DNA from: an uncultured Desulfobacteraceae bacterium
Lineage (GTDB): Bacteria > Desulfobacterota > DSM-4660 > Desulfatiglandales > HGW-15
Length of the DNA stretch: 39,084 nucleotides
Direction of reading: 5' to 3'
NCBI GenBank assembly: GCA_964497115.1
Contig: CAZCCX010000001.1
Span: 1 to 39,084, forward strand
Shown here: in pieces, positions 1-39,084 of the stretch
Numbering within the stretch: position 1 is the first letter of the stretch
Layout of the letters: each line of letters starts with the position of its first letter
Notes under the pieces: model-generated
What the model was told of the DNA's origin: nothing
The model's database searches: none
Seen by the model: only the letters and a program-made list of their open reading frames with translations
Position numbers and translations under genes: made by a program

Positions 1-13
1 ACCTCGTATGTGC

Positions 14-115
14 CTGTCCGGAGACCCTTTCGTCCCGAAGATGGGGGGGCGGTAAAAGCAAAGGAGTCTTGTGGGTTTGAACTTGAAAAGAGACCCCTAG
101 CCCCCTGAATTTCAG
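14..115 (-). repeat. Structured intergenic repeat, family B, copy 1 (inverted relative to 37840-37945)
   Basis: The reverse complement shares four blocks with 37840-37945 in the same order: GAAATTCAGG, GGGC.AGGGGTCTCTTT, a perfect 15-mer AACCCACAAGACTCC, and GAA..GGGTCT. Hand alignment only. Confidence 0.6.
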
Positions 116-246
116 CATCGTTTTTGGACAGGAGTGATTTGATTTTTTAGAACGCGTCCTTCCTCCGCCCGTCAAGGACGGGAATCTTCGATTGGTCGGG
201 GTTCTTTATTCGATAATGAGTTCGAGTTCGAGTGGAGAGCTTAGGA

Positions 247-1098
247 ATGAGAAAGATTGCGGAGTATTTTAGGGTGAAATCTCTAATCATGACAGCCAAG
301 GATGGAAAAAAGGCCTCCAATAGTCCGGGGGAGATGAAATGGCATTCGATGCTGGGGCTATCCATCCTTTTTCATCTTGGCATTTTCTCTTTTTTCCTGT
401 TTGTTCCCGAGGCCGTGCCCATCAGACGGTTCAATAGTATCATCTATTCGGTTGATCTGGTAGAAATGCCCGCACAAAACGCCCTGGAACTGAGGCAAGC
501 GAAGACCGCAACGGAGGAAAAAAGCAAGACGGTGGTGAAAAGGGATGAGCAGGCCAAGCGCATTTCAAAGCTGAAAAAGGAGAAGAAACCACTTGTTGTC
601 GCTAAAAGGACGGTGCAAACCAAGAAGCCTTCCGTAAAGAAACCTGAAATCTCTCCTGCTGAGCGCATAGACAATGCCATTTCTAAGATCGAAAACGAGG
701 TTAAATCAAAGGAAGAATCCGAAAAAGAAGAAGAGGCCCGTCTTGAGAGGACCCTGGCCTCATTAGAAAGCCGGTTTGGGCGCTCTACCGGTCGAGATGG
801 CACAGGGCAGTCCATAGAAGGCATTCCCATGCAGATCTACAGAATGGAGGTGGAGAACAGGATCTACAGCAATTGGGCCTATCCCGAGAGAAAAGAGTTG
901 AAAGCCATGATTGTGCTCACGGTAAGAAGAGATGGGACCATTTTAGAGACCAAGATAAAGAGGCGTAGCGGGGACCCTCTATTTGACGAGTCGGCTTTAA
1001 AAGCGGTCAAAAGATCCGACCCTTTGCCCCCTTTCCCTGAAATCTACAAGAAGAGCTATGATGAAATCGAGATTATTTTCAATCCACAGAATCTGTAG
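247..1098 (+). CDS. tolA: TolA-like protein (TM anchor, Lys/Glu-rich linker, TonB/TolA C-terminal domain)
   Basis: ORF 232-1098. The ATG at 247 is preceded by GGAGAG. There is a TM helix (MLGLSILFHLGIFSFFLFVP), a charged K/E-rich linker and a C-terminal TonB_C-like segment (YSNWAYP...TVRRDGTILETKIKRRSGDPLFDESALKAVK). It lies directly upstream of tolB-pal-cpoB. The start is uncertain (GTG 232, ATG 247 or ATG 289). Confidence 0.7.
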   Translation: MRKIAEYFRVKSLIMTAKDGKKASNSPGEMKWHSMLGLSILFHLGIFSFFLFVPEAVPIRRFNSIIYSVDLVEMPAQNALELRQAKTATEEKSKTVVKRDEQAKRISKLKKEKKPLVVAKRTVQTKKPSVKKPEISPAERIDNAISKIENEVKSKEESEKEEEARLERTLASLESRFGRSTGRDGTGQSIEGIPMQIYRMEVENRIYSNWAYPERKELKAMIVLTVRRDGTILETKIKRRSGDPLFDESALKAVKRSDPLPPFPEIYKKSYDEIEIIFNPQNL

Positions 1099-1102
1099 AG
1101 CA

Positions 1103-2392
1103 ATGAAGGCAACCCTTTGGCTAGGACCTCTTCTGATGCTCCAATTTCTCTTGCCTTTACAGGCATGGTGCCAGATTTCTATTGAAATCGATAGGTTCTC
1201 GACGAAGAAGTTCAATATTGCGATTCCGGATTTTACAAATCTTACCATCGATAAGACGTATCCGGAACTGTCTACGGCCTTGCCCGAAGTCGTATCCCAT
1301 GATCTGGATTTGAGCGGCTATTTTACCCCCATGGATAAAGCGGCCTTTTTGGAGACGGGAGACCGTACCCTGTCCCGTGATAACAGGAACTGGTCTGCCA
1401 TCGGTGCGGATTTTCTCCTCACGGCAAGATACACCGTTATCGGCCGCAACCTTGAAGTGGAGGCAAGGCTGTATGATGTCTTCTCGGGCCGTCAAATCAT
1501 TGGTCGCCGGTTCTTGGGAAAGGCGGAAACATACAGGGCTTTGATGCACAGGATTGGGAATGAGATCATCTACAAGTTGACTGGCCGCAAAGGGATGTTT
1601 CTTACCAAGCTTGCCTTTGTGAGTACTTCCACAGGGCATAAGGAAGTCTACATATCTGATTATGACGGATGCAATGTGGAACAGGTGACCTTTGATGAGA
1701 GTATTGCCCTTTTTCCAAGATGGTCGCCGTTGGGAGACAGGATTGTCTTTTACTCCTATAAGAATGGAGACCCAATGCTGTACATTACAAATCACACCTC
1801 AGGAAAGGTCCGGACGCTCTTGGACAGAAAGGGTTTGTATAGTGGAGCCTCCTGGACTCCTGATGGGAGGAAGCTGGCATTCACTCTGAGCCGGGAGGGT
1901 AACTCCGATATCTTTACCATTGACTTGACCCAAGAAACCGTCGGCAGAGTCACCAACCGCGGAGGCATAAACACCTCTGCCACCTTTTCACCGGATGGCA
2001 AGAAGATTGCGTTTGTCTCCAACAGGTCAGGGTCTCCTCAGATCTATGCGCGAACTCTAGAGTCCGGCAGGGAGGAGAGGCTCACGTTTCAGGGAACATA
2101 CAACCAATCTCCAAGCTGGTCCAGTTTGGATCGAATCGCGTTCTCAAGCTATGAGAAGGGGCGTTACAATATCTACACAATTGATTCAAACGGGCGGAAT
2201 CTGAAAAAGCTGACCGAAGATCAGGGAGATAGTGAGGATCCCTGTTGGTCTCCTGACGGAAGGTATATTGTGTTCAGCTCAAACAGGAGAGGCGAATACC
2301 ATTTGTATATCATGAACGCCAATGGGCAGAATCAGAGAAGAATCACTTTTTTGAAAGGGGCACAGACCGCCCCATCGTGGGTGGCGTATTGA
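1103..2392 (+). CDS. tolB: TolB periplasmic beta-propeller protein
   Basis: ORF 1058-2392. The ATG at 1103 gives the signal peptide MKATLWLGPLLMLQFLLPLQA. Propeller-blade motifs recur (WSPLGDRIVF, WTPDGRKLAF, FSPDGKKIAF, WSPDGRYIVF). The gene sits between tolA and pal. Confidence 0.9.
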   Translation: MKATLWLGPLLMLQFLLPLQAWCQISIEIDRFSTKKFNIAIPDFTNLTIDKTYPELSTALPEVVSHDLDLSGYFTPMDKAAFLETGDRTLSRDNRNWSAIGADFLLTARYTVIGRNLEVEARLYDVFSGRQIIGRRFLGKAETYRALMHRIGNEIIYKLTGRKGMFLTKLAFVSTSTGHKEVYISDYDGCNVEQVTFDESIALFPRWSPLGDRIVFYSYKNGDPMLYITNHTSGKVRTLLDRKGLYSGASWTPDGRKLAFTLSREGNSDIFTIDLTQETVGRVTNRGGINTSATFSPDGKKIAFVSNRSGSPQIYARTLESGREERLTFQGTYNQSPSWSSLDRIAFSSYEKGRYNIYTIDSNGRNLKKLTEDQGDSEDPCWSPDGRYIVFSSNRRGEYHLYIMNANGQNQRRITFLKGAQTAPSWVAY

Positions 2393-2517
2393 GTCGTGTA
2401 TGGCGGGAGGGATCGTCCTACTCGGATACGGGTGATGACGTCTCGTGCAGATAGTGCGAAGAGGACCTTTTGCGATGCTGCTATAAATTGAGGCAAAATC
2501 TTTTTGGTATTAAAGTG

Positions 2518-2546
2518 TTGACATAGAATGCGTAATGTCTTGAAAT
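2518..2546 (+). promoter_or_regulatory. Possible sigma70-type promoter for pal
   Basis: TTGACA at 2518-2523, a 17-nt spacer, then TGAAAT at 2541-2546, about 100 nt upstream of the pal ATG. The -10 is weak (4 of 6). Confidence 0.3.
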
Positions 2547-2644
2547 CGAGATAAGAAGATGATAAGCTTGTCGCGAAAATGCTCATCAGCAAACCCTATG
2601 GTTATTGGACGTAATATTTAATTTGATCAGGAGGTAAAAAGGGT

Positions 2645-3220
2645 ATGAATAAGAAAACAATGACGGTTTTGATTGCATTGGCTATTGCGTGCTCAGCACT
2701 TTTTCTGATGACATCGTGTGCTACCCAAAAGGAGGCTACTGTGGAAGAGGTCACTCCACCTCCCGCGGGTCCTTCTGAGGCGGAGATACAGGCCGCTCGT
2801 GAAGCCGAAGAAAAAGCTGCACAAGAGCGCATGGAACAGGAGGAAAGGCGGAAAGAAGAGGCATTGGTCCGGCAAGAGATGCAGGATTTTGAATCGGATC
2901 ATATATACTTTGACTTTGATAAATCGGAATTAACGGCCGAGGCCAGGGCTGTTTTGGTGAGAAAGGCAGAGTATCTGAAGAACAATCCGGAATACGCCGT
3001 GCGGATAGAAGGGAACTGTGATGAGAGGGGCACCAGTGAGTATAACCTGGCCCTGGGTGAGAGAAGAGCCCATGCTGCCCTGAATTTCCTTGCCACCCTG
3101 GGTGTGTCGGAGAATCGGATGTCCACCATAAGCTATGGTGAGGAGAAGCCCCTCGATTCCGGAAGTAGCGAGGATGCCTGGGCCAAGAACAGGAACGATC
3201 AATTCAACCTTGTGAAGTAG
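2645..3220 (+). CDS. pal: Peptidoglycan-associated lipoprotein Pal (OmpA-like C-terminal domain)
   Basis: AGGAGG RBS. Signal peptide with a lipobox-like LMTSC. OmpA_C motifs are present (IYFDFDKSELT, IEGNCDERGTSEYNLALGERRA, ISYGEEKP). Tol-Pal context. Confidence 0.9.
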   Translation: MNKKTMTVLIALAIACSALFLMTSCATQKEATVEEVTPPPAGPSEAEIQAAREAEEKAAQERMEQEERRKEEALVRQEMQDFESDHIYFDFDKSELTAEARAVLVRKAEYLKNNPEYAVRIEGNCDERGTSEYNLALGERRAHAALNFLATLGVSENRMSTISYGEEKPLDSGSSEDAWAKNRNDQFNLVK

Positions 3221-3255
3221 TCTCTAATCATCGACGATACAGACCATGCATGTTT

Positions 3256-3288
3256 GGGGGAATGGGAGGGGCGCGCCCATTTTCCCCC
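3256..3288 (+). other. GC-rich hairpin downstream of pal
   Basis: GGGGGAATGGG (3256-3266) pairs with CCCATTTTCCCCC (3276-3288) with a 2-nt bulge. No clear U-tract follows, so a terminator role is uncertain. Confidence 0.25.
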
Positions 3289-3441
3289 GCGCATCTTTGC
3301 CTGCGTGGCCCTGATAGCCCTGACAAATAGAGAGGAGAGTTTCTGCAACGTCTCTGTTTGAGTGGACATGACAGTCCAGGTGAGCCGAGTTCAAAGATTG
3401 TCACTCTATGGGTCATAGAGGGACGACGTCTAAGGAACAGC

Positions 3442-4299
3442 ATGAAGACTATGCAACACACAATCCATATCTCCGGGTCAACGATATTCATCTTCCTTCT
3501 CGTCTTCTGCCTGGGCTCCTGTGCCTATGATCAACAGTTGACCTATCTGAATGATCAAATTGCTGCCCTTGAGGGACGTATCAACACCCTTCAGGAATCC
3601 ATAAATGGTGAGTTGAATACAATTCAGGACAAAGAGGCTGAAAGCGCGACCAAGATAGATCAACTGGAGCGAGATACAATGAGGCTGTCTGAGGAGGTGG
3701 AGGACAATGGAGTCGTCATCAGCGGCATTGTGGAAAGGGATCTGAACGAGATGCTCTTCAGTTTGGAAGCCCTTGCGCAAAAGGTGGCGGATCTGGAGTC
3801 AGGGATCAGGCGGCAATATGACCAACCTGGACAGGGGGTTCCTGCTGCCGAAGAGGATTGGGCGGAGGTCGGGAGCCCGATTGGAGGAGAGGAAACCGGG
3901 ACGGAAAGCTCTGATGAGTCAATATCAACGGAGCGGGTCTTGTACAATGCCTCCAAAGAGTCCTTTGATCAAGGAAGATTTGAGGAGGCCATGGAAGGGT
4001 TCAAGACATTTCTGGACAGATATCCGAAATCCGAACTCGCTGACAACGCGCAGTATTGGGTCGGGGAGTGTTACATGGCCTTAAAGAAGTATGATCAGGC
4101 TATCGCGGCCTACGAAGAAGTGAAAAAGAGATATCCGGAAGGGAACAAAGTCCCCGATGCGATGTTAAAACAGGCCATGGCCTTTTTGGAGAAAGAGGAT
4201 GAGACCAGTACCCGGATTTTGTTGAAAAGAATTATCAGTGCGTTTCCCGAGTCCGATCAGGCCAAAGTGGCCGAACAAAGACTCGAGACTCTGAAATAG
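3442..4299 (+). CDS. cpoB: CpoB/YbgF-type Tol-Pal accessory protein (coiled coil + TPR)
   Basis: ORF 3358-4299. The ATG at 3442 gives a signal/lipobox (FLLVFCLGSC). An N-terminal coiled coil is followed by a C-terminal YbgF-like TPR region (AQYWVGECYMALKKYDQAIAAYEEVKKRYPEGNKVPDAMLK). It is the last gene of the tol-pal cluster. Confidence 0.8.
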   Translation: MKTMQHTIHISGSTIFIFLLVFCLGSCAYDQQLTYLNDQIAALEGRINTLQESINGELNTIQDKEAESATKIDQLERDTMRLSEEVEDNGVVISGIVERDLNEMLFSLEALAQKVADLESGIRRQYDQPGQGVPAAEEDWAEVGSPIGGEETGTESSDESISTERVLYNASKESFDQGRFEEAMEGFKTFLDRYPKSELADNAQYWVGECYMALKKYDQAIAAYEEVKKRYPEGNKVPDAMLKQAMAFLEKEDETSTRILLKRIISAFPESDQAKVAEQRLETLK

Positions 4300-4450
4300 T
4301 CTTCTTGCCCCCCCCCCCTTATGTAGAACAAGAAAATCTGCTCATCTGATAAGAAATCCATCCTAGATGTACCAGCCAAACATACTTGAAATCCCCTTCA
4401 ACTTTGAATCGACATTGATCATTGTCTTGGCGCCTCGGGTAACCTAGTAT

Positions 4451-4508
4451 TTCCCGCTTCCGCTCCGCTTCAGACGGGATATTCGCTTCGCTCCAACAGG
4501 GCCTCAAC
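4451..4508 (+). repeat. Intergenic repeat family A, short copy
   Basis: ACGGGATATTCGCTTCGCTCCAACAGGGCC resembles GCGGGATTTCCGCTTCGCTACAACAAGCTTGCAGGG at 32128-32163, in the same orientation. Compared by eye. Confidence 0.4.
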
Positions 4509-4538
4509 ACTCAAACGCCATCCCCAACCGGAATGGTC

Positions 4539-5159
4539 CTACGGCTCACAATGTTTGCAGGGGCTGAACCCTTCCTGGAAGGCTTCCCGACGCTTTTCGA
4601 AAATGAGGAGATTATGGGGCTGTATCTGTTCACCAAATACACACTCCGGTCGATGAAAGCGATATGACTCACGACTTCCCAGGTAGCGTCTTCCCGATTC
4701 TGCCGCCTCACGGCTCCAAATGCCCAGTCCTTCCTTCATGGCCGATCGTTGGGCATTTAGCAAAAGGGTGAAGTATTTGAGATTAGGTTTTCTAGCCATG
4801 ACCCATGCAAGCCCTTGTTTGACCATGACGGCATTGATCATGTCACCGTTTTCCAGAAAAACATAGGCGAGAAGCCTGTCGTAAGCGTCCCTTTCTTCCT
4901 CATCAAGCTCCAATCTTACCTTTTTGTGGGTAACTAGATAAGAGTTGTAGTCTCTGGAAGCCATGGACATGAATTCGTCCTTTTCCCCTTTACGGCCGAT
5001 CTCCGGGGCGTCAATCCCCAAGTATCTCACTTTTTCCCCCGAATTTAGGAGGATGGTATCTCCGTCATAGACGGACGCGACCTGCTCATAGGTAACAGGG
5101 GCAAATGAGAAGATAAGAGTGACCAGAAGAAGCAACATAAGGGGATGCTTACGATTCAT
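4539..5159 (-). CDS. Secreted thermonuclease (SNase-like) with C-terminal Ada-type zinc-binding-like motif
   Basis: Signal peptide MNRKHPLMLLLLVTLIFSFA. SNase core motifs are present (VYDGDTILL, VRYLGIDAPE, YDRLLAYVF). The C-terminus FHRPECVFGEQI...FEKRREAFQEGFSPCKHCEP matches the Ada_Zn_binding pattern (FH..C...F.s..eA...G..PCk.C.P). Confidence 0.8.
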   Translation of the reverse strand: MNRKHPLMLLLLVTLIFSFAPVTYEQVASVYDGDTILLNSGEKVRYLGIDAPEIGRKGEKDEFMSMASRDYNSYLVTHKKVRLELDEEERDAYDRLLAYVFLENGDMINAVMVKQGLAWVMARKPNLKYFTLLLNAQRSAMKEGLGIWSREAAESGRRYLGSRESYRFHRPECVFGEQIQPHNLLIFEKRREAFQEGFSPCKHCEP

Positions 5160-5264
5160 AACTTATAGTTATCCTTAATTATTCAGAATAGAGATTCAAT
5201 CAGATCTAATATAGACTAATTACATAAAGATAAGGTATTTTTCTTTACTATGAGCAGTTTTTTA

Positions 5265-5293
5265 TTGACTTTATACGTTTTAAGTGCTATATA
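5265..5293 (+). promoter_or_regulatory. Sigma70-type promoter for the small HTH gene
   Basis: TTGACT (5265-5270), a 17-nt spacer, then TATATA (5288-5293), inside an AT-rich stretch about 60 nt upstream of the ATG at 5356. Confidence 0.45.
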
Positions 5294-5355
5294 TAAGTAT
5301 AAAAATCCTAGCAATGACCAGATTGATATAACAGAATGAGATTGAGGAGTATAAC

Positions 5356-5526
5356 ATGCCACAAATAATGACAACAAAGGAACTAGCCAAATATTTGAAG
5401 TTGCATGAGATTACCATCTGCAAGTATGCTGCCGAGGGCAAAATACCGGCCATCCGTATCGGTAGAGTGTGGAGATTCGACAAAGAAGCCATCGATAAAT
5501 GGATCAGTGGCGGCCAAAAGAAGTAA
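5356..5526 (+). CDS. Small excisionase/MerR-type helix-turn-helix DNA-binding protein (56 aa)
   Basis: Absent from the ORF track because it is under 60 aa. GAGGAG RBS lies 6 nt upstream. Translation: MPQIMTTKELAKYLKLHEITICKYAAEGKIPAIRIGRVWRFDKEAIDKWISGGQKK. This is the typical pattern of Xis-family HTH (HTH_17-like) domains (T.kEla.yL......i.......g.iPa.riGr.wrF....id.Wi). Confidence 0.7.
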   Translation: MPQIMTTKELAKYLKLHEITICKYAAEGKIPAIRIGRVWRFDKEAIDKWISGGQKK

Positions 5527-5592
5527 AACAGAGATGACGGGCGCAGGCACAGCCCAAAAGACCGTGTTGACCGCATGATATATGAAGCACCG

Positions 5593-6768
5593 TTAAGGAT
5601 AAAGGAGGAACGACTCACGCCACTGGAGAAAATTCTTGAGCTCTTCGTCCCAGCCTTTCTTGATTTTGGTGAGACTTTCACCCTTTTCGATTTTTCTTCT
5701 AAGAGCTGAATCCCCCAGAATTATATCAATCGGCATATTCTCGTACTCATACTCATATGGGGGGGGCTTCCATGTGAATTGCTCCCCATGGATATCTGTG
5801 ATCGCTCTCAGGATATCAATGGTAGAGAAATAGGGATGATAGGCGTGGGGATCAAGGACATGAATCATGAATCCCCGGCAGATCTCTCCTCCCCATTTGT
5901 GAAATGTGGGACAAAAGAAGATCTCCTGCAAGTAACTTCCTGCCGTCGCCTCAGGGCTTAAGTGCCGCTTAATCGCGGCTGTATCGAGAAAGGGCGCGCC
6001 AAAGATCTCAAAAGGCCTGCATGTTCCCCTCCCTTCAGACAGGTTTGTGCCTTCCCAGATGACCTGGCCGGGATAGACCTGGGTTGTTTCGGGCAGCGGC
6101 ATATTCGGCGAAGGCATCATCCATTTTAGGCCGGTATCCTGCCAAATCATGCTTCGAATCCACCCCTTCATGGGCACAATTTCCAAGTCTGCGCCAATGT
6201 GAAAAACCTCGTTGAAGATATGAGCCATCTCCCCCATGGTCAAACCATGGCGCATAGGGAGGGTGAAAGGTCCGACAAAAGAGAGAAACTCTTGTTTCAG
6301 AAGATTGCCCTCCACTTCTTCACCCCCCAAGGGATTGGGTCGGTCCAGAATAACCACCTTTTTGTCACTCTCGGCCGCCGCCTTGAGACAGTTGAGCATG
6401 GTTGAGGCAAAGGTATAGACCCTTGTTCCCACATCCTGCAAATCGATGATCAAGGTGTCAATCAGGTCAAGCATATCCTGGGAAGGTTCCCTGGTTTCGG
6501 AGTACAGACTAAACAAGGGGATGGTCAATGCCTCATCAAAGGAGTGGTCGGTTTCAATCATATTCTCCTGATCCACTCCCCAATATCCATGCTGGGGACC
6601 GAAGAGGGCCTTGAGCTGACCGGGTAATACATGGGAGATCGTCTTTTTGGCCGATTCCAGCCGGCTGTTCAGGGAGGCCTGATTGGAAAGGAGCCCCAGT
6701 CTCTGTCCTTTCAGTTTCATGAAGTAGTCTGCCTGGAAGACATCCAGTCCTGTCGCGACTCTGTTCAT
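5593..6768 (-). CDS. DUF1343 family protein (NamZ-like exo-beta-N-acetylmuramidase family)
   Basis: 391-aa ORF with DUF1343 hallmarks (GLLSNQASL, LFGPQHG, DLQDVGTRVYT, LDRPNP). The family assignment is from motif memory and was not searched. Confidence 0.8.
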   Translation of the reverse strand: MNRVATGLDVFQADYFMKLKGQRLGLLSNQASLNSRLESAKKTISHVLPGQLKALFGPQHGYWGVDQENMIETDHSFDEALTIPLFSLYSETREPSQDMLDLIDTLIIDLQDVGTRVYTFASTMLNCLKAAAESDKKVVILDRPNPLGGEEVEGNLLKQEFLSFVGPFTLPMRHGLTMGEMAHIFNEVFHIGADLEIVPMKGWIRSMIWQDTGLKWMMPSPNMPLPETTQVYPGQVIWEGTNLSEGRGTCRPFEIFGAPFLDTAAIKRHLSPEATAGSYLQEIFFCPTFHKWGGEICRGFMIHVLDPHAYHPYFSTIDILRAITDIHGEQFTWKPPPYEYEYENMPIDIILGDSALRRKIEKGESLTKIKKGWDEELKNFLQWRESFLLYP

Positions 6769-7088
6769 AGAAATCTCTCTCCTTGTGAAAAAAAGGGAAC
6801 AGCTTATACCATCCCGTTGTTCGAAACAAGAATTGCATCATAGCAAGAAAACCCTTTTTGCGTCAAAGGCTTCACGGAAGAAACAGGGGTTGAAAAGACC
6901 AGCCTCTCGCTCTGTAGAGAGAGTCTCGCTCCGTAATTTCTCATGGACAGGCAGGGCTTATCATGTTAGTTTACAGAACAAGAAAAACCCCCGAAAGCCT
7001 TTACGGGAAGAAATCCCCTCTTTTGAGATTTCATTACGCCCAAAGGGGGATTAAGCAACGATATGATGCATTTGGGAGGTAAAGCTCA

Positions 7089-8981
7089 ATGTTATTGAGT
7101 CTGATGAGAAAGCATGCCAAATCCTGGCTGATCAAGGTCATGATCGGGTTAATCAGTATCGTCTTCGTCCTTTACTTTGGCTACTCTTTTAGAGAGCGGA
7201 AGGGCGTGAAGGTGGCTTCAGTGAATGGAGAGCCCATCAGCCGGTTAGAATATGAGGAGACCAAAAGGCGTCTTCGTGAAAACCTTCAAGAGCAATATAG
7301 GGATGTCTGGAGTGAAGACCTGATGAAGATGTTTGATATCGATAATATGGCATTGGACAGCCTGATCAATCAAAGACTGATCAACCAAGAGGCCAAGAAG
7401 ATTGGACTGGATATTACTGAAAAAGAGATACAGGAGGAAATCCTCGCTTATCCCTATTTTCAGTCCAACGGTCATTTCGATGAGAGGCGATACAACTCTC
7501 TCCTGAGTCAGAATCGAATGACCCCCGAGGATTTTGAGGCCGGCATCGCGCAGCAATTACTTGAGAGAAAATTGACACAATTTCTCACGACCTTTTCATC
7601 GGTCACTGATCAAGAACTCCTGGATGACTACACATTTGACAACGAGAGAATAATGATCAGCTATGTTCAGTTTCTGCCCAAAGACTTTGAAGGCTCGGTG
7701 GAGTATGAACCAAAGGCCCTGGAGGACTACTTTGCTGAACACAAGGAAGAGTACCGTATGCCGGAGAAGATTCAAATCGTCTATATCACCATTGACCCGA
7801 ATGATTTTGCGGGCGAGGTTGTGATCAGTGACGAGGAAGTAGAATCTTATTATGAGGAAAACATAGACGTTTATCAACAAGAACGGCAGGTTAAGGCCAG
7901 GCATATCTTATTCAAGTTTGATGCAGAGACTCCTGAAGAAGAGGAAGAAAAGGTGAGAGAAAGGGCCCTGTCTGTTCTCGAAAAGGCCCGGGCAGGCGAA
8001 GATTTCGCGGACCTGGCAAAGGAGTACTCTGAAGGTCCGACCAATGAGCAGGGTGGAGACCTTGGCTATTTTTCATCAGGTCAAATGGTCAAACCGTTTG
8101 ATGATGCTGCTTTCGGGATGGAAAAGGGGGAGATAAGCGACCTGGTGAAGACACAATTCGGATATCATATTATTAAGGTTGAGGACATTAAGGATGCTGG
8201 AACCAAAAGCCTTGCCGAGGTTCAGGAGGAGATCAGGAATAGACTGCTCCAAATCACGATTGGGGACTCAGCCCATGAAAAAGCCCTATCCCTGATTGAC
8301 CAAATGCCTTACGAGGGGGTTGTTCTCACTCAATATGCCGAAACACATCAAGTCCCCGTAAAACAGAGTGATTTTTTTACTTCTAATGAAACCATCCCGG
8401 GGATAGGGGATGATCCGGGAATCAAAAACAACATCTTCTCTCTTGAGAAAGATGATATCAGTGAACTTTTGGAATTCAATGACAAATACTATATTGTTCA
8501 GGTGATTGACAAGAAAGCCTCCTACTTGCCTGAACTGAAGGACGTGGAAGAGGAAGTGACCAAGAATTTCGCATCCTATCTTGCGACCCGTGAGGCCCGA
8601 GCTGCTGCGGAGAAGTATTTAGAGGAATTAAAGGGGGGTGAGAGCTGGGAGGAGTTCGCCACAGAGCACAATCTTTCACCTCAGAAGAGCGATTTTTTTA
8701 CCCGCAATGATTCCGCGGCCCAAGCCGCATACGGCCCGGATTTTAGAGAAACGGCTTTCGGCCTTGGTGAGGATAGACGATACCCCGACAAGGCCTTTGA
8801 GAACAACAGAGGCATCTTTGTGATTCGTTGGGAGGGGCGAGACGGGATTGATAGGGAGAAATACAAACAAGAGAAGGAAGATGCCCGCGCGTCACTCATG
8901 CAGGAAAAGCAACGGACCGTCTTTGGAGACTGGCTGGAGAGTTTGAAAAACCGGGCAAAGGTCGAAAGACTCAGCCTGTAA
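7089..8981 (+). CDS. ppiD: Periplasmic chaperone / peptidyl-prolyl isomerase PpiD-like (membrane anchor, SurA_N-like domain, parvulin domain)
   Basis: GGGAGG RBS. N-terminal [22 protein letters not shown] anchor. Parvulin rotamase block (ARHILFK...[21 protein letters not shown]...[15 protein letters not shown]). Confidence 0.85.
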
Positions 8982-9050
8982 GATGAAAAAGGTTGTGGAG
9001 CACAATATCCCATCATGAGCGGTTGAATTCCGTAAGCGGGGTGCCACCAT

Positions 9051-9860
9051 ATGAGGATCAGAGTTTTCTTCTACACCGTTTTCTTTGTAGCCTTGCACCT
9101 CTCAGGATGTGCGGGCACTGTCCAAGAAATTATTACTTGCGATCCCCCTCAGGCTGATATCTATTGGGGAAAGAATCCTGAACGACTCTTCGTAACAGGA
9201 CATAAGACCCCCTATTCCAGGTCTCTTTCCATTTCAGCGTGGGAAAGTTGGTGTTATCAAGTCAAAAAGGACGGGTACTTTGATTCTGAAATCGTCTGTA
9301 GAGAAGAAGAGACCTATCGCTATCTTGACTTTTTTCTGACTCCCCTCAAAACCACAATCACCTCTGATCCCCCCAATGCAACAATCTATTGGGGACCATC
9401 TGGGGACCGGTTACACCGGACAATTCATAAGACACCTCGGAGCGTTATTGCGAAGGATGTTTCTGAGGGTGCAAGCTGGAAAGACTGGTATTTTCAAGTC
9501 CGGAAAGAGGGGTATCACGATTCTGAGATCGTGTTTTTGCCCCGGCAACCTAAGGATCGCAATGCCCACTATGAACTCAAACCTTTCAAACTAGAGATTC
9601 ATAGAGACCCCATATCCAAGGCGCAGGTCACCTTGGCCTGGGAAGATCATTCCTCGAATGTACTGGGCTTTGAGATAGAAAGGAAGAAGGGAAGAACAGG
9701 GAATTTCTTAAAGATAGATTCGGTGGGCCCAGATGTGACAAGGTATATCGACGCTGGACTGGAAAAAGGAATGATCTACTATTATCGGGTACGCACTCGT
9801 CACTCATATGGGTACTCCGCCTACTCTGAAGAGACCCGTGTGAGAATCCCCATTGACTGA
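9051..9860 (+). CDS. Lipoprotein with two PEGA-like domains and a C-terminal fibronectin type III domain
   Basis: Lipobox LHLSGC. An internal repeat is visible (DPPQADIYWGK...KKDGYFDSEIV and DPPNATIYWGP...RKEGYHDSEIV). An FN3-like tail follows (VTLAWEDHSSNVLGFEIERK...YYYRVRT..YGYSAYS). Confidence 0.7.
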   Translation: MRIRVFFYTVFFVALHLSGCAGTVQEIITCDPPQADIYWGKNPERLFVTGHKTPYSRSLSISAWESWCYQVKKDGYFDSEIVCREEETYRYLDFFLTPLKTTITSDPPNATIYWGPSGDRLHRTIHKTPRSVIAKDVSEGASWKDWYFQVRKEGYHDSEIVFLPRQPKDRNAHYELKPFKLEIHRDPISKAQVTLAWEDHSSNVLGFEIERKKGRTGNFLKIDSVGPDVTRYIDAGLEKGMIYYYRVRTRHSYGYSAYSEETRVRIPID

Positions 9861-10063
9861 GATTGCGGGGGGGGGACCGGAATCACAGGAATCTTTGTTG
9901 CCCTGGGCACCCCAGAGGTCGTCCAGGATTCTACAGGTGAAACCCACTCAGGCATAGTCCCGTCTGTCCCACACTGGCCACCAGTCTCCAGATGTGTACC
10001 CTGCTTTTGTGGTCGAAAAGGGATGGTAAACATGGCTCAGAAATTGAGAGGAAGGAGAGAATA

Positions 10064-11671
10064 ATGATCAGAGTGGCCTGTCTTGGTGGTGCCGGATCGG
10101 TAACCGGTTCCAATTATCTCCTTGAGTCTCCTCAGGGCAAGAACGTGCTGGTGGATTGCGGCCTCTTTCAAGGCGGAAGACAGATGGAAAGCCGGAACCG
10201 GATGGATTGGGGATTTGATCCCCAACAGATGAGTACCCTTTTCCTCACTCATGCCCACATCGACCATAGCGGCCGGATTCCAAAGCTGGTCAAGGACGGT
10301 TTTCAAGGGAAGATCATCACATCTCCCCCCACAGCGGAGCTTTGCAGGATTATGCTCCTGGACTCGGCCCATATTCAGGAACTGGACGCCGAATGGCAGA
10401 CAAGAAGAAACAAACGACAGTCGAAAGGACCTGTCCTTCCCCTTTACACCACGGAAGATGCGGAGACCAGTCTGAAACTGCTTGTGCCCATGGATAGGGA
10501 CCAAGTCATCGATGTGGAACCCGGAATCAAGGCACGACTTCGAAACGCGGGACACATATTGGGCTCCTCTATCCTGGAATTATGGATAGAAGGGGATGAC
10601 GGGACCACCAAGATTGTCTTTTCCGGGGATTTGGGCAAAAAAGACCAATTGATTCTCAAGAACTCACAAGAGATCTTTGATGCAGACTATCTCTTTCTGG
10701 AATCTACCTATGGAAACCGTTTGCATCGATCTTTTGAAAAGAGCAAGGAAGAGCTATTGGAGGCCATCGAGTATGCTGTGTCAAATGGGGAAAAGATCAT
10801 TATTCCTGCATTCGCCGTGGAAAGGACCCAGGAAATTCTTTATATTTTAGGTGAATTCTACCGGGAAGGGTTGCTTCCCGATATCCCCGTCTATCTGGAC
10901 AGTCCCTTGGCCATCAAGGCAACTGAAATCTTTCGAGAGAACAAGAAGTATTACGATGAAGAGGCCCAGGCCATTGTGGCGCAGGGGGATGATCCCTTTG
11001 ATCTGCCCAATCTCCAATTTACACCAAGTACCAGGGAATCCATGGCCATCAACGCCAGCTCCGGTTCAGCGATTATTATTGCGGGAAACGGCATGTGCAC
11101 GGCCGGTCGTATCAAGCACCACTTGAAGCACAACCTTTGGCGGGAGGGGGCAAGCCTGGTGATCATCGGGTTTCAAGCTCAGGGAACGACGGGACGAAGA
11201 ATTGTCGAGGGGGCCAAGCATGTAAAGATATTCCGGGAGGATGTGACCGTAAGGGCAAGGGTGTTTACCATTGGGGGATTCTCGGCCCACGCAGATCAGA
11301 AGGACCTTGTGGAGTGGGTCAGCCACTTTGAGTCCAAGCCTCAGGTCTTTTTGGTCCATGGCGAGGTGACGGCTTGTGAAGCCCTGGCCAAGGAGATCGA
11401 AGAGAGGTTCCAACTGACGACCCATGTCCCCGGTTGGAAAGAACAGCTCATCCTCAAAACAAGGGAGGTCGCCATTGAGAAACCCGTGGTGGAGGAGATG
11501 GCTCCAAGTATGAGTTCAGCCCTATTGAACACGATTTTGGAGATGGAAGGTGAACTCAAGGAACTCAAGGGGCGGGTTGAATCAAAACAGGCAAAGATAC
11601 GGGAAGACGATGTGGACCGCATGAAATACATTCAGGAGGAACTCCAGGTTATTCTGAGTGAACTTGCTTGA
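10064..11671 (+). CDS. MBL-fold beta-CASP hydrolase (RNA-metabolising metallo-beta-lactamase family)
   Basis: ORF 9992-11671. The ATG at 10064 follows GAAGGAGAG. HxHxDH motif (THAHIDHSG). Beta-CASP-like motifs (ESTYG, GGFSAHAD, LVHGE). The C-terminal tail is a coiled coil. Confidence 0.85.
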   Translation: MIRVACLGGAGSVTGSNYLLESPQGKNVLVDCGLFQGGRQMESRNRMDWGFDPQQMSTLFLTHAHIDHSGRIPKLVKDGFQGKIITSPPTAELCRIMLLDSAHIQELDAEWQTRRNKRQSKGPVLPLYTTEDAETSLKLLVPMDRDQVIDVEPGIKARLRNAGHILGSSILELWIEGDDGTTKIVFSGDLGKKDQLILKNSQEIFDADYLFLESTYGNRLHRSFEKSKEELLEAIEYAVSNGEKIIIPAFAVERTQEILYILGEFYREGLLPDIPVYLDSPLAIKATEIFRENKKYYDEEAQAIVAQGDDPFDLPNLQFTPSTRESMAINASSGSAIIIAGNGMCTAGRIKHHLKHNLWREGASLVIIGFQAQGTTGRRIVEGAKHVKIFREDVTVRARVFTIGGFSAHADQKDLVEWVSHFESKPQVFLVHGEVTACEALAKEIEERFQLTTHVPGWKEQLILKTREVAIEKPVVEEMAPSMSSALLNTILEMEGELKELKGRVESKQAKIREDDVDRMKYIQEELQVILSELA

Positions 11672-11777
11672 GATATCAGCGTACCGACGCGGTTGTCCTG
11701 AATCGAACGGAGGGCTGTTTCTGTTGCATATGTGGTCAACCTTAATTCCCTCCCACCAGAGTCACTGCGAATACTAT

Positions 11778-11930
11778 GAAAATGCACAGCGAGCGCATCC
11801 CCTGCAGGTTTGTTGGAGCGTAGCGGAAATCCCGCTCATCGGGGCTGCGGGGTTAGCGAGCGAATTACAGTAAAAAACTTCCTTACGTTTGGGAGATTCC
11901 CTGCAGCTTGCTGCAGGGATCTTCAATACC
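11778..11930 (+). repeat. Intergenic repeat family A, mosaic copy (inverted relative to 32101-32303)
   Basis: Blocks GAAAATGCACAGCGAGCGCAT, CCCTGCAGGTTTGTTGGAGCGTAGCGGAAATCCCGCTC, GGGGTTAGCGAGCGAATTACAGTAAAAAACTTCCTTACGTTTGGGAGATT and CTGCAGGGATCTTCAATACC all recur, nearly identical, in the reverse complement of 32101-32303. It also contains a perfect hairpin CCCTGCAG-cttg-CTGCAGGG. Confidence 0.7.
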
Positions 11931-12082
11931 TTGAACAGGCAAACCAATAATTTCTATCTATTCATGAACGGCATTGAAAATTGGAGTTTCACAATATGCA
12001 TAAAGAAGGTGAATCTATAACTCATTGATATTGCATGGTATTAGCTTTTCTTTTCAGGAGGTCATAGAATCTTTCCTTATTC

Positions 12083-12139
12083 TACTCAAGTTGTACTACT
12101 CAAGTTGTATTTGACATGCTGGAAATAAACGTGTAAAAG
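12083..12139 (+). promoter_or_regulatory. Tandem direct repeat abutting a candidate sigma70 promoter upstream of TSUP cassette 1
   Basis: TACTCAAGTTGTA occurs at 12083-12095 and again at 12097-12109 (14-nt period). It is followed immediately by TTGACA (12111-12116), a 17-nt spacer and TAAAAG (12134-12139). The ATG is at 12178 with a GGAGAGGAGG RBS. Confidence 0.3.
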
Positions 12140-12177
12140 TGCTTGTGCCAAAAATCACAAGGGAGAGGAGGCGATGA

Positions 12178-13272
12178 ATGAGTAGATTTTTTAGATCTCC
12201 GTGGCTTGAAGTGAACGTGATGTTGTTCGTGCTCATCATCTCGTACATTGCGCTTGGCTTGATCACGGGAAACGCGGAAACAGAGCCCGGCGCCATGTCC
12301 GGCGGCGCCATCTGGGGATGGCTCTTTGGGTTCTTTCTTCTCAGTTTCGCCATAGCCTTGGTTGCCGTCATAGGGGGAATCGGGGGTGGTGTATTGTTTA
12401 CTCCCTTCATGCTGGCCTTTACACCGGTGGACAGCCTCATTGTCAGGGCAACAGGCCTGATTGTGGCCATGTTCAGCGGTCTGGTGTCTACGGGACCTTT
12501 TATGAAAGGGGGCTTGGCCAACCTGAGAATCTGCATTTTCTGTGCGGCCGCCTACGGTGTGGGGGCCTTTGCAGGCGCTCAGGGGGCCATCTATGTGGCC
12601 CAACACCTGGGGGAGACCGGTGAAGGCCTTGTGCGTCTTGCCTTGGGGGTCATTCTCGCCTCCCTTGCCGTTTATTTCCTGGCGGGGGGCAAAAAGATTG
12701 AGTGGCCCGAGGTCAAGAAAGTCGATAGGTTCACAAAGTGGTTGAAGCTTTCACAACCCTACTACGAAGTCTCCCTCAACAAAGTCATTGATTACCCGCT
12801 GACCAGGGCCGCTTGGGTGGTCTGCGCCATTGTCGGCGTGGGTCTGCTTTCCGGCTTCTTCGGCCTGGGGGCCGGCTGGGCCATCGTGCCCGCACAGAAC
12901 ATGATCATGGCCGTTCCCCTCAAGGTGGCTGCCGCAAACAGCGGGGTTCTCCTTGGAATGGGCGACTGTATCGGTGTGTGGCCCTATCTGCTCATGGGGG
13001 CGATCATCCCTGTCTTTGCGGCGCCCTGGCTGGTGGGGCAGGTCCTGGGCGGGTTGCTCGGCGCCCTGATTCTCATTCGAGTCAAGGCCGGTTTTGTCAG
13101 ATTCCTGTTGATCGGGTTTATGTTCTTTGCATGCTTCGGGCTGCTGACAAAAGGCCTCGGCATGCTGGGTGTCCTCGGGGACGTACCGGTTTGGCTCAAC
13201 GGCGCGGTGTTCCTGATCATCTTTGCCTCCGTGACACGCTCGATCATCAAATTCACGAGATCCACAGACTAA
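12178..13272 (+). CDS. TSUP (TauE/SafE, DUF81) family anion permease, copy 1
   Basis: Polytopic membrane protein built from two 4-TM halves, each with the TSUP motif (IGGIGGGVLFTPFM and GFFGLGAGWAIVPAQNMIMAVPLKVAAANS). About 40 hydrophilic residues are inserted between the halves. Confidence 0.85.
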   Translation: MSRFFRSPWLEVNVMLFVLIISYIALGLITGNAETEPGAMSGGAIWGWLFGFFLLSFAIALVAVIGGIGGGVLFTPFMLAFTPVDSLIVRATGLIVAMFSGLVSTGPFMKGGLANLRICIFCAAAYGVGAFAGAQGAIYVAQHLGETGEGLVRLALGVILASLAVYFLAGGKKIEWPEVKKVDRFTKWLKLSQPYYEVSLNKVIDYPLTRAAWVVCAIVGVGLLSGFFGLGAGWAIVPAQNMIMAVPLKVAAANSGVLLGMGDCIGVWPYLLMGAIIPVFAAPWLVGQVLGGLLGALILIRVKAGFVRFLLIGFMFFACFGLLTKGLGMLGVLGDVPVWLNGAVFLIIFASVTRSIIKFTRSTD

Positions 13273-13288
13273 GTTGGAGGGAAAAGAC

Positions 13289-13717
13289 ATGAACATAGAA
13301 GAGACCCCGAAAATGCCGCGTGCACAGACCATTTACGGTTCCATCGTCTACTGGGTTACCATCCTCTCCTGCCTCATCTGCATGGTCGGTCCGGTTATAT
13401 CCGTGGCATCACCGGACAACAATGTGCTTAACCCTTACAAGCTCTTTAGTGCCATTTTCGAAGGCAAAGACGCCCAGACCGTGTGGCAGGAGGTGGGAGG
13501 CGAATTCCCGGGAGGGCACTTTTACCTCAAGAATTTCACCTATGGTGACGGGTTCACCCAGTTGGGTTTGGCCTTGGGCTGCAGCGTCGCTCTGTGGGCC
13601 CTGATTGCTGTGGCGTTTGCCTATGCCTCTGACAGGATTTACCTTTACTTTTTCCTCTCCCTGTGGGTGGCCTTTCTTGTGGCCTTGTCCATGATCGGCA
13701 TTGTCGGGATGCACTAG
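13289..13717 (+). CDS. Small integral membrane protein partnered with TSUP copy 1 (possibly DUF1634-like; unverified)
   Basis: ORF 13274-13717. The ATG at 13289 follows GGAGGG with a 7-nt spacer, 16 nt after the TSUP stop. It has three predicted hydrophobic helices. It is a paralog of 16978-17352, sharing an N-terminal M..E..PK..MP..Q..Y pattern and a GD-containing loop before the last helices. Confidence 0.6.
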   Translation: MNIEETPKMPRAQTIYGSIVYWVTILSCLICMVGPVISVASPDNNVLNPYKLFSAIFEGKDAQTVWQEVGGEFPGGHFYLKNFTYGDGFTQLGLALGCSVALWALIAVAFAYASDRIYLYFFLSLWVAFLVALSMIGIVGMH

Positions 13718-13751
13718 GGAGCTGAATAAAAAAAACGTGACAAAAAGAACC

Positions 13752-14249
13752 TTATTTTTCATCGTCATCTAAATGTTTCAGCGCCTTGAGAATACCCATG
13801 GGGCTCGATCCCATGGCGAGCATCTCGATTTCCTCTTTCCGTTTCTTGTCATGCTCGAATTTCTTCCTGATTCTGGCTTCATAGGCGTCCTTGAGAACGC
13901 CCAGGAGCTTGTCGAAATTGTAAGGCTTTTCAAGGTAGCCGAATGCCCCCAGCTTCGTGGCTTCCACCGCGGAATCGATTGAGGCAAAACCTGTCAAAAT
14001 AATCACTTCCAAGAACTTATGCTTCTTCTTCAGGATCTGGAGGAGTTCCATACCATCCATGCCGGGCATTTTAAGATCCAGGATGGCCACGTCGAACGCG
14101 CCTTTCTTGGCGGCCTTGACGGCCTGCTTGCCCTCAGTGGCGGTGGTCACATCAAAATCCTTCAGCCCGAGCCGCTCTGCAACGGTCGCAAGAAATTTCT
14201 CATCGTCGTCAACGATGAGAAGCCCTATCTGTTTTTCTTTATCAGTCAT
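13752..14249 (-). CDS. Single-domain response regulator (REC plus about 45-aa charged tail)
   Basis: ORF 13752-14267. The ATG at 14249 has a GGAGG 7 nt upstream. REC motifs: LLIVDDDEKF, DVAILDLKMPGMDG, VIILTG, YLEKP. Confidence 0.85.
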   Translation of the reverse strand: MTDKEKQIGLLIVDDDEKFLATVAERLGLKDFDVTTATEGKQAVKAAKKGAFDVAILDLKMPGMDGMELLQILKKKHKFLEVIILTGFASIDSAVEATKLGAFGYLEKPYNFDKLLGVLKDAYEARIRKKFEHDKKRKEEIEMLAMGSSPMGILKALKHLDDDEK

Positions 14250-14441
14250 GGTATAGCCTCCTTTCATAAACGAATATAGTTATGTGGCACGGATTGATTT
14301 ATGCCTCCATTCTGGCTGTATGCCCCCATCCATTTCGGCCATGATCCTCCTTGCTGTATCGAGTCTATTTCCTCCTGTCCATTTCCGGTGACGGAGCCTC
14401 CTTCAGGAATCCCTTCAACAGCCGTGCTTTGGTTTGAGCCG

Positions 14442-15938
14442 CTAAGGCTGCATCTCCTTGAGCTTGCGCCAGAGCGAACCCCTATTGATTCCCAATATTC
14501 TTGCGGCCTCACTCTTGTTGCCTTTCGTGGCCTGCATCACCTCTAAGATGTATTGCTCATTAAGTTGGGCCAGCGTAAAAAAGTCTTTCCTCTTCAGGCC
14601 CGTAGATTTCTTCACCTCCTGAAAGCTCTGAGGCAGATGTTCCTTTTCCAGTTCGTCTCCTTCACACACGATGACGGCGCGCTCAATGGCGTTCTCGAGT
14701 TCTCGTATATTGCCGGGAAAGGGATAGGCGAGGAACTGGGCAAGAATTTCATCAGAAATCCCATTGATCTCTTTCCCGAATTCTTTTCGATATTGATCCA
14801 GGAAATAGCTGCACAAAAGGGGGATGTCTTCTTTGCGCTCACGAAGCGGCGGGAGGTCTATGACAAAGGTGTTTAGCCTGGAATAGAGGTCCTCAAAAAG
14901 GTCTCCATCATCGGGCGCCTTTTTAAGTATCCGCTCTGTTGCCGCAAGGACCCGCACCTCCACCGGGATCTTCTCCGTTCCGCCCTTTCTGATAATGGTC
15001 TCTTCCTCCAGCACACGCAATAGCCCGGCCTGTATTGAGACGGGCGTGTCACCGACTTCATCCAGGAGTATGGTTCCTCCCGATGCCGCTTCAAAGACCC
15101 CCTGCTTGGGGTGGCATGGGCCGGTCGTCCCCTTTTCTTGTCCAAACAATTCCTTTCGAAGCAATTCCTCGTTAAAAGACCCGCAGTTGATCGTTGTAAA
15201 CTGATTTTCTTTTCGTGGACTGAGCAGGTGAATGGTTCTGGCGACCCGTTCTTTGCCCGTACCGGTCTCACCCTGAATGAGCACCGGGCAATCCAGGGAG
15301 GCGACCTTTTGTATATTCTTTTTGACCTCCAGGATGGAGGCGGTTTCACCGATAAACCTGTGTAGAGGAGAATCAAAAGAATGGCCGGATGGAGCCGAAT
15401 CGGCAGAAGAGGGACGTCTTGGAACGCTCTGCCGCGAGGTATACCTTTCGAGTACTTCAGGGTTGAGGACCCTTTGGCCGGAGCCAAATTTGCCCCCCCC
15501 TTCCTGAGCCCCCGTGTTATTTTCCCCAACAGGGGGGCTGATAATGATCATGCCGGTCTTTGAACCGAATTGCTTGAGGAAATCCCAGAAGGCCCTCATC
15601 TCGTCTTTTTCAAAATAGGCCGAATCCAGGGCCTCGGCGGCCTCTTTGACCTTTTTGTTTCCATATCCGGTTAGGAGCACGGTTTTCAGAGCGGGATGTA
15701 TCTCTTTGAGCTTGGCAATCGTGGTTAACCCGTCCATGCCGGGCATCTTCTGGTCCACGACGGCGGCCTGAATCTGCGTCTTCCGGGCGATATCAAGGGC
15801 CTCTTCGCCGCTTGCGGCAGGCAACGGCTCAAACCCCCTCAGACGGATTCGTTCCGAGATGGAGTCCAGAAACTTCTTTTCATCGTCCACCAGAAGAACG
15901 GCTATATTTTTTGTATCCACGATGGTCAACTCCGACAC
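14442..15938 (-). CDS. NtrC-family REC-AAA+-Fis regulator lacking the GAFTGA motif
   Basis: GTG start with AAAGGA upstream. REC domain (VLLVDDEKKF..VVDQKMPGMDG). Walker A GETGTGKE, Walker B GGTILLDEVGD, FPGNIRELEN, and the Fis-type HTH GNKSEAARILGINRGSLWRKLKE. The GAFTGA position reads EKGTTGPCHPKQG (nt 15114-15131). Confidence 0.85.
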   Translation of the reverse strand: MSELTIVDTKNIAVLLVDDEKKFLDSISERIRLRGFEPLPAASGEEALDIARKTQIQAAVVDQKMPGMDGLTTIAKLKEIHPALKTVLLTGYGNKKVKEAAEALDSAYFEKDEMRAFWDFLKQFGSKTGMIIISPPVGENNTGAQEGGGKFGSGQRVLNPEVLERYTSRQSVPRRPSSADSAPSGHSFDSPLHRFIGETASILEVKKNIQKVASLDCPVLIQGETGTGKERVARTIHLLSPRKENQFTTINCGSFNEELLRKELFGQEKGTTGPCHPKQGVFEAASGGTILLDEVGDTPVSIQAGLLRVLEEETIIRKGGTEKIPVEVRVLAATERILKKAPDDGDLFEDLYSRLNTFVIDLPPLRERKEDIPLLCSYFLDQYRKEFGKEINGISDEILAQFLAYPFPGNIRELENAIERAVIVCEGDELEKEHLPQSFQEVKKSTGLKRKDFFTLAQLNEQYILEVMQATKGNKSEAARILGINRGSLWRKLKEMQP

Positions 15939-16006
15939 AGGCGATCCTTTTCTCTGTTTATGTTCTCAATCTTCGAACCACAAACCAGGCCCTCAGCCTA
16001 CAGACC

Positions 16007-16039
16007 AAAAAAGCGCCCTTGACTGCGGAGCGCCTTTTT
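16007..16039 (-). terminator. Intrinsic-terminator-like hairpin between the REC-REC gene and the activator gene
   Basis: On the minus strand, AAAAAGGCGC-13 nt loop-GCGCTTTTTT forms a 10-bp stem with one G-U pair, followed by a T-run. It lies 32 nt after the REC-REC stop. Confidence 0.45.
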
Positions 16040-16070
16040 CAAGAAGGAGGTGGAGTGAAAGAGAGCATGC

Positions 16071-16874
16071 TTAATGGTTCTTTTTCTTTTTCCCCATTCG
16101 GGCGGCATCTTCCAGGTCCCCTCCGCTGGCCATACCCGCAGCGGCCATGCTGTCTTCGAGGTTTTTCTGAAGCTTCTTCATGAAACTCCAAAAACCCCCC
16201 ATCTGGTCTTTTTCAAAATAATCCGAATTCAAGGCCTCGGCGGCCTCCTTGACCTTCTCATCGCCGAATCCGGTCAGAAGGACGGATTTTATGCGAGGGT
16301 GCATTTCCTTGAGCTTGGAGATGGTAGTCAAGCCGTCCATGCCGGGCATCTTTTGGTCCACGACCGCCGCGTGGATCTTGGTCTTTCGGGCGATCTCGAT
16401 GGCCTCTTCGCCGCTGGTGGCCGGAAACGGCTCAAACCCTTTCAGACGGATTCGTTCCGAGATGGAGTCCAGAAACTTCTTTTCATCGTCCACCAAGAGG
16501 ACATGAAGTCCTTTCTTTCCCATGCCCGTGAGGAAACTCCAGAACCGCCCCATCTCGTCTTTTTCGAAATAGGCCGTATCCAGGGCCTCGGCGGCCTCTT
16601 TGACCTTCTCATCGCCGAATCCGGTCAGAAGGACGGCCTTGATGTGAGGGTGAATTTCCTTGAGCTTGGAGATGGTGGTCAAGCCGTCCATGTCGGGCAT
16701 CTTCAGGTCCACGACCGCCGCGTGGATCTTGGTCTTTCGAGCGATCTCGATGGCCTCTTCGCCGCTGGTGGCCGGAAACGGCTCAAACCCTTTCAGACGG
16801 ATTCGTTCCGAGATGGAGTCCAGAAACTTCTTTTCATCGTCCACCAATAGTACGTTGAATCCGTTTTCTGCCAT
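16071..16874 (-). CDS. Tandem double-receiver protein (REC-REC, no output domain)
   Basis: ORF 16071-16907. The likely ATG is at 16874 (MAENGFNVLLVDDEKKF). Two REC domains lie 117 aa apart and are nearly identical. The C-terminus is a short Gly/Lys-rich tail. Confidence 0.85.
   Translation of the reverse strand: MAENGFNVLLVDDEKKFLDSISERIRLKGFEPFPATSGEEAIEIARKTKIHAAVVDLKMPDMDGLTTISKLKEIHPHIKAVLLTGFGDEKVKEAAEALDTAYFEKDEMGRFWSFLTGMGKKGLHVLLVDDEKKFLDSISERIRLKGFEPFPATSGEEAIEIARKTKIHAAVVDQKMPGMDGLTTISKLKEMHPRIKSVLLTGFGDEKVKEAAEALNSDYFEKDQMGGFWSFMKKLQKNLEDSMAAAGMASGGDLEDAARMGKKKKNH
16182..16853 (-). repeat. 351-nt tandem duplication inside the REC-REC gene
   Basis: For example, GGCTCAAACCCTTTCAGACGGATTCGTTCCGAGATGGAGTCCAGAAACTTCTTTTCATCGTCCACCAA occurs at about 16431-16498 and again at about 16782-16849. 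The period of 351 nt equals 117 codons. Confidence 0.8.
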
Positions 16875-16977
16875 GGCATTGATCCCTTTTTTTAACCTTT
16901 TCTTCAAGAAATAGGCGGATCGTCTAATGACCGCCGCTGCCCAGGATGCCGGAGGCGGCCAAGGACAGGACCGCGAC

Positions 16978-17352
16978 CTAGAGTATGGCTATCACAAAAT
17001 AGGCCCAGTCTCTTCTTTTTCTATAACCCGCGATCAGAAGTAAATAGCAGATTATTGTCAATACAGCAAGAAGGACCACCCCGAGGAAGTTGATAAAGTC
17101 CCCTCTGCTCAGGAGGCCAAGCCACCCCCATCCGTGGGGTGAATGGGTGATCTTCAGAAACTCATCGACCCCCTTGTCCCAGTTCTGGGTGATTAAGGCG
17201 ACATCCACGTGTGGCGGCAGGATGCCTCCAATATAGATCAGGTACGTGATGATCATCAACACGATACCCGTCCACGCCCCGATAAATAGAACGTTGGCAT
17301 AGGCGATTTGCTCGGGCATGGGCTTCAGGTTCTTAGGTATTTCATCATGCAT
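16978..17352 (-). CDS. Small integral membrane protein partnered with TSUP copy 2 (paralog of 13289-13717)
   Basis: ORF 16978-17391. The ATG at 17352 follows AAGGAG with a 7-nt spacer, 16 nt after the TSUP stop. This is the same spacing as in cassette 1. It has three hydrophobic helices. Confidence 0.6.
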   Translation of the reverse strand: MHDEIPKNLKPMPEQIAYANVLFIGAWTGIVLMIITYLIYIGGILPPHVDVALITQNWDKGVDEFLKITHSPHGWGWLGLLSRGDFINFLGVVLLAVLTIICYLLLIAGYRKRRDWAYFVIAIL

Positions 17353-17368
17353 CACTGAACTCCTTTCT

Positions 17369-18367
17369 TCAGCCGAGAATTCCGAGGCCAAGCCCCTTGT
17401 CTATGGCCTTGAGCCCGGCGAAAAACAAGACCACAATGACCATATAGCGAATGAATTTGGGCTTGGCGATGCTCAGAAGCCTTACCCCGACAAATGATCC
17501 AAACATCAATCCCAGGATGGAGGGGATGGCAATCAAAGGGATCACACAGCCCTTGTTCATGTATATCCACGCCGCGGATGTATCGGTAATGGAAAGGAGA
17601 AATTTGCTCGTGGCCACGGATACCTTTAAGGGCACGCCCATGACAAGATTGAGCACCGGAAGATTGGCCCATCCCGCTCCCAGGCCGAACATGCCGGCCA
17701 GCATACCGACCAAGATGAACATGGCAAGCCCAAGGGGGGTCCGATGGGTCTTCCAACTGACCTCTTCACCGGTCCCCTCATCAAGATAGGCGCCGTTAAT
17801 GCCCAGGGCGAGACCGAGCGCATCCTGTTTCGTCACAATCGGTTTTTCCGTATTCTTCGAAAACAGCAGGAGAATCGCGATGCCCAAGATGGTGGTGCCC
17901 AGGCAGACCTGGACAATGTCCGGGTTCAGCCTGGAAAGATAGAGTCCGAGCATGGCGCCGACGATGGAACACGCCGAGGCGATCAATGCCACCGGGAGGG
18001 CCAGCCGCAGGCTCGCAAGGTTTCGTCTCAGAAGACCGGGCCCGGCCGCCAGTGCGCCGGCCAGGGCCACCATCAGGCCTGCGCCGCGGACAAAATCGAT
18101 GTGGAACGGGAAAAAACCGCTCACCAGTGGGACATAGAGGACCCCTCCGCCGACACCCGCCAGGACGGCGATGATGCCGAGCGCGAAGCAGAATACAAAT
18201 AATATCAGAGGCCAAAACCACCATGGGTGTGTTGCCCCATCCGTCCCCACATTTTCGGCCGCTGATGCCGTCAGGGGATGGGTCAGTATCATGACCAGCG
18301 TCAAATTGACCAAAAAAGGGAATTTTTTCCAATACTTCAAAAGCATGGCCTCAAGACCCCTTCGCAT
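17369..18367 (-). CDS. TSUP (TauE/SafE, DUF81) family anion permease, copy 2
   Basis: Motifs LAGVGGGVLYVPL and GMFGLGAGWANLPVLNLVMGVPLKVSVATS. It has the same 4+4 TM layout and the same inter-half insertion as copy 1. An N-terminal signal-like segment is present. Confidence 0.85.
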   Translation of the reverse strand: MRRGLEAMLLKYWKKFPFLVNLTLVMILTHPLTASAAENVGTDGATHPWWFWPLILFVFCFALGIIAVLAGVGGGVLYVPLVSGFFPFHIDFVRGAGLMVALAGALAAGPGLLRRNLASLRLALPVALIASACSIVGAMLGLYLSRLNPDIVQVCLGTTILGIAILLLFSKNTEKPIVTKQDALGLALGINGAYLDEGTGEEVSWKTHRTPLGLAMFILVGMLAGMFGLGAGWANLPVLNLVMGVPLKVSVATSKFLLSITDTSAAWIYMNKGCVIPLIAIPSILGLMFGSFVGVRLLSIAKPKFIRYMVIVVLFFAGLKAIDKGLGLGILG

Positions 18368-18431
18368 TCTCTCTTTCCAAAGATAGTCGTTTGTGCTCTA
18401 ATATGCGCCTCAGCGATAAGAATGACTGTTT

Positions 18432-18457
18432 AATAATGAAACATATGTTTATTTATT
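18432..18457. promoter_or_regulatory. Palindromic candidate operator in the AT-rich divergent promoter region
   Basis: Perfect 12-nt palindrome AAACATATGTTT (18439-18450) with imperfect AT-rich flanks. It lies between the divergent starts at 18367 (-) and 18498 (+). Confidence 0.3.
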
Positions 18458-18497
18458 AAATAATAATCTTGATGTCAATCCTTTTTTATGATGCAAT

Positions 18498-18878
18498 ATG
18501 ATTCATATGAAGATCCTTGTTGTTGACGACGAAAAGAAGATTGCCGACGCTTTGGCTCAAAGGCTGGTGCTGAGGGGTTTTGATGCCACACCGGTCTATG
18601 ACGGAAGGTCCGCTCTTTCCCGGTTGAGAAGGGATGATTTCGATAGTATGGTTTTAGATCTCCGTCTGCCGGATATCGATGGGATTGAGGTTCTCAGAAA
18701 GATCATGGAGACCTCACCGGACATGAGGGTGGTCATCCTGTCCGGCCATGCCAATGAGCAGGATTTTATGATTTGCTTTGATCTCGGCGCGATTGCCTGT
18801 TTTCATAAGCCCGCAAAGATCTCCAAACTTGAAGAGGCCCTAACCCAACGGCCTGAGAAAAGAGATGAATTCCATTAG
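18498..18878 (+). CDS. Single-domain response regulator
   Basis: [49 protein letters not shown]. The stop overlaps the kinase start by 14 nt. Confidence 0.85.
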   Translation: MIHMKILVVDDEKKIADALAQRLVLRGFDATPVYDGRSALSRLRRDDFDSMVLDLRLPDIDGIEVLRKIMETSPDMRVVILSGHANEQDFMICFDLGAIACFHKPAKISKLEEALTQRPEKRDEFH

Positions 18879-20625
18879 TAGACTGACAACTCAGTTTGCA
18901 CCGAAGTTCTGGAATGCCGGGACATCCATGGCTCAAGGTCAGACCCTGTTCAATTACAGGAGATTCTACCTCGTTTCTTTTTCGCTTCGAGCCTTGGTCT
19001 CCATCGTCCCCATGGCGATCCTGCTCATATTTACTTATATGCTGGAGGATACGGCGATCAAGAATGAAAACCATCTTCGAACAGTCCGTTTGACATCCAA
19101 CACGAGGCGGACCATCACGTATTTCTTGCAGGAACGGTTGGACGCGCTGAAGTTCATTATTCAGCAAAAGAGAATCGAAACGCTAAAAGATCCAAATGAG
19201 TTGCCACAGGTTCTGTACAATCTCAAGATGGGGTTCGGCGGCTTTGTAGACCTGGGGCTGATCGATGGTTCCGGTTTGCAGATAAATTATTCCGGACCTT
19301 TTTTACTCACAGGAAAAGACTACAGGAATCAGGAATGGTTCAAAAAGTGTGCTGAGGACGGCTTGTATGTCAGTGATGTATTTATGGGTTACCGGAATCT
19401 CCCTCACATGATCGTCGCAATAAGATGGCCCATGGAGAATGGCGGATTTCATATCCTCCGTGCAACACTGGATATCCAAAAACTCATTCAAATCCTGTCT
19501 TCACTGGAACTCACTGAAGGGAGTGAGGCCTTTCTTTGCAGCCGTGACGGTTTGCTTCAGACCCCCTCCAAGTATTATGGGGAGATGCTCGAGAGAATCG
19601 ATTTACCTATGCCCGAATATTCAACGCATTCTCAGGTCATTGAGACCGTAGATCGGGCAGGCGATCCTATTTTGATCGGGTATGCCTACATAGAAAACTC
19701 TCCCTATATCCTCATGTTGGTCAAACGAAGCGTAGAGATCATGAAGGGTTGGGTTTCTATGCGCAAGGAAATCAGCTGGTTTTTTGGGGTGAGTGTCGTG
19801 GTTACCCTGGTTGTCGTCTTGGGTATATCCACATTAATGGTGAACAAGATCTATGATGCCGATCAAACAAGACTGAAGGCTATCGAACGCCTTGAAACGT
19901 CCAGCAGGCTGATCTCTGTTGGTCGATTGGCGGCCGGTGTCGCCCACGAGATCAATAACCCGTTGGCCGTCATCGGAGAGAATGCGGGGTTGATTAAGGA
20001 TCTTTTCTCCTTGAGAAAAGAATACAAGCAAGATCAACACGTTATGGAACTCATCGACGCCGTGCTGGAGTCGGTGGAGCGGTCCGGTGAGATTACCAAA
20101 GAGCTTTTGGGGTTTGCCAGACACTTTGAGCCGAGAATTACGCCGATCGAATTGAATAGGGTCATCTCAGAGGTCCTGTCTTTCCATAGAAAGGAGGCCT
20201 TATACCGGAATATAGGCATCAATGTGGATATCCCGGAAGACATCCCCGTGATTCATTCAGACCATGGAAGGCTGCAACAGATCCTCCTCAATCTCATCAA
20301 CAACGCCTTCCAGGCCATGAAGAGCGGGGGATGCCTTGACATTTCAGTGAAAAGAGAGGGGATGGAGAGCGTCTCCATAAGCATAAGTGACACCGGCCCC
20401 GGCATATCACCAGAGGACCAAAAAAGGATTTTCGAGCCCTTTTTTACTACCAAAGGATCGGAAGGCGGGGTAGGCCTCGGGCTGTCCATTACGTTCGGGC
20501 TTGTGGGAAAACTCAAAGGTGATATTTCTGTGCAAAGCAAGCTTGGCGAAGGAACCGCTTTTGTGATCACCTTGCCGATAGCCATTAAAGGAGACACCAA
20601 GAATGAAGGTCCTGCTTGTCGATGA
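18865..20625 (+). CDS. Sensor histidine kinase with two TM helices and an extracytoplasmic Cache/PDC-like domain
   Basis: TM1 LVSFSLRALVSIVPMAILLIFTYML, then a loop of about 270 aa, then TM2 ISWFFGVSVVVTLVVVLGISTLMV. H-box AAGVAHEINNPLAVI, N-box LLNLINNAFQAM, G1 DTGPGI, F-box FEPFFTTK, G2 GVGLGLS. Confidence 0.85.
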   Translation: MNSISRLTTQFAPKFWNAGTSMAQGQTLFNYRRFYLVSFSLRALVSIVPMAILLIFTYMLEDTAIKNENHLRTVRLTSNTRRTITYFLQERLDALKFIIQQKRIETLKDPNELPQVLYNLKMGFGGFVDLGLIDGSGLQINYSGPFLLTGKDYRNQEWFKKCAEDGLYVSDVFMGYRNLPHMIVAIRWPMENGGFHILRATLDIQKLIQILSSLELTEGSEAFLCSRDGLLQTPSKYYGEMLERIDLPMPEYSTHSQVIETVDRAGDPILIGYAYIENSPYILMLVKRSVEIMKGWVSMRKEISWFFGVSVVVTLVVVLGISTLMVNKIYDADQTRLKAIERLETSSRLISVGRLAAGVAHEINNPLAVIGENAGLIKDLFSLRKEYKQDQHVMELIDAVLESVERSGEITKELLGFARHFEPRITPIELNRVISEVLSFHRKEALYRNIGINVDIPEDIPVIHSDHGRLQQILLNLINNAFQAMKSGGCLDISVKREGMESVSISISDTGPGISPEDQKRIFEPFFTTKGSEGGVGLGLSITFGLVGKLKGDISVQSKLGEGTAFVITLPIAIKGDTKNEGPACR

Positions 20626-20956
20626 CGAGGAAAAATTTGTTTCCCGGTTGGCGGAAAGGCTGGAACTCAGGGGTTTCGAGGCCGACTGGGCCACGACTTG
20701 TGATGAGGCACTGTCCAAGGCCGAGGCCAAACAATACGATATCGCCGTGTTGGATGTGAAAATGCCGCGTCTGAGCGGCATAGATCTGAAGAAGAAGCTT
20801 GAAAAATTTGTCCCGAGAACCAGGTTTGTCTTTGTCACAGGTCACGGTTCCCAAGAGGATTATCATATCGGAATGCGAGAGGGGGTCTGCTGTCTCATAA
20901 AGCCCTTTAAGATTGAGACCCTTGTGGAAAAGATAAGGGAAGCCATGAACGTATAG
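20603..20956 (+). CDS. Single-domain response regulator
   Basis: KVLLVDDEEKFVSRLAERLELRGFEA, AVLDVKMPRLSG, VFVTGH, LIKPF. The start overlaps the kinase 3' end by 23 nt. Confidence 0.85.
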   Translation: MKVLLVDDEEKFVSRLAERLELRGFEADWATTCDEALSKAEAKQYDIAVLDVKMPRLSGIDLKKKLEKFVPRTRFVFVTGHGSQEDYHIGMREGVCCLIKPFKIETLVEKIREAMNV

Positions 20957-20977
20957 ATTGAGACATTAGGAGTTCAT

Positions 20978-21685
20978 ATGGAAGAAGAGATCGGGAAAAT
21001 CTGTGCCGAGGGATTGTCGTTCTTCGGAATGACGAATAGACTCATCTCTCACGAGTTAAAGAACATTCTGGCCATCACATCTGAAACGTTGGGACTGATG
21101 AATGAATTGGTGGAGCTGTCGGAAACAGGTGTGGCGTTGGAGCCCGGCAAGCTTAGCGCGCTGAGTGAAAGCATCATGGAAGAGGTTGAAAGGGCAAACC
21201 GGATTATTCGAAACATGAACACCTTTGCCCACAGCGTTGACGACTTTATCAGGGAGGTCGACCTCGGGCAGACTATAGGCCTCACCATGGAGATTTGCCG
21301 ATTGGACTCAGCCCTGAGAAAGACCGAGTTGAATCTGGTCGAGAGTGAGGCATGTACGATATACACGAGCCCCCTTTTTCTGAAGAACCTTCTCTACCGA
21401 GTCATAAACTTCTCTTTGCGTCAACCCGGCCGAGGAAATGAGATTCGAATTTCATTTGGTGCAAATGATCACGGGACGAGGATTGCCTTTTCCGGCCTCG
21501 CCTCGCCTATCCCCGGCGAATTCCCAACGAGAAAAGAGACTTTGCTTGCCGATGCGTTATCCGCAGAGGTATCACGCGACGCTGATGCAGGGGAACTGCA
21601 CATTGACCTTCCCAAAAGGATAGGGGAGAGTCTTATTCTTGAAATCAAGCAGAAACATAATAAGATCGCAGAATTTATAGATTAG
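20978..21685 (+). CDS. Cytoplasmic histidine-kinase-like protein with H-box but degenerate ATP-binding domain (candidate phosphotransferase or phosphatase)
   Basis: H-box-like LISHELKNILAI, and an N-box-like LKNLLYRVINFSL. I can find no DxGxG (G1) box and no GxGLGL (G2) lid. The C-terminal strands (AEVSRDADAGELHIDLP) resemble the end of an HATPase fold. There is no TM segment or sensor domain. Confidence 0.6.
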   Translation: MEEEIGKICAEGLSFFGMTNRLISHELKNILAITSETLGLMNELVELSETGVALEPGKLSALSESIMEEVERANRIIRNMNTFAHSVDDFIREVDLGQTIGLTMEICRLDSALRKTELNLVESEACTIYTSPLFLKNLLYRVINFSLRQPGRGNEIRISFGANDHGTRIAFSGLASPIPGEFPTRKETLLADALSAEVSRDADAGELHIDLPKRIGESLILEIKQKHNKIAEFID

Positions 21686-21711
21686 AAGAACGGAACTATC
21701 GCCATAGGCGG

Positions 21712-22056
21712 ATGCTCCTGGTAGAAGATGACTTAAAGATCGCTTCATTTGTCTCAAAGGGCTTCAGAGAGGCCCGATTTGCCCTGGATCACGCCGTCGA
21801 TGGAGATGACGGACTCTCCCTTGCGCTTAATACGCCATATGACGCGGCGGTCATAGACATCATGTTGCCCGGGATGGACGGCCTCCGTCTTATTGAGGAA
21901 CTTCGGAAGAAGCATATCCACACTCCCATCATCGTTTTGAGTGCCAGGAGATCGGTGGACGACAGGATCAAGGGGCTCCAGATAGGGGGAGACGATTATC
22001 TGACCAAGCCTTTTTCATCAGGATTGCAGACCAAAAGAACAGGACCATTACCTTGA
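21712..22056 (+). pseudogene. Truncated OmpR-family response regulator (receiver only; effector domain deleted)
   Basis: LLVEDDLKIASFV, AVIDIMLPGMDG, IIVLSARRSVDDRIKGLQIGGDDYLTKPFS. It then runs into unrelated sequence and stops. No winged-helix segment was found in any frame downstream. Confidence 0.55.
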
Positions 22057-22417
22057 CACTCCCCCATCAATGGTTGGAGTCTGATTTGAAATGGCTTGAA
22101 GCTCCGATCTTCTATAGAGACTCGAAGTGGAGTTACCTCCCCATTAGGGATGACAGATATGAATTGGAAGTATGCTCTGCCTTCGTAAACCAATCCCATA
22201 TCCTGCAAGTAGGGAAAAGCAATGAATACCGGTAGAAGATCTGCCCAGGATATGGGAATGGTTGTTCAGGGGTGAGAAGGCCCGGAGCCGGAGGGGATTG
22301 GGGCTGGGGCTGAGCCTGGTCAAGGCCGTTGTTCAGGCCCATGATGGCCGCATCGAGGTCTCAAGCGAACCGGGAAAGGGGACCACATTCGGCTTGATCC
22401 TCCCCTCTACGAATTGA
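22029..22417 (+). pseudogene. C-terminal remnant of a histidine kinase (frameshifted, no start, no sensor or H-box)
   Basis: The frame at 22226-22417 reads IPVEDLPRIWEWLFRGEKARSRRGLGLGLSLVKAVVQAHDGRIEVSSEPGKGTTFGLILPSTN*, which covers the F/G2 boxes and the end of the HATPase fold. The preceding frame (to 22235) has an N-box-like ...SHILQV... segment. At least one frameshift and internal deletions are present. Confidence 0.6.
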
Positions 22418-22422
22418 TTTTC

Positions 22423-23787
22423 CTAGCCTTCCATCCCGTAGCGTTTCAGTTTCCTCCAGAGGGAGACTCGATCGATACCCATGATCTTGGCCGCCCTGGT
22501 TTTGTTTCCGCCGCTTTTTTCCAGGACCCATTTTATATAATGTTTCTCCTGTTCATCGAGTGTGGGGATGGCAGACGGTGTATGACGGTAGGTCTCGATG
22601 GAGAGATTGCGGATAGATTCCGGAAGGTCCGCCGCCCGAACGGTATCGCCGTTCTCCAGGGCCACGGCCCTTTCGATGACGTTCTCCAGTTCCCTGACGT
22701 TCCCGGGCCACCCGTATTGGGTCAGCAGTCCCATGGCCTCCGGGTCGATGTGGCGGATATCTTTGCCCATGGCTTGGCTTTTTTGGGCCAGAAAATGGTT
22801 GGCCAGCAGAGGAATATCGCCTGACCGTTCCGTCAGCGGGGGAAGGCGGATTGTAATCACATTGAGACGATAATAGAGATCCTGTCGGAAATCTTCCGAC
22901 TCCACATCCTCTTTGAGGTTGCGGTGCGTTGCGGAGACAAACCGCACGTCGACCGGGATGGGCGAAAGCCCGCCGACACGCAGCAATTCTTTTTCCTGGA
23001 TGACCCGCAGAAGTTTCACCTGCATGGTTAGGGGCATGTCCCCGACTTCGTCCAGAAAAACGGTGCCGCCGTCGGCAAATTGAAGTAGACCGGCCTTATC
23101 GATCGATGCGCCGGTAAAAGCCCCTTTTTCATGACCAAACAGTTCGTTGGCCATCAACTCTTCGGTAAAAGAACCGCAATTGAATGCCACGAATTTCTTC
23201 GCGGATCGGCCACTCAGATCATGGATCGCCTTGGCGACCAGTTCCTTTCCCGTCCCGCTTTCTCCCAGGAGGAGTATATTCGTGTCCGAAGGGGCGATCT
23301 GCTGAACCGTTTCAAGCACCCCGTTCATGGACTCGCTCCTTCCGACAATGTAAGGAACCCGACTCGCCTTTTCGAGAGAGGCCCGAAGTTCAAGGTTTTC
23401 CATCTGAAGCCTTCGTTTAATCAAGGCCTCCCTGGCGACCTTTCGGACCTCGTCTATTTTATAGGGTTTAGCGATATAGTGATAAGCCCCCTCCTTCATG
23501 GCCTCTACGGCGCTGTCCACCGTTGCATATCCGGTGATCATAATCACCTCGGTGTAAGGCAGCAGGCGCCTGCTCTCCTCCAAGACCTTCATTCCGTCGA
23601 CATTTTCCATCTTGAGGTCAGTGATGACGAGATCAAAGATCGTGGTATTCAAGCACTCCAAGGCCTGCTTACCGTTGTCTACCGAAACGACGTCATAGCC
23701 TTCTTTTTCGAGGATATGCTCCAGATTCCTACGGGCCATATCCTCATCTTCTACGATAAGTATTCTTTCCTTAATGCGCTCCGCCAT
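22423..23787 (-). CDS. Sigma54-dependent response regulator (NtrC family: REC-AAA+-Fis) with canonical GAFTGA
   Basis: ORF 22423-23991. The likely ATG at 23787 (MAERIKERILIVEDE) overlaps the kinase stop by 17 nt. Motifs: GESGTGKE, GHEKGAFTGA, GGTVFLDEVGD, WPGNVRELEN, and the HTH GNKTRAAKIMGIDRVSLWRKLKRYG. Confidence 0.9.
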   Translation of the reverse strand: MAERIKERILIVEDEDMARRNLEHILEKEGYDVVSVDNGKQALECLNTTIFDLVITDLKMENVDGMKVLEESRRLLPYTEVIMITGYATVDSAVEAMKEGAYHYIAKPYKIDEVRKVAREALIKRRLQMENLELRASLEKASRVPYIVGRSESMNGVLETVQQIAPSDTNILLLGESGTGKELVAKAIHDLSGRSAKKFVAFNCGSFTEELMANELFGHEKGAFTGASIDKAGLLQFADGGTVFLDEVGDMPLTMQVKLLRVIQEKELLRVGGLSPIPVDVRFVSATHRNLKEDVESEDFRQDLYYRLNVITIRLPPLTERSGDIPLLANHFLAQKSQAMGKDIRHIDPEAMGLLTQYGWPGNVRELENVIERAVALENGDTVRAADLPESIRNLSIETYRHTPSAIPTLDEQEKHYIKWVLEKSGGNKTRAAKIMGIDRVSLWRKLKRYGMEG

Positions 23788-25282
23788 CTTCTTCTGTGAA
23801 GGGCAAGAAAACTGAAAATATCGTTCCTTCTCCCAGTTCGCTCTCGACCTCCATTCGCCCTCCGTGCTGCTCCAGTATGCCGTGGCAGATGGAAAGACCC
23901 AGTCCGGTGCCCCCTTGTTCCAATAGACTGTGCGAAGATGCGCCTGTTCGGACACTGCCGGCGACATCTTTAGTGCTGAAAAAAGGATCAAAGATTCTCG
24001 GGATGTCTTCTTCCGGAATGCCTTTTCCGGTGTCCTCCACCTGGAGATAGAATAACGCTTCCTCCTCTATCTTGCCGGCCCTGATGGTCAATCTCCCCCC
24101 GTCATTTTCCATGGCCTGCAAGCCGTTCAAGATCAGGTTGAGCAGGACCTGCTGAATCCTGCGACCATCCATATTCCCCTGGATGTCCTCAGGCACATTC
24201 ACGCTCAGTTCCACGTCTGCCGGCAGGTCGCCTTTTATCAGTTTAATGGTATCGTCCACAAGACTCTTCAGGGGCACCCGTTTCAAGCTGAATGTCCTTT
24301 CCCGGGAAAACTCCAGAAGTGCCTTGACAATGTCCCTCGCCCTATCGACCTGTTTTTCCGTTTCAGTCAGGAGCTGTCTCTTGTAATCCAGATCGGCCTC
24401 CTCCAATTCTTCCAACAGGATTTGTACCGAGGTGGAGATATTGTTCAAGGGATTGTTCAGTTCGTGGGCCACACCGGAGGTCAAGGTTCCCAGAGATGCC
24501 AGCTTTTCCGAATGGATAAGGCGTTCACTTCGCCTGTTCAGTTCTTTAATCATGTTGTTTAAACTGGTCACCAGGGTTTCAAATTCGTCGCCGGTTCCGA
24601 TCTCGGGGATGCTTTCATAGTCTCCCGCGGCAATCTTGTGAATGGCATTTTCGATGGCCTTGAGGGGGCGGTTGACGTTGAAGATCAGAAATAGAACGGC
24701 CAGAACGGATAAAACGATCATCCCTGCCAAGGCCATGAAATGATAAAGACTCGACTCTTTCATCAGCCTTTTGACATATTGGTGCTCTTTGTTGACCATC
24801 TTTTCCACATCGGTCGTCACGATTCTTCCGAGCGATTCGGTCTCGTTATGTGCACTTGATAAATCTCCGGTTGGCGTTTCGGCCGCTTTCAAGGCGCCGT
24901 CGTCCCGATAAAAACCCAGCACGGCGATCAGAGAATCCTTGTACCGTTGAATTTCGCCTATTATCTGGTCCAGGTTTTTTGCAGCCGTGTATTTCCCGTA
25001 ATAATCAACAATGTAGTGCATCTTCTCTTCGGCCTGTAGGATATAGGAAAGCGCGGACTTCAGGCTATTGACATCTAAGGAGAGGAAGTAGTTTTTTTCA
25101 TATCTCCGGGCCTCGAGTATGGTGTTGAGGAGGACGTCTTTCTCCTCGATGATCTGAAGTTTGCGATTAAGGATATCGTGTTTGTAGTAATTCAAAAACC
25201 ATATGAGTCCACCCGCCAGGATAAAGGCGGCAAAGGCAATCATGACTTTTCTTCTAATACTGGTCTTCATGGCCGATTCCAA
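23771..25282 (-). CDS. Sensor histidine kinase (2 TM, helical periplasmic sensor, HAMP, HisKA, HATPase)
   Basis: TM1 VMIAFAAFILAGGLIWFL, a helical loop of about 150 aa (EARRYEKNYFL), then TM2 FMALAGMIVLSVLAVLFLIF. HAMP (NRPLKAIENAIHKIAAGDY), H-box GVAHELNNPLNNI, N-box LLNLILNGLQAM, G1 DTGKGI, G2 GTGLGLS. Confidence 0.85.
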   Translation of the reverse strand: MESAMKTSIRRKVMIAFAAFILAGGLIWFLNYYKHDILNRKLQIIEEKDVLLNTILEARRYEKNYFLSLDVNSLKSALSYILQAEEKMHYIVDYYGKYTAAKNLDQIIGEIQRYKDSLIAVLGFYRDDGALKAAETPTGDLSSAHNETESLGRIVTTDVEKMVNKEHQYVKRLMKESSLYHFMALAGMIVLSVLAVLFLIFNVNRPLKAIENAIHKIAAGDYESIPEIGTGDEFETLVTSLNNMIKELNRRSERLIHSEKLASLGTLTSGVAHELNNPLNNISTSVQILLEELEEADLDYKRQLLTETEKQVDRARDIVKALLEFSRERTFSLKRVPLKSLVDDTIKLIKGDLPADVELSVNVPEDIQGNMDGRRIQQVLLNLILNGLQAMENDGGRLTIRAGKIEEEALFYLQVEDTGKGIPEEDIPRIFDPFFSTKDVAGSVRTGASSHSLLEQGGTGLGLSICHGILEQHGGRMEVESELGEGTIFSVFLPFTEEDGGAH

Positions 25283-25360
25283 CGGTTCTTGCCGGTTCTG
25301 TCAGAGGGATTATTTTACGGGAAGTCAAAACATAATAGAAATACTTATACACAAAGGGGA

Positions 25361-26212
25361 TCAAGAATAATAGGGAGAATCCACATCGCAGATCACGTCT
25401 TTGACATCGGGGACTTCTCTGACGGCATCCATAATCTCCAGAACCAGACCCTCCCTGATCTGCTCTCGAACCCGCCGCTGCAAATCCTGCCCGGCAATGC
25501 CCGTCTTCCTCAATTTTTGCCCACGGACCTTGATATGGACGATACCTGCATTTGAGGTCACTTCAGCGTCACATATTCCCTCAAGAGCCGCCTTGACATG
25601 AGCGGCTAGCGCCAAATCATCAATTGCCTTTTGGGATTCAGGGGTGGTCTGAAATTGCTCTAATCCCGAAGTATAACATATCATCTCTACGGCATCTGTT
25701 ACGGATAGTTTGTGAATATGGATGACCAAGTCATATAGGCTGGTATCCCATGTATCCATCCCATAGAGAGACTTGCTCCATTTTCTTCTCTCTTCATCGT
25801 CCTTTAGCAGGATATGCAAGGCCTCTTTTCTCGATATGCCTTCACGATCCATCTCGAGCCTCACACGGTCCTCTAACTCGGCAATAATCCTTACTTTCAG
25901 GACATGGGATATCCCCTTTACAAAGAAATGACCGGCCAAACCATGGTAGACGATATTGTCTTTTCTAAAATGATCCAGTATTTCCGCTTGAACGAATGAT
26001 ATGTATTTTTCTTTTTTCTGCGAAAGATGACTGAAGAATGACGGCGCATCATGAATGGCTCTTATGAGTTTTACCTCCGGGACATTAAACTCATCTGAGG
26101 CTTCAAAAAGAACACGCCGGGCAATGCATTCATACCCAAGCCGCTCTGCAACTTTCTCGGCAATCTCTTTGCCTTTGCTGTAAGAACCGCGACTAATCGT
26201 AATGATGGCCAT
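25361..26212 (-). CDS. Cytidylate-kinase-like family protein with C-terminal BON-like segment
   Basis: The N-terminus IITISRGSYSKGKEIAEKVAERLGYECI matches the Cytidylate_kin2-type degenerate P-loop. The C-terminal part, about 80 aa, is BON-like. AAGGAG RBS. The assignment is from motif memory. Confidence 0.6.
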   Translation of the reverse strand: MAIITISRGSYSKGKEIAEKVAERLGYECIARRVLFEASDEFNVPEVKLIRAIHDAPSFFSHLSQKKEKYISFVQAEILDHFRKDNIVYHGLAGHFFVKGISHVLKVRIIAELEDRVRLEMDREGISRKEALHILLKDDEERRKWSKSLYGMDTWDTSLYDLVIHIHKLSVTDAVEMICYTSGLEQFQTTPESQKAIDDLALAAHVKAALEGICDAEVTSNAGIVHIKVRGQKLRKTGIAGQDLQRRVREQIREGLVLEIMDAVREVPDVKDVICDVDSPYYS

Positions 26213-26240
26213 GATGAATCTCCTTTTTCTTGTCTCGGAA

Positions 26241-28055
26241 TTATTGAATTCCGTAAAAGAAATAGATGATTGTCAGCTCAACGACCAAGAAGATCACCGT
26301 CATTACGGCGCCCGCCTTGGCATAGTCGATCGTCCGATATCCCCCGGGTCTCATGATCAGGGCATTGACCTGGTGGGTCGGCAGGACAAAGGTGTTGGAG
26401 GCGGAAAGACCCACCACGAGTGCGGCCATCCGCGGGTCTCCACCGGCCATGACCGCCATATTCATACAGAGGGGAACCAGCAGGACCGTGGCGCCCACAT
26501 TGGAAACTACAAGGGTGAAAAAGGATGTCATCAGGCCGACCACGGCGAGGAGCACGATGGGAGAGGGTTGACCGATGAGGGCCAGGACCCTGTTGGCGAT
26601 GAAGGCGGCGGTGCCCGTTTTCTCAAAGGCGATCCCTAACGGGATGAGACCGGCCAGCAAGAAAACTGTCATCCAGTCCACGGCCCGGTAGGCTTCGTCC
26701 ACCGAGAGGACCCCTGTGATGATCATACCCAGGGCCCCGGACATCAGGGCCACCGAGAGCTGGATTTTGAGAAAAATAATCTGTGCCAGGGCCACGGCCA
26801 GCCACAACACGGCCAGTTTCGCTTTCTTGGGCCGCATGATCTCCCCCTCCAGCGGTGTGGCAAAGCTAAGCGCCCTGGGTTGCGGCCTGTTTTTCAGGAT
26901 GTGGAACCTCTCCCAGGGCCCCTGAAGGAGGAGTGTGTCACCCATTCTAAGAGGGACATGGGTGAGTCCGCTGTAAAAGATCTTATTCCCCTTGAACAGT
27001 GCAACGGGGTTGACGCCGTAGAGTTCCTTGAAATTGACCTCGCTCATCGTCTTGCCGATGAGTTCGGAGCGCGGGGAGACGATGGTCTCCGCCATTCCCG
27101 CATTGGTCCTGGACAGGTTCTCGACAAACACTTCAAGACCCTCCTTGATCTCCCACCCATACTCCTTGGCCAACTTCCTGACGTTTTTCTCTCTTCCTAC
27201 AACGGCAATGTCATCGCCGGCAAGGATCTGATCGATGCTTCGTGGAACAAAATTCTTTTCTTTTCGGGCGGCATGGCCGATACCCACCACGGTGACAAGG
27301 AACCATTGCCTGACCCCCAAATCCTCCAGGGTTCGCGGTCCCTTGAAACCGTCGGGGACATGGAGTTCGAAAATGGTCCCCAAGGCCCGGTATTCCTCCA
27401 TTAGGGCGGCCGTCACACCCTTGTCTGTATTACCTTCGCCTTCCGGGAGGATGAACCTGCCAAACAGGACAAAATAGAGGATCGCACTGGCAAGGAGGCA
27501 AATACCGATGGGCGTTTGTGTGAACAGGCCGAAGGGTTCCAATTCTTTGCCCCCCAGCACCATCAGATCGTTCAAGAGAATCGTGGGACTGGCGCCGACC
27601 AGGGTAATGGTCCCCCCGATAATGGCACAAAACCCCATGGGCATGAGGATTCGGGAGACGGGGATTTCCATTCGTTTCGCGATTCGCTGGGCAGCCGGTA
27701 GAAAGAGGGCGGCCGCCCCGATATTCTGCATCAAGCTGGAGATCAGCCCCACAGTCCCGGCGATAAGGGTGGTGACCCTCTTTTCACTCTTTCCCGCCAA
27801 CTTGATGATGGGACCGGCGACCTGATTCATCACACCGGTCTTATCCAGGCCGGCGCCGATAATGATAACGGCAATGATGGAACAGACCGCATTGCTGCTT
27901 AGGCCGACAAAGGCCTCTTGCGGGGAGACAAGACCGATCAGGGGCAAAAGAACCATCATCATGATTCCGACCACATCCACTCTCACCCACTCAAAGACAA
28001 ACAGGACAATCACGAAGACAAGCACAACCATCGTCATCAACATCTCAGGTGTCAT
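26241..28055 (-). CDS. SLC13/DASS-superfamily permease with two central TrkA-C (RCK_C) domains
   Basis: ORF 26241-28064. The ATG at 28055 lies 8 nt downstream of AAGGAG. Polytopic N- and C-terminal halves flank a soluble insert of about 180 aa with two RCK_C-like units (LEDLGVRQWFLVTVVGI...DDIAVVG and FKELYGVNPVALFK...GDTLLLQG). Confidence 0.85.
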   Translation of the reverse strand: MTPEMLMTMVVLVFVIVLFVFEWVRVDVVGIMMMVLLPLIGLVSPQEAFVGLSSNAVCSIIAVIIIGAGLDKTGVMNQVAGPIIKLAGKSEKRVTTLIAGTVGLISSLMQNIGAAALFLPAAQRIAKRMEIPVSRILMPMGFCAIIGGTITLVGASPTILLNDLMVLGGKELEPFGLFTQTPIGICLLASAILYFVLFGRFILPEGEGNTDKGVTAALMEEYRALGTIFELHVPDGFKGPRTLEDLGVRQWFLVTVVGIGHAARKEKNFVPRSIDQILAGDDIAVVGREKNVRKLAKEYGWEIKEGLEVFVENLSRTNAGMAETIVSPRSELIGKTMSEVNFKELYGVNPVALFKGNKIFYSGLTHVPLRMGDTLLLQGPWERFHILKNRPQPRALSFATPLEGEIMRPKKAKLAVLWLAVALAQIIFLKIQLSVALMSGALGMIITGVLSVDEAYRAVDWMTVFLLAGLIPLGIAFEKTGTAAFIANRVLALIGQPSPIVLLAVVGLMTSFFTLVVSNVGATVLLVPLCMNMAVMAGGDPRMAALVVGLSASNTFVLPTHQVNALIMRPGGYRTIDYAKAGAVMTVIFLVVELTIIYFFYGIQ

Positions 28056-28157
28056 TCGCCACACTCCTTTTCCATTCTCAAGGTCCGGATGGGTCTCATC
28101 CTTTAGAACACCGCTGCATTAAGAAAGCCCGCTTCTATTCTCTATTCTATTACACCC

Positions 28158-28214
28158 AAAAAAGCAGAAAATCCACTCTCCTGGCGACAAGGAGAGTCGG
28201 AGTATCTGCTTTTT
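28158..28214. terminator. Nested hairpin, likely a bidirectional intrinsic terminator
   Basis: Inner stem CTCTCCT (28176-28182) pairs with AGGAGAG (28190-28196). Outer stem AAAAAAGCAGA (28158-28168) pairs with TCTGCTTTTT (28205-28214). T-runs are present on both strands. It lies 34 nt after the stop of 28248-28805. Confidence 0.5.
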
Positions 28215-28247
28215 CAGATGGTTTGTCTGACGGAAATCAAGGGATAT

Positions 28248-28805
28248 CTAGAGCATTGAATAGACATAAACAGGCTGGGCAGGCCTTTCTCCCTCCTCGG
28301 TCCTGTTCACAAGCCCTTCTTGTTCCGCGTCGGAGACCACAAACTCGATGTCCTTGAATTCGTGAGTGATTTCTGCAAGGGCTTGATCCCTTTCACTGAA
28401 TTTGATCGCATGTGCAAAGGGGACGCCGAGCCTTTCGGCTTCCTTCCTGAATTCTCTCACGTTCTCTTCGGCGAGGGCGCGAAAGTCTTGGCAGAGCTGT
28501 TTGTGAGAGGAAGAAAACATCTTGAAGGTCTCAGAGGATAAAGGGGTCGTGTTCAAGGCCAATATCTCGTAGGACATTCTTTGGGCCATCTCCAGGGAAT
28601 AATCGATGACTCTCCTCGAAAAAGCGCTTTCCCGGCCGATCACGAGGAGTCTGCCGGGGTGTTCTTCAGTCATCTCTTCTTGGAATAGCTTGCGGGCGGA
28701 TTCCTGTTCTCCTGCCTCGGCAAATGCGATAGCCTCCTGCACCCGGTCCATCTTTTTACTGAGCCGGGTTGCCTTTTTCTTGAGTAAACCGAAGATTCGC
28801 GTCAT
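28248..28805 (-). CDS. USP-like protein with N-terminal basic segment and FAEAGE helix
   Basis: GGAGG RBS 9 nt upstream. N-terminus KKKATRLSKKMDRVQEAIAFAEAGEQESARKL. A USP-like core follows (RLLVIGRESAFSRRVIDYSLEMAQRMSYEILALN ... IEFVVSD). Confidence 0.6.
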   Translation of the reverse strand: MTRIFGLLKKKATRLSKKMDRVQEAIAFAEAGEQESARKLFQEEMTEEHPGRLLVIGRESAFSRRVIDYSLEMAQRMSYEILALNTTPLSSETFKMFSSSHKQLCQDFRALAEENVREFRKEAERLGVPFAHAIKFSERDQALAEITHEFKDIEFVVSDAEQEGLVNRTEEGERPAQPVYVYSML

Positions 28806-28855
28806 CTTTGAAGTCCTCCTTCATGCGATTTCATGTGGGACATGGATATGCGGTC

Positions 28856-29362
28856 TCAATCCCGCACGACCACCAGGGGGGTGGCCAGGTTCTGCCTGAT
28901 CTGTCTGGGCACCACATGGCGTCTCGGTTTGCCCGCCCCGCCCGGATCCGCATCCTGTCCTTCGTCATAGATGGTGAGCACCACATCCCTGTTTTTTTGA
29001 ACGTAATGAATAACTTCTTCGTCCGCTATGCCGTACTTCAGAGTCAGGTGAAAGGGGACCCCCGCATTTTCTGATTCGGGCAGGAGTTCATTAAGGTTCT
29101 TGCGAGCCTCGACCATAAGCCGGCCCGCCGTTTCATGTTCTCCCGCCTCGGCAAAGGTCACGGCCATCATGGACCCTTCAAGGTATTTCTTGACCACCTC
29201 CACGCGCCGGTGCACTTTCTTGAGATACGCATTGTAACGACCGGTCCTGATAATCTGCAGCACATTCAGTTCCATTTTCAAGCGCTGGCAGAGCTGCACG
29301 GCCTGGTGAAAGACCTTTCGCGTCGGTTTGACCCCGTCTATGGCCAACAAGACCTTTTCCAT
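28856..29362 (-). CDS. Universal stress protein family protein with internal FAEAGE insert
   Basis: KVLLAIDGVKPTRKVFHQAVQLCQRLKMELNVLQII, then the insert MMAVTFAEAGEHETAGRL, then the USP C-terminal half (EEVIHYVQKNRDVVLTIYD ... PLVVVRD). Confidence 0.7.
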   Translation of the reverse strand: MEKVLLAIDGVKPTRKVFHQAVQLCQRLKMELNVLQIIRTGRYNAYLKKVHRRVEVVKKYLEGSMMAVTFAEAGEHETAGRLMVEARKNLNELLPESENAGVPFHLTLKYGIADEEVIHYVQKNRDVVLTIYDEGQDADPGGAGKPRRHVVPRQIRQNLATPLVVVRD

Positions 29363-29373
29363 CGTCCCGACCT

Positions 29374-29559
29374 CTATACTCTCAAAACAGGGCGGTCTTC
29401 CACCCTTCGTTCCGCCCTTGGCCTGCTCTTTTTGCGGTTCTTTTTCATCGGTCTCTCATTCAAAAAAGCAAGGGCGGTCTTCCGGTCGCCGGCCTCGGCA
29501 AAGGTGATAGCGACCATCAGCCTATCGAGCCAGTTTAATGGTGTCTTTTCCCCGGTCAT
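29374..29559 (-). CDS. Small protein (61 aa) consisting of a FAEAGD helix plus a basic tail
   Basis: ORF 29374-29625, but the first 22 codons overlap the sigma54 promoter. The ATG at 29559 has a GGAGG 6 nt upstream. Translation: MTGEKTPLNWLDRLMVAITFAEAGDRKTALAFLNERPMKKNRKKSRPRAERRVEDRPVLRV. Confidence 0.5.
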   Translation of the reverse strand: MTGEKTPLNWLDRLMVAITFAEAGDRKTALAFLNERPMKKNRKKSRPRAERRVEDRPVLRV

Positions 29560-29607
29560 TTTCATCCTCCTCTGGTGGATGTTGATGTGGTGACTTGCCC
29601 CATCATT

Positions 29608-29626
29608 GAGCAATAGATGTGCCATT
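29608..29626 (-). promoter_or_regulatory. Consensus sigma54 (-24/-12) promoter driving the FAEAG/USP operon
   Basis: The minus strand reads AATGGCACATCTATTGCTC. TGGCAC is at 29624-29619, followed by 5 nt and then TTGC at 29613-29610. This is an exact match to TGGCAC-N5-TTGC with GG-N10-GC spacing. It lies about 50 nt upstream of the ATG at 29559. Confidence 0.7.
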
Positions 29627-29711
29627 ATCCCTTAAGGTGGCATATCTATTTGATATAATTACTTAAACTCGTAGAGAAGCGGATGAGAGAGACAAAACAC
29701 TATTGTTGCGC

Positions 29712-29778
29712 TTTGTAACGGATAGGGTGCATTGTATAATTTTTATTTTGATATCAAATGGTTATGAAGCGTTACAAA
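29712..29778. promoter_or_regulatory. Inverted repeats upstream of the sigma54 promoter (candidate activator-binding sites) overlapping a possible Lon promoter
   Basis: Perfect palindrome TTTGATATCAAA (29747-29758). A 9-nt inverted pair: TTTGTAACG (29712-29720) and CGTTACAAA (29770-29778). TTGTAA-16 nt-TATAAT (29713-29740) faces the Lon gene. The region lies 90-170 bp upstream of the -24/-12 element. Confidence 0.35.
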
Positions 29779-29954
29779 AAGGAAAGGGGTGTTTCAGATT
29801 GCAACAGGTTGGCGGCTTGAGATGATATCGGGTCACCGAAGAGGTGAAAGATATCTGTCTTGCGGAGGAATAGTTGGGCCTGTCGATAAAACTCGCTTGC
29901 GAAAGAAGCCTGCGGCATCTAATATAGTATCATGCGAAGAATCCTGGAGGGCCC

Positions 29955-32036
29955 ATGCGAATATTCAAAAAGGATGTAGAGATGGAGGAACTTCCCGGTG
30001 ATATCGAAGAACTCCGTGAGACCGTGCTCAAGGCCAGGATGCCGCCCGATGTAGAAACGGTGGCCCTCAAAGAGACTGCAAAACTGTCCAAAATGAGCCC
30101 CTCCTCTGCCGAATATACCATTGGCACCAACTATATCAGCTACCTCGTTGGTCTTCCCTGGAACAGGGTCACGGAAGACAATCTGGATATGAAACGGGCG
30201 GAGTCTATTCTTGATGAACAGCATTTCGGCCTCAGGGAGGTCAAGGATCGAATCCTGGAGCACTTGGCGGTCAGGATCATGAGATTGAGCCGAAGCCACC
30301 GGATCCTGGTCGTTGACGACGAAAAAATGACCCGCAAGAATCTGGACCACGTCCTCACGAAGGAAGGGTTCAGTGTGGTGACCGCCGCCAGCGGTGCGGA
30401 GGCCGTCGAATACCTGGATAAGGACGATTTTGATGTGGTTGTGACGGATTTCAAGATGGAAAAGGTGGACGGCATGGGGGTCCTGGAGAAGACCAAGGCG
30501 AAGGATCCGGGTATCGAGGTCATCATGATCACCGGCTACGCCACGGTGCCGACAGCCGTAGAGGCTATGAAGAAAGGGTCTTATCAATTTCTCTCCAAAC
30601 CGCTGAAGCTCGATGAGATCAGGTTGACGGTCAGCAATGCCCTGTCCAAAAAGAATGCCCGATTAGGCTCGCGAGGACCCGCTCTCTGTTTTGTCGGGCC
30701 GCCCGGCACGGGGAAGACATCACTGGGCATGTCTATTGCCAGGAGTCTTGAGAGAAAATTCATCCGCATGTCTCTGGCAGGGATGAAGGATGAGGCCCAA
30801 ATCAGGGGTCATCGGCGAAGCTATGTGGGGGCCCTGCCGGGACGCATTATTCAGGAGATCCGGCGGATCGAGACCAGAAACCCGGTTTTCATGCTGGATG
30901 AGCTGGACAAGATCGGGCAGGACTTCAAGGGAGACCCTGCATCGGCCCTGTTGGAAGTCTTGGACCCTGAGCAGAATAGTCACTTCATGGATCATTACCT
31001 GGATGTGCCCTTTGATCTTTCCAGCGTGATGTTTATCGCCACGGCCAATACTATTGATCCCATACCCGCCCCACTTCTGGACCGTCTGGAGATCCTTCGG
31101 CTCTCCGGTTATTCGGAGGAAGAAAAACAGAAAATTGCTTTCAGCTATTTGATTCCCAGAGAGATTGAAGAGGCGGGGCTCTCGGATCACCCCCCCGTCT
31201 TTGCCCCTGAGGCCGCGCATAAGATCATCAGGGAATACACAAGGGAAGCGGGGCTCAGGAACCTCCAGAGGCAGATTGCCTCAATCTGCAGGAAGATGGC
31301 CAGAGAGACGTTACAGAATGAGGGGCGGATGGCGACGGAAGTGATTACCCCGGAACGGGTCGAGGCGTGGCTTGGACCCAGGAAATACTATTTCGAAGTG
31401 GCCGAGGCCAAGGAACGAGTCGGCGTGGCCACGGGCCTGGCCTGGACCGAGGCGGGGGGAGAGATCATTTTCATAGAAGCTACCAAGATGCGCGGACGAG
31501 GCCGGCTGATCTTGACCGGGTCTCTCGGGGAGGTCATGAAGGAGTCTGCACAGGCGGCATTGAGTTATATCCGGAGCCACACCCGAACGCTGAATATTGC
31601 GGAGGATTTTTTTGACGATTGCGACTTGCATATCCATATTCCCGCCGGCGCCATCCCCAAGGACGGCCCCTCCGCCGGACTGACCATCGCTGTTTCCCTC
31701 ATCTCACTCCTCACCGACCGGCCGAGCAAACGGGAGGTGGCCCTGAGTGGAGAATTGACGTTGAGCGGGAGGCTGCTCCCTGTGGGGGGCGTGAAAGAAA
31801 AGGCCATGGCCGCTCATAGAGCGGGTGTGAAATGCGTGGTCTTTCCGGCCAAAAACAAGGCGGACCTGCGTGAGATCCCGGAAGATATCGAAAAGGAGTT
31901 AGAAATTATTACCGTGAACGAACTGGAAGAAATTGTGGATCTGGTCCTGAAGCCAGTAGAACCTTCAGGTGCGATAACGCCATCGCGTGTTAAACCTTCA
32001 ATCAAGAAGTCCCCTTTCTCGCCTGCTGTGCGTTGA
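29955..32036 (+). CDS. lon: LonA-type ATP-dependent protease lacking the LON N-domain and carrying an inserted response-regulator receiver domain
   Basis: GGAGG RBS. Residues 1-112 match the helical segment preceding the Lon AAA+ module ([32 protein letters not shown]). Residues about 116-233 form a REC domain ([32 protein letters not shown]). Then Walker [10 protein letters not shown], Walker [25 protein letters not shown], catalytic Ser in PKDGPSAGL and catalytic Lys in GGVKEK. Confidence 0.9.
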
Positions 32037-32100
32037 CCCGCTGGAAACCAACGGTTTGATGCGGTATCCTTGACATTGGGGCCTTGGTGGATTACACGAG

Positions 32101-32303
32101 GAATTGAAGATTCCTGCAGCCCCGCGAGCGGGATTTCCGCTTCGCTACAACAAGCTTGCAGGGAAACCGGGGACCCGCCCAAAGGGTGGGGAGTCCGGGC
32201 GAAGTCCGGACAATCTCCCAAATGTAAGGAAGTTCTTATTGTAATTCGCTCGCTAACCCCGCAGCAAGCTACGGGGAATGCGCTCGCTGTGCATTTTCAA
32301 AAC
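32101..32303 (-). repeat. Intergenic repeat family A, long mosaic copy
   Basis: The reverse complement contains the same blocks as 11778-11930, but in a different order and with an extra hairpin-rich insert of about 50 nt (GTCCGG-gcgaagt-CCGGAC at 32193-32211). See findings. Confidence 0.7.
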
Positions 32304-32348
32304 TTCCAGGGACCAGAACGGACTGCCGAACACAAAAAATGATTTTTG

Positions 32349-34135
32349 ATGATGAAAAAGCGGCCGAATAATCTTCATTTGAGCCCTGCGGAACTGATCC
32401 GTGGGGCAACCCCTCAAAAAAAGCGCCTGAATCAGTGGCTCGCAACGGCCATATGCGGCAATGATATCACTTCATCCTGTCTTTACGTCGCAGCCATCGC
32501 ATCTGTTTATGCTGGCGTACTCGCCCCCCTGGTCCTGCTTATGGTGGGGGGCGTCCTCTATTTATACAAAAAAATCTACACCGAGGTCGTGGAGGCCCTC
32601 CCACTGAACGGCGGGGCGTACAATTGTCTCCTCAACAGCACATCAAAATTTAGCGCTTCATTGGCTGCCTGCATGACCATTCTTTCCTACATTGCTACAG
32701 CAGTCATATCCGCCAAGACGGCAGTTGAGTATCTTCACGACCTTGTCCCTTCAATTCCTATTACTGAGACGACAGTTGGCATCCTCGGCATTTTTGCCTT
32801 GCTGACTATCCGGGGAATTACGGAATCGGCCATAGTCGCCCTTATTATTTTTATATTTCACATCACTATCCTCATTGCCTTCTGTGTACTGGGTTTTTCC
32901 AGTTTTCCTTTGGATTTTCATATCCTTCGAGCGAATCTTCTCACAATGCCTCATGGAGACGGGTTGCTGATGGCTGTTTTTCTGGGGTTTTCTTCGGCTC
33001 TTCTGGGGGTGAGGGGCTTTGAAAGTTCGGCCAATTTTGTCGAGCAGCAAGACCAAGGGGTGTTTCGTAAGACTCTACGAAACATGCTTGTGGCGGTCGT
33101 TATTTTCAACCCCTTAACTTCCATCATCGCCCTAAATCTATTGCCATTAAAAGAAATCGTTGAACATAAGGATTATCTCCTTGCTCATGTAGCTCTGGCA
33201 CAGGGGGACACCTATTCATGGTGCTGGTTATAGTTGATGCTGTGGCCGTCCTGTCGGGGGCTGTTCTCACCAGTTTTATGGGTGTTACGGGTCTGATACA
33301 TCGTATGTCGCTGGATCAATGCTTTCCTCAGTTTCTGTTGAAAGCAAACAGTCGCGGCACTTTTCACCGCATCGTCATCGGTTTCTTTTTGCTTTGTTCT
33401 TCCATTTTATTGATCACAGGCGGGAACCTACTTAATCTTGCCGGTGTTTACACCATCTCCTTTCTTGGAGTCATGACCCTGTTCGGATTGGGTAACATAC
33501 TTTTGAAGATAACAAGAAGGGAGCTCAAGCGGACTTATCGGGCCGGATGGATGACTGTTCTTGTTGCCATTATGGCAATCAGCCTCGGAATCGCAGGTAA
33601 TATCGTTATCGATCTCAACAATTTTTTCTATTTTCTGGATTATTTCATCCCTGCCGTTCTGGTGGTTGCCCTCATGTACCTTCGTATCCCTATCTTGAAG
33701 TCTGTCTTGATGATGGCCAATTACACGATGACCAAACTCCTTGTATGGCGGAGCAGTATTATAGACCGGATTTCAGAGATCAAAAATCAAGGGGTCATTC
33801 TGTTTACAAGGGGAGGCCGCTTGGACCTTCTGCATGAGGCTTTCACCTATATCATCAAGAATGAAAGCAGTCGTCATGTCATACTGGTACATCTTTACAA
33901 CTCACCTGATAACAATGAAGAAAAGACTATAAAAGAGGCGTTAAATTCCCTCAATCAGATATTCCCTTCTCTTGAGGTAGAACTTGTTGTCAGGGAAGAC
34001 CGATTCGGACCCGAGATTATCGAAACACTTTCTCGCGAGTTTGGGGTGCTCAAAAACAACATGTTTATCGGTGCGCCGGAAGAGAAACACAATTTCTCCG
34101 TCCAAGATCTCGGTGGGGTCCTCATTATCTTCTAA
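32349..34135 (+). pseudogene. APC-superfamily amino acid/cation permease with cytoplasmic C-terminal domain, interrupted by a -1 frameshift at a G5 run
   Basis: ORFs 32346-33233 and 33218-34135 are the N- and C-terminal parts of one permease (ICGNDITSSCLY, LPLNGGAYN ... IVDAVAVLSGAVLTSFMGVTGLIHRMSLDQCFPQFLL). Adding one G to GGGGG at 33203-33207 joins them as ...VALAQGGHLFMVLVIVDA.... Confidence 0.7.
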
Positions 34136-34382
34136 AAAATAATAGGGGAGAATTCAATATTGCCCCTGTCGAGGAAAATGAAAAAGCAAATAAAACCAAT
34201 AAATTGAAGATCATTATGTATTTTAGCCGCACTTCATTTCCGGTTCCGATAGGAACCCTTACTATTTTTCGGCGACTCTCTCGCTTAGAGCAAACCCCAA
34301 TACCTCATCGTTATGTATATCCGGTTTATACCACGCTGATGGGGATCACCTATAATCCCTTATCCAGGCTATAAGGGGTTAA

Positions 34383-34763
34383 GAGAGGCCCGGCATTGTC
34401 CGTCCCGAGGTCCTAAACGGCCTCCATGTCCATAGACGGGCTCTCTCGCCGAAAGCAAGATTAAAGGATATGGCTATTTCATTGGCTGAGCGTTTGCACA
34501 ATCCTAATATGCTCGATTACCTTCTCTTTATGCAAGATTAAAGTATTATCGAGTTGGCGCCACCTAAAGAGTTCATAGGGAAAAAACTGCGTGAATTGAA
34601 CCTGATAAATCGATATGGCGTTCAGGTTGTCGGGATCAAGGAGGTTGTCCCGGATCGGCTTCATATGATTCCTACCGCACAGTTTGTGTTGAAGGACAGT
34701 GACATCATGATTTTATTCGGACCAAATGACGCCCTTGACAAATTCAAAGGGAAAGAACGATAG
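34383..34763 (+). pseudogene. Remnant of a KtrA/TrkA-family RCK gene (C-terminal part only, with an in-frame stop)
   Basis: A single frame reads ...MAISLAERLHNPNMLDYLLFMQD*SIIELAPPKEFIGKKLRELNLINRYGVQVVGIKEVVPDRLHMIPTAQFVLKDSDIMILFGPNDALDKFKGKER. This matches the KtrA linker plus RCK_C pattern. A TAA interrupts it at 34539-34541. No NAD-binding N-terminal part was found upstream. Confidence 0.5.
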
Positions 34764-34867
34764 TCGAGTTGAGTGGGTTGTTGGAAGGGGTGAGAAGTCT
34801 TTTACAAAATGAGGTTGACGAAAGTGATATCTGGCTCTCTGCAACCTCTGTTGGGAGAGTGTAATCA

Positions 34868-36226
34868 GTGAAAATCATCATTGTCGGTGCCGGTGAAGTC
34901 GGTTATCACATCGCACAGAAGCTTTCCGAAGAAAACCAGGACGTCTTTCTGATAGATAAGGCCCCTGAGAAGGTCAAGCGTATCACCGAGAACCTGGATA
35001 TCCAGGCCACTGTGGGATCAGGGACCAGCCCTCGAATGCTGAGGAACTCCGGCGTCGGCGAAGCGGAACTTCTCGTCGCCGCGACAGACAGTGACGAGGC
35101 CAATCTGATAGCCTGTTTGTTTGCACGCCACCTGAACCCTCATATTCTCAAAGTGGCCCGCGTGCGCAATCCCGAATATCTGGAAGAAAAGGACCTCCTC
35201 TCCCAGGATTTCCTGGCTATTGATCACATCATTAATCCGGAATCCGTCATGGTTGAAACCATCTTGACCCTGATGACGGTGCCGGGGGCCTCCGACGTCA
35301 TTGATCTTGCCGATGGACGAGTCAAGTTGTTCGGAGTCACCATTCGGCTGGATTCCCCCCTTGTAGGTCGCCGTCTTCTTTCCTTTAAGAAACCGGAGGG
35401 AAAACTTCTTGTCGGGGCCATTGTGCGTGGAGATCAAGTCATTATTCCCCGGGGTGAAGATACCCTTCAGGCCCATGACCTGGCCTATGTGGTCGGCAGA
35501 ACGGATGAACTTCCTGATCTGTTTAAGCTCCTAGATATCCAAGTCGAAGAATCCAGAAGGGTGATCATTGTCGGAGCCGGGCTCACCGGTACGGCACTGG
35601 CAACGGCCCTGGACAAGACCAAGGTCAATGTGAAGATTCTCGACAGGGATAACCAGCGGTGTACAGACCTGGCTGATAAACTGGAACGCGTGATTGTTAT
35701 TAACGGAGACGGGTCGGACAGAGCCCTGCTGGAAGAAGAGAATATCAGGGATTGCGATTTCATGGTTGCAGTCACAGATGATGAAGAACACAATGTCATG
35801 ATCTCACTCCTGGCAAAAGGGTTGGGGGCCAAGAACACCGTCACGCGCATCAGCAAGTTCAGTTATATTCCCCTGGTCTCCGCCATCGGCCTTGATGCCA
35901 TCGTGAGCCCGAGACTCTCCGCCGTCAGGGCCATCCTCCAATACATTAGAAAGGGTAAAATCATCTCCGTCGCCCCGTTAAAGGGAGAGCATGCCGAGGT
36001 GATCGAGGCCGAGGCCCTGGAGACCTCCAAAATCATAGACGTCCCACTTTCAAATGTGAATTTCCCCAAAGGGGCGCTTCTGGGGGCCATCGTCCGCGAC
36101 GGGGAGATCATTATTCCGCGAGGCGACAGTGTGGTCAAGCCAAAGGACCGGCTGATTATCTTCACCCTCAGAGAGGCGGTTCCGAAACTGGAAAGGCTAC
36201 TTACCGTTAGACTGGAGCACTTCTAA
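34868..36226 (+). CDS. trkA: Trk potassium uptake system NAD-binding subunit TrkA (two TrkA-N + two TrkA-C)
   Basis: GTG start. Two Rossmann motifs (IIIVGAGEVG and VIIVGAGLTG), each followed by an RCK_C unit. The stop overlaps the trkH ATG (TAATG). Confidence 0.9.
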   Translation: MKIIIVGAGEVGYHIAQKLSEENQDVFLIDKAPEKVKRITENLDIQATVGSGTSPRMLRNSGVGEAELLVAATDSDEANLIACLFARHLNPHILKVARVRNPEYLEEKDLLSQDFLAIDHIINPESVMVETILTLMTVPGASDVIDLADGRVKLFGVTIRLDSPLVGRRLLSFKKPEGKLLVGAIVRGDQVIIPRGEDTLQAHDLAYVVGRTDELPDLFKLLDIQVEESRRVIIVGAGLTGTALATALDKTKVNVKILDRDNQRCTDLADKLERVIVINGDGSDRALLEEENIRDCDFMVAVTDDEEHNVMISLLAKGLGAKNTVTRISKFSYIPLVSAIGLDAIVSPRLSAVRAILQYIRKGKIISVAPLKGEHAEVIEAEALETSKIIDVPLSNVNFPKGALLGAIVRDGEIIIPRGDSVVKPKDRLIIFTLREAVPKLERLLTVRLEHF

Positions 36227-37674
36227 TGCACCCCAAACTCATCCTTCGATTCATAGGAATCCTCTTTCTTTTTCTGGGCCTGTCTATGGCCGTACCCCTG
36301 ACGGCGTCGCTCATCTATGAAGAGGGCAGCGCCTGGGCCCTCCTTGACTCCCTCTTGATCACCTGCGGCATGGGCCTCTTGTTCTTTATCGGCGCCCGAA
36401 AGAATGAAGTGCCCCATCTGAACCATCGCGACGGCGTGGCCATTGTGACCTTGGGGTGGGCAGCCGCGGGCCTCGCAGGGGCCGTTCCCTTTCTTCTTTC
36501 AGGCGCCATACACGGGTTTACCCACGCATACTTTGAATCCATCTCCGGGTTTACCACCACCGGGGCATCCATACTCTCGGATATAGAAGGTCTTCCCAAG
36601 GGGATCCTGCTCTGGAGAAGCCTGATCCAGTGGTTCGGAGGGATGGGAATCATTGTCCTCTCCATCGCCATCCTTCCTTTTCTAGGGGTTGGGGGCATGC
36701 AGCTCTATAAGGCCGAAGTCCCCAGCCCTGTGGTGGACAAGCTGAAGCCCAGGATATCAGACACGGCCAAGACCCTCTGGAAGGTCTATGTGTCGATTAC
36801 GGTCCTTCAGGTCATCCTCTTGCTGGCAGGGGGCATGTCCCTTTTTGATGCCCTGTGTCATGCCTTTTGCACGATGCCCACCGGCGGATTCTCCCCTTAT
36901 AACACGAGTATTGCCCACTACAATAGCGCCTATTTTGATGGTGTTATTATTGTCTTTATGCTCCTTGCGGGGATCAACTTCTCCCTGCACTACAGACTGA
37001 TCAAGGGTGAGTTCACGCTCTTCGGGAAAGATCCCGAATGTCGTGTTTTCCTCTCTCTGGTCGCTCTGTTTATTGTCCTTGTCACCTTCGATATACATGG
37101 AACCGTCTACGACTCCCTCTCCAAGGCCTTTCGGTATGCCGCCTTTCAAGTGAGTTCCATAGTCACCACCACGGGCTTTGTCACCGCGGATTACGATCAA
37201 TGGCCGGCCTTTTCGAAAATACTCCTGCTCCTGTGCATGTTTCTCGGGGCCATGGCTGGTTCCACCGGCGGCGGCATGAAGATCATGCGCATCATGCTGC
37301 TTGTGAAGCATTGTTATCACGAAATATTTCGAATCATACATCCTCACGCGATCACATCGGTCAAACTGGGGAAAAAACCGGTTCCGGCAGAAGTGTTGAG
37401 CAGTGTCTGGGGGTTCTTTCTCCTTTTCTTGGGTCTATTTCTTGTGGCCACCCTGATCATGGCATCCCTTGGGCTGGACATGATCTCTGCAATCGGCTCC
37501 GTGGCCGCATCCATCGGCAATATCGGTCCCGGCCTGGGACTCGTGGGGCCAACCCAAAACTATGTCGCCATTCCTTTTGTCGGGAAATGGGTCCTGATCA
37601 TTTGTATGCTCTTGGGACGACTGGAACTCTATACGGTCATTGTCTTACTGATGCCCGCATATTGGAGAAAGTAG
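36226..37674 (+). CDS. trkH: Trk-type potassium transporter membrane subunit TrkH
   Basis: 482-aa polytopic protein with TrkH/KtrB selectivity-filter-like repeats (SGFTTTGAS, CTMPTGGFS, VTTTGF, MAGSTGGGMK). Translationally coupled to trkA. Confidence 0.9.
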   Translation: MHPKLILRFIGILFLFLGLSMAVPLTASLIYEEGSAWALLDSLLITCGMGLLFFIGARKNEVPHLNHRDGVAIVTLGWAAAGLAGAVPFLLSGAIHGFTHAYFESISGFTTTGASILSDIEGLPKGILLWRSLIQWFGGMGIIVLSIAILPFLGVGGMQLYKAEVPSPVVDKLKPRISDTAKTLWKVYVSITVLQVILLLAGGMSLFDALCHAFCTMPTGGFSPYNTSIAHYNSAYFDGVIIVFMLLAGINFSLHYRLIKGEFTLFGKDPECRVFLSLVALFIVLVTFDIHGTVYDSLSKAFRYAAFQVSSIVTTTGFVTADYDQWPAFSKILLLLCMFLGAMAGSTGGGMKIMRIMLLVKHCYHEIFRIIHPHAITSVKLGKKPVPAEVLSSVWGFFLLFLGLFLVATLIMASLGLDMISAIGSVAASIGNIGPGLGLVGPTQNYVAIPFVGKWVLIICMLLGRLELYTVIVLLMPAYWRK

Positions 37675-37839
37675 ATAAGAAGCCCCAGATATTGATCAAG
37701 GTTCTCGCTCGAATGTCTTCCGTAGCAAGGAAAAACCTTTTGTATCAATTCAAGTCCATCAACATTGCTGTCCAAGAAAAATCTGGGAACGGTTTTTGCG
37801 GAAATAAGTGCTTGATTTGACATGTTCGTCAGGTTAGAT

Positions 37840-37945
37840 TGAAATTCAGGTTCCCTTATATGCTTCGGAACCAGGGGCCAGGGGGTCTCTTTAAAAGCCT
37901 GAACCCACAAGACTCCAACGAACAGGGTCTGACCCGCCGCCGGGT
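37840..37945 (+). repeat. Structured intergenic repeat, family B, copy 2
   Basis: See copy 1 (14-115). This copy also carries an extra hairpin GGTTCC-14 nt-GGAACC (37849-37874). It lies in the 390-nt trkH to hydrolase spacer. Confidence 0.6.
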
Positions 37946-38065
37946 TGAGCCTAAGAACTCTTTGCAGAGAACACAATGGACCGGGAATGGCACTTGCCGA
38001 AATCTATCATCATCAGGAGTCTGCCGTGATTCAATTTACCTTGTTTACACAAGAAAAGGAGGGGA

Positions 38066-38932
38066 ATGATTATGGAACAAGAACTCGTTGATCTTTACAT
38101 GGACTATGATACGGGGCTGATAAATCGGCGGGAATTTCTGGCCAAAATGGCGGTCATCGCAGGTAGTACCGCTGCGGCTTTTTCTCTGCTGATGCTATTG
38201 GGAAACGCCTACGCCCTAGCGGAAATCATTTCAAAAGATGATCCACGCATCCAGTCGGAGTACATAAACTACCCTGGGGCGTCAGGTGATATCCGTGCCA
38301 ATCTGGTCACGCCCAAAGGAGAAGAGAAGGTCCCGGGTGTGATCGTCATCCATGAGATTTGGGGTCTTAATCCCCATCTCGAGGATGTGGCCAGACGCTT
38401 GGGCATAGAAGGTTTCCTGGCTATAGCCCCGGACGCGTTGACTCCTGTTGGAGGAACGCCGGAAGATCCGATGAAGGCGTTTACTTTGGTCCGGGAACTG
38501 GATAAAGAGGCAACTGTGAAGAATTATGTTGCCGCGGCAAAGTTTTTGCAGTCCCATTCAAAGTCCAACGGGAATGTGGGCGTCACTGGTTTCTGTTGGG
38601 GAGGAGGCATGGCCAACCAGGTTGCGGTAAACTCCCCTGATCTAAAGGCTTCGGTCCCCTTTTACGGAAACCAGCCCGAAGCCGAGGATGTTTACAAGAT
38701 CAAAGCGTCTCTGCTTTTGCATTATGCGGAAAATGATGAGCGCATTAACAAGGGTATCCCTGCCTATGAAGAGGCCCTGAAGAAGGCATCCGTAGATTAC
38801 AGGGTTCACATGTATGAAGGGACCGAACACGGCTTTTACAACGACACGAATGCCGAGAGATATCACAAGGAGGCTGCGCAACTGGCCTGGAAACGTACCA
38901 TCGAGTTCTTTAAAGAGAAATTAAAAACCTAG
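38066..38932 (+). CDS. Dienelactone hydrolase family protein with twin-arginine-like signal peptide
   Basis: GGAGGGG RBS. NRREFLAKMAVIAGSTAAAFSLL. DLH motifs are present: IVIHEIWGLN, a nucleophile elbow GFCWGG, and EHGF. Confidence 0.85.
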   Translation: MIMEQELVDLYMDYDTGLINRREFLAKMAVIAGSTAAAFSLLMLLGNAYALAEIISKDDPRIQSEYINYPGASGDIRANLVTPKGEEKVPGVIVIHEIWGLNPHLEDVARRLGIEGFLAIAPDALTPVGGTPEDPMKAFTLVRELDKEATVKNYVAAAKFLQSHSKSNGNVGVTGFCWGGGMANQVAVNSPDLKASVPFYGNQPEAEDVYKIKASLLLHYAENDERINKGIPAYEEALKKASVDYRVHMYEGTEHGFYNDTNAERYHKEAAQLAWKRTIEFFKEKLKT

Positions 38933-38984
38933 TGTCGTGTCTCGGAAGTAACCTCCATTATCCTGAGCAGATTCTATGTCACGT

Positions 38985-39008
38985 GGGGGCATGGGGGTCT
39001 CTTTTCAG
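38985..39008 (+). repeat. Partial family B repeat core
   Basis: GGGGGCATGGGGGTCTCTTTTCAG resembles GGGGCCAGGGGGTCTCTTTAAAAG (37875-37898) and the reverse complement of 82-105. The flanks diverge. Confidence 0.3.
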
Positions 39009-39084
39009 TTTCACCACCATTTGTCCAGAGGTCGTGGAACGGCACCATAATTCTGCATATTATGAAGCAGCCCCACGAGCAATG

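Follow-up and report, generated by a model that had tools for sequence, protein, structure and literature searches.

A conserved receiver-rich gene cluster of Desulfobacterales with a kinase-like protein lacking the ATP lid: a possible multi-component phosphorelay module

Gene organisation and conservation of the cluster

The 39,084-nt stretch of DNA from an uncultured Desulfobacteraceae bacterium that was analysed here (the window) carries, around a single complete sensor kinase, several response regulator receiver (REC) domains and a kinase-like protein (HK-like) without recognisable ATP-binding boxes, which raises the question of what such a protein does among so many receivers. A preliminary description, made from the sequence alone, had suggested a multistep phosphorelay. 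Positions 13752–21685 were found to form a nine-gene cluster conserved in Desulfobacterales MAGs, and we put at roughly one in two the chance that these genes make up a phosphorelay module of several components, conserved in this group, in which we infer phosphotransfer. The features are as follows.

13752–14267, minus strand: REC(C), 171 aa, with a conserved C-terminal tail (Pfam REC)
14442–15938, minus strand: REC-AAA+-HTH_8 regulator (EBP-like), 498 aa (Pfam REC, Sigma54_activat and HTH_8)
16071–16874, minus strand: REC-REC, two near-identical receivers, 267 aa from the conserved ATG (Pfam; ORF 16071–16907)
16978–17391, minus strand: 137-aa membrane protein with hydrophobic segments, always after the TauE gene (synteny)
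17369–18367, minus strand: TauE/TSUP-family permease, 332 aa, first gene of the minus-strand operon (Pfam TauE, E 2.7e-35)
18427–18443, no strand: palindrome TGTTTAATAATGAAACA, then TGTTTATTTATT (conserved in a 15-locus alignment)
18469–18499, plus strand: promoter-like block TTGATGTCAAT…TTTTTT…TGATGCAATAT (conserved across loci)
18507–18878, plus strand: REC(A), 123 aa from the conserved ATG (Pfam REC; ORF 18498–18878)
18865–20625, plus strand: complete Cache sensor kinase, 586 aa, TM-dCache_1-TM-HisKA-HATPase_c (Pfam)
20603–20956, plus strand: REC(B), 117 aa, just 5′ of the HK-like gene (Pfam REC)
20978–21685, plus strand: HK-like pseudo-kinase, 235 aa (Pfam HisKA only; AF2; Foldseek; hhalign)
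21712–22417, plus strand: OmpR-type RR/HK relic outside the module (frame translations; HATPase_c match)

Pfam analysis and the ORF coordinates confirmed the ORFs and domains of the preliminary description, including the junction overlaps of 14 and 23 nt in the plus-strand operon and the single complete kinase. The likely true starts are ATG 16874 for REC-REC, giving 267 aa as in relatives, and ATG 18507 for REC(A), where MKILVVDDE is shared with 15 relatives. The gene order, REC171←EBP-like←REC-REC←137-aa membrane protein←TauE on the minus strand and REC126→Cache-HK→REC117→HK-like on the plus strand, was intact in L001, L012–L017 and L020 and partial in other loci, and it persisted down to 37% identity. 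The permease is 76–91% identical in relatives; the 137-aa protein had no Pfam or NCBIfam match. The Cache kinase, with hydrophobic segments at residues 34–65 and 301–330 on either side of the Cache domain, is of the NtrB/ZraS/AtoS type (closest NCBIfam models, AtoS and ZraS) and shares 46.7% identity, end to end, with the Cache kinase of L022, a SulP-linked module.

Seven REC domains had been counted, and seven are present, each with the acidic pair, phospho-Asp, Thr/Ser and Lys (7/7). The truncated REC at 21712, formerly listed as the last gene of the operon, is an operon member in no relative; it is the relic of a pseudogene and lies beyond the conserved module, which leaves six REC domains in five proteins plus one true sensor kinase.

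Loss of the ATP-binding site in the HK-like protein

The HK-like protein consists of a DHp hairpin with His25 in the motif S-H-E-L-K-N, followed by a CA-like α/β domain. Its H-box (LISHELKNILAI, residues 22–33) and its lack of G1 and G2 boxes were both verified; the F box and the ATP lid are absent as well, with about 23 lid residues missing. The segment from the G1 strand to the last strand has only 45 aa, whereas that of the true kinase encoded next to it has 68 aa. A Pfam search of the 20978–21685 protein gave HisKA at 20.7 bits, below the cut-off of 26.9 bits, and HisKA was found in all 28 family members searched (28/28); HATPase_c, HPTransfase and SPOB gave no match in these 28, even at E≤10. 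The AF2 model (pLDDT 85, pTM 0.81) showed helices 2–49 and 56–87 and then the α/β domain, and its best Foldseek matches were DHp–CA cores of true histidine kinases (E 1e-9 to 1e-7); the best 50 were all real kinases, with ChpT and Spo0B not among them. Alignment with the neighbouring kinase using hhalign spanned the H-box to the G1 position only, where 'DTG' is paired with SG(L/I), 'SGL' in the window protein; overall identity is about 23%. These analyses bear out the earlier reading as a DHp domain plus a degenerate CA domain, an architecture like that of Spo0B and ChpT. Membership of the ChpT or Spo0B family by sequence was ruled out, there being no HPTransfase or SPOB match.

The protein is part of a large and so far unstudied family whose members are about 221 aa long. 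The family comprises no fewer than 3017 clusters at 90% identity, with 281 representatives reaching E≤1e-30; its length is constant and its motifs are invariant. Over 144 representatives (25–66% identity), His25 and Asn29 (H+4) were invariant (144/144) and Glu/Asp26 occurred in 140, and nothing was conserved in the CA-like half (DxGxG in 5/144, GxGxG in 7/144). We conclude that the HK-like protein is, as judged from its sequence, unable to bind ATP while keeping a phosphorylatable histidine.

Receivers and the proposed relay

In 21 of 22 REC(B) orthologs, the β4 motif is F-x-F-V-T-G-H-G. Its likeness to the FATGUY motif, which marks intermediary receivers serving ChpT- and PhyT-type proteins (PMC9981736), makes REC(B) a candidate intermediate receiver. 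The K-3 residue of REC(A) is Cys in 17/21 orthologs, so that REC(A) has no aromatic switch residue; this residue is kept in REC(C) and in the receivers of REC-REC and the EBP-like regulator. The closest match of REC(A) is the REC part of the CytK2::REC protein of L022 (43.6%), its orthologs in SulP-type modules having an N-terminal Cytidylate_kin2 domain. The ortholog of REC(C) is L022 REC146 (41%), and REC(C) lies directly 3′ of the HK-like gene in L020, L022, L025 and L026.

The two receivers of REC-REC, which ends in the conserved tail LQKNLEDSMAAAGM, are 90% identical in the window and 65–90% identical in relatives. In several lineages, REC1 and REC2 group by genome, a pattern suggestive of gene conversion. 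The receiver of the EBP-like regulator is, in turn, 80–81% identical to the REC-REC domains. The HK-like protein was seen naturally fused to a receiver at either end: REC(B)::HK-like (P0164, P0312) and HK-like::REC(C)-like (P0249); in L013–L018, EBP::REC(C) forms one ORF. The α1 helices are similar in all receivers. DHp helix 1 of the HK-like family hardly varies and so offers no covariation by which a receiver could be paired with a DHp.

Transfer of phosphate between receivers is the most likely role of the HK-like protein, and the fusions together with the FATGUY-like motif speak for a Spo0B/ChpT/PhyT-type relay. In the relay that we propose, the membrane Cache kinase would autophosphorylate and phosphorylate the adjacent small receivers REC(A) and REC(B). 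The HK-like protein would act as a dimeric DHp-type phosphotransfer protein, presumably derived from an NtrB/ZraS-like kinase and predicted to be incapable of autophosphorylation because the ATP lid and all ATP-binding residues are lost. REC(B)~P would phosphorylate its invariant His25, from which the phosphoryl group would move on, reversibly, to REC(C) and to the three near-identical receivers of REC-REC and the EBP-like regulator. REC-REC probably buffers the receiver of this regulator, competes with it or serves as a sink. Of the His-Asp-His-Asp relay through a single-domain receiver suggested at the outset, the general course is consistent with synteny, fusions and the REC(B) motif.

Divergent promoter region and transcriptional output

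The palindrome between the divergent operons (family consensus TGTTTAC-AAA-TGAAACA) is unique in the window, where 0.06 matches are expected by chance. Its left half-site is decayed in three loci without the EBP-like gene (L002, L003 and L004), the gene having been lost from L003 through internal deletion, and also in L005, which is nearly identical to L004 here and whose contig is too short to show EBP absence. Based on these three or four EBP-less lineages, the palindrome is a candidate operator of the EBP-like regulator.

The GAFTGA loop of this regulator is degenerate in the window ('GTTGPC') and in most orthologs, L012–L014 have lost the Asp-Glu pair of Walker B, and no σ54 promoter was found within the cluster. 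A reading as σ54 activator is not supported, given the degenerate loop and the cluster's lack of a σ54 promoter. The regulator is probably the DNA-binding output of the TauE-type version of the module; it would probably act independently of σ54 at the palindrome and control the permease operon as well as the relay genes themselves.

The promoter-like block, in which no σ54 -24/-12 element was detected, ends 7 nt upstream of the REC(A) ATG and may act as a promoter. No Shine-Dalgarno sequence is apparent before this ATG; the REC(A) transcript may therefore be leaderless.

The wider family and its transporter neighbourhoods

The locus had been described as a receiver-rich island. It does not stand alone: a module of this kind, linked to anion transporters, is widespread in Desulfobacterota, and the locus is one version of it. 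The core of the module, REC–Cache-HK–REC–HK-like–REC, lies beside SulP, DASS or TauE transporter genes and was seen in L022, L025 and L026 and on the contigs P0150 and P0164. The SulP-type modules contain no DNA-binding response regulator, and the proposed transcriptional output is thus limited to the TauE-type version. The position of the core next to sulfate transporter genes of the SulP and DASS families makes sulfate, or a related oxyanion, our first guess at the signal.

Clusters of the types TetR–SulP and CBS–DASS–Usp, which include Cache kinases and several receivers, have been reported in Desulfobacteraceae, the SulP and DASS clusters with Cache kinases being proposed there as sulfate sensors (Sci Adv 2025, PMC11887813). 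The wider HK-like family is located in exactly such clusters (L022, L025, L026). In the accessible part of that paper, the systems are treated as simple kinase/regulator pairs and no lidless kinase-like protein is mentioned; compared with the clusters described there, the present module is linked to a TauE-family permease instead of SulP and has the additional REC-REC and EBP-like genes. As a further point of likeness, the window also holds a DASS/CitMHS–CytK2–HK–EBP operon.

Comparison with known phosphorelays

Degenerate kinases serve as phosphotransferases in the Spo0B, ChpT and PhyT systems (PMC5898713; PMC3433190). As in the Spo0 relay (KinA → Spo0F → Spo0B → Spo0A), the module would comprise a kinase, a single-domain receiver, a dimeric DHp-type phosphotransferase with a non-ATP-binding α/β domain and a terminal receiver on a transcription factor, each component being a separate protein. 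Unlike Spo0B, the HK-like protein has no SPOB_a or SPOB_ab match and retains a clearly recognisable HisKA H-box. The module also differs in having two receivers next to the kinase and several putative terminal ones, and in its link to transporter genes instead of sporulation.

The module shares with CckA–ChpT–CtrA/CpdR of Caulobacter and Pak–SdrG–PhyT–PhyR of Sphingomonas, in the latter of which PhyT accepts phosphate from a single-domain receiver and hands it to the output regulator (PMC5898713), a degenerate histidine kinase as putative phosphotransferase, a presumed branching of the output to several receivers and the FATGUY-type motif on the intermediate receiver (PMC9981736). In contrast to these alphaproteobacterial proteins, the HK-like family is found in Desulfobacterota and is of independent origin, with a HisKA/NtrB-like DHp, no HPTransfase match and ChpT outside the best 50 folds; its members, at about 221 aa, are also soluble, unlike membrane-anchored PhyT.

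Alternative roles of the HK-like protein

The HisKA H-E-x-x-N signature marks phosphatase activity. It is counted as invariant in the family (144/144 members), so that the HK-like protein can probably also dephosphorylate its receivers; the signature is equally what one would expect of a dedicated phosphatase, and the phosphatase alternative already raised in the preliminary description stays compatible with it. A precedent is RedCDEF of Myxococcus xanthus, the one studied system with these parts, in which the HK-like RedE (242 aa, His24) does not autophosphorylate, accepts a phosphoryl group from Asp on its His for regulation and is mainly a phosphatase (PMC2755868). By analogy with the proposal made for RedE, the protein studied here would mainly dephosphorylate a single-domain receiver that is phosphorylated by the Cache kinase and is the true output, His25 being phosphorylated by another receiver (e.g., REC-REC) only to switch or release this activity. 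The parts agree: a membrane kinase, an HK-like protein of about 240 aa with His at 24 or 25, a dual-receiver protein and stand-alone receivers. A single-domain receiver as output is, moreover, plausible because the SulP-type core modules have no DNA-binding response regulator. We nevertheless regard this role as rather unlikely. RedE, compared by description only, has a well-conserved HATPase_c and a weak HisKA, the reverse of the HK-like family; the RedD receivers are of different subfamilies, whereas those of REC-REC are near-identical (65–90%); and REC-REC is missing from the wider family core although His25 stays invariant there. Receiver fusions at either end of the HK-like protein resemble relay wiring and, with the FATGUY-like motif, favour a relay.

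It is improbable that the HK-like protein is instead a modulator that pairs with the Cache kinase via DHp, as RetS does with GacS, and blocks or redirects kinase activity or is phosphorylated in trans by the CA domain of the kinase. The two genes are always co-encoded, DHp helix 1 around the His is similar (12/38 identical, H-E-x-x-N in both), and structures of the RetS kinase region, including the RetS–GacS complex, occupied Foldseek ranks 41–45. Overall identity is, however, low at about 23%, a pure blocker would not need the invariant His and Asn, the fusions join the HK-like protein to receivers and never to the kinase, and its first 24 residues are conserved and stand free, lacking a coiled coil that would connect them to a sensor.

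A decaying kinase gene without function in a chance pile-up of two-component genes is barely conceivable, since, despite true relics in the window (21712–22417; 32346–34135) and a C-terminal tail altered by rearrangement at 21636, it is already contradicted by the conservation data, namely the numbers, constant length and invariant motifs of the family and the gene order maintained down to 37% identity.

The rearranged segment and its relics

The breakpoint at 21636 makes the last ~16 HK-like codons lineage-specific. It opens a 14.5-kb lineage-specific segment (21637–36202), missing from L003, in which the RR/HK relic sits; the relic is absent from all relatives. The REC stub (21712–22056) ends right after 'KPFS', about 170 bp that match nothing follow, and a kinase 3′ stub (22226–22417) in another frame covers HATPase_c positions 49–110 of 111 (E 6.4e-14). 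From these translations, the truncated REC is what remains of the 5′ end of an OmpR-type RR/HK pair that has been deleted. The relic at 32346–34135 is a split permease.

Gene and Domain Content of the Cluster

Every gene and domain named in the preliminary description, in which a receiver-rich island with a phosphorelay through a kinase-like protein was proposed, was reproduced by an ORF list and a Pfam scan. Among the plus-strand genes, the coordinates give overlaps of 14 and 23 nt as described, and all seven receivers were found to retain the acidic pair, the phospho-acceptor Asp, Thr/Ser and Lys. Start codons conserved in relatives suggest slightly shorter versions of the REC-REC gene and of the first plus-strand REC gene. 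An Rfam scan of the whole window at gathering thresholds gave no match.

Genes of the cluster and their Pfam domains
13752-14267, minus strand: REC, named REC(C) or REC171
14442-15938, minus strand: REC, σ54-interaction AAA+ domain (Sigma54_activat, E 2e-51; AAA_lid_14) and HTH_8, the EBP-like regulator
16071-16907, minus strand: two RECs (REC1 and REC2 of REC-REC); start ATG at 16874 suggested by relatives
18498-18878, plus strand: REC, named REC(A) or REC126; start ATG at 18507 suggested by relatives
18865-20625, plus strand: dCache_1, HisKA and HATPase_c, the Cache kinase (Cache-HK)
20603-20956, plus strand: REC, named REC(B) or REC117
20978-21685, plus strand: HK-like protein; HisKA as sole match, at 20.7 bits below the 26.9-bit cut-off
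21712-22056, plus strand: REC ending directly after 'KPFS'

The HK-like Protein as a Predicted Lidless Pseudo-Kinase

The HK-like protein had been described as keeping an H-box and lacking ATP-binding boxes, which proved correct by Pfam, profile alignment and segment lengths. Its close relatives of about 227 aa number 159; in an alignment of 28 relatives, residues 1-90 are highly conserved and the remainder is not. HisKA, the DHp domain of HisKA autokinases, matched 28 of 28 members, and HATPase_c matched none, even at E ≤ 10. HPTransfase (ChpT) as well as SPOB_a and SPOB_ab (Spo0B) likewise gave no match in the 28 members at E ≤ 10, so that the Pfam comparison of 20978-21685 with HisKA, HATPase_c, Spo0B and ChpT suggested earlier returned HisKA only.

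In a confident AlphaFold (AF2) model built on the 28-member alignment (pLDDT 85, pTM 0.81), helices at residues 2-49 and 56-87 form a hairpin, after which comes an α/β domain. The structure prediction, proposed as a check for an ATP pocket, thus gave a DHp hairpin plus an α/β domain whose ATP-binding motifs are lost by sequence. Foldseek matched the model to the DHp-CA cores of real kinases (EnvZ chimera, CusS, SrrB and HK853) with E-values of 1e-9 to 1e-7; DivL and RetS were among the lower-ranked matches. Kinship of the HK-like protein to ChpT or Spo0B by sequence was rejected, given the missing Pfam matches and the absence of both proteins from the Foldseek top 50.

Alignment of the HK-like profile with the neighbouring true kinase (97% probability) covered the stretch from the H-box to the G1 position only, where 'DTG' of the kinase aligns with 'SG(L/I)'. 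From the G1 strand to the last strand, the HK-like protein has 45 residues versus 68 in the kinase, being 23 aa shorter, and the missing parts are G1, F box, lid and G2. Nor is the N-box Asn conserved among the 28 aligned members. The HATPase_c domain of a canonical autokinase, complete with its N, G1, F and G2 boxes and its ATP lid, was not found. Searching the PDB with the single sequence gave a weak match to ZraS only (E 0.27); with the family profile, ZraS, itself a true kinase, was the best solved relative (E 7e-6). From the model, the Foldseek matches, the truncated kinase alignment and the missing G1, F, lid and G2 segments, the HK-like protein is predicted to be a lidless pseudo-kinase derived from an NtrB/ZraS-type kinase.

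Size and Conservation of the HK-like Family

A full-library profile search with the HK-like protein revealed 2381 representatives at E ≤ 1e-3, of which 281 reached E ≤ 1e-30; among the best 150, almost every protein has 207-250 aa and aligns over its whole length. When distant members served as query, a second search yielded at least 3017 clusters at 90% identity, typically of 221 aa, with organism names limited to Desulfobacteraceae, Desulfobacterales, Desulfobacula, Desulfatiglandaceae, Desulfobacterota and one 'Pseudomonadota' MAG. Family members are annotated as 'hypothetical', 'sensor histidine kinase', 'HAMP domain-containing histidine kinase' or 'bacteriophytochrome'.

Conservation was counted in 144 family representatives that share 25-66% identity with the query. 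No representative deviates at His25 or Asn29 (144/144), Glu or Asp occupies position 26 in 140, and a second motif at the end of helix 2, MN-x-F-A-H-S-V-D, is nearly invariant. Nothing is conserved across the CA-like half: DxGxG occurs in 5/144 and GxGxG in 7/144 representatives, and there is no conserved G-rich motif. Given the invariant His25 and Asn29 and the unconserved CA-like half, selection therefore acts on the hairpin that carries the His rather than on a site for ATP.

Gene Order in Relatives

Close relatives of the HK-like protein were found in 3 metagenomic contigs and 17 species-representative genomes, all Desulfobacterales-type MAGs; all relatives come from MAGs. Conservation of gene order, which the preliminary description had left to be checked, was mapped by tblastn. 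The full order of nine genes, REC171 ← EBP-like ← REC-REC ← 137-aa membrane protein ← TauE, divergent from REC126 → Cache-HK → REC117 → HK-like, is kept in L001, L012-L017 and L020, and truncated contigs agree within their reach. The EBP-like gene is absent from L002/L010, L003 and L004; because a clean deletion of 1.3 kb in L003 has left both the 5' and the 3' end of the gene in place, the gene is considered ancestral.

Distant members (loci L022, L025 and L026; contigs P0150 and P0164) share a core of simpler composition, REC(A) – Cache-HK – REC(B) – HK-like – REC(C), and the order Cache-HK → REC → HK-like was invariant across the loci compared. This core is usually preceded by TetR – SulP/STAS and is sometimes followed by CBS – DASS – further two-component genes – Usp – Cytidylate_kin2. 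By pairwise comparison, the kinases of the window and of L022 are 46.7% identical over their full length, and REC126, REC117 and REC171 correspond to the REC of CytK2::REC, to REC122 and to REC146, respectively, which confirms, at the level of sequence, the genes of the two modules as positional orthologs.

Clusters of exactly this type, SulP and DASS with Cache kinases in Desulfobacteraceae, were described in 2025 and proposed as sulfate sensors (PMC11887813); the accessible part of that paper makes no mention of a kinase-like protein. A 2018 survey of sulfate transporters mentions no regulators.

In the wider core, REC(A) usually occurs as a fusion with a Cytidylate_kin2 domain (proteins of 405-414 aa in SulP-type modules), which suggests a receiver-controlled output domain. 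Cytidylate_kin2-family genes also lie repeatedly beside the modules (window 25361-26212, L001, L002, L004, L009, L012, L022, L025 and L026); by eye, the window copy has no canonical P-loop. A literature search found nothing on a cytidylate kinase-like protein together with a response regulator and sulfate. Just upstream of the cluster, the window holds a second TauE-family permease of 364 aa with its own small membrane protein of 147 aa (12178-13717, plus strand). The two permeases share 34% identity; between the small proteins, there is hardly any similarity (23% over 52 aa).

Fusions and Motifs of the Receivers

Natural fusions join a REC(B)-like receiver to the HK-like protein (P0164 and P0312) and the HK-like protein to a REC(C)-like receiver (P0249). 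In L013-L018, the EBP-like regulator and the REC171 ortholog form one ORF of 646-702 aa with the order REC-AAA+-HTH-REC. Judging by these fusions, the HK-like protein would stand between two receivers, REC(B) and REC(C), the latter being linked in turn to the EBP-like regulator.

The β4 motif F-x-F-V-T-G-H-G is present in 21 of 22 REC(B) orthologs, and one fusion has …TGY. The motif is similar to FATGUY, which has been described in intermediary receivers working with partners of the ChpT/PhyT type (PMC9981736). At the aromatic switch position, REC(A) orthologs mostly carry Cys, in contrast to the Tyr of REC(C), REC-REC and the EBP receiver. REC1 and REC2 of the window are 90% identical, and the EBP receiver is unusually close to them, each being about 80% (80-81%) identical to it. 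These three near-identical domains probably share a phosphodonor. Within each genome, window included, REC1 and REC2 are 65-90% identical, and in the W/L003/L004 (W, the window), L002, L012 and L020 lineages they group by genome, not by position, which suggests repeated gene conversion or a shared constraint. Pairing of receivers with the DHp domain by covariation was dropped because DHp helix 1 is almost invariant, and the D+2/T+2 residues, tabulated as a guide to phosphoryl lifetime, were not discriminating.

Proposed Phosphorelay and Alternative Readings

The best reading of the cluster, to which we assign a probability of about 0.5, is a phosphorelay of the Spo0B/ChpT/PhyT kind, for which degenerate-kinase precedents exist (PMC5898713, PMC3433190). 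As in DHp-type phosphotransferases, the HK-like protein is predicted to combine a dimerisation/His hairpin with a Bergerat-like α/β domain devoid of ATP-binding motifs, and it is co-encoded with a kinase and an intermediate single-domain receiver, REC::HK-like fusions included. The Cache kinase would phosphorylate REC(B), and also REC(A); these receivers would pass the phosphoryl group to His25 of the HK-like protein, from which it would reach REC(C), REC-REC and the EBP receiver. The flow would be reversible, and the H-E-x-x-N motif of the HK-like protein would provide phosphatase capacity.

The main rival, possible but tentative, is a regulated phosphatase like RedE, akin to the dedicated phosphatase raised in the preliminary description. 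By domain calls, the parts list of RedCDEF (PMC2755868) recurs here, since a histidine kinase, an HK-like protein, a dual-receiver protein and a stand-alone receiver are all present. The HK-like protein RedE does not autophosphorylate; for the window protein, the same would follow solely from the missing ATP site. However, RedE, compared by its description, has a conserved HATPase_c and a weak HisKA, whereas the HK-like family has the opposite pattern, with HisKA and no HATPase_c (PMC2755868). The dual receiver, moreover, lies outside the core of the HK-like family, and the RedD receivers belong to classes A4 and A3 (PMC2755868), unlike the closely similar REC1 and REC2. A RetS-like DHp heterodimer is unlikely. 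That the HK-like gene, with its invariant hairpin residues, is dead is very improbable.

Coming back to the phosphorelay, the kind of protein is already known, namely a degenerate kinase serving as phosphotransferase or phosphatase. To our knowledge, only a handful of these have been studied (Spo0B, ChpT, PhyT and RedE). The HK-like family apparently adds a further, independent example, which is abundant, uncharacterised and set in a specific ecological context, comprising thousands of unannotated or mis-annotated sequence clusters in a very constant gene context. The SulP/DASS/TauE context in sulfate-reducing Desulfobacterota links the family to sulfate sensing and uptake regulation, and the module offers a defined set of five to nine proteins open to phosphotransfer profiling. 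More speculatively, and rather doubtful at present, the lidless proteins of about 221 aa might be independently evolved, Desulfobacterota-wide DHp-type phosphotransferases. They would then be central to a relay with five components (REC(A)/CytK2::REC – Cache kinase – REC(B) – HK-like – REC(C)), whose signal would be sulfate or a related oxyanion and whose targets would be SulP, DASS and TauE transporters, controlled partly non-transcriptionally via receiver-only proteins and the cytidylate-kinase-like output domain. If true, this relay would be the long-sought circuit for sulfate-uptake regulation in the dominant marine sulfate reducers.

EBP-like Regulator and Candidate Operator

The EBP-like regulator has the AAA+ σ54-interaction domain and Fis-type HTH of the NtrC class; where the GAFTGA loop of a σ54 enhancer-binding protein is expected, it reads 'GTTGPC'. 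GAFTGA is degenerate throughout the orthologous group (L001, L012-L018), and the Walker B Asp-Glu pair is lost in three members, so that the group looks like a σ54-independent or pseudo-ATPase regulator. No σ54 (-24/-12) consensus was found in any intergenic region of 13752-21685; a conserved GTCAAT…TTGCA block was rejected as a σ54 site for its wrong spacing and missing GG. The divergent region 18368-18506 (139 bp) contains a palindrome with the family consensus TGTTTAC-AAA-TGAAACA.

18427-18443: candidate operator palindrome, parts TGTTTAAT and TGAAACA

This palindrome occurs once in the window and is conserved across loci, its left half being decayed in loci without the EBP. The degenerate GAFTGA, the lack of σ54 sites and this decay hint that the EBP-like regulator may act at 18427-18443 independently of σ54. 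In window 18469-18509, a conserved promoter-like block ends 7 nt before the REC(A) ATG in all loci, none of which has an apparent Shine-Dalgarno sequence before this start; leaderless translation is possible for the gene that opens the kinase operon.

The window encodes a second activator (22423-23991), whose GAFTGA loop is canonical. The only perfect σ54 consensus of the window, TGGCACATCTATTGCT (29609-29624, minus strand), lies about 250 nt upstream of a minus-strand run of 168 aa – 185 aa – DASS/CitMHS(TrkA_C) – Cytidylate_kin2 – HAMP kinase – canonical σ54 activator and is probably the target of that operon's own activator.

Relic Receiver and Lineage-Specific Segment

The truncated REC at 21712, listed in the preliminary description as an operon member, did not hold up as such. 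The REC stub 21712-22056 ends where an OmpR-type linker would begin, and translation of 22226-22417 in another frame gives the C-terminal 63 residues of a CA domain from a kinase (HATPase_c positions 49-110 of 111, E 6.4e-14); 21712-22417 is therefore an RR/HK pair that lost its middle. The tblastn map showed this relic in no relative, and the roughly 170 bp between the stubs (22057-22225) gave no repeat in the window or loci and no Pfam match. With the truncated REC as a relic, the working module comprises six receiver domains in five proteins.

Homology with L003 (about 87% DNA identity) ends at 21636, 50 nt before the HK-like stop codon, and resumes at 36203; 21637-36202 is therefore read as a lineage-specific segment of 14.5 kb, and the breakpoint accounts for the odd C-terminal tail of the window HK-like protein. 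Relative to L003, the segment is placed between the HK-like gene and trkH and contains the RR/HK relic, the canonical σ54 activator and HAMP kinase, Cytidylate_kin2, DASS/CitMHS, two unknown genes, a REC-Lon protease, a split permease and trkA. The REC-Lon ORF (29955-32036, plus strand; 693 aa; REC – AAA – Lon_C) has a receiver in place of the usual N-terminal domain of Lon and would be a phosphorylation-controlled protease. The amino-acid permease at 32346-34135 (plus strand) is present as two overlapping ORFs (AA_permease_2 positions 1-255 and 275-405), reflecting either a frameshifted pseudogene or a sequencing error.

An intergenic repeat of about 55 bp, with a GC-rich hairpin alongside and no Rfam match, was found at 32212-32265 and, inverted, at 11844-11898 of the window, as well as in L003 (1433-1538), L005 (6345-6401) and L011 (7652-7697), with up to 105 bp common to the window and L003. 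In several genomes, it adjoins the conserved cluster or the edges of rearranged blocks. At the start of the window (232-4299, plus strand) lies an ordinary Tol-Pal cluster with a TonB_C-type protein, TolB, an OmpA-family Pal-like lipoprotein and a TPR protein (CpoB/YbgF-like).

Follow-up and report, generated by a model that had tools for sequence, protein, structure and literature searches.

The window analysed here, a stretch of 39,084 nucleotides from an uncultured Desulfobacteraceae bacterium, carries on its plus strand a gene for a Lon protease with an inserted receiver domain (REC-Lon) and, facing away from it on the minus strand, genes for FAEAG-motif and USP-like proteins, an SLC13-type transporter, a cytidylate-kinase-like protein, a HAMP sensor kinase and a sigma54 activator, EBP2 (Table 1). 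The kinase, whose true start is probably the ATG at 25270, overlaps with its stop the start of the activator gene by 17 nt (23771-23787), as stated in a preliminary description of this DNA. That description also called it the only kinase of this cluster, which holds for the Lon-proximal cluster only; elsewhere the window has two more kinase-like genes (18865-20625 and 20978-21685). The best NCBIfam match of EBP2, AtoC, stays under the cut-off of the model; with its receiver, GAFTGA motif and HTH_8 domain, a -24/-12 promoter and upstream palindromes, EBP2 is recognisable as a sigma54 enhancer-binding protein. For the 61-aa FAEAG protein, only nine close homologues were retrieved, none of them named.

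Table 1. Features of the REC-Lon locus, with positions in the window, strand and basis of assignment.
Feature	Position	Strand	Basis
EBP2, sigma54 enhancer-binding activator, AtoC-like (REC, Sigma54_activat with GAFTGA, HTH_8)	22423..23787	-	Pfam, translation
REC of EBP2 (residues 9-117), paralogous sister of the Lon receiver	23437..23763	-	BLASTP, MAFFT, tree, signature
HAMP-HisKA-HATPase_c sensor kinase, AtoS-like	23771..25282	-	Pfam, NCBIfam
Cytidylate-kinase-like family 2 protein, in most orthologous operons	25361..26212	-	Pfam, synteny
SLC13/DASS-type anion transporter (CitMHS) with TrkA_C domains	26241..28064	-	Pfam, NCBIfam, synteny
185-aa protein with N-terminal FAEAG motif, no family match	28248..28805	-	Pfam, NCBIfam, motif search
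168-aa USP-like protein with internal FAEAG motif	28856..29362	-	Pfam, motif search
61-aa FAEAG-motif protein, first gene past the sigma54 promoter	29374..29559	-	public identical protein P0271
Sigma54 promoter TGGCAC-N5-TTGCT, into the FAEAG/USP operon	29609..29624	-	motif scan
Upstream activator site (UAS) 1, palindrome GTTGCG-CTT-TGTAAC	29705..29719	.	palindrome search
Candidate sigma70-like promoter for REC-Lon, TTGTAA-16-TATAAT, overlapping UAS 1	29713..29740	+	consensus match only
UAS 2, palindrome GTTTCA-GAT-TGCAAC, 86 bp from UAS 1	29791..29805	.	palindrome search
REC-Lon, N-domain-less LonA protease with inserted receiver, 693 aa	29955..32036	+	Pfam, TIGR00763, LonA alignment
Receiver insertion in REC-Lon (residues 111-238)	30285..30668	+	PDB alignments, AF2 model

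The sigma54 promoter is the only match in the window with at most one mismatch, and an equivalent minus-strand promoter was found in 11 orthologous loci. It reads away from Lon. A hairpin stands at 28175-28197, on the course of the predicted sigma54 transcript. Two sites of the type GTTGCA-N3-TGCAAC, against 0.01 expected in the window, lie together with this conserved promoter between Lon and the FAEAG/USP/SLC13 operon; in orthologous loci the same palindrome precedes the sigma54 promoter, while unrelated loci yielded one match in 1 Mb. Sigma54 control of Lon itself was considered and rejected: an inverted repeat has as its mirror arm the plus-strand look-alike TGGCATATCTATTTGA at 29638, and this look-alike was found in the window only, not in the orthologous loci. 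Shared activator sites were also rejected as a general cause of the linkage described below, the sites not being adjacent to Lon in L003, L005, L009, L012 and L067.

REC-Lon aligns end to end with LonA structures through the 3-helix bundle, AAA+ module, lid and Ser-Lys protease domain (E 1e-165 or better). Its Pfam domains are, in order, Response_reg (residues 117-225), AAA (9e-24), Lon_lid and Lon_C (PF05362, 7.7e-84), and the protein is laid out as a 3-helix bundle (about 11-110), the receiver (117-225), the AAA+ module (239-456) and the Lon_C protease domain (464-665). In the PDB alignments LonA residues 245-344 correspond to residues 11-110 and LonA residues 351-793 to residues 239-683; between them, 128 residues of receiver replace the 6-residue loop by which canonical LonA joins the last bundle helix to strand beta1 of the P-loop. 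Pfam found no match to the LON substrate-binding domain (PF02190) in REC-Lon and the LonA alignment begins at LonA residue 245, about 244 residues (the N-terminal globular domain and the long helix) being missing. The protein passes the TIGR00763 model 'endopeptidase La' (731 bits, cut-off 608) and scores 596 bits with NF008053, below the cut-off of 891. Across 46 homologues no variation occurs in Walker A (GPPGTGKT), the DE of Walker B or the catalytic dyad of S573 (in DGPSAG) and K616. The same is true of D121, D122, D165, K215 and P216 of the receiver, which scores 98 bits with PF00072 (cut-off 30) and has T or S at position 193. In the AF2 model the receiver is predicted with pLDDT 79-89, and its helix alpha5 (219-238) continues to within four residues of beta1 (243-247). 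Since this model is monomeric and of moderate quality (pTM 0.45), control of Lon by the receiver is proposed by analogy only.

Clusters with this architecture number more than 120 (identity >=71%). They constitute a large, conserved family of proteins of about 665 aa from Desulfobacterales, Desulfobulbaceae and Nitrospirota, annotated at present only as 'endopeptidase La', and its signalling role is therefore hidden in current annotation. In full-text literature searches no account of a fusion between a receiver and Lon was met with. REC-Lon is an uncharacterised family of LonA proteases with an AtoC/NtrC1-like receiver inserted.

The Lon receiver had been proposed to be a close paralog of the EBP2 receiver from a hand count of roughly 65 identities in about 117 positions, and BLASTP gives nearly the same figure (65/118, 55%; 76% positives, no gaps, E 2e-44). 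In the MAFFT matrix of the nine window receivers this pair stands at 55% identity, against 18-38% for either of them with the other seven. The latter, described as one different lineage, are indeed distant from the pair, but three of them form one group (76-85% identical) and the remaining ones are diverse. Single domains were re-extracted before ranking the matches of a search in 1.84 billion representatives, because full-sequence scores sum over domains and the ranking is dominated by multi-REC proteins. The nearest single-domain matches to the Lon receiver are REC-Lon fragments and N-terminal receivers of sigma54 activators (54-57%), all other receiver domains among the 150 proteins listed being at most 47% identical; the closest solved receivers are those of NtrC1 (1ny5, 1zy2). 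The atypical KME motif was also found as described, with DLKMENVDGM in the activator and likewise a residue other than proline at this position in Lon. Non-proline residues occur there in 23/24 Lon receivers and 13/14 activator-type receivers, compared with 41/382 other receivers.

In the tree, 23 of the 24 Lon receivers group in one clade, and the activator-type receivers, themselves monophyletic, are its sister, in agreement with the grouping expected from the preliminary description. In 417 of 500 neighbor-joining bootstraps, the least inclusive clade with both receivers of the window contained only Lon receivers, activator-type receivers and four single receivers; the strict union of the Lon and activator clades had a bootstrap of 23%. 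The four single receivers adjoin REC-Lon in L005/L008. The two receivers are thus paralogous sister lineages, though not a recent local copy. Lon receivers are 56-75% identical across species and 46-58% identical to the activator receiver of their own genome, and recent local duplication or gene conversion was ruled out because Lon-activator identity has equal means within genomes (0.515) and between genomes (0.514). By these comparisons the duplication is old, not local.

The comparison of specificity residues on helix alpha1 pairs the same two lineages: N14 together with H17, a derived combination, occurs in 23/24 Lon receivers and 11/14 activator-type receivers and in 0/382 other top-scoring receivers. 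This is indirect evidence for a kinase-docking alpha1 surface shared by both receivers. The module has one kinase and two receivers that bear the signature. The broadly defined interface of the two receivers is barely more similar (54%) than the whole domain (52%). No lineage-specific covariation between Lon and activator receivers was detectable. The interface is nearly static, and since Lon-activator pairs from one genome resemble each other no more than pairs taken across genomes, nothing signals covariation beyond the static signature that both lineages share. The sole correlated change seen is the loss of R12 in both receivers of L010/L011, where the DHp of the kinase differs too. The DHp helix HELNNPLNNISTSVQILLEEL of the HAMP kinase, of the NNISTSVQILLEEL type, is near-invariant in orthologues, and its DHp helix 1 is unlike that of the other window kinase. 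In L005/L008 the DHp of the nearest kinase has diverged and the REC-Lon signature is kept.

The suggested co-occurrence of the three genes was found in other genomes. In the window, no more than 10 kb separates kinase and activator from REC-Lon, and this holds for 10 of 17 loci from other species, three of the 17 stopping at contig or flank ends; the flank covered for L003 includes the kinase and ends before the activator. Altogether the linked trio was seen in at least 12 species of Desulfobacterales, Desulfobulbaceae and Nitrospirota and in several gene orders: on one strand as HK-EBP-REC-Lon (L009, gaps of 6 and 97 nt) or as REC-Lon-HK-EBP (L013), divergently, or downstream (L067). Starting from the activator, REC-Lon again adjoins the operon in L088 and L091. 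L005, an apparent exception, was resolved by the view of the same contig seen as L087, in which the full operon lies about 10-20 kb off, behind an inserted second two-component module; L008 resembles it, the inserted module alone being seen there. In L013 a second REC-Lon copy stands beside a kinase; it was rejected as evidence for an HK-REC-Lon pair of minimal form, because this copy is truncated and frameshifted, a mere remnant. No other kinase was consistently near REC-Lon across the loci. FAEAG-motif proteins track REC-Lon loci, with 26 matches in 18 loci against one in 62, which fits a substrate or adaptor link.

We consider it fairly probable that the locus encodes a branched two-component system of the AtoS/AtoC type, in which the HAMP kinase most likely phosphorylates both the EBP2 receiver and REC-Lon. 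Computationally it is well supported by the domain architecture, the paralogy of the receivers, their signature, the linkage, and the promoter with its sites; what we infer is that phosphate passes to both receivers, in which direction this affects Lon, and what the substrates are. Because REC-Lon adjoins a sensor kinase and an activator with a sister receiver, one signal probably turns on both the gene set and the protein-degrading machine. The HAMP kinase would pass phosphate to two sister receivers; phosphorylated EBP2 would bind the two palindromes and fire the sigma54 promoter, leading to expression of the FAEAG small protein, two USP-like proteins, the SLC13 transporter and the CMK-like protein, and probably also of the kinase and activator genes themselves. 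Phosphorylation of D165 in REC-Lon would, by analogy with NtrC1/DctD, alter ring assembly or pore gating, and induction of the stress and transport genes would then be coupled to regulated proteolysis. As a bolder extension, possible though doubtful, REC-Lon may represent a response-regulator class not described before, with an AAA+ protease as output and the FAEAG proteins its dedicated substrates or adaptors, so that one kinase would both induce them and set their lifetime (a feed-forward or pulse circuit), the receiver having taken over the substrate gating of the lost Lon N-domain.

The alternative of common descent and a functional neighbourhood, which we regard as rather unlikely, assumes that an AtoC-like activator was the ancient source of the Lon receiver and that REC-Lon has stayed near the operon because its targets are the operon products or because it is co-regulated with them, another kinase or acetyl phosphate being the donor. 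The old duplication with no within-genome convergence would agree with this, as would the tracking of REC-Lon loci by FAEAG proteins and the loci in which the partners occur apart: L004 has REC-Lon with neither kinase nor activator within 10 kb, L090 has kinase and activator with REC-Lon absent within 9-10 kb, and the activator orthologue of L092 is probably likewise without a nearby REC-Lon. Retention of the alpha1 signature in both lineages, the same-strand arrangements of all three genes and the lack of another kinase consistently nearby argue against this alternative. A smaller chance is given to receiver-receiver pairing through the alpha4-beta5-alpha5 face, by which REC-Lon would capture, and perhaps degrade, the activator, independently of its own phosphorylation or in addition to it. 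This face is very similar in both receivers (TV..AVEAMK.G.Y....KP.K.DE.R), NtrC1-type receivers dimerise through it, and 1ny5 is among the best matches; but the AVEAMK.GA motif is common in many NtrC-family receivers, heterodimers are without direct support, and the full phospho-acceptor set invariant in REC-Lon suggests that REC-Lon itself is phosphorylated. Generic NtrC-family similarity without specific meaning is very improbable: the best NCBIfam receiver matches are generic AtoC/GlrR/NtrC models, but the pair exceeds the best other receivers among the matches listed, shares the derived N14+H17 and KME signatures and lies in conserved synteny.

A receiver acting from within Lon would be a new response-regulator output. 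The REC-Lon family, abundant in sulfate-reducing and Nitrospirota lineages, would then offer a natural experiment on how the N-terminal region of Lon gates substrates and on receiver control of an AAA+ ring outside sigma54 activators. The trio of kinase, activator and REC-Lon is directly testable, its promoter and activator sites being defined and candidate substrates at hand.

From the 3-helix bundle to the protease domain, REC-Lon has the same parts as LonA (endopeptidase La, MEROPS S16; 7p6u, 3m6a, 7fd4); it differs from LonA by the receiver before the P-loop strand and by the absence of the N-terminal globular domain and long helix, which in LonA form a substrate-selecting helix triangle (PMC8519571). 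With sigma54 activators of the NtrC1/DctD/AtoC type it shares an AtoC/NtrC1-like receiver directly N-terminal to an AAA+ core and an AtoS-like partner kinase. In NtrC1 and DctD, receiver dimers control AAA+ ring formation. Unlike in these activators, the AAA+ core of REC-Lon is a Lon unfoldase rather than a sigma54 remodeller, with neither GAFTGA nor HTH, and where NtrC1 has a long coiled-coil linker the AF2 model shows a short continuation of alpha5. In the ArcB-ArcA/RssB system of E. coli and the CckA-ChpT-CtrA/CpdR system of Caulobacter, one phosphodonor reportedly serves two receivers, one of a transcription factor and one controlling an AAA+ protease, so that synthesis and degradation are coordinated as proposed here. 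To our knowledge, two-component-regulated proteolysis is known only through RssB and CpdR, which are separate adaptors or regulators for ClpXP, whereas in the window Lon takes the place of ClpXP, and its receiver is a sister paralogue of the one in the activator. What is new compared with the ArcB-ArcA/RssB logic is the receiver inside the protease polypeptide.

The receiver (REC) of REC-Lon, a LonA protease with an inserted receiver, and that of the sigma54 activator EBP2 are identical at 65 of 118 positions (55%, gapless, BLASTP E 2e-44), matching the earlier hand count of roughly 65 of about 117, and both carry the atypical KME(K/N)VDGM where the majority of receivers read KMPxMDG. Aligning all nine RECs of the window, an entire 39,084-bp metagenomic contig, likewise gives 55% for this pair and places either of them at 18-38% identity to the rest (see table). 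The other seven receivers are thus distant from this pair, as the preliminary description had it, but are not the single lineage proposed there, since only the domains of EBP1, a second sigma54 activator, and of its tandem-REC neighbour group together (mutually 76-85% identical). These three domains are without the usual KP motif after beta5, and the GAFTGA loop of EBP1 is degenerate (GTTGPC). The OmpR-type receiver has no DNA-binding domain and resembles a truncated response-regulator gene. The HAMP kinase gene HK has its stop inside EBP2 and shares 17 nt with the start of that gene, as described; HK had also been called the only kinase of the cluster, which holds for the genes near Lon, and elsewhere the window contains a dCache kinase and a HisKA-only protein as well.

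Features of the window
Feature	Position	Strand	Details
EBP1	14442-15938	-	second sigma54 activator
Tandem-REC protein	16071-16907	-	two RECs
dCache kinase	18865-20625		
HisKA-only protein	20978-21685		
OmpR-type receiver	21712-22056	+	114 aa
EBP2	22423-23787	-	Pfam REC, Sigma54_activat, HTH_8
HK	23771-25282	-	Pfam HAMP, HisKA, HATPase_c
Terminator-like hairpin	28175-28197	-	8-bp stem, then T-rich tail
FAEAG-motif proteins	29374-29559, 28856-29362, 28248-28805		sigma54 operon
sigma54 promoter	29609-29624	-	TGGCAC-N5-TTGCW
Inverted repeat	29612-29650		AATAGATGTGCCA / TGGCATATCTATT
sigma54 look-alike	29638	+	not conserved
Predicted activator site 1	29705		GTTGCG-CTT-TGTAAC, 15-bp palindrome
Predicted activator site 2	29791		GTTTCA-GAT-TGCAAC, 15-bp palindrome
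sigma70-like promoter candidate	29713-29740	+	upstream of Lon; overlaps site 1
REC-Lon	29955-32036	+	693 aa; Pfam Response_reg 117-225, AAA 244-381, Lon_lid, Lon_C 464-665
AA_permease_2 gene, two ORFs	32346-33233, 33218-34135	+	overlapping; USP-like C-terminal tail
TrkA/TrkH genes	34868-37674	+	potassium uptake

Among 1.84 billion representative proteins, the closest single-domain matches to the Lon receiver were REC-Lon fragments and the N-terminal RECs of sigma54 activators (P0201, P0228, P0259), which share its loop KM(E/Q/K)xVDG. Over 420 single REC domains, all Lon and EBP2-type RECs were at least 49% identical to the window Lon REC, versus 47% for the best other domain and at most 46% for most. 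A neighbor-joining tree (125 REC domains, 114 columns, 500 bootstraps) recovered the expected grouping: EBP2-type RECs were monophyletic, with 23 of 24 Lon RECs as the sister clade. The smallest group to unite both window RECs was made up, in 417 of the 500 replicates, solely of Lon RECs, RECs of the EBP2 type and four single-domain receivers adjoining REC-Lon in loci L005/L008; strict union of the two clades had low support (115/500), as expected with 114 columns. On helix alpha1, the main kinase-docking helix of response regulators (HK853-RR468 and Spo0B-Spo0F complexes), the pair N14+H17 occurs in 23/24 Lon RECs, 11/14 EBP2-type RECs and 0/382 others, in line with the suggested common specificity; a non-Pro residue in the beta3-alpha3 loop occurs in 23/24, 13/14 and 41/382, respectively, and K103 and R108 are likewise common to both groups. 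Both lineages thus hold derived characters in common. The receivers are sister paralogs of an old duplication: Lon-activator REC pairs from one genome average 0.515 identity, and pairs from different genomes 0.514.

Compared with solved structures, REC-Lon residues 11-110 align to LonA 245-344 and 239-683 to LonA 351-793, so that REC-Lon is a LonA with neither the N-terminal globular domain nor the long helix, the parts that form the substrate-selecting 'helix triangle' of LonA (PMC8519571). The three-helix bundle is retained, and a 128-residue receiver, structurally closest to NtrC1 (1ny5, 1zy2) and one further NtrC-family regulator, replaces a 6-residue loop directly before the P-loop strand. 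The AF2 model (46 sequences, mean pLDDT 70.6, pTM 0.45) gives the receiver a confident fold (pLDDT 79-89); since helix 94-111 continues directly into REC beta1 and the unbroken alpha5 (219-238) ends just four residues before AAA+ beta1, it is predicted to be tightly coupled at both ends. REC-Lon is a large family and no oddity: the top 120 clusters are each at least 71% identical, of ~665 aa and of common architecture, with genome representatives in Desulfobacterales, Desulfobulbaceae and Nitrospirota. The receiver residues D121, D122, D165, K215 and P216 are invariant in 46 aligned members, as are Walker A, Walker B DE and catalytic S573 and K616; purifying selection acts on both halves. REC-Lon has every sequence feature of a response regulator and lacks one defining feature of LonA, the N-domain. 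Public records name it only 'endopeptidase La', as fits a protein that passes TIGR00763, and a full-text literature search found no description of a receiver-Lon fusion. One matching representative protein, P0236 (568 aa), is a REC-Lon fragment that has at its C-terminus a FAEAG motif (…FTEVTFAEAGEFDTARVFL…) in place of the protease domain; the fusion is either genuine or an artefact of assembly or of a frameshift.

REC-Lon is present in 17 species-representative loci, and HK and EBP accompany it in most of them, in several gene orders and two phyla. The window-type operon FAEAG-USP-p185-SLC13-(CMK-like)-HK-EBP2 (p185, a 185-aa protein; CMK-like, cytidylate-kinase-like), divergent from REC-Lon, is found in L001, L002, L007, L074 and L075 and, interrupted by contig or flank ends, in L003, L006 and L039. 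On one strand lie HK, EBP and REC-Lon in L009 (gaps of 6 and 97 nt) and REC-Lon, HK and EBP in L013; HK-EBP is within 4-8 kb of REC-Lon in L010, L011 and L067 (Nitrospirota), and the contig of L012 stops at the place of L067's HK-EBP. The seeming exception L005 has the complete operon, CMK included, on the same 380-kb contig (L087), where a second two-component module, also present in L008, has been inserted between it and REC-Lon; in L004, neither HK nor EBP lies within 10 kb of REC-Lon. The inserted module (~10 kb; L005/L008 255-9684, L087 1-3512) encodes an activator, a USP, a long CMK-like protein, two single receivers, a kinase with a related DHp (phosphotransfer helix region) and two USPs; the receivers fall close to the Lon/EBP2 REC clade, yet are without the alpha1 signature. 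A second REC-Lon copy in L013 (10450-14043), directly behind a HAMP-kinase orthologue and a 124-aa ORF, is a decaying duplicate (frameshift at about residue 484, protease domain absent); the intact copy belongs to the one-strand unit.

In the reverse search, at least 11 of the best 120 EBP2 orthologues had a longest contig of the same length as that of a REC-Lon match. Among the loci reached from EBP2, L088 and L091 have the operon in its usual orientation, divergent from REC-Lon, and L090 and probably L092 have CMK-HK-EBP2 without REC-Lon, FAEAG genes or activator sites. Intact permease-Usp fusions (764 aa) occur near the EBP2 orthologues of L090/L092; the split of the window's AA_permease_2 gene is a frameshift or sequencing error. 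TrkA/TrkH genes also stand beside EBP2 orthologues in L087/L089 (11529-13591), and the operon's SLC13 transporter bears TrkA_C domains, a combination that may point to ion or osmotic stress. The DHp helix HELNNPLNNISTSVQILLEEL is near-invariant among HK orthologues, unlike that of the window's dCache kinase. That the linkage has outlasted several rearrangements and extends over two phyla favours a functional connection, and one kinase with two signature-bearing receivers is its simplest reading.

Lon is indeed divergent from the sigma54 promoter: the sole window match to the consensus is directed toward the 61-aa FAEAG gene, opposite to Lon, and 11 orthologous loci have minus-strand sigma54 promoters in the equivalent position. 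Both palindromes are the sole window matches to their pattern (2 versus 0.01 expected), a count that is not independent, these loci having supplied the pattern. Their positional consistency across loci is independent: in orthologous loci this palindrome lies upstream of the sigma54 promoter, often paired, 86-88 bp apart, and unrelated loci had a single occurrence in 1 Mb. The plus-strand look-alike is not conserved in orthologous loci. The inverted repeat, whose midpoint lies a short way upstream of the sigma54 promoter, yields a mirror-image element (TGGCAT-N5-TTTGA) facing Lon, which is absent from orthologous loci and found in the window alone. The hairpin in the 183-nt p185-SLC13 gap may terminate or attenuate transcription from the sigma54 promoter ahead of the transporter, kinase and activator genes.

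Three consecutive sigma54-operon proteins share a motif of ~25 aa, (F/W)x(D/E)(R/K)(L/M)MxA(I/V)(T/S)FAEAG(E/D/Q)xxTA, that matches nothing in Pfam or NCBIfam. It also occurs in L001, L002, L003, L006, L007, L010, L012, L013, L039, L067, L087, L088 and L091, including Nitrospirota, where it stands beside REC-Lon despite a different gene order; it was not found in L090/L092, which are without REC-Lon. The 18 REC-Lon loci contain 26 FAEAG-motif proteins, versus one in 62 ordinary-Lon loci. The motif may act as a degron or in adaptor binding, and the proteins may be substrates or adaptors of REC-Lon, which would make the circuit feed-forward.

We consider a branched, AtoS/AtoC-like system the probable arrangement: HK would phosphorylate the EBP2 receiver, inducing the operon, and also the receiver of REC-Lon, controlling proteolysis; such control over Lon is suggested by the position and NtrC1-like nature of the receiver. 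Shared ancestry with linkage at the substrate level, REC-Lon being served by another phosphodonor, is unlikely, although the equal identities within and between genomes reveal no covariation, L004 has REC-Lon without HK or EBP within 10 kb, and L090 has HK-EBP2 without REC-Lon. Heterodimerisation of the two receivers seems improbable. Generic family similarity is hardly credible given the identity gap (at least 49% against 47%), the N14+H17 pair in both lineages and in 0/382 other RECs, and the conserved linkage.

Transcription and proteolysis are coordinated by one phosphodonor in ArcB-ArcA/RssB and in CckA-ChpT-CtrA/CpdR, and the logic proposed for HK, EBP2 and REC-Lon resembles that of both. 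Unlike in either, the receiver here is within the protease, which is itself a Lon without the N-domain, and it is a sister paralog of the activator's receiver.

Follow-up and report, generated by a model that had tools for sequence, protein, structure and literature searches.

The 39,084-nucleotide stretch of DNA analyzed here (hereafter the window) carries an exact sigma-54 promoter core upstream of a small gene encoding a FAEAG-motif protein, and we conclude that this is very probably an enhancer-dependent sigma-54 promoter, whose upstream boxes would be bound by the neighboring NtrC-type regulator and whose design is homologous to that of the DVU3302 promoter of Desulfovibrio vulgaris. The locus is a counterpart of the mapped DVU3302 general stress promoter and represents no new type of system. 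Its interest lies in the fact that a defined enhancer can be assigned to a conserved, uncharacterized stress locus of sulfate-reducer relatives and that a DVU3305-type promoter design of D. vulgaris has been kept in another order, with strikingly rigid spacing.

An exact sigma-54 promoter core precedes a small FAEAG-motif gene

The promoter core TGGCACATCTATTGC (TGGCAC-ATCTA-TTGC) lies on the minus strand at 29624-29610, with the GG of the -24 element at 29623-29622 and the GC of the -12 element at 29611-29610, separated by exactly 10 nt (TGGCAC-N5-TTGC). A single copy of this exact 10-base core occurs in the window, where 0.07 copies are expected from base composition. In the whole assembly, we observed 13 exact cores when 3.9 are expected, several of which precede a Shine-Dalgarno sequence and an ATG. 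When scored with a sigma-54 matrix trained on 87 D. vulgaris promoters (Kazakov 2015, PMC4641369, additional file 6), the promoter reaches 17.9 bits, above the training median of 16.8. With this matrix, it comes 14th among the sites of the 2.1-Mb assembly, and no other site in the window reaches 12 bits. The exact -24/-12 consensus that a sequence-only reading of this DNA had pointed out is thus present and scores as a good promoter, and its position and orientation are kept in orthologs. A -24/-12 element in the same orientation is found 50-67 nt before the ATG in each of the 10 orthologous loci whose upstream sequence is long enough, and these loci represent three or more families of the order. 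Nine of these elements were found by pattern scan, while that of locus L096 (TGGCACAGAAAATGC, with ATGC as its -12 element) was placed by hand. Variants of the promoter are also found in Desulfocurvus and in one Desulfovibrionaceae assembly. Following the convention for the -12 element, transcription is predicted to start at approximately 29598 (± 2).

The TGGCAC of the promoter is intergenic, 65 nt upstream of the ATG at 29559. This ATG shares its frame with another at 29625, which shares nucleotides with the -24 TGG and is the start of the 83-aa gene model. The leader running from the predicted transcription start to ATG 29559 would measure about 39 nt and include a GGAGG ribosome-binding site (29570-29566, minus strand), six nt upstream of the ATG. 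We found 11 homologs of the first gene, 58-61 aa long, which align end to end from the Met at 29559. In most orthologs, the reading frame closes 3-39 nt upstream of this Met, which is preceded by a Shine-Dalgarno sequence in each of them. Since a -24/-12 element lies 50-67 nt upstream of a FAEAG gene of 58-61 aa in ten loci, the start must be ATG 29559. The suspicion that the 83-aa model is too long and that the gene starts at 29559 rather than at 29625 therefore proved right, and we corrected the gene model accordingly. On the basis of translation and homolog alignment, the first gene (29374-29559, minus strand) encodes a 61-aa FAEAG-motif protein with a basic tail.

Two activator boxes and a half-site are found at fixed distances upstream of the promoter

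Upstream of the promoter lie 15-bp palindromes of the type GTTGCA-N3-TGCAAC. The distal activator box (site 1, GTTGCAATCTGAAAC, 29805-29791, minus strand), which is centered at about -200 from the predicted start, matches this type at 11/12 positions, and the proximal box (site 3, GTTACAAAGCGCAAC, 29719-29705, minus strand), centered at about -114, matches it at 10/12. When we used a box matrix built only from the sites of other genomes, with the window's own sites excluded, site 1 and site 3 scored 19.4 and 17.6 bits, respectively, making them the two best sites of the 2.1-Mb assembly, in this order. In every one of the 10 orthologs, exactly two sites match at 10/12 positions or better, i.e., 20 observed versus 0.13 expected, with a shuffle maximum of 2. 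The geometry is conserved as well, with 86-89 bp between site 1 and site 3 and 93-96 bp separating site 3 from the promoter's TGG, both in 10/10 orthologs. A degenerate box (site 2, TTTCCTTTTTGTAAC, 29785-29771, minus strand) begins 20 bp downstream of the start of site 1. While its left half is T-rich and degenerate, its right half alone is conserved. This half-site, TGTAAC (29776-29771, minus strand), lies near -175, and a TGYAAC-like half-site (at least 5/6) is found at +29 from the start of site 1 in seven of the 10 orthologs.

We searched 400 evenly sampled genomes of the phylum for the full arrangement (box, 71-74 nt, box, 78-81 nt, promoter) and found it in none of them, which shows that the pattern is specific but, with few members of the order in the sample, says little about its spread. 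The next-best box-like matches in the assembly (C71:2493, C229:228, and C37:2704) were discarded as further members of the regulon, as each stands alone and lacks a sigma-54 element in its vicinity, and two of them are in coding sequence.

IHF-like elements lie between the boxes and between the proximal box and the promoter

Two IHF-like elements are found on the minus strand of the same region. The distal element (TAACCATTTGATA, 29764-29752, centered at about -160) matches YAANNNNTTGATW, which is the reverse orientation of WATCAANNNNTTR, at 9/9 positions, and an element matching at 8/9 or better is present at -45 or -46 from site 3 in 8/10 orthologs. The proximal element (TATCAAATAGATA, 29655-29643, centered at about -51) lies between site 3 and the promoter and matches WATCAANNNNTTR at 8/9 positions. 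In 6/10 orthologs, an equivalent of at least 8/9 is found at positions -29 to -32 relative to the TGG. There are four HU-family genes in the assembly, and for two of the three HU-family proteins that were scanned the best match is IHF-alpha, with scores of 99.8 and 87.3 bits that are below the curated cut-off of 111. Both elements are putative IHF-binding sites, a reading against which we counted that the consensus is short and AT-rich.

In the classical NtrC/IHF-assisted sigma-54 promoters, such as E. coli glnHp2, Klebsiella nifH, and Pseudomonas Pu, a GG-N10-GC promoter is combined with dimer palindromes located 100 bp or more upstream, and IHF bends the DNA that separates the enhancer from the promoter. 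The region we describe resembles them in having a promoter, upstream palindromes, and an IHF-like element in between, but it differs by a second IHF-like element placed between boxes that are 86-89 bp apart. The sequence of its boxes also differs from the NtrC site, TGCACC-N5-GGTGCA.

The neighboring regulator and the D. vulgaris counterpart

The candidate activator is an NtrC-type response regulator (23787-22423, minus strand) with REC, Sigma54_activat (7.5e-69), and HTH_8 domains, the GAFTGA motif, and a Fis-type HTH, encoded next to a HAMP-HisKA sensor kinase (25282-23771, minus strand). On the other side of the promoter, a divergent gene (29955-32036, plus strand) was assigned by domain search to a receiver-AAA-Lon protease of the DVU3303 type. 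The kinase, the sigma-54 regulator, and receiver-Lon are found together in 8/8 loci that are long enough (L011-L015 and L016-L018), the Lon gene points away from the FAEAG-gene promoter wherever the locus is long enough to show this, and the regulator has a conserved recognition helix, GIDR(V/A)SLWRKLKR, in 8/8 loci. A search of the genome collection with the receiver-Lon alignment showed that 4/80 loci are of the receiver-Lon type (L016-L019), while the rest mostly have ordinary Lon. The recognition helix is close to that of DVU3334, whose HTH is the nearest among 36 D. vulgaris activator DNA-binding domains. Within the 42-aa DNA-binding segment that was compared, the regulator is identical to DVU3334 at 26/42 positions and to DVU3305 at 14/42. 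Its designation as best candidate for the activator, which the sequence-only reading had made for it as a canonical GAFTGA activator, is supported by the 8/8 synteny of kinase and regulator and by boxes of the DVU3305/DVU3334 type.

In D. vulgaris, receiver-Lon DVU3303, kinase DVU3304, and regulator DVU3305 have been described as a three-component general stress system (Rajeev 2011, Genome Biol 12:R99, PMC3333781), with DVU3305 as the activator of the DVU3302 promoter. According to the same report, DVU3302-3298 and DVU3303-3305 are the DAP-chip targets of DVU3305, whose EMSA gave a shift with GTTGCGATATGCAAC but none when this site was mutated. It also gives the DVU3334 site as CGTTACATTTTGTAACG (GTTACA-N3-TGTAAC), with DVU3305 binding an overlapping site there. 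Upstream of DVU3302, DVU3305 boxes have been placed at -227 and -146 and a sigma-54 promoter at -56 (Kazakov 2015, BMC Genomics 16:919, PMC4641369). As far as it is described in these two reports, the DVU3302 promoter of D. vulgaris Hildenborough is like ours in that 1) a sigma-54 promoter lies 56-67 nt upstream of a first small hypothetical gene, 2) two (T)GTTGCA-N3-TGCAAC(A) boxes are separated by 81-89 bp, with roughly 90 bp from the proximal box down to the -24 element, 3) a receiver-Lon gene is divergent and a kinase and an NtrC-type regulator are encoded alongside, and 4) the targets consist of small hypothetical and Usp-type proteins plus a transporter. On the same basis, there are also differences: the -12 element is the consensus TTGC in the window versus TTGT for DVU3302, the transporter is of the CitMHS/DASS type with TrkA_C versus the TSUP-family DVU3299, and the kinase and regulator genes are downstream on the target strand versus behind the Lon gene in D. 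vulgaris. In the parts of these reports that were searched (PMC3333781 and PMC4641369), we found no counterpart of the conserved half-site, and for the two IHF-like elements at fixed offsets the search covered the main text of Kazakov 2015 (PMC4641369), which mentions IHF as background only.

DVU3334 has the HTH nearest to that of the window regulator and the same class of box, but it belongs to the kdpFABC operon, which it controls, and there are no kdp genes in the window locus. Its context of Lon, kinase, and FAEAG gene is instead as for DVU3305. Since the HTH is identical to that of DVU3305 at only 14/42 positions and the loop is GAFTGA versus GAFSGA in DVU3305, the window regulator is a candidate rather than an established strict ortholog of DVU3305. 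Synteny favors a regulator that would act in the role of DVU3305.

Alternative explanations

It could be argued that the promoter match is due to chance, in an organism without sigma-54 whose genes would be read from an unrecognized sigma-70 promoter. In line with this, we found no rpoN in the 82%-complete assembly, whether with Pfam Sigma54_DBD/Sigma54_CBD or by tblastn with the RpoN of a relative. However, rpoN is present in 30/30 relatives, including both same-genus genomes, and the approximately 15 sigma-54 activator genes of the assembly would be useless without sigma-54. We therefore attribute the missing gene to an incomplete assembly, which is 2.1 Mb versus 3.2-4.2 Mb in the same-genus genomes. 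A chance match is also at odds with the 0.07 exact cores expected per window, with the excess of exact cores in the assembly (13 versus 3.9, several before a Shine-Dalgarno sequence and an ATG), and with the position of the element, which is kept across orthologs along with the enhancer. We consider this explanation extremely improbable. It is very unlikely that a genuine sigma-54 promoter is driven by an enhancer-binding protein encoded elsewhere, rather than by the regulator at 22423-23787. In favor of this, the assembly has about 15 other activator genes, one of them within the window at ~14859-15353, and the HTH of the neighboring regulator shares only 14/42 residues with DVU3305. Against this stand the kinase and the regulator with its conserved helix, found beside receiver-Lon in 8/8 loci, and the resemblance of this helix to that of DVU3334, which binds the same class of box. 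Within the assembly, moreover, boxes of this kind are essentially confined to this promoter, as would suit a local, self-contained regulon.

The binding sites themselves might have been different ones. The sequence-only reading had proposed, as the upstream activating sequence, a 12-nt palindrome (TTTGATATCAAA, 29758-29747) and a 9-nt inverted pair (TTTGTAACG, 29778-29770, and CGTTACAAA, 29720-29712), and these sequences are indeed present, 90-180 bp upstream of the promoter. That they are in themselves what the activator binds is very unlikely. The palindrome is missing in all orthologs, and its overlap with a conserved feature, the distal IHF-like element, is limited to TTTGATA on the left. 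For the inverted pair, the proposal was half right, since its arms contain the true half-sites TGTAAC and GTTACA, but these are pieces of two separate conserved elements, with the right arm forming the left half of site 3 and the left arm corresponding to the orphan half-site. Both sequences are only marginally unusual (p ~0.08 and 0.11), with a perfect palindrome of at least 12 nt in 8% and an inverted pair of at least 9 nt in 11% of shuffles of the 395-bp intergenic region. The conserved unit is rather a 15-bp palindrome with a 3-bp spacer, like the EMSA-validated DVU3305 site, and site 1, the strongest box (29805-29791), was missed by the sequence-only reading and falls outside its interval. 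These same boxes might mainly or additionally be operators for the divergent Lon gene, acting via a regulator-modulated sigma-70 promoter. They sit in an intergenic region (29560-29954) that is common to the FAEAG gene and the Lon gene, with site 1 150 bp upstream of the Lon ATG. In the D. vulgaris reports, these boxes are also assigned to DVU3303, at -90 and -9 (PMC4641369), and DVU3305 targets its own DVU3303-3305 operon by DAP-chip (PMC3333781). There is also a sigma-70-like sequence, TTGTAA-16-TATAAT (10/12), on the plus strand at 29713-29740, which overlaps site 3. However, this sole consensus match was rejected as a promoter for the Lon gene, as it is at chance level (1 found versus 1.1 expected) and is not seen in orthologs, and the boxes keep a rigid distance to the sigma-54 promoter (93-96 bp). 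An operator function for the Lon gene is rather unlikely. It is, in any case, compatible with an enhancer-dependent sigma-54 promoter controlled by the neighboring regulator and does not replace it.

A model for activation of the promoter

We propose the following scenario for how this enhancer-dependent promoter might work. Sigma-54 RNA polymerase would bind at 29624-29610 on the minus strand and transcribe from near 29598, producing a transcript with a leader of about 39 nt, the gene for the 61-aa FAEAG protein, and then two further FAEAG-motif, Usp-like genes. Formation of the open complex would require an NtrC-type enhancer-binding protein, for which the regulator at 22423-23787 is the best candidate, and this regulator would be phosphorylated by the adjacent HAMP kinase. 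Regulator dimers would bind the boxes near -200 and -114, plus the half-site near -175, and the IHF-like elements near -160 and -51 would probably bend the DNA, bringing the assembled hexamer to the polymerase. Because the three boxes and the two IHF-like elements stand in a fixed arrangement, they offer a precise hypothesis for the assembly of a hexamer on a split enhancer. It is conceivable, albeit unlikely, that one kinase has two outputs acting on the same three proteins, namely their synthesis, through the sigma-54 activator and this enhancer, and their recognition or degradation by the divergent receiver-gated Lon protease via a shared FAEAG(E/D) helix. If true, this would make the locus a pulse-generating stress circuit. 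In a smaller, likewise unlikely version of the idea, each of the three boxes would set one dimer of the activator hexamer in place beforehand, over a loop of 86-89 bp that IHF bends.

Downstream genes and terminator

Two genes follow the first one on the minus strand. The second gene (28856-29362) was assigned by translation and synteny to a Usp-like protein of 168 aa that carries FAEAGE internally, the Usp match itself being weak (22.5 bits, below cut-off). The third gene (28248-28805) encodes a protein of 185 aa that carries FAEAGE near its N-terminus, matches no family, and has homologs in 16 genomes of the order besides its own assembly. Farther downstream on the same strand are genes for the CitMHS/DASS-type transporter with TrkA_C domains (28064-26241) and for a cytidylate-kinase-like protein (26212-25361), followed by those for the kinase and regulator. 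We found no second sigma-54 promoter or box before the transporter gene, either in the window or in seven orthologs.

Directly after the third gene lies an intrinsic-terminator-like hairpin followed by a U run (28220-28155, minus strand), with a folding energy of -36.7 kcal/mol (z = -6.5), which none of 200 shuffles equals. An Rfam scan of 27900-30100 returned only sub-threshold, miRNA-like matches, all on this hairpin, whose inner stem is listed as terminator-like. Since this terminator is strong, the promoter may serve the first three genes only. A similar hairpin followed by a T run is found in six orthologs (-20 to -34 kcal/mol), with a weak version in L011 (-12.8 kcal/mol).

Sigma-54 promoter and start of the first gene

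The sequence-only reading had proposed an exact-consensus sigma-54 promoter on the minus strand, and this is borne out, since the window does read TGGCAC-ATCTA-TTGC at 29624-29610 and the 10-base core occurs there only once (0.07 expected by composition). Across the assembly, we counted 13 exact cores versus 3.9 expected. The position weight matrix (PWM) check that had been suggested was run with a matrix trained on 87 Desulfovibrio vulgaris Hildenborough promoters listed in Kazakov et al. 2015 (PMC4641369, additional file 6). The site scores 17.9 bits, above the training-set median of 16.8, and ranks 14th across the 2.1-Mb assembly; no other site in the 39-kb window reaches 12 bits. Among loci from other genomes (L-numbers below), a -24/-12 element lies 50-67 nt 5' of the small-ORF ATG in all 10 with sufficient upstream sequence, 9 being detected by pattern scan and one, in L096, being placed by hand (TGGCACAGAAAATGC, with ATGC at -12). 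We consider the promoter call sound.

The longer, 83-aa ORF opens with an ATG at 29625 that runs into the TGG of the -24 element; a GGAGG at 29570-29566 precedes an ATG at 29559 (minus strand). In 11 loci, the small proteins (58-61 aa) can be aligned over their full length starting at the Met equivalent to 29559, the frame is closed 3-39 nt upstream of this Met in most orthologs, and a Shine-Dalgarno sequence is found 5-9 nt before it in every ortholog. The first gene is therefore a 61-aa ORF starting at 29559, and the 83-aa model is wrong, as had been suspected; we regard the corrected start codon as sound.

Conserved boxes upstream of the promoter

In each of 10 upstream regions, we found exactly two sites with at least 10/12 matches to GTTGCA-N3-TGCAAC, i.e., 20 observed versus 0.13 expected in shuffles. 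In the window, these are the distal box 1 (GTTGCAATCTGAAAC, 29805-29791) and the proximal box 3 (GTTACAAAGCGCAAC, 29719-29705), both on the minus strand. Spacing is near-invariant across loci, with 86-89 bp from box 1 to box 3 and 93-96 bp from box 3 to the promoter TGG. On the same strand, a half-site TGYAAC begins 29 bp past the start of box 1 in 7/10 loci (site 2, TGTAAC, 29776-29771). Two IHF-like elements also recur there, a reversed one (TAACCATTTGATA, 29764-29752) in 8/10 loci at 45-46 bp upstream of box 3, and one of type WATCAANNNNTTR (TATCAAATAGATA, 29655-29643) in 6/10 at 29-32 bp upstream of TGG. Scored with a matrix trained solely on boxes from other genomes, the window's two boxes rank first and second in the assembly (19.4 and 17.6 bits). 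The next-ranked matches were rejected as isolated sites with no promoter nearby. The composite pattern (box, 71-74 nt, box, 78-81 nt, promoter) had 0 matches in 400 other genomes sampled from the phylum, which include few members of the order. With its three boxes and two IHF-like elements at rigid distances, the layout adds modestly to what is known and merits testing.

The earlier proposal had instead taken a palindrome and an inverted pair as the upstream activating sequence. Both are present, TTTGATATCAAA at 29758-29747 and TTTGTAACG (29778-29770) with CGTTACAAA (29720-29712), and both are marginal on their own: shuffling the 395-bp intergenic region yields a feature of the former kind in 8% and of the latter kind in 11% of cases. 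In the conserved layout, the pair's right arm corresponds to the left half of box 3 and its left arm to the orphan half-site. Conservation does not extend to the 12-nt palindrome, whose only overlap is with the distal IHF-like element, and the strongest box falls outside the interval originally highlighted. The arms thus survive as pieces of box 3 and the half-site, but the palindromes as activating sequence do not, and this assignment needs replacing by the conserved boxes as the putative activator sites. A sigma-70-like match (TTGTAA-16-TATAAT, 10/12, 29713-29740, plus strand) directed at the receiver-Lon gene has its -35 inside box 3; such a match is expected by chance, and none was seen in orthologs.

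Organization of the locus

Below the promoter, the minus-strand genes encode, in order, the 61-aa protein, a weakly Usp-like 168-aa protein, a 185-aa protein, a CitMHS/DASS-type transporter with TrkA_C domains, a cytidylate-kinase-like protein, a HAMP-HisKA sensor kinase, and an NtrC-type response regulator (REC, Sigma54_activat, HTH_8, with GAFTGA). A receiver-AAA-Lon protease (29955-32036) is divergent from this unit, as in every sufficiently long locus. Pfam and NCBIfam give nothing for the 61- and 185-aa proteins and no confident family for the 168-aa protein, whose Usp match is below the Pfam cut-off. An FAEAG(D/E) motif is common to the first three proteins, within a shared helix, (A/V)x(T/A)FAEAG(D/E)xxxA (28248-29559, minus strand), and the small first protein (58-61 aa in 11 loci) has a basic tail that ends in RPVLR(A/V). 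Searching relatives with the 185-aa protein identified homologs in 16 other genomes of the order. The mapped loci fall into two arrangements: that of the window, with small ORF, Usp-like, 185-aa, and transporter genes (L011, L096-L101), and a reduced one with the small ORF and 185-aa gene (L012, L013, L015).

Between the third gene and the transporter, a hairpin followed by a U run (28220-28155, minus strand) has a predicted stability of -36.7 kcal/mol (z = -6.5). Six orthologs have hairpins with a T run at the same place (-20 to -34 kcal/mol), and L011 has a weak one. Because of this stable structure, the sigma-54 transcript may end, at least partly, past the third gene; the hairpin may divide what looks like a seven-gene operon or serve as an attenuator. 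In L096 (2190-2282), L097, L098, L099, L100, L101, and L011, this gap also encodes a very short conserved peptide (~26-33 aa, a single helix) directly before the transporter gene (e.g., MDAHFFFGLALILFTFFLCYWFRKQK), for which the window's 186-nt gap (28065-28250) has no ORF.

A probable DVU3305-type regulon

According to Rajeev et al. 2011 (PMC3333781), the D. vulgaris sigma-54 response regulator DVU3305 forms, with kinase DVU3304 and receiver-Lon DVU3303, a "three-component system for general stress." It targets its own operon and the region upstream of DVU3302-3298, whose products are hypothetical proteins, membrane proteins, and proteins of UspA type; in EMSA it bound GTTGCGATATGCAAC but not a mutated version of the site. 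Upstream of DVU3302, Kazakov et al. 2015 (PMC4641369) locate DVU3305 boxes at -227 and -146 and a sigma-54 promoter at -56, and they list TGTTGCA-N3-TGCAACA-type boxes as conserved in other Desulfovibrionales. The window's boxes match the validated site. Since the motif we derived independently from the window's order is the same, as is the layout, the window is, on sequence grounds, a further instance of this regulon. It differs in its -12 element (TTGC versus TTGT in DVU3302) and its transporter (CitMHS/DASS versus TSUP), and kinase and regulator lie downstream of the targets, unlike in D. vulgaris. L016 and L019 (both 7500-7900, reverse strand; Desulfocurvus, a Desulfovibrionaceae assembly) retain the boxes and a first gene with an FAE motif; at -12 they carry degenerate elements, TTGA and TTGT, the latter as in DVU3302.

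In the most likely mechanism, which we hold with good confidence as a whole, the kinase would phosphorylate the NtrC-type regulator, whose dimers would fill box 1, box 3, and the half-site; bending of an IHF-like kind would gather them and press them to sigma-54 polymerase at 29624-29610, and ATP hydrolysis would open the promoter, with transcription from near 29598. Of this picture, the sequence shows the elements, how well they are conserved, and their agreement with a validated site; the start point, the protein on the boxes, a part for IHF, and the length of the operon are inferred. A main weakness is that rpoN was not found in the incomplete 2.1-Mb, 286-contig assembly. The gene is present in 30/30 relatives, and the assembly encodes ~15 sigma-54 activators and contains many high-scoring sigma-54 promoters (e.g., contig positions C87:5799, C154:201, and C64:10125). 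Same-genus genomes are 3.2-4.2 Mb, so the true completeness of the bin probably falls well short of the stated 82%.

The GAFTGA protein at 22423-23787, previously named as the obvious candidate for the activator, is sound in that role, a kinase and sigma-54 regulator being nearby in 8/8 sufficiently long loci (L011-L015, L016-L018). Its DNA-binding segment is identical to that of DVU3334 at 26/42 positions and to that of DVU3305 at 14/42. The box class fits a DVU3305- or DVU3334-like regulator because DVU3334, according to Rajeev et al. (PMC3333781), binds GTTACA-N3-TGTAAC and shares a site at the kdp promoter with DVU3305. The window regulator is a candidate counterpart of DVU3305, not necessarily a strict ortholog. 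Its C-terminal HTH (22423-22560, minus strand) carries a recognition helix, G(I/V)DR(V/A)(S/T)LWRK(L/I)KR, shared by every Lon-linked regulator inspected, those of Desulfovibrionaceae assemblies among them; this helix is closer to DVU3334 than to DVU3305, which may be a divergent member within its own group.

What the first reader, a model, noticed from the sequence alone, without database searches (positions are those of the whole stretch)
29955..32036. Lon protease with a receiver domain inserted before the AAA+ module and no LON substrate-binding domain
**Seen in the sequence.**
- The protein starts directly in the helical segment that normally lies after the Lon N-domain ([29 protein letters not shown] ... 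[20 protein letters not shown]).
- Residues about 116-233 (nt 30300-30653) then form a complete CheY-like receiver. All canonical positions are present: DD121-122, the phospho-acceptor D165 in [10 protein letters not shown]193 in IMITGY and K215 in LSKP.
- Only after the receiver come Walker A (GPPGTGKTS), Walker B (DELDK), the Lon Ser (PKDGPSAG) and the Lon Lys (GGVKEK).
- The upstream 29560-29954 region is promoter DNA and encodes no LON N-domain.

**Established knowledge.**
- From memory, E. coli LonA has only about 15-20 residues between DRILEYLAV and GPPGVGKT.
- The N-domain is the main substrate and degron recognition module.

**Inference.** Protease activity or substrate gating may be controlled by phosphorylation rather than by the usual N-domain. 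I do not know of a characterised example.
Basis: partly seen in the sequence, partly recalled or inferred. Interest (0 to 1): 0.8.

Follow-up and report, generated by a model that had tools for sequence, protein, structure and literature searches.

The report
Receiver-domain Lon protease, DVU3303 type
This gene encodes an intact Lon protease that has lost its usual substrate-binding head and carries a phosphorylation-sensing receiver domain inserted just before its ATPase motor; the design is common in sulfate-reducing bacteria and was noted in Desulfovibrio vulgaris in 2011, but its biochemistry has never been tested.

Summary
ORF 29955-32036 (+, 693 aa) scores as Response_reg (res 117-225, E 4e-28), AAA, Lon_lid and Lon_C, with no LON N-domain. 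Residues 11-110 and 239-683 align to Thermus Lon 245-344 and 351-793, so a complete receiver replaces a ~6-residue loop.

It is not an assembly chimera. More than 360 protein clusters from three orders of Desulfobacterota, including cultured isolates and complete genomes, share the architecture. D121, D122, D165, K215, Walker A/B, Arg finger, pore-loop Tyr, Ser573 and Lys616 are invariant.

It is not new as a kind. D. vulgaris DVU3303 ("protease La, truncation") was described in 2011 as a response regulator containing a Lon protease. It works with a histidine kinase and a sigma-54 activator, and transposon fitness data (2023) link the three genes.

The window holds the same set: kinase, sigma-54 activator, a perfect sigma-54 promoter, Usp-like small proteins and an anion transporter. 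The Lon receiver is 53% identical to the activator's receiver and forms its sister clade.

Most likely this is one kinase feeding two outputs, transcription and a phospho-switched protease. No biochemistry exists, so the direction and mechanism of the switch are inferred.

The parts
29955..32036 (+). REC-Lon gene (693 aa): an N-domain-less LonA with an inserted receiver domain
   Evidence: ORF. Pfam and NCBIfam domain hits. More than 360 homologous clusters share the same architecture.
29955..30299 (+). Residues 1-115. A disordered tail with the conserved MxxFKK N-terminus, then five helices (15-26, 31-45, 52-66, 79-89, 94-111). These correspond to the helical bundle and pre-AAA+ helix that follow the Lon N-domain.
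   Evidence: Aligns to 7p6u residues 245-344 and to residues 6-102 of the N-truncated B. subtilis Lon construct 3m6a. AF2 secondary structure. M1 and F4 are at least 90% conserved.
30300..30653 (+). CheY-like receiver domain (residues 116-233). The phospho-acceptor D165 codon is at 30447-30449.
   Evidence: Response_reg E 3.8e-28. The AF2 model shows a (beta-alpha)5 fold. D121, D122, D165 and K215 are invariant and T193 is at least 90% conserved. The best solved relatives are the NtrC1, NtrC4 and DctD receivers.
30669..31322 (+). Lon AAA+ module (residues 239-456): Walker A K254, pore-loop Y290, Walker B D315/E316, sensor-1 N365, Arg finger R377, sensor-2 R435, and the lid.
   Evidence: Pfam AAA and Lon_lid hits. 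All listed residues are invariant in 81 sequences. The functional role of each residue is assigned by homology to E. coli Lon from established knowledge.
31344..31949 (+). Lon_C (S16) protease domain, residues 464-665. The S573 codon is at 31671-31673 and the K616 codon at 31800-31802.
   Evidence: Lon_C E 7.7e-84. S573 and K616 are invariant.
29610..29624 (-). Perfect sigma-54 promoter TGGCAC-ATCTA-TTGC driving the divergent operon
   Evidence: An equivalent perfect site lies in locus L001. The D. vulgaris activator DVU3305 binds the equivalent intergenic region.
29713..29740 (+). Sigma-70-like promoter candidate for the lon gene (TTGTAA-16-TATAAT, 10 of 12 matches)
   Evidence: This is a consensus match only.
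29374..29565 (-). Small protein 1 (~63 aa) carrying the FAEAGD motif. It is the first gene of the sigma-54 operon.
   Evidence: Conserved in L001. No family hit.
28856..29362 (-). 168-aa protein, weakly Usp-like, carrying the FAEAGE motif
   Evidence: Pfam Usp E 4e-4, below the curated cutoff. Conserved in L001.
28248..28805 (-). 185-aa protein carrying the FAEAGE motif
   Evidence: Conserved in L001, L002 and L004. No family hit.
26241..28064 (-). Anion transporter (CitMHS/DASS family with TrkA_C domains). It is the probable counterpart of the D. vulgaris target DVU3299.
   Evidence: 57-82% identical copies lie beside REC-Lon in L001, L002 and L005. The DVU3299 role comes from PMC10102598.
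23771..25270 (-). Histidine kinase (HAMP-HisKA-HATPase_c), the presumed phosphodonor
   Evidence: Orthologues lie within about 7 kb of REC-Lon in all 7 related loci.
22423..23787 (-). Sigma-54 activator (REC-Sigma54_activat-HTH_8), the second response regulator of the system
   Evidence: The start codon was refined. Its REC is 53% identical to the Lon REC and forms the sister clade.

Best explanation
What it is. The gene is an orthologue-type member of the DVU3303 family of 'receiver-Lon' proteases of Desulfobacterota. It is a catalytically intact LonA paralogue that lacks the globular N-terminal substrate-binding domain. A CheY-like receiver of the NtrC1/DctD type is spliced into the short surface loop between the pre-AAA+ helix and strand beta-1 of the ATPase core. 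Each connector is only about 4 residues long.

The system. It is one arm of a branched two-component ('three-component') system:
- The HAMP histidine kinase (23771-25270) phosphorylates two receivers of common descent.
- One receiver belongs to the sigma-54 activator (22423-23787). That activator fires the sigma-54 promoter at 29624-29610 and expresses the small Usp-like proteins, the anion transporter, and the kinase and activator themselves.
- The other receiver is D165 of the Lon.

Inferred mechanism. Phosphorylation rearranges the conserved alpha4-beta5-alpha5 face of the receiver. Helix alpha5 ends only ~9 residues before the P-loop, and six receivers sit where the N-domains normally brace the ring. 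The change would therefore switch ring assembly and/or ATPase-coupled proteolysis. I consider activation the more likely direction. One stress signal would then drive both new transcription and targeted proteolysis.

Shown versus inferred. Shown: architecture, conservation, gene linkage, promoter, receiver relatedness. Inferred: phosphotransfer from this kinase, the effect on activity, its direction, and the substrates.
For: - Architecture.
- Fold: the AF2 model from an 81-sequence alignment has pLDDT 82 and pTM 0.76. Helix 94-111 is followed by 4 residues and then REC beta-1 at 116. REC alpha5 (219-238) is followed by 4 residues and then AAA+ beta-1 at 243.
- Real and widespread: all 120 best hits carry PF00072+AAA+Lon_C in each of three searches. 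These cover Desulfobacterales, Desulfobulbales including Desulfobulbus propionicus DSM 2032, and Desulfovibrionales including Halodesulfovibrio aestuarii and Desulfocurvibacter africanus. A complete genome, CP070768, also has it.
- Purifying selection on both functions: D121, D122, D165, K215, K254, Y290, D315, E316, N365, R377, R435, S573 and K616 are invariant in 81 sequences at 48-92% identity.
- Linkage: a kinase and a sigma-54 activator lie within about 7 kb in all 7 REC-Lon loci plus the window. The arrangement differs between loci (divergent, same-strand lon-HK-EBP, convergent).
- Shared kinase and common origin: the Lon REC is 53% identical to the neighbouring activator's REC, against 32% to two other RECs in the window. 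In a neighbour-joining tree the Lon RECs and partner-activator RECs are sister clades.
- Promoter: perfect sigma-54 sites in the window and L001.
- Literature: DVU3303 as a Lon-containing response regulator with HK DVU3304 and activator DVU3305, induced by stress (PMC3333781). Cofitness above 0.9 (PMC10102598).
- The insertion site is a permissive loop: an acidobacterial Lon has an ~80-residue low-complexity insert at the same position.
Against: - There is no biochemical evidence anywhere that the receiver is phosphorylated or that phosphorylation changes Lon activity. The direction of control is a guess.
- The D. vulgaris cofitness may partly reflect polarity, because DVU3303 is the first gene of the lon-HK-activator operon.
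- NtrC1/DctD receivers act through a coiled-coil linker, which is absent here (the linker is 4 residues). The analogy with control of AAA+ ring assembly is therefore loose.
- I had no coordinates or hexamer model, so the position of the receiver relative to subunit interfaces is inferred.
- I could not retrieve the DVU3303 sequence itself. Identity of kind rests on the papers' descriptions plus Desulfovibrionales homologues at 50-53% identity.
Confidence: 0.6

Rival explanations
1. The receiver is a substrate- or partner-recruiting module rather than an allosteric switch. It would heterodimerise through alpha4-beta5-alpha5 with the closely related receiver of the sigma-54 activator. This would replace the lost N-domain and deliver the activator (or proteins bound to it) to the Lon pore, giving proteolytic feedback on the pathway.
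For: - The Lon REC and the partner-activator REC are sister clades with 45-53% identity.
- The alpha4-beta5-alpha5 stretch is the most conserved receiver surface (A196, T197, A201, A204, G208, L213, K215, P216, L219 invariant).
- The normal substrate-recognition domain is missing.
Against: - If Lon destroyed the active activator, a lon mutant should behave opposite to the activator mutant. In D. vulgaris all three genes have the same fitness pattern, although polarity could mask the difference.
- The similarity of the two receivers is equally explained by sharing one kinase.
- No interaction was tested.
Confidence: 0.2
2. The receiver acts mainly as a phosphate sink or competitor that tunes phosphorylation of the activator. 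The Lon moiety would be constitutively active and indifferent to the receiver's state.
For: Branched systems with a second receiver acting as a sink are established in other bacteria (general knowledge). Both receivers probably share one kinase.
Against: - A sink does not need to be spliced by 4-residue connectors into the ATPase core.
- A sink would not need to stay fused to an intact protease across three orders.
- The switch residues T193 and the aromatic residue at 212 are kept.
Confidence: 0.1
3. The receiver is a structural brace only, a pseudo-receiver. It would substitute for the N-domain in holding the hexamer together with no signalling role.
For: N-truncated Lon constructs start at the same position (3m6a, 4ypl). 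From general knowledge, loss of the N-domain weakens hexamers and protein degradation.
Against: - Pseudo-receivers usually lose acidic-pocket residues. Here D121, D122, D165, T193 and K215 are all conserved.
- A kinase is always nearby.
Confidence: 0.08
4. The architecture is an assembly or gene-calling artefact, that is, a chimera of a response regulator gene and a lon gene.
For: None was found.
Against: - The same single ORF occurs in hundreds of independent assemblies, isolates and complete genomes.
- The junction sequences are conserved.
Confidence: 0.01

Closest known systems
DVU3303 of Desulfovibrio vulgaris Hildenborough (with HK DVU3304 and sigma-54 activator DVU3305)
   Same: - It is described as a response regulator containing a Lon protease and was annotated 'protease La, truncation'.
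- It is partnered with a kinase and a sigma-54 activator.
- It lies next to a divergent sigma-54 operon of hypothetical/UspA-like proteins and an anion transporter (DVU3298-3302).
- The hypothesis of phosphorylation-dependent proteolysis has already been stated for it.
   Different: - In D. vulgaris lon-HK-activator form one operon. Here the HK and activator sit at the end of the divergent operon and lon is on its own, followed by a split permease gene and trkAH.
- Desulfovibrionales relatives are about 50% identical.
- The DVU3303 sequence itself could not be compared.
Canonical LonA (E. coli, B. subtilis, Thermus and Meiothermus Lon; human LONP1)
   Same: - 50-60% identity over the helical bundle, AAA+ module, lid and S16 protease.
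- All catalytic and pore residues are present.
- TIGR00763 scores above its cutoff.
- The best structural matches are LonA chains.
   Different: - There is no PF02190 N-domain (about 240 residues missing).
- There is a 128-residue receiver insertion between the pre-AAA+ helix and beta-1.
- It is probably an accessory paralogue rather than the housekeeping Lon (inference).
NtrC1/NtrC4/DctD-type sigma-54 activators (receiver controlling an AAA+ ring)
   Same: The receiver is most similar to theirs (E 1e-18 to 3e-24). The layout has a receiver immediately N-terminal to an AAA+ core. The neighbouring activator is of this class.
   Different: - No coiled-coil linker.
- No sigma-54 interaction domain and no HTH.
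- The AAA+ module is Lon's and feeds a protease chamber.
Response regulators that control AAA+ proteases in trans (CpdR with ClpXP in Caulobacter; RssB with ClpXP in E. coli)
   Same: Two-component phosphorylation decides what an AAA+ protease degrades (established knowledge). NCBIfam shows CpdR- and RssB-like receiver similarity.
   Different: Those are separate adaptor proteins acting on ClpX. Here the receiver is covalently built into the protease subunit.
Ser/Thr phosphorylation switch on Xanthomonas Lon (PMC5784255)
   Same: Lon activity is modulated by phosphorylation (title and abstract seen).
   Different: That case involves phosphorylation of a residue of a canonical Lon. It has no receiver domain or histidine kinase.

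Membership tests
LonA / endopeptidase La (MEROPS S16) | AAA+ module with Walker A/B, sensor and Arg-finger residues, plus the Lon lid | tested here: met
   Pfam AAA 244-381 and Lon_lid 405-456. K254, D315, E316, N365, R377 and R435 are invariant.
LonA / endopeptidase La (MEROPS S16) | C-terminal S16 protease domain with a Ser-Lys dyad | tested here: met
   Lon_C E 7.7e-84. S573 and K616 are invariant.
LonA / endopeptidase La (MEROPS S16) | Whole-protein score above the curated equivalog cutoff (TIGR00763) | tested here: met
   731 bits against a cutoff of 608, in two stretches split by the receiver. The E. coli-type model NF008053 scores 596 against a cutoff of 891, which is not met.
LonA / endopeptidase La (MEROPS S16) | N-terminal LON substrate-binding domain (PF02190) | tested here: not met
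   No hit at E<=0.01. The protein begins at the position equivalent to Thermus Lon residue ~245. No such ORF exists in the window.
CheY-like receiver / response regulator | Receiver fold with the acidic pocket (DD, D), a Thr/Ser and a Lys | tested here: met
   Response_reg E 3.8e-28. D121, D122, D165, T193 and K215 are present. The AF2 model shows a (beta-alpha)5 fold.
CheY-like receiver / response regulator | Phosphorylation by a cognate histidine kinase | not testable with these tools
   Only indirect support: the kinase is linked in 8 of 8 loci, and the receiver is sister to the partner activator's receiver.
DVU3303-type receiver-Lon of a three-component system | Receiver plus Lon AAA+ and protease in one polypeptide, without the Lon N-domain | tested here: met
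   DVU3303 is described as a response regulator containing a Lon protease and was annotated as a 'truncation'.
DVU3303-type receiver-Lon of a three-component system | Genomic linkage to a histidine kinase and a sigma-54 activator, with an adjacent sigma-54 operon of Usp-like/hypothetical proteins and an anion transporter | tested here: met
   compared.
DVU3303-type receiver-Lon of a three-component system | Direct sequence orthology to DVU3303 | not tested
   The DVU3303 sequence could not be obtained. Desulfovibrionales members (L004, L007, the P0390 clade) are 50-53% identical with the same architecture.
NtrC1/DctD-type bacterial enhancer-binding proteins | Sigma-54 interaction AAA+ domain (GAFTGA loop) and a DNA-binding HTH | tested here: not met
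   No Sigma54_activat or HTH_8 hit in the Lon protein. Only the receiver resembles this family.
LonB / LonC | LonB has a membrane anchor inserted in the AAA+ module. LonC has a degenerate ATPase. | tested here: not met
   LonB models score far below their cutoffs (102 against 517, and 86 against 723). The Walker motifs are intact.

The most novel reading that the evidence does not exclude
The receiver is a true allosteric phospho-switch built into an AAA+ protease subunit. Phosphorylation-driven pairing of the six receivers would take over the ring-bracing and gating role of the missing N-domains. A histidine kinase would then directly turn a Lon machine on or off. This would be the first demonstrated case of a two-component receiver fused in cis to an energy-dependent protease, possibly with the sibling sigma-54 activator or the co-regulated FAEAGE/Usp-like proteins as dedicated substrates.
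Probability: 0.5. Interest if true: 0.7.

Novelty: new member of a known kind. Interest (0 to 1): 0.45.

Why it matters
Regulated proteolysis by Lon is normally controlled through substrates, adaptors or small ligands. A receiver domain wired directly into the ATPase core would be a cis-acting, kinase-controlled protease switch. It would link a sigma-54 transcriptional response and proteolysis to one signal.

The family is abundant in sulfate reducers and has genetic phenotypes in D. vulgaris (chlorate fitness, stress induction), but no biochemistry. It is a ready-made system for asking how the Lon N-terminal region controls ring assembly and gating.

For genome annotation, these proteins are currently named inconsistently as 'endopeptidase La', 'S16 family serine protease' or 'response regulator'.

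Tried and rejected
1. Chimeric assembly. Rejected, because the architecture recurs in hundreds of independent contigs, isolates and complete genomes.
2. A separately encoded LON N-domain nearby. None was found in any ORF of the window.
3. Measuring family breadth with the 50%-identity representative library. This was uninformative:
   - Canonical Lons outscore divergent REC-Lons.
   - Only P0122 and three fragments surfaced.
   - The high-scoring long proteins turned out to be tandem-AAA+ Lons without a receiver.
4. Genome scan with the full-length alignment:
   - Only 6 new REC-Lon loci were recovered.
   - Distribution outside Desulfobacterota (claimed for Thermodesulfovibrio, Thioalkalivibrio and Dechloromonas in PMC3333781) was not verified.
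5. L058 (Acidobacteriota) looked like a distant REC-Lon by length. It is a canonical Lon with a low-complexity insert at the same site.
6. A sigma-54 promoter in front of lon itself. In the window only a weak mirror-image site and a sigma-70-like candidate were found. Weak candidates lie upstream of lon in L002 and L003, and none in L004-L007.
7. Family assignment for the three small FAEAGE proteins. None in Pfam or NCBIfam beyond one sub-threshold Usp hit.
8. Literature searches for a biochemical study of receiver-Lon proteins found none. One search was poorly targeted.
9. Model coordinates are not exposed, so the orientation of the receiver relative to the ring could not be measured.
Full report
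**1. The observation**

The ORF at 29955-32036 (+) encodes 693 residues. It has a plausible ribosome-binding site and an in-frame stop just upstream.

Domain hits:
- Pfam finds Response_reg at 117-225 (E 3.8e-28), AAA at 244-381, Lon_lid at 405-456 and Lon_C at 464-665 (E 7.7e-84). There is no LON_substr_bdg hit.
- NCBIfam's endopeptidase La model TIGR00763 scores 731 bits against a cutoff of 608, in two stretches.

There are two refinements. The nucleophile is S573. The catalytic lysine is K616, the second K of GGVKEK, because K614 is Arg in one clade.

Against solved structures, residues 11-110 align to Thermus thermophilus Lon 245-344 and residues 239-683 to 351-793. About 128 residues therefore occupy a loop that has about 6 residues in canonical LonA. 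The protein starts where crystallographers' N-truncated Lon constructs (3m6a, 4ypl) start.

No ORF in the window encodes a stand-alone LON N-domain.

**2. It is real and conserved**

Three homology searches each returned 120 best clusters, all about 665-680 aa and all carrying PF00072 together with AAA, Lon_lid and Lon_C:
- a Desulfobacterales clade at 71-99% identity;
- a Desulfobulbales clade that includes Desulfobulbus propionicus DSM 2032;
- a Desulfovibrionales clade that includes Halodesulfovibrio aestuarii, Desulfocurvibacter africanus and Desulfovermiculus.

A complete Desulfobacterales chromosome (CP070768) has the gene. Desulfobacter vibrioformis DSM 8776 has it too. An assembly chimera is excluded.

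In an 81-sequence alignment spanning 48-92% identity to the window protein, the following are invariant:
- receiver residues D121, D122, D165 and K215 (T193 is at least 90% conserved);
- ATPase residues K254, Y290, D315, E316, N365, R377 and R435;
- protease residues S573 and K616.

Both the signalling function and the proteolytic function are therefore under purifying selection.

**3. Structure**

With the 81-sequence alignment, AlphaFold2 gives mean pLDDT 82 and pTM 0.76. A shallower alignment gave 75 and 0.57.

The model shows, in order:
- a disordered N-terminal tail (1-14);
- five helices, the last spanning 94-111;
- four residues, then a (beta-alpha)5 receiver (beta-1 at 116-120, alpha-5 at 219-238);
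- four residues, then AAA+ beta-1 at 243-247, with the P-loop beginning at G248.

Fold search returns only canonical LonA and LONP1 chains. No solved structure has a receiver at this position.

An acidobacterial Lon (L058) has an ~80-residue low-complexity insert at exactly the same site. This suggests the loop tolerates insertions.

The receiver's N and C termini lie together, opposite the phosphorylation site (general knowledge of the CheY fold). This suits a plug-in insertion.

**4. Surroundings**

Diverging from lon on the minus strand are:
- three small proteins sharing an (I/V)(T/A)FAEAG(E/D) motif, one of them weakly Usp-like;
- a CitMHS/DASS anion transporter with TrkA_C domains;
- a cytidylate-kinase-like protein;
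- a HAMP-HisKA-HATPase_c histidine kinase;
- a REC-Sigma54_activat-HTH_8 activator.

A perfect sigma-54 promoter (TGGCAC-N5-TTGC) lies on the minus strand at 29624-29610, in front of the first small gene. The same feature is present in L001. Downstream of lon are a split amino-acid permease gene and trkA-trkH. That side is not conserved in L001.

In all seven related REC-Lon loci examined, an orthologous kinase and activator lie within about 7 kb. The arrangements differ: divergent, lon-HK-activator on one strand, or convergent. Linkage that survives rearrangement argues for functional coupling.

The Lon receiver is 53% identical to the neighbouring activator's receiver. It is 32% identical to two other receivers in the window.

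In a neighbour-joining tree, the eight Lon receivers form one clade that is sister to the eight partner-activator receivers. Other receivers from the same loci fall outside. This fits a single ancestral duplication of the activator-type receiver and continued use of one kinase.

**5. What is already known**

Rajeev et al. [quoted passage not shown] They report that:
- it forms a three-component system with kinase DVU3304 and sigma-54 activator DVU3305;
- the activator binds the intergenic region and controls both its own operon and the divergent DVU3302-3298 genes (membrane and hypothetical proteins, some UspA-like);
- the genes respond to high pH, heat and stationary phase;

The older annotation of DVU3303 is 'ATP-dependent protease La, truncation'.

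Kazakov et al. 2015 (PMC4641369) list the regulon.

Trotter et al. 2023 (PMC10102598) report pairwise cofitness above 0.9 for DVU3303:DVU3305, a chlorate phenotype, and the anion transporter DVU3299 as a likely effector.

The window therefore contains a Desulfobacterales version of a system already recognised and genetically linked in Desulfovibrio. I found no biochemical or structural study.

**6. Mechanism**

Shown:
- an intact Lon motor and protease;
- an intact receiver spliced by very short connectors next to the P-loop;
- loss of the N-domain;
- a linked kinase and a sibling receiver on a sigma-54 activator;
- a sigma-54-driven neighbouring operon.

Inferred:
- The kinase phosphorylates both receivers.
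- Phosphorylation remodels the conserved alpha4-beta5-alpha5 face. A196, T197, A201, A204, G208, L213, K215, P216 and L219 are invariant.
- This switches Lon ring assembly and/or ATPase-coupled degradation.

The receiver's nearest solved relatives are those of NtrC1, NtrC4 and DctD. In those proteins receiver dimers control assembly of an AAA+ ring (established knowledge). The coiled-coil linker they use is absent here, so the analogy is loose.

In canonical Lon the N-domains brace the hexamer and recognise substrates (established knowledge). Six receivers at that position could take over bracing in a phosphorylation-dependent way.

The direction of control and the substrates are unknown. I favour activation, in line with the matching phenotypes in D. 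vulgaris. Those phenotypes could be polar effects, because lon is the first gene of that operon.

Rivals:
- The receiver recruits the sibling activator as a substrate.
- It is a phosphate sink.
- It is a structural brace only.

**7. Verdict**

The finding is a new member of a known but biochemically uncharacterised kind. It is interesting as an experimental system, but it is not a discovery of a new architecture.

Noticed in passing
window 29610-29653: The perfect minus-strand sigma-54 promoter (GCAATAGATGTGCCA on the + strand) is mirrored 13 nt away by TGGCATATCTATTTGA on the + strand. Together they form a 13-bp near-perfect inverted repeat. The + copy overlaps an extended -10-like TGATATAAT (29648-29656). 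It could be a weak second sigma-54 site facing lon, or a protein-binding palindrome.
   Followed up: partly
window 29712-29720 and 29770-29778: Inverted repeat TTTGTAACG / CGTTACAAA, about 50 nt apart, flanks the sigma-70-like promoter candidate upstream of lon. It may be an activator or regulator binding site.
   Followed up: no
window 29374-29565, 28856-29362, 28248-28805 (all -): Three consecutive small proteins share an (I/V)(T/A)FAEAG(E/D) motif and have no Pfam or NCBIfam family beyond one sub-threshold Usp hit. They head the sigma-54 operon and are conserved next to REC-Lon in L001. They are candidate substrates or partners of the protease.
   Followed up: partly
window 29955-29996 (residues 1-14): The N-terminus MxxFKK/MxxFRR (M1, F4) is conserved across all three orders yet predicted disordered (pLDDT below 50). 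It could be a functional tail, for example for autoregulation or docking.
   Followed up: no
window 32346-34135 (+): An amino-acid permease (AA_permease_2) is split into two overlapping ORFs (32346-33233 and 33218-34135) that match profile positions 1-255 and 275-405. This is a frameshift, meaning either a pseudogene or a sequencing error.
   Followed up: partly
window 34868-37674 (+): trkA-trkH potassium uptake genes lie downstream of lon. In D. vulgaris the partner activator DVU3305 also targets the kdp potassium operon. The system may be linked to potassium or osmotic homeostasis.
   Followed up: no
window 13752-16907 (-): A cluster of closely related receivers: a single-domain response regulator (13752-14267), a sigma-54 activator (14442-15938), and a protein with two tandem receivers (16071-16907). 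Their alignments to the Lon REC are almost identical to one another, which suggests recent local duplications.
   Followed up: no
L058:10001-11944 (Acidobacteriota MAG): A Lon with an ~80-residue low-complexity (Ala/Ser/Glu/Pro-rich) insert at exactly the loop where the receiver sits in REC-Lon. The site appears to be an insertion hotspot.
   Followed up: partly
proteins P0121, P0124, P0126, P0128, P0129, P0132, P0137 (representative library): Lon-like proteins of 890-1380 aa with two or three tandem AAA+/Lon_lid modules before a single Lon_C. They are either a real tandem-ATPase Lon variant or assembly or gene-call artefacts.
   Followed up: partly
window 29919-30587 (-), 30140-30532 (-), 30720-31220 (-): Long antisense ORFs of 130-222 aa run across the lon gene. 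They have no support and are most likely by-products of the G+C-rich coding strand.
   Followed up: no
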